Source: Malacoraja senta | Taxonomy: Eukaryota | NCBI GenBank assembly: GCA_038087875.1 | Contig: CM075986.1 | Location: 17,670,001-17,734,000 of the forward strand | DNA: 64,000 nt | Reading direction: 5' to 3' | Part shown: positions 1-64,000 of the stretch, piece by piece | How positions within the stretch are numbered: the first letter of the stretch is position 1 | Layout of the letters: each line of letters opens with the position of its first letter | Program-made: the position numbers and the translations under genes | The notes under the pieces: model-generated | Database searches by the model: none | Told to the model about the DNA's origin: nothing | The model's input: only the letters and a program-made list of their open reading frames with translations

Positions 1-587
1 TACATCTGGCATTATGAAGTACATCACTTTCGAGAAACCAAATCTCATTTTCCCTGATAAGGACACTAAGTGCTGGAGTAACTCAGCGGGTCATTGGGGA
101 ACATGGATAGATGAGGTTCAGTAAAAAATATCCATAGTGTGTAGAATAGTGTTAGTGCATGGGGGTGATCGCTGGTCGGCATGGACTCGTGGGTTGAAGG
201 GCCTGTTTTCGTGCTGTATCTCCAAACTAAACAGACAAAATACGATACCATTGTCAATTTGGCTCCAGAGAGGTATTGCATTCCAAGGGGCAGAGAAGTA
301 CCCCAACAGTCTCAATCATCTGTCTTTCAGGACTGAAAGAACTGCATATCATCTGGGTCATCCCTGCTGGGCTACACTCAGGCCCTTTATAATATAGGAT
401 CAGAAGAAAACAATACACACTCACATTGGTCTTTCAAATCCTCTGGACTTTCCAAAGTATCTCCCAGCTAGTGAAATCATTTCTGTCAATAGGCATTGCT
501 GTAGCTCAGAAAATTAGTAGTCAAATTACTCACAGCAGGGTCCTGTAAACGGCAGTAACATGAATTCCATTAACCATGTTGGTGGGA

Positions 588-815
588 GGTACACAAAAAT
601 GCTGGAGAAACTCAGCGGGTGCAGCAGCATCTATGGAGCGAAGGAAATAGGCAACGTTTCGGGCCGAAACCCTTCAGACTTCAGTCTGAAGAAGGGTTTT
701 GGCCCGAAACGTTACCTATTTCCTTCGCTCCATAGATGCTGCTGCACCCGCTGAGTTTCTCCAGCATTTTTGTGTACCTCCGATTTTCCAGCATCTGCAG
801 TTCCTTCTTTAACAC
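588..815 (+). mobile_element. Penelope-like non-autonomous fold-back element with hammerhead core
   Basis: ~95-bp inverted arms plus ~37-nt 3' tail; 16-bp TSD AACCATGTTGGTGGGA at 572-587 and 816-831; CTGAAGA-A-GGGT-TTTG-GCCC-GAAA-CG-TT at 686. Confidence 0.85.
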
Positions 816-3019
816 AACCATGTTGGTGGGATTGGCCGCTAATACACCATGCTATGCTAACCTAAATAAAGTCATGAGGTGATTTCCATTTAGCTCAATG
901 CAACCTCTCAGCCAAAGTCTAGACACAGTCACGGCTCTACAGCCTGAAATCTGAAATGTGGCTCAAACCCTTGATCTTCTGATTCAGGTGAATGAGCAAG
1001 TCTGAATTAAAGCAATTGCCAACTAAAATCCCAAATTTTACCTAACCCAATGCAACCAGCTTTCTAATCAGAAGGTAAAAGCTTGAAGTCAGGGTTTACA
1101 TTTTGATTGGAAACTCCTCCTGCGCTTGGAACATTTGACAGTTCCATATTAGGCATCTAGCTGAAGACTAGCAGAGCAATCAGCGTCCCACCGCACGGGG
1201 GTAGGATTCTGGCCAATGTTCAACACTCGGACCCATCAAACCAGGACATGGAGTTGGTGCCAGTCACAGCGTGATCTTTTCGTTTCACCTGGAGGAGGGC
1301 ATGTACTGAGGAGAATGCTAAGGAAAAATGCCAAAGAAAACTAAATCTGCATAACGTATTCAGTGCAGAATGTTGGAGAGAAGAAATCTCAGGAGCGAGT
1401 CTCAAGTGGTGAAAGGAGATCAGAATCACATTCTGATGTGTTGGCAGAGCAGTGGGCTTGTGGCATATCAACGGGGTCTTTCTCATCTGCAATAAAGGGT
1501 AAATACTTGCTAAGAGTTAATCAGAGGTGGAGCTGGTGAGAGGGAATAAGAAACCAAGTTAACAGCAGAGGGAATGTGGATTCAACATTCAGAGGCATTT
1601 TATACCAACACCTGTCAAGAGAGACGAGTACAGAATTCCCAAGCAAAGAATGATACTCAAAGCTGGTACAGGTAACGAGGCAATTCCTCTGTTGATCTTA
1701 ACCAAGTTCCCTCGCACTGGCGGGCTCTTTTCACAGTGTTGTCCACTCACATTCTCATCAAAGTAGTCAATGGGAGGAAATGTGGCAGATATGAAGGACT
1801 GTGGTTAAATGTGCTACAGTACACCTCAACTTCTGTGCGTGCTACATTGCAGAGTTTCATGAGAAAATCGATTGGGGAACATGTTTTACTATGGCTAGCT
1901 TGAAGTTTGAGATTTTGCTCTGCATGTGACAAACCTTTATGTAGTGATGCCCAAATATTGTCTGTGATTACAATGTTTTGCATTATGTGCTCATGTAGAA
2001 GTGAGGTTCAACCAAAAACATAAAACCTATTTCACTGAGATTTAAAGGGGACCCATTTAAGCACACTGGGTTTCGACATTGGGAACTGGCTGCAGGTACA
2101 TGTTCTTTAAGGTGAAATATTTCCCTCTTGTTGAAGATAAGAAGGGCTTATTTGAGATCACAAGCTCATTGCTCCATTAACACCGCTGAAATGTGATTCT
2201 GATCTCCCTACACCATCACAGCCGCACACCCTTGCTCGTAACACAGATTGGGCCGAATGCATACTAATATGTTTCACTGCTGAGACGGGAGCTGCAGATG
2301 GTTGTTTACCAAAAAAGATACAATGCTGGAGTGACTCAGCGAGTTAGGAACATCACCTATCCATGTTCTCCTGGGATGCTGCCTGACCTACAGAGTTGCT
2401 CCAGCACTTTATATCTTTTGTAATATGTTTAATTGCCTGCTTAGCACATCTCTTCAACACTGTAGAACTTCTGAATAACATCTGGGTCTGTCCGATAGAA
2501 TTATATACAACAAACAGAAATGCTGCAGCATATGTTGCTCATTAGAGGCATTAAAAACTGCAGATGCTGGAATTTGAACAAAAAACCAAACCACTGGGGG
2601 AGCTCCGTGGGTCAAGCAGCATCTGTGGAGGTGGAGGAATCGTCAGCATTTTGGACTGAGACTCCGCTCAGAGTATTCTGTTCATTGACCTGTGTCTCTG
2701 TATTTCCAGATTTCACAATGCTTTTTCAACTTTTCCATACTACTTAAAGGTTACTTAAAAGAGTGACTCTCCCAACAGTACGTGCAACCGTTCCAGCGCA
2801 GAGCTCCTTCAGATTCAGCACTGTGACAGTCAGCTTTAGAGCAGTGAGCATCTCCTGCAGGGAAAATTTCCACGGGCCAACGGAACAGTTTTTAAAAGGT
2901 TTGTGTTTGGCGATCAATGCTCTTGTAAATGGAGAATGGAATCAATGCTCTTGTCAATGAAAGTTTAAATACGTTTGCTGATTCTGACGCACTTCTGACT
3001 GACTCTTGACTGAAGACTT

Positions 3020-3154
3020 GAGTCTGAAGAAGGGCCTCGACCTGAAACGTCACCTATTCCTTTTCTCCAGAGATGCTGCCTGTCCTGCGGAGTTACTCCA
3101 GCATTTTGTGTCTATCTTCAGTGCAAACCAGCATCTGCAGTTGCTTCCTACACA
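3020..3154 (+). mobile_element. Penelope-like terminal repeat, single copy
   Basis: AGTCTGAAGAAGGGCCTCGACCTGAAACGTCACC...CAGCATCTGCAGTTGCTTCCTACACA, same module as 28409-28539. Confidence 0.75.
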
Positions 3155-3165
3155 ATTCGGAATAT

Positions 3166-3248
3166 CTCTCTCTCTCCCTCTCCCTCTCCCTCTCCCTCTC
3201 CCTCTCCCTCTCCCTCTCCCTCTCCCTCTCCCTCTCCCTCTCTCTCTC
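3166..3248. repeat. (CTCTCC)n microsatellite
   Basis: Direct observation. Confidence 0.95.
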
Positions 3249-3837
3249 CTTCTAGCTGGGATCCTGACTCCTCTCACTCAGCGCAGAAGATGCTGTGGCC
3301 ATTGGTGAAGTAGCACTGCCGTATAGCAAAATTCCCAAATTGGCTCTCTGCTTTATTTTGTTCCTCTGCGTCTTTCACCAGAGTTCTGCTGGCATTTCAC
3401 CCACACCATAATGAGCAGTTTTCCACATTTCACTCACAACTAGAGGGAAATTCTCCGGGAGGTTTTCGGCAAAACAGACTCTGCTAATAGCAGTAAAATG
3501 CAGAAGAATGCTCAGTCTGTTCAAACTTTCCAGTCTCTTCCACTCTGTTGACGTGGTATTTTGGCCGTTGTCTTAGCAACAGTATGCCGAACCTCCCCCC
3601 CCCCCCCTCCTCCTCCTACCATTAATGTTATCTGTGGATGAGTCATGAGATTAAAAACAAAAGTCCTGGAAACGCTACCAATTTAGTGTTGAATGAATGC
3701 CAAGGCTGTTCCAGTGTCCTCACACATTTCCACCTGGCACTGGCAGGGCATGCCCTGATATTTGCTTGACCATCGCACTGCATCCAAAACATCGACTGTC
3801 CATTGCCTCCCCAGATGCTGCCTGACCTGACCTGAGG

Positions 3838-4300
3838 GTGGTCCATGGCACAGTGGGTAGAGTTGCTGCCTTGCAGTGCCAGAGACCCGGGTTCGATCCT
3901 GACTATCGGTGGTGTCTGTACGGAGTTTGTACGTTCTCCCTGTGACCACGTGGGTTTCCTCCGGGTGGTCCGGTTTCCTCCCACACTCCAAAGACGTCCT
4001 GGTTTGAAGGTTAATCGGCTTTGGTAAGTTGTAAAAATTGTCTCTGGTGTGTTAGTATACATAGAAAATAGGTGCAGGAGTAGGCCAATCACCCCTTCGA
4101 GCCAGCACCGCCATTCATGATCATTCACCGCAATATGATCATGGCTGATCGTCCAAAATCAAAACCCCGGCTTTTTCCCCATATCCCTTGATTCTCTTAG
4201 CCATAAGAGCTAAATCTAACTCTCGATATGGTGATCAATGGTCGGTGCGGACTCAGTGGGCCAAAGGGCCTGTTTCCGCGCTGGATCTCTAAAGTCTAAA
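3838..4300 (+). mobile_element. tRNA-derived V-SINE (HE1-like), interrupted by a minus-strand CR1 tail at ~4058-4225
   Basis: A box TGGCACAGTGG 3846, B box GGTTCGATCC 3890, V-domain GTGGGTTTCCTCCGGGTGGTCCGGTTTCCTCCCACA, LINE-like tail GGGCCAAAGGGCCTGTTTCC...CTAAAG. Confidence 0.85.
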
Positions 4301-5448
4301 GTTCCTCCAGCACTCCAGTTTCTGCAGTTCTTTGTGTGCTCAAATCCCTCCACGACTTTGACCCTCTCTTCTTCTGTAACATTTCCCATTGTACAATTCT
4401 CCAGGATTTTCACTGCCCTCCAGTCCTGTGTGTGTCCGATCTCTTTGCCCAATTAGTGTTGGGAGTACCTTGGATTGATCAGGGCCTATGGTTTGGAGTT
4501 CCCTCTCTAAACCAAGCTGCCTCTATCCATCTCAACGATCTTGCAAGAAATGACTTAGAACCCAAGTCTTTGAACGAGCCACTTATTTGAATATCTCTTT
4601 ACGTAGCTTGTTATTAGTTTTGCCTGTTCATACCCATGTTGTGCACCTTGAGACACCTTTTATTTTTGAATGGTTCAGTGTTAATGCAAGTTGCTGTTGC
4701 CTCGATAGAGGATCAGGTGATCGCAACTCTCTTAATCATTCCTTATCCGGAGGCAGAGATTTATTCTCCCTGGGAACACATCTTGCAGACGAAATAAGCT
4801 CAGGGTGCATCTCAGTACCTGGCCATCGCTCAGTGATATAATCACCAGGCTGCACATAAACATGGAGCACTTGGCAACATTGTGAATGGCTTGATGAAAT
4901 ATCCCGTTGTTCAGGCAGAACATGTAACGTGAGAAGATAATATCTGGGGGATATCTCAGCACGTTGGTGTGCAGTGGTACTGGATGAGTCAATATTTTGC
5001 ACCATTTGATTGTATGAATAGAGCTTTTGGAATCCTTACTGAGTACTTTCATCTTTAAACTCTGCAGTATTCAGAATTAGGTCTCCAAAAATAAATGTGA
5101 GGTCTTGTGGAAGGACAATGATAGAAATAAAACTCTTTGTTTGTATTTATTACTTCAATATCAAATTCTTGCAAACTGTCTCACAGTGATAAGTCCATTG
5201 AAGTTGTCTGACTGCCTTCCTAATCCTCAATGGTTTCGTTGTCATGTATGCACTGTACAGTGAGATTCTGTTTGCATAGATCGCACATGCATGAGTCACC
5301 ATAGTTTGGCGCCATTTACAAAAAATTCAAAGGCCGGTCCACGGGCTCGATGTACTGGAGCAGATCCCGATCCAGATAAGCCCCAAGCCCTCCTCCGTGT
5401 CCTCGACGGGCTTGGCCTGCGAACTGATGTCCCTCTACTCACCCGACA

Positions 5449-5925
5449 GGGGGGACCTCATTGAAACCTACAGAATAATGCAAGGCATAGATAGAGTGGA
5501 TGTGGAGAGGATGTTTCCACTGGTGGGAGAGTCTAGGACCAGAGGTCATCGCCTCAGAATTAAAGGGTGCTCTTTTAGAAAGGAGGTGAGGAGGAACTTC
5601 TTTAGTCAGAGGGTAGTTAATCTGTGGAACTCATTGCCACAGAGGGCTGTGGAGGCCGAGTCAGTGGATGTTTTTAAGGCAGGGATAGATAAATTCTTAG
5701 GTACACAAAAATGCTGGAGAAACTCAGCGGGTGCAGCAGCATCCATGGAGCGAAGGAAATAGGTAACGTTTCGGGCCGAAACCCTTCTTCAGATAAATTC
5801 TTGATTAGAACGGGTGTCAAGGGTTATGGGGAGAAGGCAGGAAAATGGGATTAGGGGGCAGAGGTCAGCGGAGTAGACTCGATGGGCTGAATGGCCTAAC
5901 TCTACTCCTATAACTTGTGAACTTG
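5449..5925 (+). mobile_element. CR1 LINE 3' fragment (interrupted at 5699-5790)
   Basis: RGDLIETYRIM...FFSQRVVNLWNSLPQ; 3' hairpin region. Confidence 0.9.
5699..5790 (-). mobile_element. Single-arm Penelope-like element inserted into a CR1 fragment
   Basis: TSD AGATAAATTCTT at 5687-5698 and 5791-5802; CR1 sequence resumes after it. Confidence 0.8.
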
Positions 5926-6546
5926 TGACTGTCTTTGCGTCCTGCAGCCGACCTCGAAGGCACTGGAGACAACCCCCCAGTCCCTGTTCTACCGGCCCAT
6001 TCCTCATGTCCATTGTCACCAGCAGCTCCCCCCCTCCTCGGCTCTCTTCAGGGCCGAGCTTAACCACTAGGATGAGGAACAACTTGATCCCATGTGTGAC
6101 ACGTTGCAAAGAAGGCCACACAGTTTTTGCTGCATCCACCCCCACCAATACCGTTCAACTCATCCTCCATAACAAATGGGGGAAATAAAATTCTCCCCTC
6201 GAAATTAAACATGGACATACCAGATGGAAAAACTGAAACTTGAACCTTTTGACCATAAAGGACATATCTTTGTAGGACTGAGTACTTGTTGATAATAAGC
6301 ACAGCAATATATAGACTGGTTCAGTGCCCTTGCCAACATTCCTGTTTTTAACGAGTTGTTTGCATTAATTGATGCAGCGTTCTGTGGGGGAGAGGGAATC
6401 CCTGATATTGAAGCAATGGTACAAAAATCAGCTAATTACTCCAGAAGTCACAAAACATTAGCAGAATGGTGTTTATTCCACAGACTAAATTAAAGATAAT
6501 GAACTCACCATTTTTCACTTATACTATTTGCATTCTTCACTTTTAA

Positions 6547-6845
6547 TTTAGTTTAGTTTATAGATACAGCGCTGAAATAGGCCCTTCAGCCCACCGAGTC
6601 CGCACCAACCAGCGATCCCCACACATTAACACTATTCTACACACACTGGGGACAATTTCCAATTTTACCAAAGCCAATTAACCTACAAACCTGTACATCT
6701 TTCAGTGTGGGAGGAAACCAGAGGTCCCAGGGTAAACCCACGCAGGTCATGGGGAGAACGTGCAAACTCTGTACAGACGGCGCCCATAGTCAGGATCGAA
6801 CCTGTGGCCTCTGGCGCTGTACTTTACCGCTACGCCACCGTGCAC
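6547..6845 (-). mobile_element. V-SINE (HE1-like)
   Basis: Reverse-complement B box GGATCGAACC, V-domain, (TTTAG)n tail. Confidence 0.85.
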
Positions 6846-7509
6846 ACCGGCGCCACATTTAGAGAATTGGTTGACCTCTCAGCTTGGTGGGAATGCCCCG
6901 TCCAATAAGACAGCTGCAACCTGAATAAAAGTACATCAGATCCACTTGAAGTCTGTGTCACTGACCGCGGACCACAGGGACATTCAATGTGCATCCACCA
7001 CAGAACACATATCTGTCTGTATTTACACCATTATCTCCAAGGTTTTTGTTTGCATTGGATTATTAGCCGGTGGTCTTTACTATGATTCCTCCAACAGGTG
7101 GTCTGACCACAGCACAGGGACCCATCAAGCCCTGACAGCGCTGCACTGTGGACGGTGGAGATGAGGAATGCAAAGTCCAAGTCCTTTATGGAAATTACTT
7201 TCTGCGAAAGGCCGGTGTTTATAGAGCAGAGCCTCTCGAGACCCCAAACCCACCCACTGAGATGAATCATGAGTGAAAGATGAGCAGTACTAGGGCAGGG
7301 CTCGCATTCCCACAAGAGGGAGCAAAAATAGAAATGTTAGAAATACTTCCTCCATCACTTTGAGTCAAAGCTGATTTTGAAGAGACAGAATTTTGAGGCC
7401 AGAGTACGACTATAACTCATAGCCGCTGCTTGACGATGACTGTCTTAAAGCGCATAGTACTATGTGCTCCGGAATAATTGGTTGGTCCTTGTGAGGAGTA
7501 CGTCAGCAT

Positions 7510-7799
7510 GGGCGGCACAGCGGTAGAGTTGCTGCCTTACAGCGCTTGCAGTGCCGAGACCCGGGTTCGATCCTGACTACATCTGCTATTTGGACGGAGT
7601 TTGTACGTTCTCCCCGTGACCGCGTGGGTTTTCTTCGGTTTCTTCCCACATTCCAAAGACGTACAGGTTTGTAGGTTAATTAGCTTGGCGTATGTGTAAA
7701 TTGTTCCTAGTGTGTGTAGGATAGCAGGACTCACTGGATGGTGCGGACTCGATGGGTCGAAGGGCCTGTTACCGCGCTGTATCTCTAAACTAAACTAAA
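7510..7799 (+). mobile_element. V-SINE (HE1-like)
   Basis: B box GGTTCGATCC 7564-7573; tail GGGTCGAAGGGCCTGTT...(CTAAA)n. Confidence 0.85.
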
Positions 7800-7832
7800 G
7801 GTACCGGACCATTGAGTTAATACTCTCCCTTA

Positions 7833-8297
7833 AGGGCCTGTCCCAAGGGCATGCGACCTGCATGCGGCAAGAGCGACCTAAAGGGCCTGTCCCACCAGCA
7901 TGCGCCTGCATGCGGCAAGAGCGACCTAATGTGGTCGCTTGAGCCGTACAGGCCTCGCGGGGCCGGTCCCACTTCGATCGCCGGAGCCGTATGGAGTTGT
8001 GCGGAACTGGTCCCGACATCGCGCGGGGCTCCGAAAAACTGACCGTGTTTAATAATTTCGCGCGGCAACGGCCTGCCGGCCCGCAACCGCCTCGACGCCG
8101 TACGCGCCCTCGATGGGTGTGCGCAGCGTCTCGACGCCATGTGACTCACTCGACCTCTGCGCGGCTCCCGCTTCTGGTTTGGTCGCGCTTGCCGCATGCC
8201 GTACGGCTCAAGCGACCATGTTAGGTCGCGCTTGCCGCATGCAGGCGCATGCTGGTGGGACCGGCCCTTTAGGTCGCATGCCCGTGGGACAGGCCCT
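7833..8297. mobile_element. PIF/Harbinger-type MITE, nested (inner element 7882-8268)
   Basis: TIR AGGGCCTGTCCCA / TGGGACAGGCCCT, TSD TTA (7830-7832, 8298-8300); inner element with ~48-bp inverted arms. Confidence 0.85.
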
Positions 8298-9504
8298 TTA
8301 CTCTCTGGATTTCCATTCCACTTTCACATTTCCAGGCAGCACTGTTTTCCTTCAAGTGTCTGGTCTTCACCCCTGCTGGGGCAACAAAAAAGTGTTTGTT
8401 TCATTTGGAATACCATACAGTAGTTCCACAAGTCATGAGAATAAATATGCAGGCCCAAACATATTCCTCAAATATAATGCAGTTATGTCTTTGGAAGTTG
8501 TCGGCAGCCACAAGCCCTGTCAAACCCATTGACTTTTTCTTCTGATCAATGTGTCTCAGTTTGCTACCCTCTGACATTTCTAGCCCAAGTGTACACATTT
8601 GATCACACACCTCCATCTTGGATTGTGTTGTGTTAATCCATCACCACGTGAAAGAAGAAGTCAAGGGAACGAAATTTTCCTTGGAAAGAAAAACACTGGG
8701 TTTACACCTCCCTTCATATTCATAACCTGGTTGGAAAAAAAAAAATCACATTTTCAGAAATGCCAAGGACTGAAGGGAAATGGGCGATCTGGGGTGGAAG
8801 GAGTTGCCTGGAGCCCATCTAAACCTACCTCCATCAATTAACTTAGAGCTGTATCCAGGGGAGTGGACACTGAGCAGTTATCCTGGCCTGAGTTCGATGA
8901 CCACACTGTTGCAGGTTTCCAAGGTTGTTTTCATGCACATCATTTAGCTGTAAATATCCTCCACTCACTGTATTGTTTTCTGGAGAAATTGCCCCGGTTT
9001 TATTTGGAGAAGTTGCTTCCATTTCTCTTTTCCCAATCCGAAATTAGATTCTGCTTTTGACTACAATGACTTTGATGTACAACTACAAGTTTGCTAAGTC
9101 ACATGTCCTCACCCACCTCAAACACATTGATGTGGTGTGGTCAATATATATATATATATATTGACCACATATATATACGTCAATGTGGTGCCTCATCAAT
9201 GTGGGGCTTCACCCTCACTAGAGGCTCAATGGTCTGTAGGAATATACTCTTATGTGCTTCAGTGTCATGCAATGTCATATTCTGGGTATCGGGTCCTTAT
9301 TAATATAGGGAATAATAAATAGTAAACCTCTTTTCCCAGGTTGGCTTCAGTGAGAAATCCATATTTTTTTGGATACATCCAGAGATCTTAACATTATCGG
9401 TGCTTTCAACTTCTGGTGAGTTAACACCACACACATTTACAAAGCATTTGCACAGAGTAATAGCTATAAGGAGAGGTTGGACAATCTTTGATTGTTTTCC
9501 CTGC

Positions 9505-9900
9505 AACTTCAGAGGTTGCGGGGGAGACCTGAGAGAAGTAAATAAAATTACGTAAGGCATGGATACGATCGACAGCCAAAATCTTTTTTTTCCCCAGGGT
9601 GGAAATGTCAAAGACTGGAGTGCATAGCTTCATGATCAGAGGGGGGAAAGTTTAAAGGAGATGTGCAAGGCAAGTTTTTTTACGCAGAGAGTGGTGTGTG
9701 CCTGGAACCCGCTGCCAGGAGTGGTGGTGAAAGCAGATACGACAGCGGCATTCAAGAGGATTTTAGATAAGCGCATAGATATGCAGGGAACGGAGGGATA
9801 TGGATCACGTGCAGGCAGAGGACATTAGTTCATCTTGGCATCACGTTCAACACGGACATTGTGAGATGAAAGGCCTGCTCCTATGCGGTATTGTTCTATG
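9505..9900 (+). mobile_element. CR1 LINE 3' fragment, decayed
   Basis: AGAGGTTGCGGGGAGACCTG..., TTTTACGCAGAGAGTGGTG...GCCTGGAAC, AAGGCCTG..CTATG tail. Confidence 0.85.
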
Positions 9901-11164
9901 GTCCAATAAAACACTGCAGGTTATTATAGAACTGCAGCCTACTTTTACCATTCCCAGAATTCTATTTTTGTGGACGTAGTTTTGATTAAATGATCCAAAT
10001 GTTCAGAACATGAAGCAGAATTTGGCAAGTGGCTGGTTTATCCTTTTAAAGTTGCATTTGGCTAATGTTTGTTTCATGCACGTTTCTTTGATAAATTAAT
10101 TGATCAGTGGACTAAAACTAAAACTCAAAATTGTATTTGGACTTGAGGGGGAGCCGGAGAGGGGGAGCACCATCAGGAAGGAATGTTCCAAAACTGCTGT
10201 ACATCTTGGTGCAATGGGTTGGCCTCCCTGGACACGTGGCCAGCATCTGTCACTTGGGGGGGAGATGTCTGGAGCAGCTGTTGGAGCAAGAGCTTCAGTA
10301 ACTCCATTCATCAGATGACATTCCCGTCTGACTAACGTTGGCTTTGAAATCACGATCCCACACAGTCACTCAATCTGCCAGGCTTAACTCCATCATTACT
10401 GATGGCTGACACTCGGCCTCGGTGATGTGTTCTTTTCTTCTCTGCACGCAAGCAGCCAAGCGGGTCAAGGGAGGCTCAGCTGAAGACAAACCTCCCTTAA
10501 CTATGGGGCCAAGTCCCCTGCTCAAGATAAGTGGGCGTTACTGGTTCAGGAAAGAGGACAACAACAGTGGAAGGAACAGTGAAAGTGTTATGGTTGTGCA
10601 GGGGGAGGAGTTGGGGGGGAGGAGGGGGGCAGAAGAGTGTCGTTCTCGGTAATGCTGTGGGTGTAGGAAGAAAGTCCTCGGATCAGGAAATCCAGAGGTT
10701 GCCTGTGAGAAGTCAAGTCAATCCTTCTCCTCTTGGACCAAGAAAACTTCCCAATATTTGTGTAAAGAAAAATCAACTCTTCTGGGCATTTTACTATTTA
10801 CAAGTTGCCCGGCAATTCTTCCCACCAAGGTCTCAGTTAAAAATAACCAATGGGCCCTAACGATATCACTGGTGCCTGACTGACATTTACATTCGTCCTT
10901 AGTTGCCTAGCGTGAGGATCCATTGCATCTGTAAGTTAAACTGATCAGTTGCCAAATGTGGCCAGGAATCAAATGTGTAAGTCCAGTGAAACAGCCAAGA
11001 GTTCACTGGGTTAAAGGTTGTTCCCTTGTCTCTGAAAAGATTTGTCAATCCAATCAAAAATGCTAGTTGCAATAAACACGTCAAAAAGATTTTCATGAGA
11101 TATTTAGTTCACGACCCTGGTGGCTACTGGAATCAATCTGTCCTCCCTTCCCCTAAGCCGGAAT

Positions 11165-11202
11165 TGAGTCTGAAGAAGGGTCTCGACCCGAAACGTCACC
11201 CA
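11165..11202 (+). ncRNA. Minimal hammerhead ribozyme motif
   Basis: TGAGT-CTGAAGA-A-GGGT(CTCG)ACCC-GAAA-CG-TC|ACCCA; helix I 4 of 5 pairs. Confidence 0.65.
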
Positions 11203-13701
11203 TTCCTTCTCTCCAGAGATGCTGCTTGTCTCGCTGAGTTACTCCAGTGTCTGTCTCCCTTCTCCTGAACTTGGGGTTGTCTATGCTCCAAGACAATCCA
11301 TGGCAATCCGAGGATTGAAGACTAACATTCATAGCCTTCTGCAAGCAATTCAGGAGAAAAGTCTTAAAACGTTTTCATCTTTTTTTATTGCTTCAATTAA
11401 TTAATTTAAAAATAATGATGGTGAGGAAAAGGGTGTTTGGACTCCAACTCAGAAATAATCCAATTGGTAAATAGAGTTTGTTCCCCCACCAATAAAAAAA
11501 AACTGCCCCTGATTGTCTGGGCTAAAAGCCCAGTACAGAAACAATTGTGAACCAAACTCTACTTCCGGAATTTGGTTCAGTTGAAGTAAATGGATTGAAT
11601 GCAGATTCTCAAGACCTAACTGAGTCCACTGACATAGTTGCAACTGAAAGTTGGAAATCAGATCAAATAAGGACTGTGGTTACTTCTCCTAAAGAGTAGT
11701 CCTTTCCCCACAGCCGTGGTCACTGCTATTGATACTGGTTTTTCTTCTCCAGTTTATCTAATTAAATGATTTCACCTTCTTCGTCTGCCAAGGTGGTCTT
11801 TGGAGACATCTCCAGATCATCAAGCCAGAACTCCAGACAATTTGTTCGGTAACTTAAACGTTTATTTCTATAAGATTATAAATAGAAAGAAGACTGAAGG
11901 ATGAAAGTATTTTGCAGATTGGAGCCTTTGAAGGAAATATGATGAACTCCACATGGAATTTTTAAAACCTGAGGATATGTCCCACTTGGAAATGAAGCAT
12001 GGAGAACAAGAGAAATTTGGATAAACAATTACTTTGGTAGAGGATAAAAAATGTTGTGACTGAGAAAAAGCGGCGACAACTGTTGCAAGGATCATTGATT
12101 GTTTGACGTGCTGTATATCTAACAACAAGGAACTGCACATGCTGGAATCTTGAGCAAGGCACAAAATGCTGGAGGAACTCAGCAGGTCAAGCAGCATCTG
12201 TTGAAGGAATGTGCAGACAGCGTTTTGGATTGGGACCCTTCTTTAAACGGACTCGTTGAGATCCTCCAGCACTTTGTGTTTTGCTTTTTATTTTTGTACA
12301 CCCGATATATATGTTGCAAAAGAGATAAATAACATCCGAGGTGAAATACTGAAAATAGGCCTATGATCTCAAAGTGGGTGGAAGGGAGACTGCTGTTTGT
12401 TAGTCCCAACCTGGAAATAGTATTCAGTTACTGCTGGTAGGACATCTTGTTTCAGATTAATTAAGCAGCAGTAACACAATAGCATGAGGCCGCATGATCA
12501 CACCAACATTTTGTCTGGAGTAAGAATAGACCAACTTCCATCCCATGGTACCCTACAGAGCACATTAGAAGTAATAACTTCACTGCATTGGATCCATGTT
12601 TAATAGTTTAAAAATAAAATTGAAGCTGAGCTCCACAGCTGTGAAATCCTTTGACCAAACGCAGTGACGTTGACTTTAACAGTACGGTTGGGATATCTGG
12701 TTTTGGTTTTAATATTCTTGTAAACACATCCTAAATAAATCCCTGAAAAATGTCCCTTTAAGACCGGATCTCGGCTGCGTTTTATTGGCAATGCCTTAAA
12801 ACAAACAGTCTCACTCACAGCATGGAAAAAATTACTGTTCTTGCATCCCCTGGGCCCCTTTGATAGTCTGATGGAAATAGAACTTACAAAGGACGTATAG
12901 TTTGTTTAAGCAGAGGTTCAGTACTGGAAACAGTGAAGAGACTTGGCACTGGACAGCAGTGCTGGAACGGTTTGTATTTGAGGCAGCTGCTGGCAGCGGG
13001 ATTCACAAGGAAAAAATGATACACCTAACTTATAACAAAATATTCAATTTATGGCTTACTCTGTTTAATACAGTTTCTTCAGCTTACGTCTGCTCTGAAT
13101 GCAACGTGTCATCATCTGGCTGACAAACCATTATCTGTTTAACGTCCTTCACATCTCATGAAGTCAGTCTCCCGCTTGGATATGACAACCTGGCCCATCC
13201 ATTAGCTGCTGTTGTGGGTGAATTGGGGAAAGAGTGCCGATAGCTGTGAACACGAGAGAAAAAAGATTTGCTTTCCTATAGCATCTTTCTTGTCCCTTTT
13301 AGGAAATTCCCGACGCGCCTCCCAGCCCGTTACTGACTGCTGAAGTGTGGTTGAGCTGTGGGAAACTGACTGGTGCACAGTGAGCCCCCATGGCCGTTTC
13401 ATGATAGGATAAACTGCTTCAGTGAGTGGATGATAAATGCCAGCCACTACCCGGGAGACAACTGCCTGCTCCCCAGTGAGGTACTGGCAGACGTTGCTGC
13501 AGTTTGTGTTTCTGGGTACCTTGACCTGGATTGTCTGTTCCACGACAGACTCTGCTTTGAGCTCAGCAAACAGCCCACCGTCATCATCATCGTTGAAAAC
13601 ATCAACAGGCACAATGCTATGTACGACAGTGATCGCAACTTCGCAAACAGTCCATCCTAAGTACCACCTTTTAGGTAAAGCTGTGTTATCAATAAACGAT
13701 T

Positions 13702-13925
13702 GTTCAAGAAGGAACTGCAGATGCTGGAAAATCGAAGGCAGACAAAAGTGCTGGAGAAACTCAGCAGGTGCGGCAGCATCTATGGAGCGAAGGAAATAGG
13801 CAACGTTTCGGGCCGAAACCCTTCTTCAGACTCTGAAGAAGTGTTTCGACCCGAAACGTTGCCTATTTCCTTCGCTCCATAGATGCTGCCGCACCCGCTG
13901 AGTTTCTCCAGCACTTTTGTCTACC
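13702..13925 (-). mobile_element. Penelope-like fold-back element with hammerhead core
   Basis: Same family as 588-815 in opposite orientation; TSD TTATCAATAAACGATT at 13686-13701 and 13926-13941. Confidence 0.85.
13799..13832 (-). ncRNA. Minimal hammerhead core, UUCG-loop subfamily, sense to CAVIN1 intron
   Basis: Reverse complement AGT-CTGAAGA-A-GGGT(TTCG)GCCC-GAAA-CG-TT|GCC; helix I only ~2 bp. Confidence 0.55.
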
Positions 13926-15409
13926 TTATCAATAAACGATTTGGATTTTAAGTGTCTGATTAGATCGTATATTCTAATGATTTCTTTTGATATACTCTTA
14001 GCCCCACTGCATTGTTTGGTTCATGTTCATAGGTTTTCGGAGCAGAATTAGGCCATTTGGCCCATCAAGTCTACTCCGCCATTCAATCACGGCTAATCTA
14101 TCTTCCCCTCTCAAACCCTTTCTCCTGCCTTCTCCCCAAAACCCATGACACCCTGATTCTTAGGAAGGTGAATGTTACCTTCCCCAAAATCAGAGGCAGG
14201 GGTATTGCTAGGTATTGATTATAATGCATGCATTAAAATCAATAATACATACAAACCTGCATTTCCTTGCTATTTTAATTATGTTATTGCTCAAGCAAAG
14301 TTCAAGCATTCTGCTGGTTGGCCAATCAAGAGGTGACCAATGTTACTCATGCTTTCTTTAGCTAAAGCTACATAGTATGTCTTAAAGGTATGGTTTGTCC
14401 GGAGAAGGTACCAGAAATTAATTTGACCTGGTAAACAGAGAAATGTGAATCAATATGGGGAAGAGTGAGCTCCATAGTTTATAGATGATGTGTTAGAAGT
14501 CGAGGAGAAGGTAAAAAGTGAATGAGATAGAGTCATAGAGAGAGTCATGGAATCATACAACATGGAAACAGGTCCAACTTGCCCACATCGACCAACATGC
14601 CCATCTACACTTGTCTCACCGATGAGATCAGATGCTCTGCATTGGCAGATAACAAGGGCATCTTGTCAGACGGTGGTGGGAAGAAGAGACAATCCTGGAG
14701 AACAATGGCATGAGGGACATTCCAAGGATCAGGAATCAGTCTTGCAAACAGTTTGATGACCTGACACACAATGGTGGCTGCATCCTCGAATAGTATTTCT
14801 TCCAACTGTCACCAGCCTCAGCCTACAATTCATCTCCTCGATAACTCAGGATTTGTACCTACTATACATGTGCCAACTATTGTGCCCAAAGGTGAATTAT
14901 TTGGCAAACTTGAAGTCACCAAAGCGGTCCATCATAAGAACCCATCAGCGGTCTATCATAAGAACCTTTGAATGCTTCTGTAACGTGACACTACTGTAAA
15001 AAGTAGCAAACACTTGTAAAATCTGTCGTGGAAGCCAGACAAACGATTCATCCTAATAGGTGTAAAACGTGATCATTCCCCCAACTTTAATTGAACACAT
15101 TTCTCAGGAAGTACTAGAGAGCTCTCAACGCATTTTCTCTCCTTTGCTTTCTCTGTAAAGTCTATACCCCTCAGCTGTCTTTGCCAATCTGTGGCTAGAC
15201 ATGGCTTTTAGACTATTATGTTGTGTGAAAATTAGTGTAGACTCATTAAGTCAGCTTATACATTACTTCCCATGGACTCGGGGATAATCTTGACTTTGAT
15301 TTCCACTTAAATTAATATTGTTAAAATTGGGAGGAGGGGGATATATAAGGGGCCAGAGAATCGATACCAGACTCATTATAAAGGTGAAAGTTTTCCTCAG
15401 TTACAGCTC

Positions 15410-15945
15410 AACTAGGGGACATAGTTGTAGAATAAGGGGGGGCTCTTTTAAAACTGAGATGAGGAAGAACTTCTTCACCCAGAGGGTGGTTAATTTATGG
15501 AATTCACTGCCCCAGGGAGCAGTGGAAGCAGAAACATTAAATATATTTAAGTCTAAAATAGATGGTTTTTTAGCTGCCAAGGGGATAAGGGGCTACGGGG
15601 AGAAGGCAGGGATATGGACCTAGGTATGGTTAGTATAGTAAGACCTGAGTGATCTCCTGGACAAGTGTCGATCGCCTGGATTGGGGTCGGAGAGGAATTT
15701 CCCGGATTTTTTTCCCCGAATTGGACCTGGGTTTTTATCCGGTTTTTTGCCTCCCCCAGGAGATCACGCGGTTCTTGGGGTGGAGAGGGGTGATAGCGGT
15801 ATAAAGGGGAGGGTAGTGTCTTGTGTTCTGTGTCTTGTGTCTACTGTTTGTGGGTAAGGGTGTCTGTTTAGTGTTCAGCCATGAGCGAATGGCGGTGCGG
15901 GCTCGATGGGCCTGGTGGTCTACTCTCGCACCTACTTTCTATGTT
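15410..15945 (+). mobile_element. CR1 LINE 3' fragment with unusually long 3'UTR
   Basis: TRGHSCRIRGGSFKTEMRKNFFTQRVVNLWNSLP, stop at 15623, ~320-nt UTR ending in standard GCACCTACTTTCTATG. Confidence 0.9.
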
Positions 15946-16159
15946 AACCTAAAGTCTTCTAGATATTGCAAGATTGAGCAGAATCTAGGATATGTGCTTT
16001 GTAAATTACAATGTTCCCCATTTTCCTACCATTGGTGGAAATATATTGAAATTGATTGTATTTGTCAGTCCATTTGGGTCAAAGTGTATTTCTCAAACTG
16101 AAGCCAGTACGTTTGCCACACCATGGGACTTTATCCATGGCTGGCCAAAAAAATAGAAG

Positions 16160-16380
16160 TGAAAAAAACAAACCGCTGCTGAAACTCTGCAGTTAGGCAG
16201 CATCTCTGAAGGGAATACACAGTTGACGGTTCGGGTGTGGACCCTTCATCAGTCTGAAGGATCCCGACTTGAGATGGTGCCCGTCTATCCATTCCTTCAC
16301 ACATGCTGCCTGACCTGCTGAGTTCCTGCAGCACTTTGCTTTTGGCTCCAGATTGCAGCATCTGCAGTTCCTTGCGTCTC
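16160..16380. mobile_element. Older diverged Penelope-like fold-back copy (similar decayed copies at ~2283-2420, 2550-2730, 12128-12290, 17388-17590, 22193-22239, 26759-26877, 28920-29155, 37880-37970, 48590-48835, 50365-50475, 52245-52430, 57080-57210, 57565-57725, 63660-63748)
   Basis: Recurrent motifs GCTGGAGxAACTCAGC / GATGCTGCCTGACCxGCTGAGTT / CAGCATCTGCAG. Confidence 0.7.
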
Positions 16381-16559
16381 CATCGAAGTGAAAATTCTGT
16401 GCTGCCATTTGTGTTGATTACCTGGTCTGTGAAGGTGGAAATGAGCAATTGTGTTTCCCCAACATGGAATCTGTGGTTGGGGAGTGGACACAAGCTGCAG
16501 AAAGAGGCCACTTGACCAGCCAGTCCTTAATGGGGTTTATATTCAACTTCAATACAAAC

Positions 16560-16847
16560 CACAGTGCCGCAGCGGTAGAGTTGCTGCCTTAGAGCGCTGG
16601 AGGCGCTCCTGACTAAGTCAATCCTGACTAAGGGCGGTGTCTGTATGGAGTTTGTACCTTCTCCCCGTGACCACGTGGGTTTTCTCCAGGTGCTCTAGAT
16701 TTTCTTCCACACTCCAAAAACATGCAGGTTTGTAGGTTAATTGGCTTCAGTAAATTGTAGTGCTAGCGTATGGGGTGATCACTGATCGGCTCGGACTCGG
16801 TGGGCTGACGTGCCTGTTTCCACGCTGTATCTCTAAAGTCTAAAGTC
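16560..16847 (+). mobile_element. V-SINE (HE1-like)
   Basis: GCAGCGGTAGAGTTGCTGCC head, V-domain, CTGTATCTCTAAAGTCTAAAG tail. Confidence 0.8.
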
Positions 16848-17919
16848 TTGATCCTCCTCCTGTCTTCCAATGTAACCTTGCTGCCATCAATCACCCATCA
16901 GCCTATCCCCTTAAATCTATCCGCAGTATTACAGTCTTGGTAAGGCCTTATTCTGCATCTTTATTTCCTGTTAAGTGTGTCTAAAATCTATGAAATAAAT
17001 TTCAGTGACAGCAACGTCATCTCAACTGTTTTTTTTTGTTTTGCCCAGAAATCCATCCTCATCTGCATGAACTGAGTCTACAGGCTTGTGGCAGCTGCAT
17101 GATGAGCTGTTTCCAAACTCCTGTCGCATTGAGGTCTGCGTAGCAAATGGCATTCAGTGTACAGATGCTGCTTCATCGTGGATTTAGCGCAAGCCAAGGA
17201 GGATTTTCCATGTGACGTAATTGTGGTAACAGTTTGCAGCGTGAAGAGAGATTTTTTTTTTAAACCCTCATTCCATTTCCCAACTGGAATAATGGCACCC
17301 TCATCTATACACACTTAGATTAAAACTTGCCCGAATATTGCCAATTAGCTATTTTCTTAAACTAAGCCTGGAAGAAATTGAGTTTGAGCAACACAAAGTG
17401 CTGGAGTAACTCAGTGAGCCAGGCAGCATCTCTGGAAGACATGGATAGGCGACGCTTTGAGTTGGGACATTTCTTCAGCTGCCTATGGTCACCTGTCCAT
17501 GTCCTTTCAATACTGCCGAGCCGCTGAGTTATTCCAGCACTTTATGTTCTGTACAAGATTGCAGCATCTGCAGTTCCTTGTGTCTACGTCTGAGGTTCCA
17601 ATATGTGGAATGTAAGCCGTAACAAGATTCGCAAAGTTAATGTTAGCTTCTTATGGTGTGAACTATTATCACTGTGACTGCACAGAAGTGTTTCAAGGGA
17701 AATAAAAGCATGGAAATAATGCCCTACCTATGCCTCTGTATTGGGGACAATGAGATTCGTAAAGCATCAGGCACTCTCTTCTTTCAATAGGCCTAACCAA
17801 TTCCTTTTGGAAAGGCCTAAATGATTTTATCTCCATCACTTTGATAGGCACTGAGTTCCAGATCACAACCCCCTTGCACTTTTTGTTCCAAACTTTAAAA
17901 CTATCTCTTCCCAATCCTT

Positions 17920-18190
17920 CCTCAGGTACTTTCCCTGCAACCACAGGAGATGCAACACCCATTCCTACCGCTCTCCTTCACATCCATCCAGGGACCCCAA
18001 CAGCTCCTCCAGATGAGCAGAGATTCATATCCATCTCCTTCAACTACCTTTTAATTGCCGGGCCTTGTAGTGCCCCCATCTCTCCCCCGACCCCCCCCCC
18101 CTTCCCCAATACAATTTCTCCGACCCAAATCATTGCCTATCCGTGTCTTCCAGGTCTGACCTGCTCAGTTACTCCAACAGTTTGTGTCAT
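17920..18190 (+). mobile_element. Decayed Penelope-like ORF 3' fragment (Zn-finger linker before GIY-YIG) plus terminal-repeat remnant
   Basis: Frameshifted GTF(P)CNHRRCNT...IQGPQQ...RF; followed by GACCTGCTCAGTTACTCCAACAGTTTGTGTC from the terminal module. Confidence 0.6.
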
Positions 18191-21100
18191 TACACTGTGG
18201 ATGGCTTCATTGTAATCATATCTTTTCTTTTCGCTGACGAGATTGCATGCAACAAAAAATCTTTTCACTCTACCTCGGTACAGGTAATAACAAACTACAC
18301 TCTAACTCTTAAACTCTAAACCTATCTGCCTGGTTCTTGAAGCACCTCTTAATGGCAACAACATCTCTATTTATCCTGTCACAAATGCTCACCCCTCTAT
18401 CAAATATCCAATAAGTGCCTGGAATAAATCTTATCCAAAGCATATTTTATCACAATCAAATATTGAAACATAATTTATGTGTGATTATGTTATCTTTGTG
18501 CTCAGTTGCCTCAGGACGTTTTTGCCACCTTGTGTAAGTCTGAAGGTGGCATAGGCTTGAAGCAGACAAGATTGATCATGTTTAAAGCTCTGATGCTTGA
18601 CGTGCTGAAGGCTGCAACAATGTGGATCGTTAATATACAAAGAGGCTGGACCTTTTTGTCCAGTTCAAAGTTCAGTTCCTCCAGGGTTTCTCCAGGGTAT
18701 CTGGCCTCTTGAGAATTTGAAAATAACTATTTACAAAGAGTTACAGGATCACGAAGGCCACTTCTTTAAAGAAATGGAACAGTCACAAGATCGTCAGGAG
18801 GCAATGAATAATCGAGGTCAATCTCAACCAAATAAAATCCTCAACATAATAATAAAGCAATTTACGATCCATCTTTGGTCATCCATCTGCATGGGATCCA
18901 CATTTCCCCCCGATTATTGGCTTAAAATGAACGTCATTTCATTTAGCACAATATAAGGCTTTCATTTCCAGTGCAGAAAAACATCTTGTGAATAGATGAA
19001 ATTATTTCACCAATTTGGTCTGCTTCTGTACGGTCACATGTGAGGGCACTGGGCAGATTCATTGCAAATTTGCTTAACATTATTTGTTATCAGAGCTGGG
19101 TTATCCTGTACAACAATTATTAATTCTCCAAAGCAGGTTAATGTCTGCCTCCTGCAGAGATGCCAGTATGTTTTTCCTTCACTGGCTGCTCCTACTTATG
19201 GAAGTTAATGCACAGGCGGGGAATTGTATAATTTGCCTGATAGCTTACTGGAATGATTCAAGGCTATTTTTGTGCCATCATATCGTGAGTGCAGGCGTGG
19301 GGGATGCGTACAGTAAGTGGCAGAGAATAGAAGGAACAGCTAGAGTTTACTGCCATGCATGGGGTATCTGTAAAACTCCAGGAAAGATCTCAAATGATTT
19401 ATTCCGGGAAGAAGGGCTTTGCATGTCACAGTTTGTACTTCAATTACTTTAAAATAAAATTAAAGGTTACCACGCATCTGCCAGGATGCGATCATTAATT
19501 TTCATCTTGACAGAAGTGTGATGCTCACAGATAATACGGTGTAATGTAAAGGGAGTCGTAAAGGCAATGGCTAATATGAACAGTAGGACTTTAGGGTACT
19601 GAGACTAGAAGGCAGAGAGAGGAGGGTGTGAGAGAGGTCACAAGCCACAGTCATAGTAAGTGTAATGTGTAATAAAAATAAAACTGCTGGGTGGGGGGGG
19701 GGGGACTCGGTAGTTCGAGCAGCAGCTACGTGGGGAAAGGTATTGTCGATGTTTTTCGTCGAGACCCTGCATCAGGCTTATTGCCACATGTAATGCTGCT
19801 GTGGATTTGAACTGTTTCAACCAGTGATGTCCCAGATTTCATCCTATAGCCAAGAAACAAGGCCAGAATACATTCCCGTTTGGATGCTAAAATGGCCCTA
19901 AAATCTCCACAAGAGCAGATGTCTCAATTATGGAGCACATTTGTACACTGGCAAATACAAAACACATGAGTGGCTGTGCCCACGTCTGTAATTGGCCTTG
20001 AGCCCTTTATGTATGCAATGTCTGTGTTGCCTTGCATTTTTAATTAGCTTATCGACATTCACTGCCTAAACAAAACTAAAACCAATCTGTAACATGTCAA
20101 TGTATCTGACGAAAACAAAATGATTCGCAGCAAGAGAGCCCCTCATCCTGCAGATTAACCCACAGAACAGGGTTAAAGAGGCGGTGACTTAGAAGCTACT
20201 TTTTGGAAAGATCCCCAGGAAATCATTCAATCTCACAAACAGAAACACATCTGCAAAAACTTAATCTTAAAATGTATAATCATACAGTGCAGCCTCTCTG
20301 AGCAAGGAGGAAAGGATGTCCAATTTCAGGAGGTGCAGCTTGTTGTAGACCAGGGTTACAGAGTACATAGACAACACTGCAGTGATCCCAGAGAGACTGG
20401 GGTTGTGGTGAGGCTCCAAATTCTAGTTTCATGTCCTGTTGATAATTAATTGATTGACCCTCCAGTTTTCTGAAGGCATTGACTCACACAGGGGGGATGC
20501 CATTCCTCAGATGCAAGGACAGACAGACTGTTCTCCAGAGGGGCATCACAACTGAACCTATTCGTGCGGAATATTTTCCAGGGGAGGTCACGAGACAGGT
20601 GTTGTTCTAGACTTTGCGTAGGGACGTGGAGGTCAGTCTCTGCTGCACTATTACCACCAAGGTTATGGACACCGCCAGCCAAGCTGAGTTGGCAGGGCTC
20701 AACGTCATAGAGACGGAAATGACTTTGGTCTTGAAATTATGCCACATGACACAAACAACCCCCTTCACCATTGCAAGGAGGCTCAACATCAAGTCCTGTC
20801 GCTCCTAGAACTCTTAATCTGATGATTCTCAGCTGGAAGTGGTGGGCGCTCAGGTGAGTCATCTGAAGCGTGCAAGGCTGAGCCAGGAGCCGACATCCCA
20901 CTTCACTGACGTGCAACTGGAAATAGTGACTGCAGAAGAGGTCTCCAAGGAAAGAACAGAAGCCCCTCAATCGCGCCCAACCAACCACATGCACGCACGT
21001 TCGCACACACCAGGAAATTAGGGCCTCTCACAGTTTGATCCATTGTTGCATCCATCAGTCTTCTCAATATCGGACTCCCCACTGAGGCTTGCTCCATCAC

Positions 21101-24100
21101 GGGTGCCTGAGTCAGGCTGCTTTCTTCTACTAAACCCTGTTCATCAGCTCTATATCATAATCACCATGTCAGATGTGCATAGACCCAGCGATTCCTGTCA
21201 CCAGTGTCTGTATAAGGTGACGTGCACAGGAGCGTCACGCATTGAAGCAAATGGTTCAACACAGCTTTAGATTCTAAGCACACATCACCATGATTTTATC
21301 CTTCAACAGCAAACCACGGATAAACTGTACCTGATGCAAATGCATTCCAGATTAGGCCTGCGTAAATGCAGGAGTACCTGCAAACATTGTAGCTGGGCTG
21401 CAGGCAAGGCAGAATTGTTGAACAGTAACATTTACCATCAGTGGTCATTTGCAAACAGCAGCAGTCATATTCAACTCTGGTTATAAAACTACGTAAATAA
21501 CCGAAACCCGTTTCATACTTTGCTGTAAACATCTATCATTCCAGTATATCTTGACGTTGGGGTTTTGCCTCAGCAGCTATCAGAGGTGAAATCCTGAGAC
21601 ATTGGCCTCGAGAGTGAATCAAATTATCTGGCCCAGTGTAACAGAGCACTGGTGGTACAAAGGGCAACATCCCTTCAATGCCACACCAACTGTCAACTAA
21701 TTGTGTGCTGTTTGGAGTGGAACATAGCTGGATCATTGTGATTGTGAAGTGAGTGCCAGCTACTGAGATGAGCCCTGACCTGGACGTGTAAAACTGCAAA
21801 GCTTTTCTCAGGCAAAGTTTAAGATCTCCTGAACAAACTTTACTTTGCTTTCCACGGCATCAACAGCCGTAAAGAACTGTCTCTGCCCAAGTTCAAAACA
21901 TTGTCCTGATTAGCAGAAGTGGAAAGGCACATTCCTTAAAAGAACAATGTCAGGAACAGGCAAGTGTTCTGCTGGATAATTCCATTTTCTTTTCCCAGAG
22001 AGCAATTAGTTGTTTCGTTTTTAATCAGTCTGTTTTTTCCACGGCTTGTAAAAGGAGCTGTGCCACAGTTTTGCGGTGGCCAGCAGAAAGCAGTCTGAAA
22101 ATGGAAAGCACCAGCACGCAAGGGCCTGGGAGTGACTGTCGGTGAGTCTCCTGTCGCTCATTGTTTTACACGGGACAATAGATATTGGGTGTAGACACAA
22201 AATGCTGGAGTAACTCGGCAGCATCTCTGGAGAGAAGGAATATTGGGTGTGATACAAAGCACTTCCTCTTCAGAACATGTGGTGCCAAGTGCCCTAATAT
22301 TTTGCACAGTTACATTTGCACGTTTATTTTGAAAGCTGCTCTCCCCCACTAATACTTGGGTCTTTCATCGCAGAAATAAACGAGATGCAAATTCCTGTTG
22401 ATATTAATTTTCACATGAGCAGCAAATACCATCTGTCAGACCCCAATGAATCACTTGAGCCTGGGCCAGGCTACAAATAGACTGCTCTTGGATGGGATCT
22501 GCAGCTGTGAGTGAGTCCATGCACAGCACTGGCCCTGGGATTTATTAGTCATGCACATTTCCACAGGGGGGGGGGGGGGGCACTTGGTGATTGATAGAGG
22601 CACCAATCGAGAACACAAGAGCTGAACTGTGGCTTTGCTTATTGAACAAGAGAAAACATTTGTTGGAAATGGACTCCATTAATGGAATCCTGCATCGTGT
22701 CCAAGAAAATACAAGAACAAGATTCTCTGATTTTCCCAGGCATTATCCCCCCAAAAAATGTCATGTGAAGTTTCAGTGTCTGTTGGAATGGTTACTGCAT
22801 GTCTGTGAAAGGGGAGAAGTTACTTTCTGTGCTATGACTGACATTAAAAAAAACACTTTTCGAGGTTGTTTGCGGCACTGATCGAGACTGGATATCTTTG
22901 AAAATGCTAGAAGATTTTGAGTAGAATGTATTGGTGGGGAAAAAAATCAAGATAATGAGAATTACACGTCAGTGATCGATGCAGGGAGGTGTGTTTGGGT
23001 TTGTGAACATCGGGAACATGGCTGGCTCCAGAATGATTAAAGTAGATGCTTTTTTTTTGGAAAGATTGATCGAGGTCAGGTAAGGATATTATACGTACAC
23101 CCTCATCAATTTCCCAATGTCTGGACATTACAGAGGAATGACTTCGCTGAGAATCCATTTAATGTTGGGTATGATTGTAACTACAGCAAAATATGATTTA
23201 ATTAATGAAAACATCCTGACTTTGTGCCAGGAAATCTGTCGGTGTAAACCTGACCCATGAGAAGCAGCTCACAACCATGTTCTCAGCCAACTACAGATTC
23301 CTTAATGAGCTTGCTGCAAGTTATGAAACTTGAAGCCAATGCTGATGATGCAGCTCCTATGCATGGCACAAAGGCTTTACTCCAGAGTGAGTGTGTTGTG
23401 ATCAAGATTAGCATGGAACTGAGAATGCTGAAACATGAGGCACAGAAGGATTCTCTTACTTGAGAAACAGCAAGAAATGGGGAATGTTGCTGGATGGGTT
23501 GCCCTGAGAATCTTGAGGAACATGGTGCTAGAAGAATGGCCACATGGTGGATCGATTTAACAGACAAACTATCCCCTTTCACATCTTTACTGCCTCTACA
23601 GTAATCTCTCCTTTAAAACTTTGTGAGATAGTGCTTCTGATTCTTTGATTGTGCCAGCCCAGTGATTGAAGGGTTAATGCCGTTCCAGTAATCCTGGGTT
23701 TACAAAGAGGTCCATCAGTTATAATCATAAGTGTTTACTGAGACAAATAGAACTGGGCAGATGCTGCACTATTTGTGGTTCCATTCTGCAGATGACACAC
23801 GCCACATCAGTCTCTCAGGTCGAAGTGATAACTGAGGACAGAGATAATCCATGCGTCAACTAACATTGTTTCAACAGGTTTTCTTTCTTTCCATTTATTT
23901 CTTCATGAGATGTAGGCATCGTTGACTATTGCCCATTCTTAACTCCCCAGGCCATTGCAGAGGGTAGTTAAGAGTTAGTCACTATGGCCACAGGAGGTTT
24001 CCCTTGGATGCTCTGGTTTCCTCCCACATTCCAAAGACATTGCAAGATCGCAGGTTAATTCATTAATTAAACAATTAACTAAAACTCCCACAGCATAGGT

Positions 24101-25190
24101 GGATGGTAGGAAGATCAGGATGGAATTGGTGGGTAAGGTGAGGTATTATTATAGGGAGGTAAGTGGGAGATGAGATTGGTGGGATTGCTCTGAACCAGGT
24201 GGCTTCATGCATTGTAAGGACATGAGGTTTGTATTCAAACATGGCTGTTAGTCACAAAGGCCTCAGTCAGGGAACATTAGGCTTTGCGCTAGGTTGTTAC
24301 TGAGTTTTAGATGTCAGACTGTAGCTGAAACCTGGTAAATGTTTAATAATTTGTCATGACCTATTATGTTTGGACAGGAATCTGTGTACACGCTAGTGTG
24401 TGAGTATAATACATCGGAATTTTAAATGTGGATGAAGGCTATGTTTGGATCATGCAGACTTTTATCTGTACAAGTCTGTACCAGTCTGCAGCCCCCCACA
24501 TGCATGGCAATTTGACAAATATCTTTATCTGTGCTATGAAAGAAGCTCCGTGAGGCCAAGAGAGTGCTTAGAGGAGTGTGTTGGAATAGGTTGGGTTCCT
24601 GAAATATTCAGCTCCATAAACTCAGACAAAAAGAGCCAAACCGACAACAGTGGAAATCGGAATTTGAAACAATAGATCCATCAACATCTGTAAAGAACGC
24701 AGGAAACAGCCTGCCCCAACAACCAATAAGATCAGAGTTATTGATCTCCTATCTCAGCTACTTGGTCCTGAATGCTCACACAATAACTGATCCCAAAATA
24801 ACTGTGGGGATCAAGAGCTGAATATGTGCGGAGGAGCCCATACATATTGCATCTTTTCAGTGGAAGCGGTATCTACAACTTTGGCTTCCTGTTTCCATCT
24901 TAAACTATTTCTTCAACAAATTCTGCAACCAGAGAAAATCTAACCGTTTTTCTCTCTGACATTCAAAGGTCTCAACATCACTGAGTCTCTTGTCAACAAC
25001 GCCCCAGGATTAGAATTCACTCGAACTATAACTGGACCAAAAACACAAAATAAGTGGCTGGAAGAGCAAGTGGAGGTGGAGAGCAAATCCCAATGATTAG
25101 GCAGCGGCTTGTGGCACTGATTCACAGGCAGTCTGAACTGGAGGGGCAGAAGTCACTGAGACCCCATACTGCAGAGAGTCAGAGAGTCAG

Positions 25191-25360
25191 CAGCCTCTCT
25201 GGAGAAAAGGAATAAATAGGTGACGTTTCAGGTGGAGACCCTTCTCAACCCGAAACGTCACCTATTCCTCTTTTCCAGAGATGCTGCCTGACCTGCTGAG
25301 TTACTCCAGTTTTTTGTGTCTATCTTCAGTTTAAACCAGCATCTGCTATTCCTTCCTACA
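25191..25360 (+). mobile_element. Penelope-like fold-back element with short left arm
   Basis: TSD CAGAGAGTCAG at 25180-25190 and 25361-25371; centre deleted. Confidence 0.8.
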
Positions 25361-26387
25361 CAGAGAGTCAGTGATGTTGTTACACGGACCTGGACCCTCC
25401 TGTGGGATCAGGGTGTGGAATGAGATTTAAGGGCTGAAAATAACCCTCTAGTCATTGCCCTTAGTAAGGGCCCAAGCAGACACAGTAGACTTTGGAAAGA
25501 ATAAAGTGGAAATATATCTTATAAATATTATTAACAAATGCATGCCTTGGGTGGGTGTGAATTTGAAGCCCATGATGTGTGAATGACTCCAGCTACTTAT
25601 CGTGCACCAACCACCAACCTGGACACACTGCAGCAGAGCCACTGTCGTGCCGCTGCCGATCGGAACGCCTGTTGATGTTTAGTAGAGTAGAGTGTTAATT
25701 TGTTCATGATATATGTATTTTTACTTCTATTTATTTTTTACTGCACACTGGAATGGACACTGGTTGAGGAACGTTTTTTTGTTTCCTCTGGGTATGCGAA
25801 TACTCAGGAAATGACAATAAAGATATACAATACAATACAATACAATACTTGCTTGACGACATGAATTTTACACACAAAAAACAGAAGAAGAGGTTCCTTT
25901 GTAGTTGGGTGACCCCAGGCATTGTGGTCATAATTTGGGTTTACCGGTGAAGAGTAGTTCTGAACCACAGTTCCAATAGTGGTGATTTGACAAACCCAAG
26001 CACACTATTAAGAGGGGCTAATGGAACTTCATCGCAAAATTGGACATGCACCAATTATTAAATCTGCCCATGAATTGGCAGCAACTTCTCACATCACTAG
26101 ACAATCCATACAAATAACTCCCTGGGAATTTCTGACTCAATAATTAGCAGACATTCTGAAACTGAAGCCAAGTTACATTGGTTAAAAAAAAGCCAGCAGA
26201 TGAGGATCTGTAGGTGAATACTGTTTTGTAAATGCACTCACACTGGGACCACAGGTTCAAGTACTGGGGCGAAGATGGTGGATGGATATTGCAATGGATT
26301 TCGCATGAGTTTGGCTGTGTACGTACCTCCACAATCTGACCGCATTAAAACTGCACGAATGAAGAGCCTGAAACAGTCATGACATAT

Positions 26388-26681
26388 TGGGGCCACAGTT
26401 TAAGAATAAGGAGTAAGCCATTTAGAATGGAGACGAGGAAACACTTTTTCTCACAGAGAGTTGTGAGTCTGTGGAATTCTCTGCCTCAGATGGCGGTGTA
26501 GGCCGGTTCTCTGGATACTTTCAAGAGAGAGCTGGATAGGGCTCTTAAGGATAGTGGAGTCAGGGGATATGGGGAGAGGGCAGGAACGGGGTACTGATTG
26601 GGGATGATCAGCCATGATCACATTGAATGGCGGTGCTGGCTCGAAGGGCCGAATGGCCTACTCCTGCACCTATTGTCTATT
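26388..26681 (+). mobile_element. CR1 LINE 3' fragment
   Basis: TTCTCACAGAGAGTTGTGAGTCTGTGGAATTC...GGCCGAATGGCCTACTCCTGCACCTATTGTCTAT. Confidence 0.9.
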
Positions 26682-28304
26682 GACACAGATTATTCACAAA
26701 ATGTTCTGACCCTGACTATTGTGAGCCAAGCACAATACAGCTCTATTCAGAAAGAAGAATCTGAAGAAGGGCCTCGAACCGAAACGCATCCATTCCTTCT
26801 CTCCAGAGATGCTAAGTTACACCAGCTTTTGTATCGATCTTCGGTTTAAACCAGCATCTGCAGTTTCTTCCTACACTCAATTCAAGACAAGTCCATTTGA
26901 CATGACATGTAATTTATTTTTAAAATTAGAGTATCCTGATAAATAACTGAACAAATCAATTCATTGCATTGGATCAGGCAACAGAAGCACTGCTCAGGCC
27001 TGCTGGAAGAGCAAACCAGTCTCAACACTTACTGTACTGCTGTAGTCGTCACCTGCACCTCAACCTCTGCAGAACATTCCATTCCCTTAGTCTCCCCATA
27101 AAACACAGTATATTCGATAATGCTTGCATTTAGGTGACACATTATCAAAGTTGCAACATTCCCAGAATTAATTACTTTGGAAGTGTTGTAACTGGAGTTA
27201 CTGGGAAAGCGTTTAATGTAGTAAGATAGTGTTTTATCCCAGCAATGGAATCTCGACTAAGTGTTTGTTTCTGTGAGATTATTTGTCTGTTTGTACGTGC
27301 CAACTTCTGTGTGACTGTTGTATCATGTCTATTTGTTTATTATCTGATTATATTTGGTGTGCCTGTTGGACCATGCGTGAAGTTTTATGTGTTGGCTTGT
27401 TTGTGTTTCTATGTACAATGTATCTATTGAATTGTGTGTACTACGGTGCGCCCATTAGATCATGTGCTTCTGTTGCATTGTGTGCCTTTTTCTATTGGAC
27501 TATGTATGTCTATTGGCTTCTGTTCATTTCTGTTGAATCTTAAGTACATGGGTGTAGGTTTATGTGTTGTGTGTTTGTTTATGTATTTGAATGTTTCTGG
27601 TGGATCATTGTTTCGTGCATCCATTAAGTCCTGGTATTTGTGTATATTTGATGGGTCATATATGTTTGTACAATCCAACAATCCGGCAATAGTGGAAAAA
27701 ACTATTTAAAGTGACACAGACCATCCGACACACATTTATTGTTCAATAATCGAACAATCCCACACACACACACAACCCCTTACAATGTATTGTCTGCCAT
27801 ACAGGCAATCCTACAAGGAATACAAATAGGCACAGCCTGATGTGCACACACTCCCCAATAAATACAAACGTAATCCGATACATATACACATAATCAAACA
27901 CACATACGAATCTGCCCATACAAGGAGAAGGTTAATTATAGTTGCATAACTTTCTTATGACTAAGTTTTCAAAGTTAGCTTTTAGTAGTTAAGGATTGTT
28001 GAAAAATCTTTGGAGCCTTGGAACTTATTAATAGCATCTGCATAATAACATAATACAATTTAGGAATATAATCACAGCAGATGTGCAGAGATATATTCTG
28101 ATAGTCTCGGTCACAGATTAATCCTATGCCCAGCAGATTGACTCAGGCAAACGAGCATCTTGTTTTATTATTACCCAGCCGATGAAAGAAAACTGCAACT
28201 TTGGCCAGAAATGGTAGAGGACAATTGCAACAGCAGGAACCAGAGAAAATCTGCTGACTTCTGTAGGAAATGAAGGAGTGAGTTCATCAACCAATATAAT
28301 CCTC

Positions 28305-28539
28305 CCGAAGATAGACACAAAAAGCTGCAGTAACTCAGCGGGACAGGCAGCATCTCTGGAGAGAAGGAATGGGTGACGTTTCAGGTAAAGACCCATCTGC
28401 AGAGAGAGGTCTGAAGAAGGGCCTCGACCCGAAACGTCACCCATTCCTTCTCTCCAGAGATGCTGCCTGTCCCGCTGAGTTACTCCAGCTTTTTGTGTCT
28501 ATCTTCGGTTTAAACCAGCATCTGCAGTTCCTTCCAACA
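28305..28539 (+). mobile_element. Penelope-like fold-back element, second subfamily
   Basis: Inverted arms plus tail; TSD CAATATAATCCT at 28292 and 28540. Confidence 0.85.
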
Positions 28540-31061
28540 CAATATAATCCTTCCACCAGCCATCAAAATATGCAATTGTTCCACCTGATAGGTAAATGAA
28601 TGTATTCAGGTTGGGGGTCAATGGCGAGGATGAGGATAAGAGCAGGGACTGAGCAAGGGTGAAATTCAGCTTTAATGGTGGGTCAACATATGCAGCAATA
28701 TATCAGCTGCCTTTATGGATCTTGTCAGTATTCCATGTACAAACTGTACATTGACTTCAGTCAGAGAGAACATTTGTGCAAGTTTGTAATGGCTAGTTTC
28801 AATATCATGCCAACGCTGAATTTCAGATGTTTTCTCATACATTAGCTGCATCATTGGTGATTTCAACTATTCTGCTTCTTATCCAGTGACAGCCCCCGGC
28901 AACCGTCTGGAACTAAACCCACAAAAAAACAAGTGCCAGAGTAACCCAGAGAGTGGGTTAGGAAGCTTCTGTGGAGGGAAGCATCTGTGGAGGGAAATGA
29001 ACAGATGTCATCTTAGGTCGTTGGGTCGGGACCCTTCTTCAGACTGTTGACGCCCATCCATTTCTCTCCGCAGATGCTGCCTGATGTGCTGGATTCCTCG
29101 AGCACTTCATTTTTATGCTCAAGATTGCAGCATTTGCAGCCTGTTGTGTCTCCTGTTTGCAAGCTGATATCTTATGCGACACTGAGCTGCCACCTCTAAG
29201 ACTGCCTACTCTCACTTCCACAACATTGCTGTCACCTTGCTCTCAAATCCTCTCTTGCTGAGACACTCATCCCTGCCTTTGTTGCCTTTGGCTTATTCTT
29301 CCTTCTCACTTTTTGCTGGCAGCTCACAATGTATTAACTGCAAACTTCAGGCCACCCAAGACATTGTGTGTAACTTGTACTAGGTCTGGTAAGATCACCA
29401 GCTCTGTTCTTCCTACTGCACCACTCACCCACACATCACATATACTGCAATGGCAGACAGAGCAAAATCCATGTTACCATGCAGACTGCTTCAGTTGCCC
29501 CTTGGACCTTGTTTGCAATGGAATTTTTCAGCAACAAACCTTTGTAGTAATTTTAGTTGATGAAGATTAACAGGCCATTCCAAATAAGATAGATTTTCTA
29601 GGCTTTTTGTTTAGGAGGAGGCTGGCTTCCCATTTTTTGGAACCAAATGACTTTAAGTTAACGTGGAATCATTGTTCTTTGTATTGTGGTGTGAAAATGT
29701 CACCTCTCACCAATTCTGGTTTCCAGTTGTGTGGGCTGATACTCTCTGGAGTTTAAAATAAATGAGGAATGATCTCATGAAGCACATAAGATTGTCAGGG
29801 TTGACAACAAGTACATAAGATTGAGAGGATATTCCTCTTTGCCCAGGAGTTGAGAATTAAGGAGCACTAGGGGGCTGCCCTTTAAGGCAGAACTATTTAT
29901 TCTCTCAGAAGGTTGTGAATATTTGGAATTCTCAATCCCACAGAACTGCGCATGGTGAGTCAACTTGTACATTCAAGGCTGAGTCAGATAGAATCCAGGG
30001 TCATGCAGGAGGACGTGAGAGCAAGCGGTAATCAACGGTGATATCCATGAATGGTAGAAGAGTTTGATGGTGGTTCATGGCTTACCCCTGCTCCCAGTTC
30101 ATATCTTCTGAAACATAGCTGGGCTGTGGCTTGGGTGGTTTCCAACAGGACACCTCCCACTCAGAGCAAGCATTGATCGGAAAATGCCTTTGCTTGCATC
30201 AGATAATGCCAACTCTCTGATACCCAATCAGTGTCACACCGTGAGGATCAGCCAATTAACGAAGTCTGGTGGCTAAATATTGGTTATTAGGCATCTTTAT
30301 AAATGTTGTTCTCATTGAGAGAATGGGAGATTTACAATTGTGGACACACTGTCAGACCATGAAACACTACTGCATATGCATTATAATACAATCAGATGCC
30401 AAACTCCCTTTACATTTCCCCAACATTGCACCTCATCTGATCTTTGCATAAGCATTCTTCACTACATCATTATAGAACATAGAACAATAAAACGCAGGAA
30501 CAGGACCTTTGATCCATGATGTCCGTACTGAACATGATACCAACTTAAACTAATCTCCTCTGTCTGCATGTGATCCATATCCCTCTATATCCATAATCCA
30601 TGTGCCTATGTGATGTTTCTGCCTTCTGCATAAGCTAATTTCTAATTGAAAATTAAGTTCGCAGTGGTTTTGATCGATAGATCAACGGCCAGGCGCAGTT
30701 TTTTAAAAATGTATTCATTTTGGCGATTTGGACAATGCTACACACTTAGCAGTGACTGCTCACACCAGGCTGCCATGGAGAAGGAGGTGGTGAGCTTCTT
30801 GAATTGCTTCAGTCTGTCTGATGTAGGTGCTCCCATAATGCTAAAGGGGAAAGAATTCCACACATTGGACCCAGGATGAGGGATTTATGATCTATTTCCA
30901 AACCCGTTCGACTTGGAGGGCAATCTGCAGACGCTAGTGTTCCCAGGCACCTACTGCGTTTACCCTCTGCAAAGGTGGTGGGTTTGGGAGGTGAAGATGG
31001 CACACTGTAGAAGGTGCACTGCTGCCACCAATGACTAGTGGTGCAGGGAACGGCATGGTGA

Positions 31062-32000
31062 GGGGCAGTGTTAGCTGTGAGGAGGAAGCTGGGGGGCAGT
31101 GTTAGCTGTGAGGACGATGCTAGGAGACTGCAAGGTGACTTGGATAGGCTGGGTGAGTGGGCAAATGTTTGGCAGATGCAGTATAATGTGGATAAATGTG
31201 AGGTTATCCACTTTGGTGGCAAAAACGGGAAGGCAGACTATTATCTAAATGGTGGCCGATTAGGAAATGGGGAGATGCAGCGAGACCTGGGTGTCATGGT
31301 ACACCAGTCATTGAAAGTAGGCATGCAGGTGCAGCAGGCAGTGAAGAAAGCGAATGGTATGTTGGCCTTCATAGCAAGAGGATTTGAGTATAGGAGCAGG
31401 GAGGTTCTACTGCAGTTGTACAGGATCTTGGTAAGACCACACCTGGAGTATTGCATACAGTTTTGGTCTCCAAATCTGAGGAAGGACATTATAGCCATAG
31501 AGGGAGTGCAGAGAAGGTTTACCAGACTGATTCCTGGGATGTCAGGACTTTCATATGAAGAAAGACTGGATAGACTTGGCTTATACTCGCTAGAATTTAG
31601 GAGATTGAGAGGGGATCTTATAGAAACGTACAAAATTCTTATGGGGTTGGACAGGCTAGATGCAGGAAGATTGTTCCCGATGTTGGGGAAGTCCAGGACA
31701 AGGGGTCACAGCTTAAGTATAAGGGGGAAATCCTTTAAGACTGAGATGAGGAAAAACTTTTTCACACAGAGAGTGGTGAATCTCTGGAACTCTCTGCCAC
31801 AGAGGGTAGTTGAGGCCAGTTCATTGGCTATATTTAAGAGGGAGTTAGATGTGGCCCTTGTGGCTAAGGGGATCAGGGGGTATGGAGAGAAGGCAGGTAC
31901 GGGATACTGAGATGGATGATCAGCCATGATCATATTGAATGGCGGTGCAGGCTCGAAGGGCCGAATGGCCTACTCCTGCACCTATTTTCTATGTATCTAT
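31062..32000 (+). mobile_element. 5'-truncated CR1 (HER1-like) LINE with uninterrupted ORF2 C-terminus (ORF 31068-31910) and 3'UTR
   Basis: LQGDLDRLGEWA..WQM.YNVDKC, LVRPHLEYC.QFWSP, RRLRGDLIETYK, FFTQRVVNLWNSLP motifs; GGCCGAATGGCC 3' hairpin; TCTATG-type tail. Confidence 0.95.
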
Positions 32001-35000
32001 GTGATGAACAGGGTACTGACCAAGCACTGCTTTTTGCCAGAGGGCGTTGAGTTTTTGAAAGGTGCCAGTGCTGCTTTCTACCAAACAAGAGGAGGACATT
32101 CCACTGCAACCCTGACTTTTTACCTTTCAGATGGTGAGAAGATCTTGGGCGTCAGGAGGTGAGATGTTGAGATACGTTCAGGATAGCCAGCCTCTGCCCT
32201 GTACCTAGAGCCATGATTGGTCTGGTTGTGTTTCTTGTCATTGGGACACCCGGTATGTTGACGGAGCCCTCAGCAATGGCAATGGCATTGAATGTCACGA
32301 GTCCTGGTTCAGTTATAGGTGAGTAGATGCTGCTTGATACTGCAGGCAATGACAGTTCACCTCTCTGCTGATGATTGTTGGTGGACATTGACTTTTTGTG
32401 AACAAGGCATACCTGGGCAATTTCCCCAATTTCTGGGCAAACGCCAGCGTCGTACTGGAACAGTTTGGCTCGAGGTACAGCCTCCTCAGGAGCAGGTCTC
32501 CAGCACTATAGCTAGAACATTGACTGCTCCCACTGCCTTGACCATGTCCAGTGCTCTCAGCTGCTTTTTGTTAATGTATGGAGTGAATCAGGTTGGCAGG
32601 AGACCAGCTACCATGGTGGTTGGGATCTCAGGAGGAAGCTGAGCTGATCATCTGAAACTCTGCAGTGCAGGTGTGTGCTTTTCTCCATCGTAAATGCCTT
32701 CAGTAGCTAGGGTTTGACATCCCATTAGACAGGGCTCAACTCAGAACACTTAATGCTTGCTCATTTCACAGGGTGCTCCCTGTTCCCTGAGTAGTGTAAA
32801 CCTCTGGGTGCTTTTGGCTGAGGTGTGATCTGAGGTTCCTCGGGAGCTGGTCAAGTGAAGATCAGAGACTGAAATGCTTCTCAGGCCAGAGAGCAAGCCA
32901 AGATTAACAACCCACGCTCCCCTCGCACTAGTAACAGTAGTCGGTTCTGTGTGACATGGGAGGAGAGAACATGAACATTCCTTTGAGTCCATTTTTGGAA
33001 GCCGCACCATGTGGAACTGATTTATGCGTGCCACACCCCACTTCAGTGTTTTCAAACACTATGTCCCATCCAAACTTTCTTCCATGCACATCTATACAGT
33101 ACATTATCTCCATTCTCATTTACTTGTTGGAACTCGGCCCACTGGCTAAGCCCAGAGAACTCAAGACTCAATTGAATTACCTTGTAACAAATTAAGATAA
33201 TCAGCCAACATATCTCATATTTCCAGCTTTTTTCTTGCTCCTGGTATTTCAGACTTCATTCTTACCCCTCCTACCTATCCCTTCCCAGGGCACACCCTAT
33301 CCACCTTTAGCAGCCAACACCACCATTACTTGTGAGAGTCCAGCTCCCTTATTCCCCACCATCTTGCTGACCTTCCCTCTCGTGTTCTCCACCCTCCGCC
33401 TCTCTCTGCAATTTAAAATATGTTAGATCCTAACTTTTCCCCCCCAAGGCCATTGACATGAAATGTTGGCTCTGTTTTTCTCTTCACACCTGCTGAATAT
33501 TCTGAGTATTATCTGTTGTTATTGTAGAGAACTTTGGCACAGGTCTGCAAAGACGATTGCTTCGGGTCATTCCTTATTGCTCAAACAACTTTTACCAAAG
33601 AGCATCAGCAAAGAGCAACTGCAACCTCGCTACTATTTACATCCATACAGTTATAGAGCACCGAACTCGGCTCCTTGGCCCAACGTCCATGCCAATTCTG
33701 ATGCCTATCCACATCAATCCCTTTTGCCTGTATTAGGCTCTTATCCGTCTACTCCTGTCCTTCTGAGGTACTCGTCCAAATTCCTTTTAAACGTTGTAAT
33801 TGTATCTGCTGCTACCACTACGAGCAATTTGTCCCATTTAACTACCACCCTCTGTGTGAAAAACATGCCCCTCAGATCTCCAGCCTGGACCATCAAATGC
33901 TTTTGAGCAAATGGCATCCAGAGTAAAGTGGAATGAATCCCTGCTCCTTGTGGCAAGTCCATCTCTCAGATCTGAACAGCGGTCAGTTTATTTTGTCGAC
34001 CATCCACAAAAGCTCAGAGTACGCAAATGTACCTGACTCCGCCAATCACCAGTTCTGCCTGGGGCAGACTCAACCCCAACATCCCATCAAAAATGCAATA
34101 AACACAGCAGTACTTAGAGTAAGCTGGAGACCCTCGTAACATCGACAGTGCAAATGACGCAGTCATTCCCAACAGGCTTCAGAAGCTGGGACGTGTGACA
34201 ACAAGTACATAAGGAATAGGTGGAGACCACACAATATCCCCCATTCAATAATATCTTGTTGGGTCTTCTACCTCAGTTCCACTTTCCTGCCCTTCCCCAT
34301 TACCATTGATAGCCTCTGAGTCTAGGTACACCAGTATGTACTTGGCCATACTTACTTGGCCAACTTACATAGAGGGTCCTGTGTAAAGGCAGCAGCTTCT
34401 CTTTCCCACTTAATAGCATGAGATGGAATGTTCAATGTGGCAAGGACATTTGATGAAACGAATGAATGACTTTAGTAGAATGACCTTTCAGTGGGATGTT
34501 TGGGCATTGCCACTGAAGGTGGGAGTCTGACATAGCCCTTGCTTTGACGGTTGGCTCTAACCTTGCTGTGAAGTCCCAAGCCAGCACATTATTTTCTCCA
34601 GAGCAGCACATTGATCCCTTGTGTCTACACGCATACAGAGGGAGCAAAGCAGTCTGGGGCTGCAGTACACCCGCTGAGCCCAAGTATAAAAGGTGAAAAT
34701 CGCTTCACTATCAGCACAATGTCTTCTCTGCAGCTGAGCATGTTTTCTCCAGTAAAAATGATGAAGTCTGCCCCAGAGCAGCTGTGTAACGTCGAGCCAG
34801 AGCTGAAATGAGGACCAGCTAGGCGCAAGTTTTTGAAATGAAACCAACATGTGTTATTTATGGATTCAGCCAAACTCCAGCAGCTTGCTCCTACTCTCTC
34901 AGCTCCCGAAACAATATGGCGCCAAAATCAAGCTTAATTAAGGATGTGTGTAACGAAAAGTAATTATTGGGCAGTTTAAAATGTACTTCTGTCGTACTTT

Positions 35001-35146
35001 CTTTTATGATATTACTGATTATTCTGCACACTCTGGTGTGTCTAAATCGTTGAATATCAACCACACAGGAAAGGCAAAGTACAAATACATTTGAAGCAAC
35101 TAAATTATTCTGGAGAAGAATTGTGTTCTCAGACTGTGTGGGACAG

Positions 35147-35447
35147 AGTTTAGAGTTTAAAGAGATACAGCATGGAAACAGGCCCTTCAGCCCACCGAGT
35201 CTACACCATCCATCAATCACCCATTCACACTAGTTATACGTTATCCTACTTTCTTGTTCACTCCCTACACACTAGGGGCAATTTACAGAGGCCAATTAAC
35301 CTACAAACCGGCAAGTCTGTGGGATATGGGAGGAAACCCATGTGGTCACAGGAAGAATGTGCAAACTCCAAATGGACAGCACCCGAGGTCAGGATCGAAC
35401 CTGGGTCTCCGGTGCTGTGAGACAGCGGCTCTACCAGTTGCGCCACT
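35147..35447 (-). mobile_element. V-SINE (HE1-like)
   Basis: Reverse-complement head GGATCGAACCTGGGTCTC and tail GAAACAGGCCCTTCAGCCCACC. Confidence 0.8.
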
Positions 35448-38424
35448 TCTCAACGGTCTGGTGCGATTTGAGGATGTGGATGGAATTCCATCACTGATGC
35501 TAAATGAGAAAACATTCAGTCCAACAATTCGGTGTTTTATCCACAGAACCCTTTCCCATCTTACTTCATATCATCTCCTCAACCTCTCCTTCAAGTCCTT
35601 TCTGCCTGAGTCCGGCTGCCTATTAACCTCAGCCTTGGGGACTTAACGATATGACTTGGGCTTGGTTTGGGTTGGATCGAACTGTGCCATGTTTACCTGG
35701 TCCAGTATTTTATCCAGGTCAGAATTATATGCCTAGTATTAGTGCATGTGTCCTCTGCTCTGGGTCAGTAGCAACGTGCCTGACAGATAGCCAGTGGGAC
35801 TTTTCCACTTTCCCATAAATGCTTCTCAGTCAGGACAGTTGTGGAAACATTGAGATGGCGTTGGACAGAGGTTAGATTTGGATTGGCCACCGTGAGAGCG
35901 GAGTGTGTCGGGTTCTAATTTGACACAGATCTCAATTTTCTGCCACGTATCTTTTCCAGATTCTGATTAAATCTATCTCCACTAATCACTTCAAGAACTC
36001 TGTGTGGGAGCACATTCCGCTGCCTTCTAAATGAAGGAGTTTTTTCTTGAGCTCCTTTTTAGATTTATTGATGGTTATCTCCTTTCTACAGTCCTGACTT
36101 TAGGCTCCCCCAACAGTGGAAGATCCTATGGTCAAATAACAAAACACCAAGCGTATTGATTATGTAAGCAACATTATGTAAAATTGATTTTGAACAGTTA
36201 GATTCTGAGCAGACCTGCTAGTGGACAACAGTTTGCAGTCACAAACTGTGATCAATTCAAAGTTATTTCTTACGGTTTGTAAATTTCTCTTGCAGAAGCT
36301 AATGAATTGTTGGCGAGTTCCCATAGGCTAATATAATATAAACCAACTGTTTTCCTTTATTGCTATCCGCACTGACACAAGGATTTGCATATGTGGCAAA
36401 ATAAATGCAATATCTCTCATTTGTCTGCCTAAATCAAATATGAAACCTCAGCAACCATGGTACTCTGTGGACTGTGTCTGCAAGTTGCACGACTGACTTT
36501 GGTTTTGCACTATTACGGTTACATAGTATTATGGTTATTAATTTATTCTATTACTGATTATTGTATATTTATCTGTGCATTGCTTTTATAGACCTGTTAT
36601 GCTGCTGCAAGTAAGAATTTCATCATTCAGTTGTTGGCGAATATGACATTTAAACACTCTTGATTCTTCATTCAGAGTTAAAGTACAGAAGGAAGTTATC
36701 TAACATATCACCAACTGTCTAATCCAAGGCATTCTTCTATGCTTTCAGTTCATACAAGCATTCTTTCTTTTTAAGTATCTTTTTATGCTTAATGTTATGT
36801 TAAAAGCCATTTGCGTAAAGTTTCTAAATGTGTCCAATTTCTTCCTTTTTCATCTCTTGATAAGCCCAGGTCTTTGCTCTGCGCTGAGGATTTATCAGGC
36901 ACTGAAGACTCGCTTTGATGTTTCTCCAAATATTTTGTCATTTAAAACAAATTTACTATCTTCCCCTTAGGTTCCGAGCTTTTATTTGCAACTACAATCT
37001 TACATTTCTGATAGCAGTAAAGTGAATCTTCAGGGGACTTGCTTTCTGGGACTGTTATCTTCCTATCACAAGATGCACAGAACCACACACAATACTCCAA
37101 CTGTGGTCCAATTAATGCCATGCACCAACTTAACAATTTGTTTCTTTCATAGTCCACACCCCCGCAAATAAATCTCAGAGTTGCACTCGCTTTTATTTCC
37201 ATGCATTTAAATTTTAAATCCGTGAGTTCCATTAGAGTTAAAATTGAATCCTTGCTTTTGAAAGTCTTTGGACATGTGAAGGAATAAACCCGAGGAACTA
37301 TTTAACATGGTCATTTGAGTCGAGACTGAATTCCTGATTATTTTACCCTTTATAATGGGCCCCACCCAGATCAGGCATTGCTGTTCAGGGGAGGTGGACA
37401 ACTCCCTCTGACACAGCCTTGCCTCAGTCACTGACTCTCTTTAAGTGAACGCCAGAAGATGTGGAGGATGAGGACGAGCAGTTGTTCTTTACTGACGGAG
37501 CGGATGCAGAACTCATTTCAAGCAAGGAAGCTGTGAAATTTAATGCCTTTATAATTAATATTGGATTTCTAGCCTGCATTAAATTGGCTGAAAATAAACT
37601 CTTCCGAAAAAAGAAAAAAATACTTGGAGCAGATGGTTCTGTAATTGCAGTACCAATTGCTGACACGCAGGCAGGATAGCTGCACAGAATCAGATTGTTG
37701 AGGTATTTTGCAGCGTTTCCTCTGCACACTGCAACAGGTACTCTGAAACACTTTCACAATTTCACTTGCATTCGTGAAACTGGAAATAGGCATTGCCTCT
37801 AATGCAGAGGGATCAGACAGTATCTCCCAACTCATGATTTGCAAGCTGTGCTGTGGAATCAAGTCTCCTTGATTTGAAGGCAGACACAAAAGGCTGGACT
37901 AACTCCGTGGGTCAGGCAACATCTCTGGAGAAAGTGAATAGGCGATGTTTCTGGATTGAGACCCTTCTTGATTTGAATGGTCTGGAGCATGCAGCAAGGG
38001 TCTGACGTTTGCTGATTGTGTATTGGAGTCTGGTTACACAGCAGGGGGTTGCGGTGAAAATACTTCTAACGGTTGTCACATCACAAAGGTCACTGATCAG
38101 CATTCCACATACTGCAGATACAGTTAGAACTAACTCAGCCCAGCCAGCGAGCAACCCCACCCCATTCTTGCCCGCTTCTGAATGAAAGTTCACTGTGGTT
38201 ACTCCTCATAAATATCAAAACATTAAGCCTCAGATCAAAAGAATTACTCCTTGCATTGTTTTAAATTTTCTCTGGTTACTCTGATGTCGAGATACATAAG
38301 TATACACACATACATACACACACACACATCCTAATACATATTCCAACAGTCAACAACACACAAACGCTCACTAACACACGTGCACACACAAATACACACA
38401 AACTTCAATCAGCGAATGACTTAC

Positions 38425-38889
38425 CCTGTAGACCATTACTTTGAAGTTATTCCGTTTCAGCAGCACGGCCTCGTTTGATTCGAGCTTCTTGATCTGCGTT
38501 GCCTGCTTCTCCATGTTATGCTTGATGGTCTTAACATTGACACTGACTTTCCGAATCTTCTCCAGCATCTTGTTGACACTGTTTGCTGAGGTTGTATGCG
38601 ACTTGGTGAGTTTGCTCAGCTCGTTTTGAATGCTGAACACGGCGTTTTCCATCTCCTGGTGCCGCTGCTCGAGCTGCTGCTGGCTGTTTTGGATCTGATC
38701 AACCATTCCCACCACTTTGTCCAAGAGAGTGAGCACCAGCACCCCATTGAACTGAGGCTCTGACTTTGAGCTTTCATTCTGCTTCTGCGGCTCTGGGGGC
38801 TCCGGGCTCTCCTGCTCCTGTTCCCGCTCCTGGTCTTGCTCCTGCTCCAGGTTCAGCTCCTGCGCTTCTGTCTGCATGGTGTCTGCCAT
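38425..38889 (-). CDS. CAVIN1: Caveolae-associated protein 1 (PTRF/cavin-1), coding exon 1 (155 codons); exon 2 lies outside the window
   Basis: Translation MADTMQ...QFNGVLVLTLLDKVVGMVDQIQ...KVSVNVKTIK...QIKKLESNEAVLLKRNNFKVMVYR matches the cavin-1 HR1 region. Kozak ACCATGG at 38889. Phase-0 donor AGG|GTAAGT at 38424, the same position as the mammalian ...FKVMIYQ| junction. Divergent neighbour of ATP6V0A1 as in human. Confidence 0.95.
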
Positions 38890-39300
38890 GGTTGGAAATG
38901 TCAAACTGGGATTGAAAATACCAACTGAACCTGGGCTGACTGTGCTGGGATGGAAGCCAGTTGTGCGGGGAGAGAGAGAGAGAGAGAGATAGAGAGAGAG
39001 GAGCCTGGCTGTATGTGCTCTCACTCCAGTTACACAGCTGCTCAAGAAATGTCCAACAAAATGTGCAAGCTTAAAAGGACATCAGCTACTCCACCTAGCT
39101 GCACAGTGTGAGACTGCTGAAGTTCATGCCAGCCCCCTCCTTAAATTGTTTGAATAGTTGGGAGGGAGTTGAAGACTTCCAATGCAAGCACGGGCACATC
39201 TAACGAGGAATGCACACCTCCAAGAGAAAATATCGCAGACCTGAGACAGGAATGTTTACAGAACTGTGCTCTACATGTTAAATGCTAAATAACAGACTCT
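38890..39300 (-). promoter_or_regulatory. CAVIN1: CAVIN1 5'UTR/proximal promoter with (GA)n tract and two TEAD/MCAT motifs
   Basis: Position directly upstream of the ATG; GGAATG at 39207 and 39249; TGTTTAC forkhead-like motif at 39253; (GA)n ~38970-39000. TSS not determinable. Confidence 0.5.
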
Positions 39301-40074
39301 GGAACTGCTGATGGATGAATCCAGCTTTGAAACAGACTCTCAGCACAAGCCAGCACACATGCCCACGCATACAAAGGGACAGCTGAATTTCCATTGTGGC
39401 AAATGTACTGGTCTAAGCAATTTCTCTTTGCAAAGAAAGGCAGATTCTGGTACAAACAATAAAAATCCAGCAACAGTTAACATCAATTTCCACACTGAGC
39501 ACAAATCTATATTTAGCCTCTCACTGTTAACTGTGAAGTTGGTAAAACTTCACGTCTGCGTAACGTTCAACAAGCAGCTGGAAACAATTCACAAACAGAT
39601 TTTTATTTGAATCAGTAACAAAAATGATATCAAACGAGTGGGACTAGCGGCAAAAGAGAATCTGTTCGGGGATGCCTGTATGCACCAGATTAGAGAAGAA
39701 GGTGGTGAATGCTTTCTTTGCCTGATGTTGTATGAGCCACAATGATCATATGTGGCCCAGTTACTTTGTGCACTCCCAGTTTGTTAAAATATTTATCTCC
39801 AGTGTTCAGTTGCAGAATGGCTATCCCCTTCCTGTACTGTTGTTCTGTCTCTGAGTGTTCTTTCAGATTAACACTGCCATGGAAAATGGATAGGTCAGGG
39901 TGTGTTTTGTCAATGTTATTCAACAACCACAGGGTCAGATGAGAAATTATGCTCATTCCTGTTCTTAGGAGAGGATTTGCTGCATTATATTTTGACAGCG
40001 CCATAAATGTACATACTTAAAAGAGAGAGAGAGAGAGGGGGGTGGGGGACGGAGGGAGAGGAGCAGAGGGGCAG

Positions 40075-40281
40075 NNNNNNNNNNNNNNNNNNNNNNNNNN
40101 NNNNNNNNNNNNNNNNNNNNNNNNNNNNNNNNNNNNNNNNNNNNNNNNNNNNNNNNNNNNNNNNNNNNNNNNNNNNNNNNNNNNNNNNNNNNNNNNNNNN
40201 NNNNNNNNNNNNNNNNNNNNNNNNNNNNNNNNNNNNNNNNNNNNNNNNNNNNNNNNNNNNNNNNNNNNNNNNNNNNNNNNN
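40075..40281. other. Assembly gap
   Basis: Run of N. Confidence 1.
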
Positions 40282-40790
40282 GACAGAACAATGAGATTCT
40301 TACTTGCAGCAGCATAACAAGTTAACGATACTCGGTAGATAATATTATAAACAAACAAAAATAGAAGACTCCAATATTCACGCAAAACCAAACAAAAGCC
40401 CGAGGACTCGAATGCAACCAAGGCAGTTCCTCATTTGGTGTTTAGTTGGGGTTTGTAGTGTTCAATAGCCTGATGGTTGTTTGGAAGAAACTGTCCCTGA
40501 ACCTGGAGATCATGGTTTTTCCGAATCCTATACCTTCTTCCTGATGGCAGGAGTGAAATGAGACCTTGGCCAGATGGGTGTGGGACCTTGATGACCCTGG
40601 CTGCCTTTTTGATGCAGCGCCTCCTATAGATCCCTTCAATATTGGTCAGCTTACTACTCATGATGGACCGGGCAGTGTCCACCAGCTTTTGTCATCTTCT
40701 TCATTTCTGGGCATTCGAGTTCCTGAACCGGGCAGTGATACTACCCCTCAATATGCTCCCTACCGAACAAAGTCATAAGCTTAGTTTTTT
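40282..40790 (-). mobile_element. Rex1/Babar-type LINE 3' fragment
   Basis: IEGIYRRRCIKKAARVIK..HPSGQGLISLLPSGRRYR; SRFRDSFFQTTIRLLN. Confidence 0.8.
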
Positions 40791-41099
40791 GTCTGACAAG
40801 GTAGAGTTACATTGGTCCCTTGGGCACTTGATCTTTGGTGGCTCAGACCATAATCAAAGCTATTCTGCTGCACTGTAGTCTGGGGAGTGAGGGGATGGAG
40901 AATGCCGCACTACTGTACATCTAAGAGATCCAGAAAGCTTGACAACAAATAACTGGGGCAGCACTGGAGAAAAACATGGCTGGAGGGGCTTGGTTAGTCA
41001 GTTTGCTTCTACTTACCGCTTATCCATTCGAGGCCCTGATGTGAAAGGTCTCGAGATACCAGTCAGATATATGTCACGGGTGTGGCCAAGTTCATAGAA

Positions 41100-42012
41100 A
41101 TGAGGGCGGAAAATTATTACCGGGATAAAGAAGGCATAAAAACATTTTGCAAGGAAGACATAAAGTTATAAAGAGAGACTGCATCGGATGGGATGTTTTA
41201 CACAGAGGGTGAGGTGTGCCTGGAACATGCTGCCAGGGATGGTGGTGGTGGCAGTTATGATAGTAGTAGTCAAGAGGCATTTGATCAGGCACATGCAAGG
41301 AATGGAGGAATATGGATCACGTGCATGTAGACTAGATTCATTTAACTTGGCAACATGTTCTGCATGAACATTGTTGTCTGAAAGGCTATGTTGTATGCTC
41401 CAATGTAAGAGACTGAGGGGTGACCTTATAGAGCTTTATTTAATCATGCAGGGCATTGCGAAGGTGAATAACCATAGTCTTTGTTCTTGGGTAGAGAAGT
41501 CTAAAACTAGAGTGCATAGGGTTAGGGTGAAAGAGGAAAGGTTAAAGGAACCTGAGGAGCAGCCTTTTCACACAGAGGGTGGTGCTTACATGGAACAAGT
41601 TGCCAGAAGAAGTGGTAGAGGTAGACAATAGACAATAGAAACATAGAAAATAGGTGCAGGAGTAGGCCATTTGGCCCTTTGGCCATTCAATATGATCATG
41701 GCTGATCATCCAACTCAGTAGCCTGTACCTGCCTTCTCTCCATACCCCTGATCCCTTTAGCCACAAGGGACCACATCTAACTCCCTCTTAAATATAGCCA
41801 ATGAACTGGCCTCAAGTACATAGGTGCAGGAGTAGGCCATTTGGCCCTTCGAGCCAGCACCGCCATTCTATGTGATCATAGTTACAATCACAGCATTTAA
41901 AAGACATAGAAATGAAAGGTTTGTTATATCAAGGGATAGACACGGACAAGCAGGATTAGTTTCATTATACGGCTTGGTCAGCATGAACAAGTTGGAGCAA
42001 AGGGGCCTGTTT
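41100..42012. mobile_element. Cluster of CR1 3' fragments: two plus-strand copies, the second interrupted by minus-strand 3' ends at ~41626-41880
   Basis: KRLRGDLIELY motif; ATAGGTGCAGGAGTAGGCCATT (reverse-complement CR1 tail) twice; 41640-41815 closely matches reverse complement of 31810-31995. Confidence 0.8.
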
Positions 42013-43194
42013 CCAGAACAGAATACCCAGACCGGTACGTCTGAAAAGAGAACACCAGCAGATGATATAATGGAGATTGTTATAATTAGGAAAGATAGCC
42101 AGTGTTGCTATTTGTTGGAAGAATGAAATCGAGGCCATCAATATAAGAAAAGGGCAAATAATCCAAAGGGCATTGAAAGCAATTCTTGCCCCAGAATATG
42201 ATGTGGAAGAGGAACTCTGGATGTAGTGGGGGCACAGATTCACATACATGTGGCCCAGACTGGCACTAGGAGGAAGTGGATGCTGCTGGATGTCAGGAAG
42301 CATAGGCAGAGTCTTAAGGGGATTGTAATTGTTAACATGCTGGTTGGTCCTATGGCCTCTGAACCATGAGTTCTACATAAAACTGCGATGCCACCATTGC
42401 AAATGGCTCCTTCCACCTCACTACCATTATACTGTGCCTGATGCCATGATCCGAACTTTGTTGTGTCCACGAACATCCCAGAAAAGCATAAAATGACAAA
42501 CAGCTGGTATTGCAGGGAAGAGTTCATGATGTGGGCATTGCAATTTTACCCTGCAATAACCAATGTATGAGCACCAAGAATGAACAAATGTGGGAGATTA
42601 CCTCACATGGTGAAAATCTTCTGTCATGACAAATGTTGGCTCGATTTCAGCCTCGACTATTGGGTACTGGGATTTTACTTCAATTATTAAGTTGACTTAC
42701 AAAGAGATGTTAATGTTTTTTTGCAGATTTCACAGCTGCGCTGAGCTGGTCAGTTGGGATGAGCTGATGTTGGATGATAGGGAGTTCCACAGTTTACAGC
42801 TGCTGGGGAATAACAGCTGTAGAGGAGGTCTCCCAATAGCAGCACTGAAACTGCCACGGTGTCCCCCCCGTAAGTCGATGGTGACACCAGAAACAGGCAA
42901 CTACAGTTTCTATCAATGGGCTGAAAACTATCTGCCTCAGGCCTTAACTTCTTCTTGATTGAAAGCAGTGTTGCACATCAGAGTTGTGTCGAGAAAAATG
43001 TCCGTGCAGAATATAACCAGCCCTGCACAAGTAAGGGAGCCAAATATTGTTCATTAGGGTTCCAAGGGCAATGACAATCTCATAAGGGTGACTCTGTTCT
43101 CAGATGCCTGATCCCTAAACTTGAACAATTTGGACACTAGTCTGCGTTAGCAGTCTCCAGTTCCGAGTTTGTTTTGCTCCTGCTGTGCAATTGT

Positions 43195-43450
43195 TAGAGA
43201 CATACTGCATGGAAACAGGCCCTTCGGCCCAACTGGCCAATACTAACCAAGATGTCCCATCTATACTAGTCTCACCTGCCCATGTTTGGTCCATATCCAT
43301 CTAAATCTTTTCTATCTATGTATCTGTCCAAATATCTTTTAAATGTTGTCATACTATCTGCCTCAACTATCTGCTGTAGCAACTCACTCCTTATACCCAC
43401 CATCCACTTCCTGAAAAAGTTGCTCCTCGGGTTCCTATTTCCTCTCTCAC
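43195..43450 (-). mobile_element. CR1 3' fragment (similar minus-strand remnants at ~4058-4225, 14025-14155, 30470-30610, 33650-33880, 36990-37170)
   Basis: CATGGAAACAGGCCCTTCGGCCCAAC tail and CCATATCC...TTAAATG.. body motifs. Confidence 0.75.
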
Positions 43451-43984
43451 CTACAATATTTGTTTTTCCAAGTTTGAGCTGAAAGTTTAACGGTCTGATG
43501 GGAATAGAGCATGCAACGTCTCCACTACATCCCTACTCTTGCTTGAGCTTTGGAGAGGAATAGTTGGGGTTGCCGACTCTGATTTCTTGTATTCTGGAAG
43601 GTGATATCACACGACCACTTGGGTTGATTCACTGCCTTCATTCTTCCACCATTGCCCCATTCTCCATCAGATACCATTCAATTAAAAAGGGAACAACATT
43701 GAGGGAAGTTTGAATATAGATGTTTGCATGGTGTTGGATCACAGAACAGCACTGAACAGGCCCTTCAGCCCACAATGTCTGTGATGAACTTCATACCAGG
43801 AGAGAGAATGCAAAATCCAGGCAGGCACAAGGAGCCACTCGGCCCAATCCTGCTTCTATTTCTTATCTTCTTCAGTCCAGATCCCAAAAAATTGAAAACG
43901 GAAAGGGCAAGGAAACATTTACATTGCAATAAGAATTGAAGTGTCAATCCATGCTCCAGCTGTATGCTGGCACACGTGAGTGAT

Positions 43985-44440
43985 AAAAAAGATGGATACC
44001 CCCACAATTAAAATGTGGATTATGGAAATGTCGGCGACCCTACATCTGGCAAGAATCAGACTTGTCTTAATGGACAAACTAGAACTTTTTGTTAGAATAT
44101 GGTCTCCATTCATTGACTATTTGGAAGGGGTAGATCGGTTCGGCACGGGAACCTAACTGAAGCTTGAACTTAGGATTAGATGAAAAGTTATACTTTATAA
44201 CCTACGAACCTATCTCCAATGATATATTATTAGTAAATTATTCCACTCTTTTTTTTAAATCTTGACATTTGTGGGGGGGTTTTCTTCTCTCTTTCTTTCT
44301 CACTTTCTATCTATAAAAAAAAACTAGAAGCAGAACCAATCCACAATTGATAATATTAATAATGCATGATTGATATACATGAAATGTTTTTACCATAATA
44401 TGTCTTGGCTTCTAATAAAAATATTATTAAAAAAAAAAAA
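43985..44440 (+). mobile_element. L1-clade LINE 3' end with poly(A)
   Basis: MDTPTIKMWIMEMSATLHLARIR...LFVRIWSPFIDYL (43992-44156) resembles fish/amphibian L1 ORF2 C-termini; AATAAA then A12 ending 44440. Confidence 0.7.
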
Positions 44441-44629
44441 GGCTGATTCTCCTTGCCAACTAGCTGACCAATGTTGTCTTGTGGCAGGTGATGGGGGCGA
44501 CTGCAAGACGGGGCTCGGACGGGGATTGCTAGCATAAGGCCCTTTCAATATTCAAGAGACTCAAGAATCAAGGGTGTTTAATAATCATATGCACCACGAA
44601 TGGAACAACAAAATTCTACTTACTGGGGA

Positions 44630-45442
44630 GCCGTCGAGTATTTTTTCACCCTTTTTTAAATTTTTAGTTAGTTGAAAGTGTTTGTTTTGGAGGTCTTTAG
44701 TCTTTTTTATGTGTGGGGTGGGGGGTGGGGTTAGGGGGAAACTATTTCTCAGTACCTACCTGGTCGGAGTTGCGGCTTTTCTCCGAGCCGTATCTTCGCC
44801 CCTTCCTCGCGGCCTACGGGCAGACTGGAGCGGCGTTTTCCTGCCGGACCGGCCAGGACTTCAGCTTCGGCGGCGGCACAGCGCTGAATCACCATCGCGG
44901 AGCGGGCGATGCCTAACCCGGGTCGCCGTGCAGTAAGCTCCGGAGTGCTGTGACCGCCGGCTCCAACATCGCGAAGCTGCGGTCTGCAGAGCTTCCAGCC
45001 GCGGGCGGCGCTGAACCCTAAATACCGCGGAGCCTGGGATCTCACGACGAGGTCGCCAGAGTCGGAGCATCGACCAGCGCAGCTCGTGGACTTCGGGAGC
45101 CGTGGTCTACTGGGAGGAGGCGGCCGCTCCAGACACTCCGGGCCGCTGAGAGTGTTCACCCGACGCCGGAGCTCCATCATCCGGCGAGAGGGCCTGAGGC
45201 ATCGGGCTGCCGTATCGGCGACTGCAGAGGCCTCAATAAGCCCCGACTATGGGTGAACTGGGGATGGGACTGGACTTTGCTGCCTTCCCCCACAGTGGAA
45301 ACCATTGTGGGGGGATGTTTTTATGTTGTTAAATTCTTTGATGTTATCTTTATTTGTGTGCTGCATGGCAAGTCAAATTTCACTGCACCAATTGGTGTAC
45401 GTGACAATAAATGTCTATCTATCTATCTATCTATCTATCTAT
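44630..45442 (+). mobile_element. GC/CpG-rich non-autonomous retroposon-like repeat ending TGACAATAAA + (TCTA)n
   Basis: Shares 5' T-rich leader, CTCGCGGCCTAC motif and 3' CACCAATTGGTGTAxGTGACAATAAA with the reverse complement of ~60935-61745. Confidence 0.65.
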
Positions 45443-46954
45443 ACACAGATAAATATATACAAAATACAATAAATCAATAACAGTAATACCATAACAGTGC
45501 AAAACTGAAGTCCGTGTGCAACCAGAGAAATATAGCCTGGAAGATTATAGTTGCTGAGGTAGAGGTTAGACAAGAGTGTTTAATGGTTACACATACCAAC
45601 AACATATGGTTAGTGTATTCATCGTAAGTGACCAGCAATAAACGTGCACTGGAGTCTCTGACTGACTAGAAGAGGAGTATATGAGGAAATGCTGAGCATT
45701 TAGCATTTCTCAATGAGACCAGGATAGAACCAGTGCCATGATTCAAGCCTGTTCTGCCAAACATCCTTGCCCCACCGGCAGCAGATGAGTCCAATTCATC
45801 TGCTGCCAACTCTGTAGCATAATCTTTAAACACTTGCATGGAACTCATCTGCCACCTCAGGGGGGGGGGGGGGGGGGGGGAGCAAATCCAACTTGAACCC
45901 AAGGAGTCACCGAAGATGAAGATTCAGCCTTCGGTTCACTCACCTTGTGATACCTGGGTCCATTGACTTCAGTCATGGACATTTTAAGAGCATATCAAAG
46001 GGAGAAGGAGAGATGGAGAGGCTGAAAGGTTTAGGAAGGGAATTGCAAAGGTTTCGGCTGAAGGTTTGTCTTCCAGTAGGGGGGAGATTAAATACTGGGA
46101 CTGGCAAAGGGACTGCTTATCTCTCAGAATGTTTCAGAATTGGAGGAGGTAAAAGGCACAGTGAGTGGAGGGAGATACAAAGAGATTTCAAAACAAGGAT
46201 GACAAACTTTGAAGTGTAAACTTTATTTACTGGGATCCAGGGCCCTGTAAAACCACGGCAGATCATATCCCTGGAGCTATGGAAATTACCTTGAGAATCC
46301 AGGTCAAATCCCAAGTAAGTGACTCAGGGGCTGGAACTTGGATTCAGGCAACAGAGTTTATGCCGAGTCAAAATATTTCACGTTTTAATCCACAATTACT
46401 ATATGAATCCGACCCTAATCAGCAAAGGTGAAGATCGAATTTACTGGATCAAAGTGGTATCTAATGTAATGCATCGCCAATGATATATGATGATGATTGG
46501 ACCTGCTTATACTCAGTCTACACGGTCTATGAAGCAACAGCGCCTTAAACTAAATATTAACGCTCTATTTAATTGTGAATCTCAGAAAGCTGGTAACAAA
46601 ATGGTGGGCTGTTGGCATAATTAATCATCATGTTGTGAACCTGCTGGCAATTCTTTTGCCTCGTCCACATAACATCGCTTATTATTTTTATATCTTGTAC
46701 AACAAGCAGCGGAAAACTGATTTCCTCCCTTTCCTCCCTGCTGCTGATGGACTAACCTCAGATTAAGGACACTTCCTGCCCTGATTTTAGTAGGAAATGT
46801 AATCAGAAGTAAGGTCACGCTAATCTGCAGAACCATTGGTGAGAAGAAAAGAGGAAACAAATGTTAAGTTTAAATATTTAAAACACCCTCAACAAAAGTG
46901 AACACGTTAATTGGAAATGTTTTGCAAATATTTCTGGCTTGCAAGGAAACCCAG

Positions 46955-47900
46955 AGGGGCCATAGTGTCTATCAGCATAGAAATAGGCCCTATGGGACAG
47001 GAGCAGGCAGAAACAATGGGTCTGCCAGGATAGTCCTGCTTGCGTATTGAGTGGATAGAAGCAGGCAACGCGGGACTGAGGGAAAATAAGGTTGGAGGCA
47101 GTGGAGGGGAGATCACCAGAGGCAATACGATCAGAATCATTCTGGGAGATGATGGCTTGGTGTTTGTCTGTGAGCTCATGGTTCAAGAGGTAGGTGTGAG
47201 GATGTGTCTGAGAGCGCCGCTCAGTAGAGGTCAGCCTGCCAGACTACGATGGTGCTTCCCTTAATGGCGGGCTTAATAACAAGGTGGGGATTGCTGTTGA
47301 GTGAGCGGAGGGCTGAGTGTTCAGAGGAGGTGAGATTGGAATGTGTAAAGGGCCTGTCCCACTGTACGAGGTCATTCAAGAGCTCACCCGAGTTTAAAAA
47401 AAAAAGAAACTCGTGGTAAGCACGTAGAATGTACGTAGCAGGTTCGTCGGAGCTCGGATGCCTCTTAGCGGCTCGTAACGCTAATGGCAGGTACTCGGGA
47501 AACGCGGTAAGCTCGTGAAGACTCGTGAAGATTTTTCAACATGTTGAAAAATGTCCACGAGATCCCCGAGTACCTACGAGCGGCTATTACAGTAATTCTC
47601 CGAGTTCGAATCAGGGGAAACTTGGGAGAACTCTTGAATTAGCTCGTACAGTGGGACAGCCCCTTAAGGGAAGTGGAGGAGGTGTGGACAGTGGATGCCA
47701 CGCTGGCTGTTGGAAATAAAAAGGTCAAGAGAGGGTAGAAGGTTAACAGGGGACATCCATGAGGAGGATCAATGTTGGAGATGGGAGAATGGTCGTCACT
47801 GGGAGATGAGGACACCTTGCTAGAAATAAAGGCCAGGAGGTAGAAATGATAGAAGAAGAGCTCACGATGGGCTCGGAATTCGTTGAGTGTGGGCATAGAT
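46955..47900 (-). mobile_element. Decayed Penelope-like reverse transcriptase coding fragment, interrupted by a MITE at 47349-47664
   Basis: Frameshifted pieces translate to ...KHQAIISQ...SGDLPSTASNLIFPQSRVACFY... and ...RKQDYPGRPIVSACSCP..., matching the PLE RT 'PKIHK...PGRPIVS' motif. Upstream piece NEFRAHRELFF. Confidence 0.8.
47349..47664. mobile_element. PIF/Harbinger-type MITE
   Basis: TAA|AGGGCCTGTCCCACTGTACGAG ... CTCGTACAGTGGGACAGCCCCT|TAA. Confidence 0.88.
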
Positions 47901-48954
47901 CATTTGCCACATTTGGCTCATATCCCTCCAAACATTTCTACCCCTACGACCTGAAATATTAACTGTTTCTCTTCCACGGATGATGCCTGAATTGCTGATC
48001 TCTTGAGAGTTTCCAGCATTTGTTGTTCTGTTTCTTGATTTCCATCTTGGGTGCTTTTTTATTTTTATTTACTGACTAGACCAAGTGCAGACCCGTTGGG
48101 TCTGGACACCGAACGTGCGTTTGGGGGGGGGGGGGGGGTGCTTGTGCGTCACACTAACCACCCCCTTTCCTCCAAAGCACGGTTGCGGGGTGGGAATCTG
48201 GCACCCACAAACACACACACTCATCACACCCCTTGATATTATCTTAATTTTTAAATTTCTTATTTTATCCCATCTTCACCCTATCCACTGACGAATAGCC
48301 CTCACCTCTCAGGTGCGTCTAGAGGGGGGGGGGGCAGAGAGAGAAAATTTAATGTTAGAATTAAAAACAATTTGAAGAGGGGGAGGAGGAGGGTGGAGAG
48401 GAAGGGGGGAGAGGAAGGGGGAGAGAGGAAGGGGGGAGAGGAAGTGGGAGAGATAGGAGGGTGTGGAGAGAGGAAGCAGAGGGATGTGGGAGATAGGTGA
48501 AGGGGGGGGGGGTTTGAGCGGGTGTTCATGAGTTGAGCTGCGGGCTGGTGAAGAGAGAAGGGCAGAGAGAGAGAGAGAGGGGAGAGACTGGTACACCAAA
48601 AAAAGCTGTGAAACTCAGCGGGTGCAGCAGCATCTATGGAGCGAAGGTAATAGGCAATGTTTGTGGCCGAAACCCATCTTCAGACGTGTTTTGTTATGAA
48701 ACGTTGCCTATTTCATTCGATCATAGATGCTGCTGCACCCGCTGAGGTTATACAGGTTTTTCTTGTGTAAATTTGATTTTACAGGTTTTTCTTGTGTACC
48801 TTTGATTTTCCAGCATCTGCAGTTCCGTCTTAAAGACAGAGGGACTGTTGGCGGCTGTTTTTCCAACGCGCGTTTGCGGGAGGGGGGGGGGCTGCGGCAT
48901 CACACTCACACTAACCACCCCCCAAACTCACACTAACCACCCCCAAACACACTC

Positions 48955-49355
48955 GGGGGGGGGGGGAGAGGAAGATGGGGTGGGGAGAGAAGAGGGGAGA
49001 GGGAGACGGGGTGGGGAGAGAAGAGGAGGGGAGAGGGGGGAGGAGGAAAGGGAGAGATTGGTGAGGAGGAAGGAGCAGGGTGGGGGAGAGGGAGGGGGAG
49101 GAGAGTGGGGAGTGGAGGAGAGCGGGGAGGGCAGGAAGGGGGGGAGAGGGGGGGAGGGGAGGTTAGAGGTGGAGAGAGGGGATGAGGGGAAGGGGAGAGG
49201 AGGTAGGGGGAAGAGAGGGAGAGAGGGAGGGGGGAGGGAGAGGGGAAGAGTGGTGAGTGAGGGGCAGAGGGGTAGCGGGGAGTGGTGGCAAGAGAGGGGA
49301 AGGGGTGGGAGGAGATGGGGGTGAAAGAGGGTGGTGGAGGGGGAAGAGAGGGGGT
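48955..49355. repeat. Low-complexity polypurine (G/A) tract abutting a gap; similar tract at 48375-48590
   Basis: Direct observation. Confidence 0.9.
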
Positions 49356-49555
49356 NNNNNNNNNNNNNNNNNNNNNNNNNNNNNNNNNNNNNNNNNNNNN
49401 NNNNNNNNNNNNNNNNNNNNNNNNNNNNNNNNNNNNNNNNNNNNNNNNNNNNNNNNNNNNNNNNNNNNNNNNNNNNNNNNNNNNNNNNNNNNNNNNNNNN
49501 NNNNNNNNNNNNNNNNNNNNNNNNNNNNNNNNNNNNNNNNNNNNNNNNNNNNNNN
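49356..49555. other. Assembly gap
   Basis: Run of N. Confidence 1.
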
Positions 49556-49596
49556 TGAGCCCTAACCTTTTTTTCCCTTCATTACCCAACCCCTTA

Positions 49597-49832
49597 AGGC
49601 CTGTCCCACTTTCACGACCTAATTCACGACCTTTTTTACTCGTGGACATTTTTCATCAGGCTAGAAAAACGCCCCGACCTACTTGATGCCACGAGTACCT
49701 ACGACTAGCATCACGACCTACCTACGACCTACCTACGACCTCCTACGACCTCCTACGACCGTGCTGCGAGTATGAGTCAAGGGCAAACTCGGCAGAGGTC
49801 GTGAATTAGGTCGTGGAAGTGGGACAGGCCCT
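49597..49832. mobile_element. PIF/Harbinger-type MITE with internal (CTACGAC) repeats
   Basis: GGCCTGTCCCACTTTCACGACCTAATTCACGACCT ... AGGTCGTGAATTAGGTCGTGGAAGTGGGACAGGCCCT|TAA. Confidence 0.85.
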
Positions 49833-50269
49833 TAACCTTTTAACCTAGAATATTGTGTCAAGCATCCCACTGAAAGTAGGAATTATGGCTTGTATTGACG
49901 AACAATTACCAAATTCTTTGACGCTTTGCCAAGGCTAGTGTTTACTGCTGTTGAGAAGGAAATAATCATCACTGATGATTTCTTTTGCAGTAAATCTTGA
50001 AAATTCGTAATCTGTATTCATTTATAATATATTTCCCCATAAATGAATGAATTTTGAATTCAGAAATTATCCAGACATGTTCACTCAGTAGCAGGTGGAG
50101 GGAAATCAGCTTGTGATGGCGTTTGTTTACGTTTTGTTTCTCGTCGCTCTGCCGCCAGATGGCAGCACCGATGTGATTTCTCATTCTCTCGGGTGGAAAT
50201 AAAGTTTGCGGTATGTTTAAAAAGTGGGATTTTTTTCCCGATTTACGTAGTCTCTGAACTTTATGTTGA

Positions 50270-50360
50270 GGTCGGAGTCGGAGCTGGGACTTTCTTACCG
50301 ACTCCGACTCCAGCAGCACCAAAATTGCTCTGACTCCCACTTGACGACTCCACAGACCTG
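50270..50360. mobile_element. Terminus of a DNA transposon with GGAGTCGG/CCGACTCC subterminal repeats (hAT-like)
   Basis: GTCGGAGTCGGAGC...CCGACTCCGACTCC...CGACTCCACAGACCTG; other end not seen (possibly in gap 49356-49555). Confidence 0.5.
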
Positions 50361-51154
50361 AAACTTTCAGGTCGCCAGTCTAAAGAAAGGTCCCCACCTG
50401 AAACGTCACCTGTCTATGTTCTTCTGAGATGTTACATGACCTGCTGAGTTATTTCAGTACTTTGTGGGGGTTTTTCATTGAATATAATATGCAATCTCCA
50501 TATTGACCATTTTATTATTGAAGTTATAGACAGTGTTAGGGTAATACAATAAATAATAAAATAATAAAACAATGTAAAGGAAAACTCAGTGGAACTCCCT
50601 TCCCTGAGCAAAAACAGCAACATTGATTATTCTCTCCCCAGCGTGTGTGGTTGCAAATCGCAATCTATTTCGGGCGACTGGCCTCTTGCCTTTGAATGCT
50701 CAGATGAGATGATGCAACCAGTGGTTTGTCTGTAGTGGTGAAGGAGTCATGTACCTTGCATGTCTGGATTGCAAGTCTTGGCAATGGGCAGTTTTGTCAG
50801 CAGTCCCCTCATTGTTGTGGCTAGATCAGTGTGGGAAGTCTCTGGCTGTCTGTCAGTGGAGCTTGGAACAGCAGGAGTCCTCCTTCAACTTGATAAAATG
50901 CCCTATTTGGGAGAACATGCAATCTCCACATAGAGAGCACCAGAGATTAGATCTGAACCAGGGTCAATGGAGATATGGCACAGCAACATTACTGCACAGT
51001 CACCAGAAGGTTGACCGAAGGATGATGATAACTACCATTGGTTTAGTTCCTGCTATCCTTCTTATCTTACTCACATTAGCATCCCGCCCTCACATGGTCT
51101 ACCCACAGTCTGGCAGGGCTTCTAAGCAAACTTAGAACTGGAACCAGGTTAACT

Positions 51155-51592
51155 ACTTGTTTACCATTGACTCCATCCACACATCGCCCTGCCTCGGAAA
51201 ATCAGCCAACAGAATCAAAGACTTGACCCACCCTGGTCATTCCTTCTTCTCCTGGCTCCTATCAGGGAAAAGATACAGAAGCTTGAAAGTGTGCACCACC
51301 ATATTCAGGAATGGTTTATTCCCCTGTATTATCAGGCTCCTGAATGGTCCTTCCATAAGCTGGGCTACTGTCCTTTACCCCATTCTGGACAATTGGACTT
51401 TGTCTTTGGAACTGTTGCGCTATAGCGCTGAGAACTAGATTCTGCACTCTGTGTCTTCCCCTTTGTTTTACCTATTGAGTATGACTTGATTGTACTTATA
51501 TTGTCTGATCCGATTCAATAGCATGCAAAACAAAGCTCTTCACTATATCTCGGTAGACCTGACAATAATAAACCTAACTCTAAACCTAAACC
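51155..51592 (+). mobile_element. Rex1/Babar-type LINE 3' fragment (similar at ~53025-53480 + and ~54260-54710 -)
   Basis: IDSIHTSPCLGKSANRIKDLTHPGHSFFSWLLSGKRYRSLK...IIRLLNG; TGACAATAATAAAC tail. Confidence 0.8.
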
Positions 51593-54146
51593 AATGACAG
51601 CTCTCACCCTCCTTTTCTCAACCTTCTGGTGACTACGCATGTGATATTGCTGTGCCATAGCTTCAGTTCCAGCCGCTGGTATTTCTCGTGTGGAGATTGC
51701 ATGCTCTCACACTTTCCACCAAATGCTCTGGTTTCTTCCACAATCCAAAAACCTTCTGCGTGGCAGATTAATTGAGTATTAAGATCTGGAGGGAATTGAT
51801 GGTACTGTTCGAAAAATAAGATGGGTTAGTAGGATTAGTGTAAATGGGTGCTTGATGGTTGGCATGACTTTTGATGGGCTAAAGTTTCCATGTTGTATGA
51901 TTTTTATGAATATATAACTCTAAAAATCAAATCCTTTGTATCAAACCATAAAACATCTCTGTTTGCCGTAGGCATAAATTATTGGATCCAATTCCAGAGA
52001 CATTTCTCTAACAATGAGTAATTGTTTGGATTCTATCATGTGCATACCATGTGTCTAAATGTCTGTAGAGTCCTTACGCATAAAGATAACACGAGTGTAA
52101 CAGTGTTTAGATTTTTTTCTTGGAGTAAATCGAGCAACATGGGACAGTAAACTTAAATTGCATTGATTTAAATCCAATCGAACTGAGAAACCAGGTGATT
52201 GCTGTCAGAGGAGGATTAATCTATGGCACTCTCTGAATCGGTAAGCAAAAAAGTGCTGGAGGAACTCAGCGGGTCAGGCAGCATCTATGGAGGGAAATGG
52301 GCAGATGATGTCTGAAGAGATCCTGACCCAAAACATGACTGTCCTTTTCCCTTTACAGATACTGCCTGATCTTCTGAGTTCCTCCAGCATTTTGTTATTT
52401 CCTCAATATTCCAGCATCTGCAGTCTCTTGCCTTTGAATCAGTGAGGATAGATTCAGGCCCCAGGTCTATTGTTGAGCTCACAAATGCAGTGATGTATGA
52501 GGGGAGTGTTGATAGGTTTCAAAATGCACTGCAGTTACTCAACTGGGCAACCGTCAAAACACTTCTCAAACCTGGAAGTTCTACACCAAGAATGAAAAGA
52601 ACTTCAGGTACATGTACATCATGATCCACAATTTCCCCTTTAACATTGCCTTTGTCCATTATCACAGTGTTTACATTTTGGAACCCCATTCCCAGAAGGA
52701 TTTCAATTGTTCAAGAGGGTGGCTTCACACCAACTTTTCAACGGTCCATTAGCATTGATTAAAAAACGTTGGCTTCCCTATATTATTAGAATAATAATCC
52801 CCATATTATTAGCAAAGTACATTTCTGTCATGCTTTCCTCAATGCAGTAAATAGTATAAGACCTCGACATTACTAAAACCATAATAATTTTTTTGTGTGC
52901 TAAAAAACGTAAAATTTCACAATATTTTTCCTTCACATCAGTTTATGAGTTCAGGTGTCTTGAAAATGATTCCACTGTTCACCCCTATATATTCAAATTC
53001 TTTCTCATATCCACTTTGATACACACCACTTGTTCTACTTGTAAACACAGCCCAGTCCATCACCCAGGACAGGCTCCCCTCCCCATCGACTCCATCTACA
53101 CGCTGCCTTGAGAAAGCAGCCAACATGTTTAAGGACCACTCAAGCTCTGGTCATTCCCTTTTCTCTTCTCTCCTGTTGGGCAGAAGATATAAAAGCTTGA
53201 AAGCATGTACCACCAGATTCAAGAACAACTTTGTCCCCTTTAATATCAAATTCTTGAATGAAACGTTTGATAACTAAGGATGAATTCCTGCTCTTCCCAT
53301 CTACCTCTTGTGGCTCTTGCATTTTTTTATTTGCACTTTCTTTGTAGCAGTACACTATATTCTGAAATCTGTTTGTTTTCTCTGGTGCATTACTCATGCA
53401 TTGTATGATTTGCCTGGACAGCTCATAAATCTAAGTTTTTCCCCTATAATTTGGTACACGTGACAATAATAAACCAATTATTCAACCATTTACTATTATT
53501 CAGCAAAATATTTTGTTACATAACGTGTTGAAGTGTGATGCGTTGTGAACTTAAACTAATTTCTAAAAAGATCAGGATTGCTCACAAAATGCGGTTTACT
53601 TCAATTATCAATAAACATATCACAATATGTTTTTTGACAGGAATGAAATGAAATCTATAAACTAAACTTTTCCTTCAACAATTGAATTCAATTAGTTTCC
53701 TAATCCACAGGGTGTGACCGACTCTGCTAATTTACAAGACACATACATGCAAGAGCTAGTCTTATCTCTTTTCAACCACTGTAACATAGGAGGTGGTGCA
53801 TTTGCAGAACTGATCACGTTTACTTGAAATGTATCTATCATTTGATAATAATAAATGGGTGGTCAAACCAGGTAGAGAAATAAAGATTAGAACACTAATG
53901 CAGAGGAATCATAATAATTAAAAGTCAGTTATACTTAAACCCAGCAAAACTTCCAATAGTACTAATGTGTCCTTATGATTGTCCAACCACAGTTACTGCT
54001 CAACCACTTAATTGCTTTTCACACCAAAAGGTTAAAAATATCTTTATTTCAAGAATGTGCTGAATATTTTGTCTGCCTCCAGAAATAGTTTAAGTTTAGA
54101 CTGAGAAAGAATAGTTTTTTATACAATAAATTGGGTGTTACGATAA

Positions 54147-54182
54147 GGGTCTGAAGAAGGGTCTCGACCCGAAACGTCACCC
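54147..54182 (+). ncRNA. Minimal type I hammerhead ribozyme motif (PLE-type), best-formed copy
   Basis: GGGT-CTGAAGA-A-GGGT(CTCG)ACCC-GAAA-CG-TC|ACCC: helix I GGGT/ACCC, intact core, 4-bp helix II, palindromic ACGT in place of helix III. Activity not demonstrated. Confidence 0.75.
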
Positions 54183-54710
54183 ATTCCTTCTATCCAGAGG
54201 AGCTGCCTGTCCAGCTGAGTTACTCCAGCTGTTTGTGTCTATCCTCATATCATTGGTCAGTATTAGTTTATTATTGTCACATTTACCAAGATACAGTGAG
54301 AGGTTTGTATTTGTATGCTATCCTGTCAGATCAAAATATGCATGAGTACAATCAAGCCATGCACAACTACAACAGGTAGTCAAAAGAGAAAAAATACCAC
54401 AGTGCAGAATATAGTGTTACAGCATTACAGTTAAAGAGAAAAGGTCCAAGATGCACAAGGTTGGAAGATCAGGATTACACACTCTGGTTTATGCGATGAT
54501 CTGCTAACAGTGGGGAATAATCTGGTGGTACATACTTTTGTATCCTCTGCCTAATGGGAGAGGGGGGATGACCCTGGTGTGAGTTGTTCTTGATTATGTG
54601 GACTGCTGCTTTCCTGAGGCAGCGTGGAAGTGCAGATGGAGAGTCAGTGGGGGGGTGGGGGAGCAAAGCTCTTGCTCTGGTGTTCACAGATACAGGATCT
54701 TTGCTGGTTG

Positions 54711-54861
54711 NNNNNNNNNNNNNNNNNNNNNNNNNNNNNNNNNNNNNNNNNNNNNNNNNNNNNNNNNNNNNNNNNNNNNNNNNNNNNNNNNNNNNNNNNN
54801 NNNNNNNNNNNNNNNNNNNNNNNNNNNNNNNNNNNNNNNNNNNNNNNNNNNNNNNNNNNNN
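54711..54861. other. Assembly gap over the probable ATP6V0A1 core promoter
   Basis: Run of N. Confidence 1.
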
Positions 54862-55120
54862 CGGAATGGGGCTGAGACGTGACGGCGCCCGCGCGCCGCC
54901 GCAGTTGAGCGGTGACGAGATCAGCTGATGCAGCGGCGGCCGAGGTAAAGGTAAATGTTGTCTCGTCGTCCATCCGCGCCTCGCTCACCCACCCACCCAC
55001 CCACTGTCCGTGTGTCCGTCCGCAGCGACCAGACGATGATGTGAAGCGGCCGGGGGCGCTTCGGGGGCAACGAACGTGTGGGGTGAAGGGACGAGCGGCG
55101 ACGGGGTTGGGGCTGAGGGG
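54862..55120 (+). promoter_or_regulatory. ATP6V0A1: CpG-rich promoter-proximal region and probable non-coding first exon of ATP6V0A1 (donor after 54944 or 54950)
   Basis: Non-repetitive CpG-dense patch upstream of the ATG exon, which itself has a splice acceptor. Donors GAG|GTAAAG and AAG|GTAAAT. CLEAR-like GACGTGAC at 54876 and palindrome ATCAGCTGAT at 54920. The 5' side is lost in an N gap. Confidence 0.7.
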
Positions 55121-55159
55121 CTGGGGGGAGAAGTGACAGGCCCGGCCCGGCCCGGCCCA

Positions 55160-55614
55160 GGGGAGTGGGTGACAGGCCCGGACCGGGGGAGTGGGTGACA
55201 GACCCGGCCCAGGGGAGTGGGTGACAGACCCAGCCCGGGGGAGTGGGTGACAGACCCGGCCCAGGGGAGTGGGCGACAGACCCAGCCCGGGGGAGTGGGT
55301 GACAGACCCAGCCCAGGGGAGTGGGTGACAGACCCGGCCCGGGGGAGTGGGTGACAGACCCGGACCGGGGGAGTGGGTGACAGACCCGGACCGGGGGAGT
55401 GGGTGACAGACCCGGACCGGGGGAGTGGGTGACAGACCCGGACCGGGGGAGTGGGTGACAGACCCGGACCGGGGGAGTGGGTGACAGACCCGGACCGCGG
55501 GGAGTGGGTGACAGGCCCGGACCGGGGGAGTGGGTGACAGACCCGGACCGGGGGAGTGGGTGACAGACCCGGACCGGGGGAGTGGGTGACAGACCCGGAC
55601 CGCGGGAGTGGGTG
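55160..55614. repeat. 26-bp G-rich minisatellite (GGGGGAGTGGGTGACAGACCCGGACC), ~17-18 copies
   Basis: Directly visible tandem array with variants; degenerate flanks from ~55124 and to ~55840. Confidence 0.95.
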
Positions 55615-56257
55615 GATGCCGAGCGACAGAGGATGGGTGACAGGATCAGGGGAGTGGGTGACGGGCACGGCCCCGGGGCCTGGAGGATGGGCGGGCGGGC
55701 GGGCGGGGAGTGTCAGGTCCGGGGGACGAGTCACGGGCCCGGGGTGGGGGTGGAATGACAGGGGAGTGGGTAACAGGGCCAAGGGAGGGGGTGTCGGGCC
55801 CGTCCCGGGGTGTCAGGTACGGGAGATGGGGTGTCGGGCCTGGAGAAGAGAGCGACAGACTTATTCTGACCCCCCCCCCTCTTCGATTCACCTGTCAAAT
55901 AATTCAGGTTTAAACGACAGAGGCAATGTCTTGTCAATTATAGATGTCCATTCAGTGAGCTGGTGGTAATGCTAGAATCGTTTGTAGTCTGCATTGGTGA
56001 AGGTGCCAGTTACATAAATACAAAAATGTTGTTTATGAAATCCTACTTGTAAATGTAAAAGAAAATTAGAAATGCCAGAAACATTCATCGGGTGGAGAAT
56101 TTTTTTTGAGGTTTCAGGCCTGTGATCTATCATCAGAACTAAAATGAGTGAGAAACAATTTTGGTTACGTGGAAGGAGGGTGATGACATAAAAAAGAATG
56201 TCTTTGAAAGGGTGGGGATGCAAAGCGAATTAGCAAGAAGGTATGATCATTGCAGCT

Positions 56258-56608
56258 GTTTAAGAAAGAACTGCAGATGCTGGAAAAATTTAAGGTAGAT
56301 TATCCAGCATCCGCAGTTCTTCCTTAAACAAGTGCTGGAGTGGCTCAGCGGGTCAGGAAGCATCTCTGGCGAACAAGGATAGGATGATGTTTTGGGTCGG
56401 GACCCTTCCTCAGAGTTAAAGGGTTATCTGTGGCTGGGGTTCTCTCCCTCTCTCCTTTTTCTCTCTTTGCCACACCAAATGTTAGAATCACTCCTCTTTA
56501 GCACCCCTGGAGGTCTATCAAATCTGAAGAAGGGTCCCGACCCGAAACGTTGCCTATTCCTTCTCTCCAAAGATGCTGCCTCACCCGCTGAGTTTCTCCA
56601 GCATTTTT
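56258..56608. mobile_element. Composite Penelope-like insertion (tail hairpin + arm + ~110-nt filler + arm) in ATP6V0A1 intron 1
   Basis: Flanked by TGATCATTGCAGCT (56244-56257) and TGATAATTGCAGCT (56609-56622). Confidence 0.7.
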
Positions 56609-59499
56609 TGATAATTGCAGCTCGTCTGTTTGGAGAGGATGTGACTAGAGGAGATGACTGAATAGAGAAGAGGCCTCAGGATACTTTTCTTTCTCTCTCT
56701 TTCTGATTCACCCAGGTTCCCTTCTACGCACCCTTCCTTCCACCACGGCCCCGTTACACAGGTGATTTCCTCTTTCCCCATTTACTTCCATCTACTTATC
56801 AACAACACACTGAACCCGCTGGTTTTCTCCCATTCTCCCTGTACTCTTCCCATTTGCCCATCATCCCTCAATTATCTGGTTCCACGTCTTCTCATATTCT
56901 GTAATCTGTGCCGCCAGTTACAATTTATTGCCATCAAGACTGTCACTATCTCTACTCTTGCTTCTGGTACCTGGCTCCATCTGCCTATCAATCCCCCCGC
57001 TCACCAGGATTTGCCTTTCGCTTGCCAGCTTCTGCCTCATCCACTCTATTACCTCTTCATACTGGCTATCCTTTTACAATCTCAGTCCTGGCGCAGTGCC
57101 TCAACCCAAAATGTCTACCAAACCATTTGCTTGCTCGAATGCTTCCTGATCTACCGAGTTCCTCCAGCTTGCTTTTTGCTTGAGATTCCAGCGTCTGCAG
57201 TCTGTTATGTCTGCATCGTGTTAAATGTTGAATGTTAATGCTTGTAGAATGCTCAGGCGGAAAATTAGATTATTTTCTTCAAGCATATATTGGGCTTTGG
57301 TGTATAATGGAGGTCAGCAAGAGTTCAGAATGGGATTGGATAATTGATGACTGATAGCTGGAAGCTTTGTCCTTTTTCATTGTTATTTGGATGCGTTTGT
57401 CTATATTATTTGTATTTTCAGCATTGAAAGTGTCACTAATGTAAATTTAAACATAATCAGATACAGCAAAATGCAGAAATGCAATGATTTAAAATTTGTG
57501 CTATTTGAAATGTTGTTTTAGTATTTGAAATAAGTTCCGAACTAAACAATAAAATGGGGACACGAGACTACAGGTTCTGAAATCTTGAGCAAAAAAAAGA
57601 CAGCTGGAGGAATTCAGCAGCTTGGGCAGTATCTGTGGAAGGAGATGGTATTTTAGGTCAGGATTCTTTTTCGCCTAACCATTTTCCTCCACAGATGCTG
57701 CCTGACTCACTGAGTTCCTTTTTTTTCCAAACTATACATTCACTTTGTGCCAAGAACACCTGCATTTAGTTCTAATATTACCTGTTTTTGTCTCTCAGCC
57801 ATCTTATCTGCCAAAATATTCACCTCTGTTCTTGCTGGACCTATTCTGCTTCATTGCAGACAGACTGATCATCCTCACTCACCTGGGCTGGAAGCCGAAG
57901 GCTGATTTCATTGTCTGTCCTTGGAATTATGTGGGAGATCTCAATAGTGGCTTTATTTCTGGCAGAATAATGTAGAAATCCCACTCTCAGAATTTTCTCT
58001 CAAGCTTTGACAGAAAGCAAAGCTAGGGGTGAGGATCTTTGTCAAGGTTGTCAAGGATTTAATTTTTTTTTAATGTCTTTGTCATTCAAGGATGTTTATG
58101 AAAGCATTTCATAACCCATTTATATCAAACCAAATTGTTAAAAAAATAAAACTTTAGATTAGAAAACCATAGAACAAATACATAAAAGAATATAACATTC
58201 CCCTTTGCTGACCTAATCCTCACGTTTGGAATATGCTTTGAAATTAAAAAAGGTCTCCAATCCAATGCCATGTCTGAGCTGGCGTGGAATCCAAGTTGCT
58301 GTTTTCCTGGTGCAATCTAAGTTGATATGTTCAGATGTTTGAGACTTTTTGAAGATTTGGCAGTTGATAATTACTAATCTCTATTTCCAGACAGCACAAT
58401 TTGTCTTGTTATCTCCTGACTTGATTACTCCAGTCTCACTTCCCTCTTTCCTCTTATACCCATTTTATCTCTGGCGTTTATATACTAACATAACATGCTC
58501 TCTTCAATCATCAATCTTGAGTTACCTTGCCTATTTTGACCCCTGATATTTCAATGCCTGAGCTGTACATTTGTCAAATCCCTGGCCTTCTCGTTCTGGC
58601 TACTTGTACATCCGCCAATTTTAATCACTTGTTTTGACTAACATGTTTTCTAAGGCCAAGGTCATCAGCCCTGCAGTTTTTCCCCAAAGCTTCACTGTCA
58701 CTATACCTTTTATATCCTTTAGATTTTAATGTTCTTCCTGTGACTATGTTTCATTGAGGTGCTCCGTTTGCCCCCAGATCCCAAAGATGTGTGCGGATTC
58801 ATAGGTAAATTATCCGCTGGAATTTGCCACTTATTGTATTAGGTGAGAAGTAGAATCTGGGGAAAACTGATGGAAATGTGGGGAGAATAAAATGGGTTAG
58901 GATAAAATTGTTGTAAAAATAGGCGTTTGATGAACAGTGGGCCGGAGGGCCTGTTTCTGTACAGTAATTCTCTGTCACTAGCATGCTCACTAAAGCCTGC
59001 TTTTAGATCAAACTATGGGCCATCTGTTCCAATATTTCCTTAAACCTCTGCAAAATGTTATTTGATGTTTGGTGTGATGTCTTTTAACTACATTAACATA
59101 TTTGTGCAAAGGATGTGGTTATAGTAACCTAGTAATGCTTCCTGTGAAGAAAACGTATGGTAAAACAATGGCAAATTTATATAATTTACACATGAATTAG
59201 TTAATATCGATATATTGCAGTCAAATATGTAAACAATTTTACAGTTCAGTGTTTTACCATTGCAAAATTAAAGTAAGGTATACATGACAGAATATGTACA
59301 TTTAAAATTTAATACCAGGTGTAAGCATTCATAGGATTATGTAAATGTTATGTAATTTATTGAAATTTTCAAGCACAAGCAGAATCATATGGCATTAAAA
59401 AGTGTTGCAGCAATTAATAGTGAAAAGCTCAAGTTGCAGGGCAGGTAACTTGTTTGAATAATAATAATAGAATCATCCACACTAAGTACACGGACAAGT

Positions 59500-60545
59500 C
59501 ACGAGTGTTTAGTTGTCAATTCACCAGGAACAGAACAATGGCATTTTACTTGAAGCTTTTAAAGGCACATTAACAAATAACACAACAAATAATTTATTGT
59601 ATTTTTGTTTATTATACATTTATCGGTTATACTAGGTAACCAGACCACTATAATGCAAATGTATCTAGTGCAACCAATACAAAGTCCACAGTGTTGCTGA
59701 GGTAGGGTTGTGGCTAGGATTGTCTAGTGTGCTTCAAAAGCCTGATGGTTGTTGATGGGGTGAAGCTGTTCTTGAACCTGAAGGTAACAGTACTTATGCT
59801 TCTGTGCCTTCTTCCTGATGGTAGCAGCAAGATAAAAGCATGGCCATGGAGGTGTGGATCTTTGGTGATTAGCTGCCTTCATGAGGCAGCACTTCTTGTA
59901 GATCCCTTTGATGTGATGGTCAGTAGCCGTGATGGACTGAACAAATTCCACCACTTTCTGCACCATTTCTGAGCGTTTGGGATACCAGTGTGCTCTCAAC
60001 CACACATCTGAAGAAGCTTGAGAGAGCATTCAGCAACATGCCGAATCTCTTCAAACGTCTGAGCAAGGAGAGTTATTGATGAGCTTTCTTTGCGATTGCA
60101 TCATTTTGCTGGGCCGAGGACAGATCTTCAGAGTTGTGCATGCCCTGAAACGTGAAGCTGTTGACTCCACTGTTGTCCCACCGATGAAGTCAGGCTTGTG
60201 GATCCCTGGCCTTCTCTTCCTGAAGTCAGCATCAGTTCCTTGGTCATGCTGGAGTTGAGAGCAAAACTGCTCTGGCACCACTCAACCAGATTATCAATCT
60301 CCCTCTGGTACTCTGACTCATTGTTACCCTTATTCATTCAACAGCAGTGGTATGGTTGGTGAATTTAAAGATGGCATAGGAGCTGTTTCTGGAAACATAG
60401 TTGTGGGTATAGAGCGAGTAGAGCAAAGGGTTGAGCATGCAGACTTGAGATGCCCCTGTGCTCATGGTCAGGGAGGATATGTTGGCAATTTGTATTGATT
60501 GATGTGGATAAGGAAGTTGAGGACCCAGTTGCAAAGGGAAGGGGA
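59500..60545 (-). mobile_element. Decayed Rex1/Babar-type LINE (RT core to 3' end)
   Basis: STGASQVCMLNPLLYSLYTHN...IFKFTNHTT, ESEYQREIDNLVEWCQ...LNSSMTKELM, IKGIYKKCCLMKAA motifs in broken frames. Confidence 0.8.
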
Positions 60546-60795
60546 GACTCCGTTTCTGAATTTGATTATAGGTTCAGAGGAGATTTTTTTTTAAAAGAAT
60601 CATGTACATAAAGTATCCGAGTACCGCATTTCATTGATTGAAATCTGACATTATTTTGTCACTGTACTTAAGTATTTTGTAAGTTTGTCTGTTGTCGATA
60701 AATCTATTTTCCTTGATTTATTTTAGAAAGAAAGCGGACAGCATTTATTGAAAATAGTTGGTACCTCTGCAGTGATCCACCTCGAGTGATCCACC

Positions 60796-60912
60796 ATGGG
60801 GGAGCTTTTCCGGAGTGAAGAGATGACGCTGGCACAGCTTTTCCTACAGTCAGAAGCTGCTTACTGTTGTGTCAGTGAGCTGGGAGAGCTTGGAATGGTT
60901 CAGTTTCGAGAT
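60796..60912 (+). CDS. ATP6V0A1: V-type proton ATPase subunit a1, first coding exon ([39 protein letters not shown])
   Basis: CCACCATGG Kozak; 117 nt coding; donor GAT|GTAAGT; upstream acceptor TTTTAG ending 60726 (exon probably starts 60727). Confidence 0.97.
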
Positions 60913-60934
60913 GTAAGTTGATGCAATCTATTGC

Positions 60935-61745
60935 AAGTTCAAGTTCAAATTTATTGTCACATACACCAATTGGTACAGTGATATTTGAGTTACCATACAG
61001 TCATAGAAATAAAAAGAACACAATACACGATAGAGTTTAACATTAACATCCACCACAGCGGAATCTACGTTTCCCACTGTGATGGAAGGCAATAAAGTTC
61101 AGTCATCTTCCTCTTTGGTAACCTGTGGTCGGGGCCTTTGAACCCTCCGCAGTCGCCACTACCGATGGCCCGATGTACAGGCCCTCTCGCCGGGATGATC
61201 GAAACTCCGACATCGGAACGGATCGGAACACTCACGGCTTGGAGTTTCCAAATCGGCTGGTTCTTACCGGAGACCGCGGCTTCCGAAGTCCACAGGCCGA
61301 GCTGGGCGGAGCTCCAACACTGGCAATCCCCAGCAAAAGATCCCAGGCCTCCACGATGTTAAAATCAGTGCCCGCGGCTAGAAACTCCGCAAACCACAGC
61401 TCCACGATGTTAAAGTCAGCAGGCGCAACACTCCGGGCTCCAACACAGGCGATCCCCGGCAAGGCATCGCCTGCTCCGCGATCTTAATTCAGTGCTGCGC
61501 TGCTGCTGAAGGTCTGGCAGGTCTCCGGTAGGAAAGGCCGCACCAATCCAGTTGGTAGGCCGCGAGGGGGTTTTGAAGATGCAACAAGGAGAAAAGACGC
61601 ATCTCCGTCCAGGTAAGTGACTGGGAAATGTTTTCCCCCTAATCCCCTCCACCACCTCCCACATAAGACACACTAAGAAACATTTAAAACATACAATTAG
61701 ACACATTAAAAATAACAAAAAAGGTGAAAGGACTAACAGCTGCTG
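60935..61745 (-). mobile_element. GC/CpG-rich non-autonomous retroposon-like repeat (same family as 44630-45442) in ATP6V0A1 intron
   Basis: TTTATTGTCACATACACCAATTGGT at ~60950, GTAGGCCGCGAG at ~61555, (AAGTTC)n tail. Confidence 0.65.
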
Positions 61746-62488
61746 GTGAGCTTATGTGATAAAAAATGAATGTGTGCCACCTTACTGTTCATGTGAACCT
61801 GACATCGTCATCTTGCTAATTAAAAGTACCCAATGTACTTGGAGGTTAGTTTACTTTATAGTGTGCTTAACGTTTGAGTAATGGGTTTGGATGCTAGCTT
61901 GCTTTATATATGCATTATTGCGTTGCCTAGAGTTTTTGAACTGACTATTTCAGTCCTCACCAGCCTGGCAAAATATTATGGATAATGTTGGTCTTTGTTG
62001 TGAATACATTAAATTCCAGTTTACTTATGGCAAACTGAAATAGAGTTTCATTTCATTAGTATTTATAAATTCCTAATTTTTCATTTCTTTGATATCCAGG
62101 TGTTACAAAGTATTTATCACTGAAATAATGTATTTAGAACCTTCTAGTCTGTAGATAGTTGTCTCGGGTCAGGTGCCGAGACATTTGCAAAGAGCAATTT
62201 TATATTGACCTTTATGTGCATTTTTTAGTTGCAATAGTGATCAGGTGTCTGTTTGCTGCACCTACCCTAATGTATTTGATAATGTCTGCTGTGGGGAATC
62301 TGTATTTTTTAATTCATTCTGTTTATATAGAACCTGCAACCACTGTATTCCGCAGATCTTCCCTGAGATTAACAGAATATTAAAATGTGCATTTGAGTTT
62401 AGTAAATCAAATATTCTGCAAAACAGTAAATTGTAAAAGTGTGACAGAAATTCACTGAGGAAGTTGTTAATTTTCTTCCTCCGTACAG

Positions 62489-62567
62489 TTAAATCCGGAT
62501 GTGAATGTATTTCAACGCAAATTTGTAAATGAAGTTCGTCGTTGTGAAGAAATGGATCGCAAACTCC
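62489..62567 (+). CDS. ATP6V0A1: ATP6V0A1 second coding exon (LNPDVNVFQRKFVNEVRRCEEMDRKL)
   Basis: Polypyrimidine tract + TACAG acceptor, 79 nt, GTGAGT donor; frame continuous with neighbouring exons. Confidence 0.97.
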
Positions 62568-62928
62568 GTGAGTGTTTTAATGCATTTGAGAGGTTTTTGT
62601 TGTCTCTTTACAGTATTAAAAGGAGAATATTGGGGATGTTGCCATGTAGTTATTATCTATGATGTTCCATTTCTTTATATTTGAAATAACCTGGACATAG
62701 CAATCTACAACTCTTCAAATTCCTTTTCATTTAAAGAACCTTAACATTTAGAAAAATATTTACGCACCAAAATGTTATTTCTCTTGAAGGGAACTTTTTA
62801 ACAGCAGGAATGAGCTTAGGAATAAAGAGCAACTCAAGTTTTGGTTACTGCTGGACAATCTATCTTTTGGTTTGAATGCATATCGGACAATGTACATTTA
62901 CTTCGAATTTGTTTTATTTTAATTTCAG

Positions 62929-63026
62929 GTTTTGTTGAAAAGGAAATTCGAAAAGCAAACCTTGCCATTTTGGACACTGGAGAGAATCCTGAGGTTCCTT
63001 TTCCTCGTGACATGATTGATTTAGAG
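62929..63026 (+). CDS. ATP6V0A1: ATP6V0A1 third coding exon (FVEKEIRKANLAILDTGENPEVPFPRDMIDLE)
   Basis: TTTCAG acceptor, 98 nt, GAG|GTAAGC donor; completes the split Arg codon. Confidence 0.97.
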
Positions 63027-63869
63027 GTAAGCATTTCCTGATTGGGTCTTGGGTGCAATCTTACTTTAGACCTTAATGTTTTATTTTCCCCAAAAGGAAC
63101 AATGATTCAAAAAATTAGAAATGATTATTGTCATTGATGCATAGACTTGCTTTTATTTCATTGCATTGAAACAAACTTCAATTTATGACTCGGGGCATCT
63201 TTACCCAGTTAATCAGTCTTGAGCGGTGAAGGGGACGACTGCGATTGAATTCCCTACTAGCATTGTTTGTGAGAGACAAAATGGCATTCACAATACATTC
63301 ATTTTTAATGTGTGCTTTGCTTTCCATTGTCACAAATTGAACTATGGAATGAATTGATGACAATTAGCTTAAACTTGCATAGACATTTTCCCTGTTTCCT
63401 CTGATATATTTTTGGTTCTCTCTCGAATATACTATCTTTGTTCAGAAGTTAGATATTGGCAATGCATAAAGGGAATGGAATTGGTTATGCTTGTCTTCAT
63501 AACAAATGGGTCACAGTGATGGGAGGTTTGTGTTTTGCATTATGTGAAACAAAACATTTTGCTTTATACATGCCATTAGCCCTTGTTTCCATTTAAGCTC
63601 TGAGTTGTGATTCTTGTTAATATAATGGTGATGTACCCTTTTTTAAAATCAAGTAATATTTGTTCTCCAGAGTTGCTACCTGAATCGCTGAGTCACTCCA
63701 GGATTTTGTGTCTATCTTTGGTATAAATCAGCATTTGCAGTTCCTTATTGACTTGTTAACCAATTTTAAAATCAATTTAAAAGGTGCATTGCTCCTGGGC
63801 AATTGTATCTTCAATGTATAATAGCTACATTTGCAATAACAATGACATTTTGTGACTTTTATTTTTCAG

Positions 63870-63998
63870 GCAACCTTTGAAAAACTGGAAAATGAACTGA
63901 AGGAAATTAATACTAACCATGAAGCATTGAAACGTAACTTTCTAGAGTTGACTGAATTGAAATACATTCTTCGTAGAACTCAGCAGTTCTTTGATGAG
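63870..63998 (+). CDS. ATP6V0A1: ATP6V0A1 fourth coding exon ([43 protein letters not shown]); gene continues beyond window
   Basis: TTTTTCAG acceptor, 129 nt open, GT at 63999-64000. Confidence 0.96.
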
Positions 63999-64000
63999 GT

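What the first reader, a model, noticed from the sequence alone, without database searches (positions are those of the whole stretch)
54147..54182. High-copy repeat carries a minimal hammerhead ribozyme core
Seen: GGGT-CTGAAGA-A-GGGT(CTCG)ACCC-GAAA-CG-TC|ACCC folds as a type I hammerhead, with helix I (GGGT/ACCC), CUGANGA, an extra A, 4-bp helix II, GAAA and a GUC cleavage triplet. Helix III is reduced to the palindrome ACGT. The same core recurs at 686(+), 11170(+), 56524(+), 5762-5793(-) and 13799-13832(-), and with a helix II mismatch at ~3024(+) and 28411(+). Two subfamilies keep helix II paired while changing it: GGGT-CTCG-ACCC with GUC versus GGGT-TTCG-GCCC with GUU. Established: Penelope-like elements carry minimal hammerheads with palindromic helix III that cleave as dimers. 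Inference: at ~25-30 loci in 64 kb, this genome may hold a very large number of ribozyme-bearing repeats.
Basis: partly seen in the sequence, partly recalled or inferred. Interest (0 to 1): 0.85.

Follow-up and report, generated by a model that had tools for sequence, protein, structure and literature searches.

The report
Penelope-type minimal hammerhead in ray repeat
The commonest short repeat in this stretch of a ray or skate genome is the end-piece of a Penelope-like jumping gene and carries that family's already known stripped-down hammerhead ribozyme motif, but nearly all copies here are incomplete relics that cannot cut themselves unaided.

Summary
The motif is real. CTGAAGA-A-GGGT(CTCG)ACCC-GAAA-CG-TC sits at 54151-54178.

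It heads a 95- or 133-nt retroposed unit. There are 43 arms in 31 insertions, covering 6.5% of the window.

The insertions show Penelope-like element (PLE) hallmarks:
- two alternative 3' ends about 35 nt apart (the PLE "tail");
- 12 head-to-head inverted pairs, each with one tailed and one untailed arm;
- 10-15 bp target-site duplications (TSDs).

The core has the same build as the tested Anolis Poseidon ribozyme (CUGAGGA-U-helix II-GAAACGUC|A). Four subfamily consensi keep the core while neighbouring bases drift. Shark and electric-ray relatives keep helix II through two-sided changes.

- Helix I (GGGT/ACCC) is not part of the repeat. The unit starts 2 nt before C3, and the two extra G's at 54147-54148 are flanking DNA.
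- Only 2 of 29 arms have 3 or more helix I pairs.
- The helix II "covariation" inside the window is a one-sided U-A to U-G change.
- The dimer fold is energetically poor.

Verdict: a new member of a known kind, with very many copies, mostly dead. First-stage notes on other pieces of this genome describe the same repeat.

The parts
54149..54247 (+). Solo repeat unit, short (untailed) form, subfamily A. This is the flagged copy.
   Evidence: nhmmer model positions 1-99, E=8e-29. No inverted partner lies upstream.
54151..54178 (+). Minimal hammerhead core: C3UGAAGA9, an extra A, helix II GGGU/ACCC with loop CUCG, G12AA, then A15.1-CG-U16.1-C17. The predicted cut is after 54178.
54147..54150 (+). 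5' strand of helix I (GGGU) in this copy. 54147-54148 are flanking DNA and only 54149-54150 (GU) belong to the repeat.
   Evidence: Upstream bases differ in every copy.
54179..54182 (+). 3' strand of helix I (ACCC), immediately after the predicted cut site.
   Evidence: The isolated 48-mer has the hammerhead secondary structure as its minimum-free-energy fold, -11.0 kcal/mol.
686..713 (+). Intact minimal core, subfamily B (GGGU-UUUG-GCCC, GUU).
11170..11197 (+). Intact minimal core, subfamily A, identical to the flagged one. Helix I has only 2 bp.
56524..56551 (+). Intact minimal core (loop CCCG, GUU).
5765..5792 (-). Intact minimal core, subfamily B. It lies in a solo unit (5699-5790) flanked by a 12-bp TSD.
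13802..13829 (-). Intact minimal core, subfamily B, in the long arm of a fold-back insertion.
3024..3051 (+). Core boxes intact, one helix II mismatch.
28411..28438 (+). Core boxes intact, one helix II mismatch (C·A). Helix I has 3 bp through a flanking G.
588..816 (.). Head-to-head insertion: inverted short arm (96 nt) plus tailed long arm (133 nt), arms 97% alike, 15-bp TSD ACCATGTTGGTGGGA.
13699..13925 (.). Head-to-head insertion: tailed arm (133 nt, - strand) plus short arm (94 nt, + strand), arms 95% alike, 13-bp TSD.
28304..28539 (.). Head-to-head insertion: short arm (100 nt) plus tailed arm (131 nt), arms 93% alike, 12-bp TSD.
16166..16384 (.). Older head-to-head insertion (arms 75% alike), 10-bp TSD. 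One arm carries CUGAUGA, so N7 is U.

Best explanation

Shown here:
- Each copy runs from a fixed 5' base, 2 nt before the hammerhead's C3.
- It ends at one of two 3' ends about 35 nt apart.
- Copies occur alone or as head-to-head pairs with one tailed and one untailed arm.
- Each insertion has a 10-15 bp TSD.
- The first 30 nt are the PLE-type minimal hammerhead: CUGANGA, one unpaired nt, a short helix II closed by G10.1-C11.1, GAAA, and a palindromic CG in place of helix III.

Inferred:
- The two 3' ends are the two internal start sites of the PLE reverse transcriptase.
- The inverted pairs arise because the enzyme nicks and extends both DNA strands.
- The hammerhead was kept by selection in the master elements, not in the copies.
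- In the parent it cuts only when a second copy and the element's own protein help it fold.
- The copies in this window are inert relics. They lack the 5' strand of helix I and helix III, and two thirds have core mutations, mostly from CpG decay.
For: Motif:
- Six strict-descriptor hits against 0.02 expected per shuffled window.
- For one 135-nt consensus read on both strands, the chance expectation is about 4e-5.

Same build as known PLE hammerheads:
- The extra nt after A9, G10.1-C11.1 and palindromic 15.2/16.2 are the emergent features listed by Cervera & De la Pena (PMC4209133).
- The Poseidon_Ac junction reads ...ACCU-CUGAGGA-U-GCC..GGC-GAAACGUC|AGG. Its C3/G8 mutants lose cleavage and the double mutant partly restores it.

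PLE insertion hallmarks:
- 3' ends cluster at model positions 83-104 and 119-137 or beyond. TSD-delimited arms are 94-100 nt versus 131-133 nt.
- It also matches two adjacent start sites with extension of both strands in vitro.
- 12 of 12 pairs have one short and one long arm (P about 2e-4).
- TSDs of 10-15 bp flank whole pairs and solo units.

Constraint in the masters:
- Among four subfamily consensi, 1 of 11 core columns varies, and that one is a CpG. In contrast 8 of 15 vary at positions 31-45 and 12 of 25 at 82-106.

Other species:
- The family is present around cavin1 in Narcine bancroftii (18 hits in 72 kb) and Heptranchias perlo.
- On the joint alignment helix II is paired in 96.5% of cells. 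Three of 5 pairs change on both sides (G-C/A-U, U-A/C-G, C-G/U-A). 0 of 500 shuffles reach the covariation score, and slid controls score 0.07-0.16 against 0.42.
- The two shark copies have a 5-bp helix I that covaries (GAGUU/AACUC versus GGGUU/AACCC).
Against: - No reverse transcriptase or GIY-YIG reading frame lies in this window. The link to a coding PLE therefore rests on structure and on unchecked first-stage notes from other pieces of this genome.
- No Rfham... correction: no Rfam hammerhead model matches, even at E up to 10.
- Within the window there is no covariation beyond chance.
- The 5' strand of helix I is missing from the unit.
- The double-hammerhead dimer is worth -20.3 kcal/mol for the flagged copy, against -32.1 for the best dimer fold. 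For a typical copy the figures are -6.1 against -23.7.
- A competing hairpin (positions 5-14 with 31-42) sequesters the core.
- Other blocks of the unit (46-58, 67-81, 107-121) are as conserved as the core, so conservation alone does not single out the ribozyme.
- The electric-ray family reads CUUGAUGA, a departure from the core consensus.
- 5' ends do not pile up at the predicted cut site.
- The cross-species covariation rests on about three lineages.
Confidence: 0.8

Rival explanations
1. The flagged locus is a self-sufficient monomeric type I hammerhead that cuts its own transcript after C54178.
For: In isolation the 48-mer 54143-54190 has exactly that secondary structure as its minimum-free-energy fold, -11.0 kcal/mol. 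All core bases are intact, with a 4-bp helix I and a 4-bp helix II.
Against: Two of the four helix I pairs come from flanking DNA, so the feature is an accident of the insertion site. There is no helix III, because A15.1-U16.1 would have to close a 2-nt loop, and no loop-loop contacts. In the 99-nt unit a competing hairpin wins. Published PLE minimal motifs show no activity as single motifs (PMC4209133), and the Anolis one needs protein.
Confidence: 0.06
2. The match to the hammerhead core is a coincidence or a by-product. The conserved first 30 nt serve another purpose, for example a start site or promoter element or a protein-binding site for the reverse transcriptase, and never cleave.
For: The unit is a mosaic of equally conserved blocks. 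The fixed 5' edge lies inside what should be helix I. 5' ends do not map to the cut site. In Anolis, ribozyme mutants insert normally and no RNA-seq reads end at the cut site. PLE clades without hammerheads proliferate well (PMC8557442). The electric-ray family has a non-consensus core.
Against: The chance expectation for this one consensus is about 4e-5. The build is the same as a tested PLE ribozyme. Helix II, and in sharks helix I, are kept through two-sided changes. Variation within CUGANGA falls mainly on N7 (A or U).
Confidence: 0.12
3. The units are a non-autonomous retrozyme-like family that multiplies through self-cleaved, circularised RNAs rather than as by-products of a coding PLE.
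For: Thousands of short non-coding units with their own subfamilies. A 2026 preprint links animal retrozymes to PLE pseudo-LTRs and reports them in one cartilaginous fish.
Against: Retrozymes are defined by head-to-tail tandem units, each with a complete type I hammerhead. None of the 43 arms here is in tandem. The units lack helix I. Unit ends do not coincide with the cut site as a circle-derived copy would predict.
Confidence: 0.08
4. The repeat is a tRNA-derived SINE or a fold-back or inverted-repeat DNA transposon (MITE) unrelated to ribozymes.
For: It is short, abundant and non-coding. Many copies are inverted pairs with TSDs.
Against: No tRNA-like head was found (ARAGORN 0) and no Rfam match. 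There is no A-rich or simple-repeat tail. Half-units insert alone with their own 11-12 bp TSDs. TSD length varies from 10 to 15 bp. The arms are always unequal by the same 35-nt tail. None of this fits a cut-and-paste element.
Confidence: 0.02

Closest known systems
Minimal hammerheads of metazoan Penelope-like elements (Cervera & De la Pena 2014, PMC4209133; Lunse, Weinberg & Breaker 2017, as cited in PMC6765202)
   Same: No helix III. Palindromic 15.2/16.2 (CG). One unpaired nt between A9 and 10.1. G10.1-C11.1. Mostly dispersed single motifs, some as close pairs on opposite strands. Several consensus families per genome.
   Different: Helix II is short (4 bp plus a tetraloop, against 6-8 bp). 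The retroposed unit starts 2 nt before C3, so helix I is not carried. Density here, if typical of the genome, would be far above the 4,000-9,000 motifs reported for coelacanth and Xenopus (an extrapolation).
Poseidon_Ac (PAc) of Anolis carolinensis (Frangieh et al. 2024, PMC11167929)
   Same: Same build (CUGAGGA-U-helix II-GAAACGUC|A against CUGAAGA-A-helix II-GAAACGUC|A). Reverse transcription starts at two sites tens of nt downstream of the cut site, giving a 30-40 nt optional tail. Both target strands are used. The start region is AC-rich (the long arms here end ..AACACA or ..AACAAT).
   Different: In PAc the reading frame starts inside the ribozyme and the start sites lie 82-89 nt past the cut. 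Here the sequence after the cut is non-coding in subfamily A, and the ends lie about 65-70 and 101-105 nt past the cut. No coding part is in the window.
Drosophila virilis Penelope hammerhead (PMC4209133)
   Same: A very short helix I (2 bp) and a boundary (there an intron's 3' end) falling exactly at the 5' end of helix I.
   Different: The fly motif has a bulged helix II and a 2-nt palindromic insertion in helix III. Here the boundary is the end of the retroposed unit, not an intron.
Canonical type I hammerheads of Schistosoma Sm-alpha, newt satellite 2 and animal retrozymes (Rfam Hammerhead_1)
   Same: Type I strand order, with a weak helix III that calls for dimers.
   Different: No loop-loop tertiary contacts, no tandem arrays, and no Rfam match.

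Membership tests
Hammerhead ribozyme (catalytic core) | C3-U4-G5-A6-N7-G8-A9 box | tested here: met
   Present in the flagged copy and in all four subfamily consensi. 10 of 29 arms have no core defect.
Hammerhead ribozyme (catalytic core) | G12-A13-A14, A15.1-U16.1, and H17 before the cut | tested here: met
   GAAA-CG-U-C/U. H17 is C in subfamily A and U in subfamily B.
Hammerhead ribozyme (catalytic core) | Helix II closed by 10.1-11.1 and supported by covariation | tested here: met
   4 bp with G10.1-C11.1. No support within the window. Across window, shark and electric ray it is 96.5% paired, 3 of 5 pairs change on both sides, and 0 of 500 shuffles reach the score. Only about three lineages contribute.
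Hammerhead ribozyme (catalytic core) | Helix I flanking the core and the cut site | tested here: not met
   The unit begins 2 nt before C3. Only 2 of 29 arms have 3 or more contiguous pairs, both through flanking bases. The feature is met in the two shark relatives.
Hammerhead ribozyme (catalytic core) | Helix III | tested here: not met
   A15.1-U16.1 enclose only CG. A 4-bp ACGU/ACGU helix is possible between two copies, but that fold is far above the minimum free energy. This absence defines the 'minimal' PLE class.
Hammerhead ribozyme (catalytic core) | Match to the curated Rfam hammerhead models | tested here: not met
   No hit at gathering score in the window, nor at E up to 10 in 53900-54500.
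Hammerhead ribozyme (catalytic core) | Site-specific self-cleavage | not testable with these tools
   Needs a bench assay.
PLE minimal hammerhead | Unpaired nt between A9 and 10.1, G10.1-C11.1, and a palindromic 15.2/16.2 replacing helix III | tested here: met
   A at unit position 10, G11-C22, and C27-G28. Criteria taken from PMC4209133.
PLE minimal hammerhead | Lies in the pseudo-LTR next to an RT plus GIY-YIG reading frame | not testable with these tools
   No such frame in the window. Only unchecked first-stage notes from other pieces of the genome say so.
Penelope-like element insertion | Optional 30-40 bp tail, often at one end only | tested here: met
   Arms of 94-100 nt against 131-133 nt. 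12 of 12 pairs have one of each. Criterion from PMC8557442 and PMC11167929.
Penelope-like element insertion | Inverted copy adjacent at the 5' end, with TSDs of variable length | tested here: met
   12 head-to-head pairs. TSDs of 10-15 bp flank whole pairs.
Non-LTR retrozyme | Head-to-tail tandem units, each with a complete type I hammerhead | tested here: not met
   No tandem pair among the 43 arms. Helix I is absent.
tRNA-derived SINE | tRNA-like head and an A-rich or repeat tail | tested here: not met
   ARAGORN found none, Rfam found none, and the 3' ends are not A-rich.

The most novel reading that the evidence does not exclude
The insertions may record the PLE integration mechanism in vivo.
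- Each head-to-head pair, always one tailed and one untailed arm, would come from one event in which a dimeric enzyme primed the two DNA strands from the two adjacent start sites.
- The fixed 5' edge inside helix I would mean that unit-length RNAs begin too late to form the hammerhead. Only read-through, tandem or fold-back transcripts could then complete it.
- In the sevengill shark the two fold-backs seen carry one core only. Their other arm begins exactly at the cut-site base, so the whole fold-back stem would be helix I.
- The ribozyme would then act as a sorter of transcript types rather than a simple processing site.
Probability: 0.15. Interest if true: 0.6.

Novelty: new member of a known kind. 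Interest (0 to 1): 0.35.

Why it matters
PLE hammerheads have been known since 2014, but their role is still open. This family adds a cartilaginous-fish member at very high density: 6.5% of this window. If that is typical, the genome would hold on the order of 10^5 intact cores and 10^6 arms, which is an extrapolation.

The copies are clean enough to read the element's mechanics from the genome. They show two start sites, one-sided tails, use of both strands, and 5' ends that do not lie at the ribozyme cut. That agrees with the in-vitro finding that cleavage is not needed for insertion.

For annotators, these are motif-bearing relics and not thousands of active ribozymes.

Tried and rejected
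- Rfam at gathering score on the whole window, and at E up to 10 on 53900-54500: no hammerhead family.
- ARAGORN: no tRNA-like head.
- Pfam on the ten longest reading frames, and six-frame motif searches for GIY..YIG and YxDD: no PLE protein, only a cavin exon.
- Covariation among the 29 window copies: no better than shuffles. Dead copies inherit their pairs.
- Hidden inverted partner upstream of 12 solo units, including the flagged one: none significant. An eyeballed similarity at 54125-54140 was therefore rejected.
- Exact-pattern scans of metagenome and viral contig collections: no match.
- Full-text search for the motif's letters: no paper.
- Lunse et al. 2017 is not held in the library, and the Cervera 2014 supplements are not held.
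- DNA for three further shark cavin1 loci could not be fetched because the files were too large.
- Reading the fixed end as a 3' end, with the ribozyme antisense, was considered. It was rejected because the two variable ends match the PLE tail and start-site pattern.

Full report
**What is there.**
- The window is vertebrate DNA. A cavin1 exon at 38374-39045(-) is 87% identical to the electric ray Narcine bancroftii and 75% identical to sharks. The genome is therefore an elasmobranch, probably a ray or skate.
- The 28-nt core recurs with 0-3 mismatches at seven further places.
- 300 dinucleotide shuffles gave 0.02 hits per window. For a single 135-nt consensus on both strands the chance expectation is about 4e-5.

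**The repeat.**
- A profile built from six long copies finds 43 arms, covering 6.5% of the non-N bases.
- The unit starts at (A)GTCTGAAG, 2 nt before C3. Upstream bases differ in every copy.
- It ends either near model position 95-100 or near 131-135. TSD-delimited arms are 94-100 nt and 131-133 nt.
- 24 arms form 12 head-to-head pairs joined at the hammerhead end. Every pair has one short and one long arm (P about 2e-4 if the arms were chosen independently).
- TSDs of 10-15 bp flank the whole pair. Solo units have their own TSDs of 11-12 bp.
- Arm identity runs from 97% down to 75%, so the family has been active over a long period.

**What it is.** These are published hallmarks of Penelope-like elements.
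- An inverted copy lies next to the 5' end, and a 30-40 bp 'tail' is often present at one end only (PMC8557442).
- In vitro, the Anolis Poseidon enzyme starts reverse transcription at two adjacent internal sites whose spacing is the tail. It also cleaves and extends both target strands (PMC11167929).
- The Poseidon_Ac consensus, read across its tandem junction, is ...ACCU-CUGAGGA-U-GCC..GGC-GAAACGUC|AGG. That is the same build as here, down to the GAAACGUC box.
- The extra nt after A9, G10.1-C11.1 and the palindromic 15.2/16.2 are the features Cervera & De la Pena list as emerging from PLE minimal hammerheads.
- No RT or GIY-YIG frame lies in this window. That last membership criterion is untested here. 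First-stage notes from other pieces of this genome say that GIY-YIG relics end in this motif, but I could not check them.

**Is the hammerhead under constraint?**
- Within the window the copies are relics and give no covariation signal.
- Four subfamily consensi keep the core. One of 11 core columns varies, and it is a CpG. In contrast 8 of 15 columns vary just after the cut site and 12 of 25 at 82-106.
- Other blocks (46-58, 67-81, 107-121) are equally conserved, so this is supportive but not specific.
- I fetched the cavin1 loci of Narcine bancroftii (L001) and the sevengill shark Heptranchias perlo (L002). Both hold the family: 18 and 5 profile hits.
- Helix II reads GGGU/ACCC or GGGU/GCCC in the window, GGGC/GCCC in the ray and AGGUC/GACCU in the shark.
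- On the joint alignment helix II is 96.5% paired and 3 of 5 pairs change on both sides. No shuffle reaches the covariation score, and slid controls are far lower.
- The two shark copies also have a 5-bp helix I that covaries (GAGUU/AACUC against GGGUU/AACCC).
- Caveats: only about three lineages contribute, and the ray family's core reads CUUGAUGA.

- Helix I is not carried by the repeat. At 54147-54148 two flanking G's happen to extend it to 4 bp.
- Only 2 of 29 arms reach 3 bp.
- The isolated 48-mer does fold as drawn (-11.0 kcal/mol). In the full unit, however, a hairpin between positions 5-14 and 31-42 wins.
- The double-hammerhead dimer through ACGU/ACGU is worth -20.3 kcal/mol against -32.1 for the best dimer. 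For a typical copy it is -6.1 against -23.7.
- This fits the reported low activity of such motifs and the protein dependence of the Anolis one.
- Of 29 arms that retain the region, 10 have an undamaged core and 6 also keep helix II. G12 is the commonest loss, through CpG decay.

**Mechanism.**
- Shown: unit boundaries, one-sided tails, TSDs, and the motif with its conservation.
- Inferred: the two 3' ends are the reverse transcriptase's two start sites. The pairs come from priming on both strands. The common 5' end is the template RNA's 5' end, perhaps the parent's transcription start, since PLE start sites are known to lie in the pseudo-LTR (PMC6765202).
- 5' ends do not gather at the cut site. 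This agrees with the in-vitro result that uncleaved RNA is the main template.

**Verdict.** This is a real member of the known PLE minimal-hammerhead class, in a lineage where I found no paper in the searched library describing it. It is very abundant, and mostly dead. First-stage readers noted the same repeat in many other windows of this genome.

Noticed in passing
L002:5680-5920 and L002:14080-14320 (Heptranchias perlo): Both shark fold-backs carry a single hammerhead core, in the long tailed arm. The short arm begins exactly at the base after the predicted cut (AACCC.. / AACTC..). A transcript of the core strand would therefore be a type I hammerhead whose helix I is the whole fold-back stem. 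Only two cases were seen.
   Followed up: partly
window unit positions 50-57, 79-86 and 109-116 (e.g. 28458-28465, 28487-28494, 28517-28524): AGATGCTG is the exact complement of CAGCATCT and a near-complement of CAGCATTT. Each CCAGCAT box lies 12-25 nt before one of the two 3' ends. These are the most conserved blocks of the unit and may be the signal for reverse-transcription start.
   Followed up: partly
window 54153-54190 (unit positions 5-14 and 31-42): GAAGAAGGGU can pair with ACCCAUUCCUUC just after the cut site, a hairpin that competes with the hammerhead fold. The lower stem is kept in subfamilies A, B and D but not in C.
   Followed up: partly
L001 (Narcine bancroftii), e.g. 19680-19730, 8205-8255, 66281-66331(-): The electric-ray family extends at least 15-20 nt further 5' (..TTTTCC.CATACC) than the window's unit. 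Its core reads CUUGAUGA, meaning either U in place of C3 or an inserted U.
   Followed up: partly
window 38374-39045 (-): Exon of caveolae-associated protein 1 (PTRF/SDPR family, E=2e-46). The closest named relative is from Narcine bancroftii.
   Followed up: yes
window 40626-40700 (-) and 59898-59970 (-): Two reading-frame fragments share a ..EGIYRRRCIKKAA.. / ..KGIYKKCCLMKAA.. motif that looks like the tail of another retroelement protein. They are not PLE GIY-YIG.
   Followed up: no
window 16164-16253 (-) and 19678-19775 (-): Two old copies read CTGATGA instead of CTGAAGA. The only free position of the core box (N7) is where they vary, as in the shark and ray families.
   Followed up: partly
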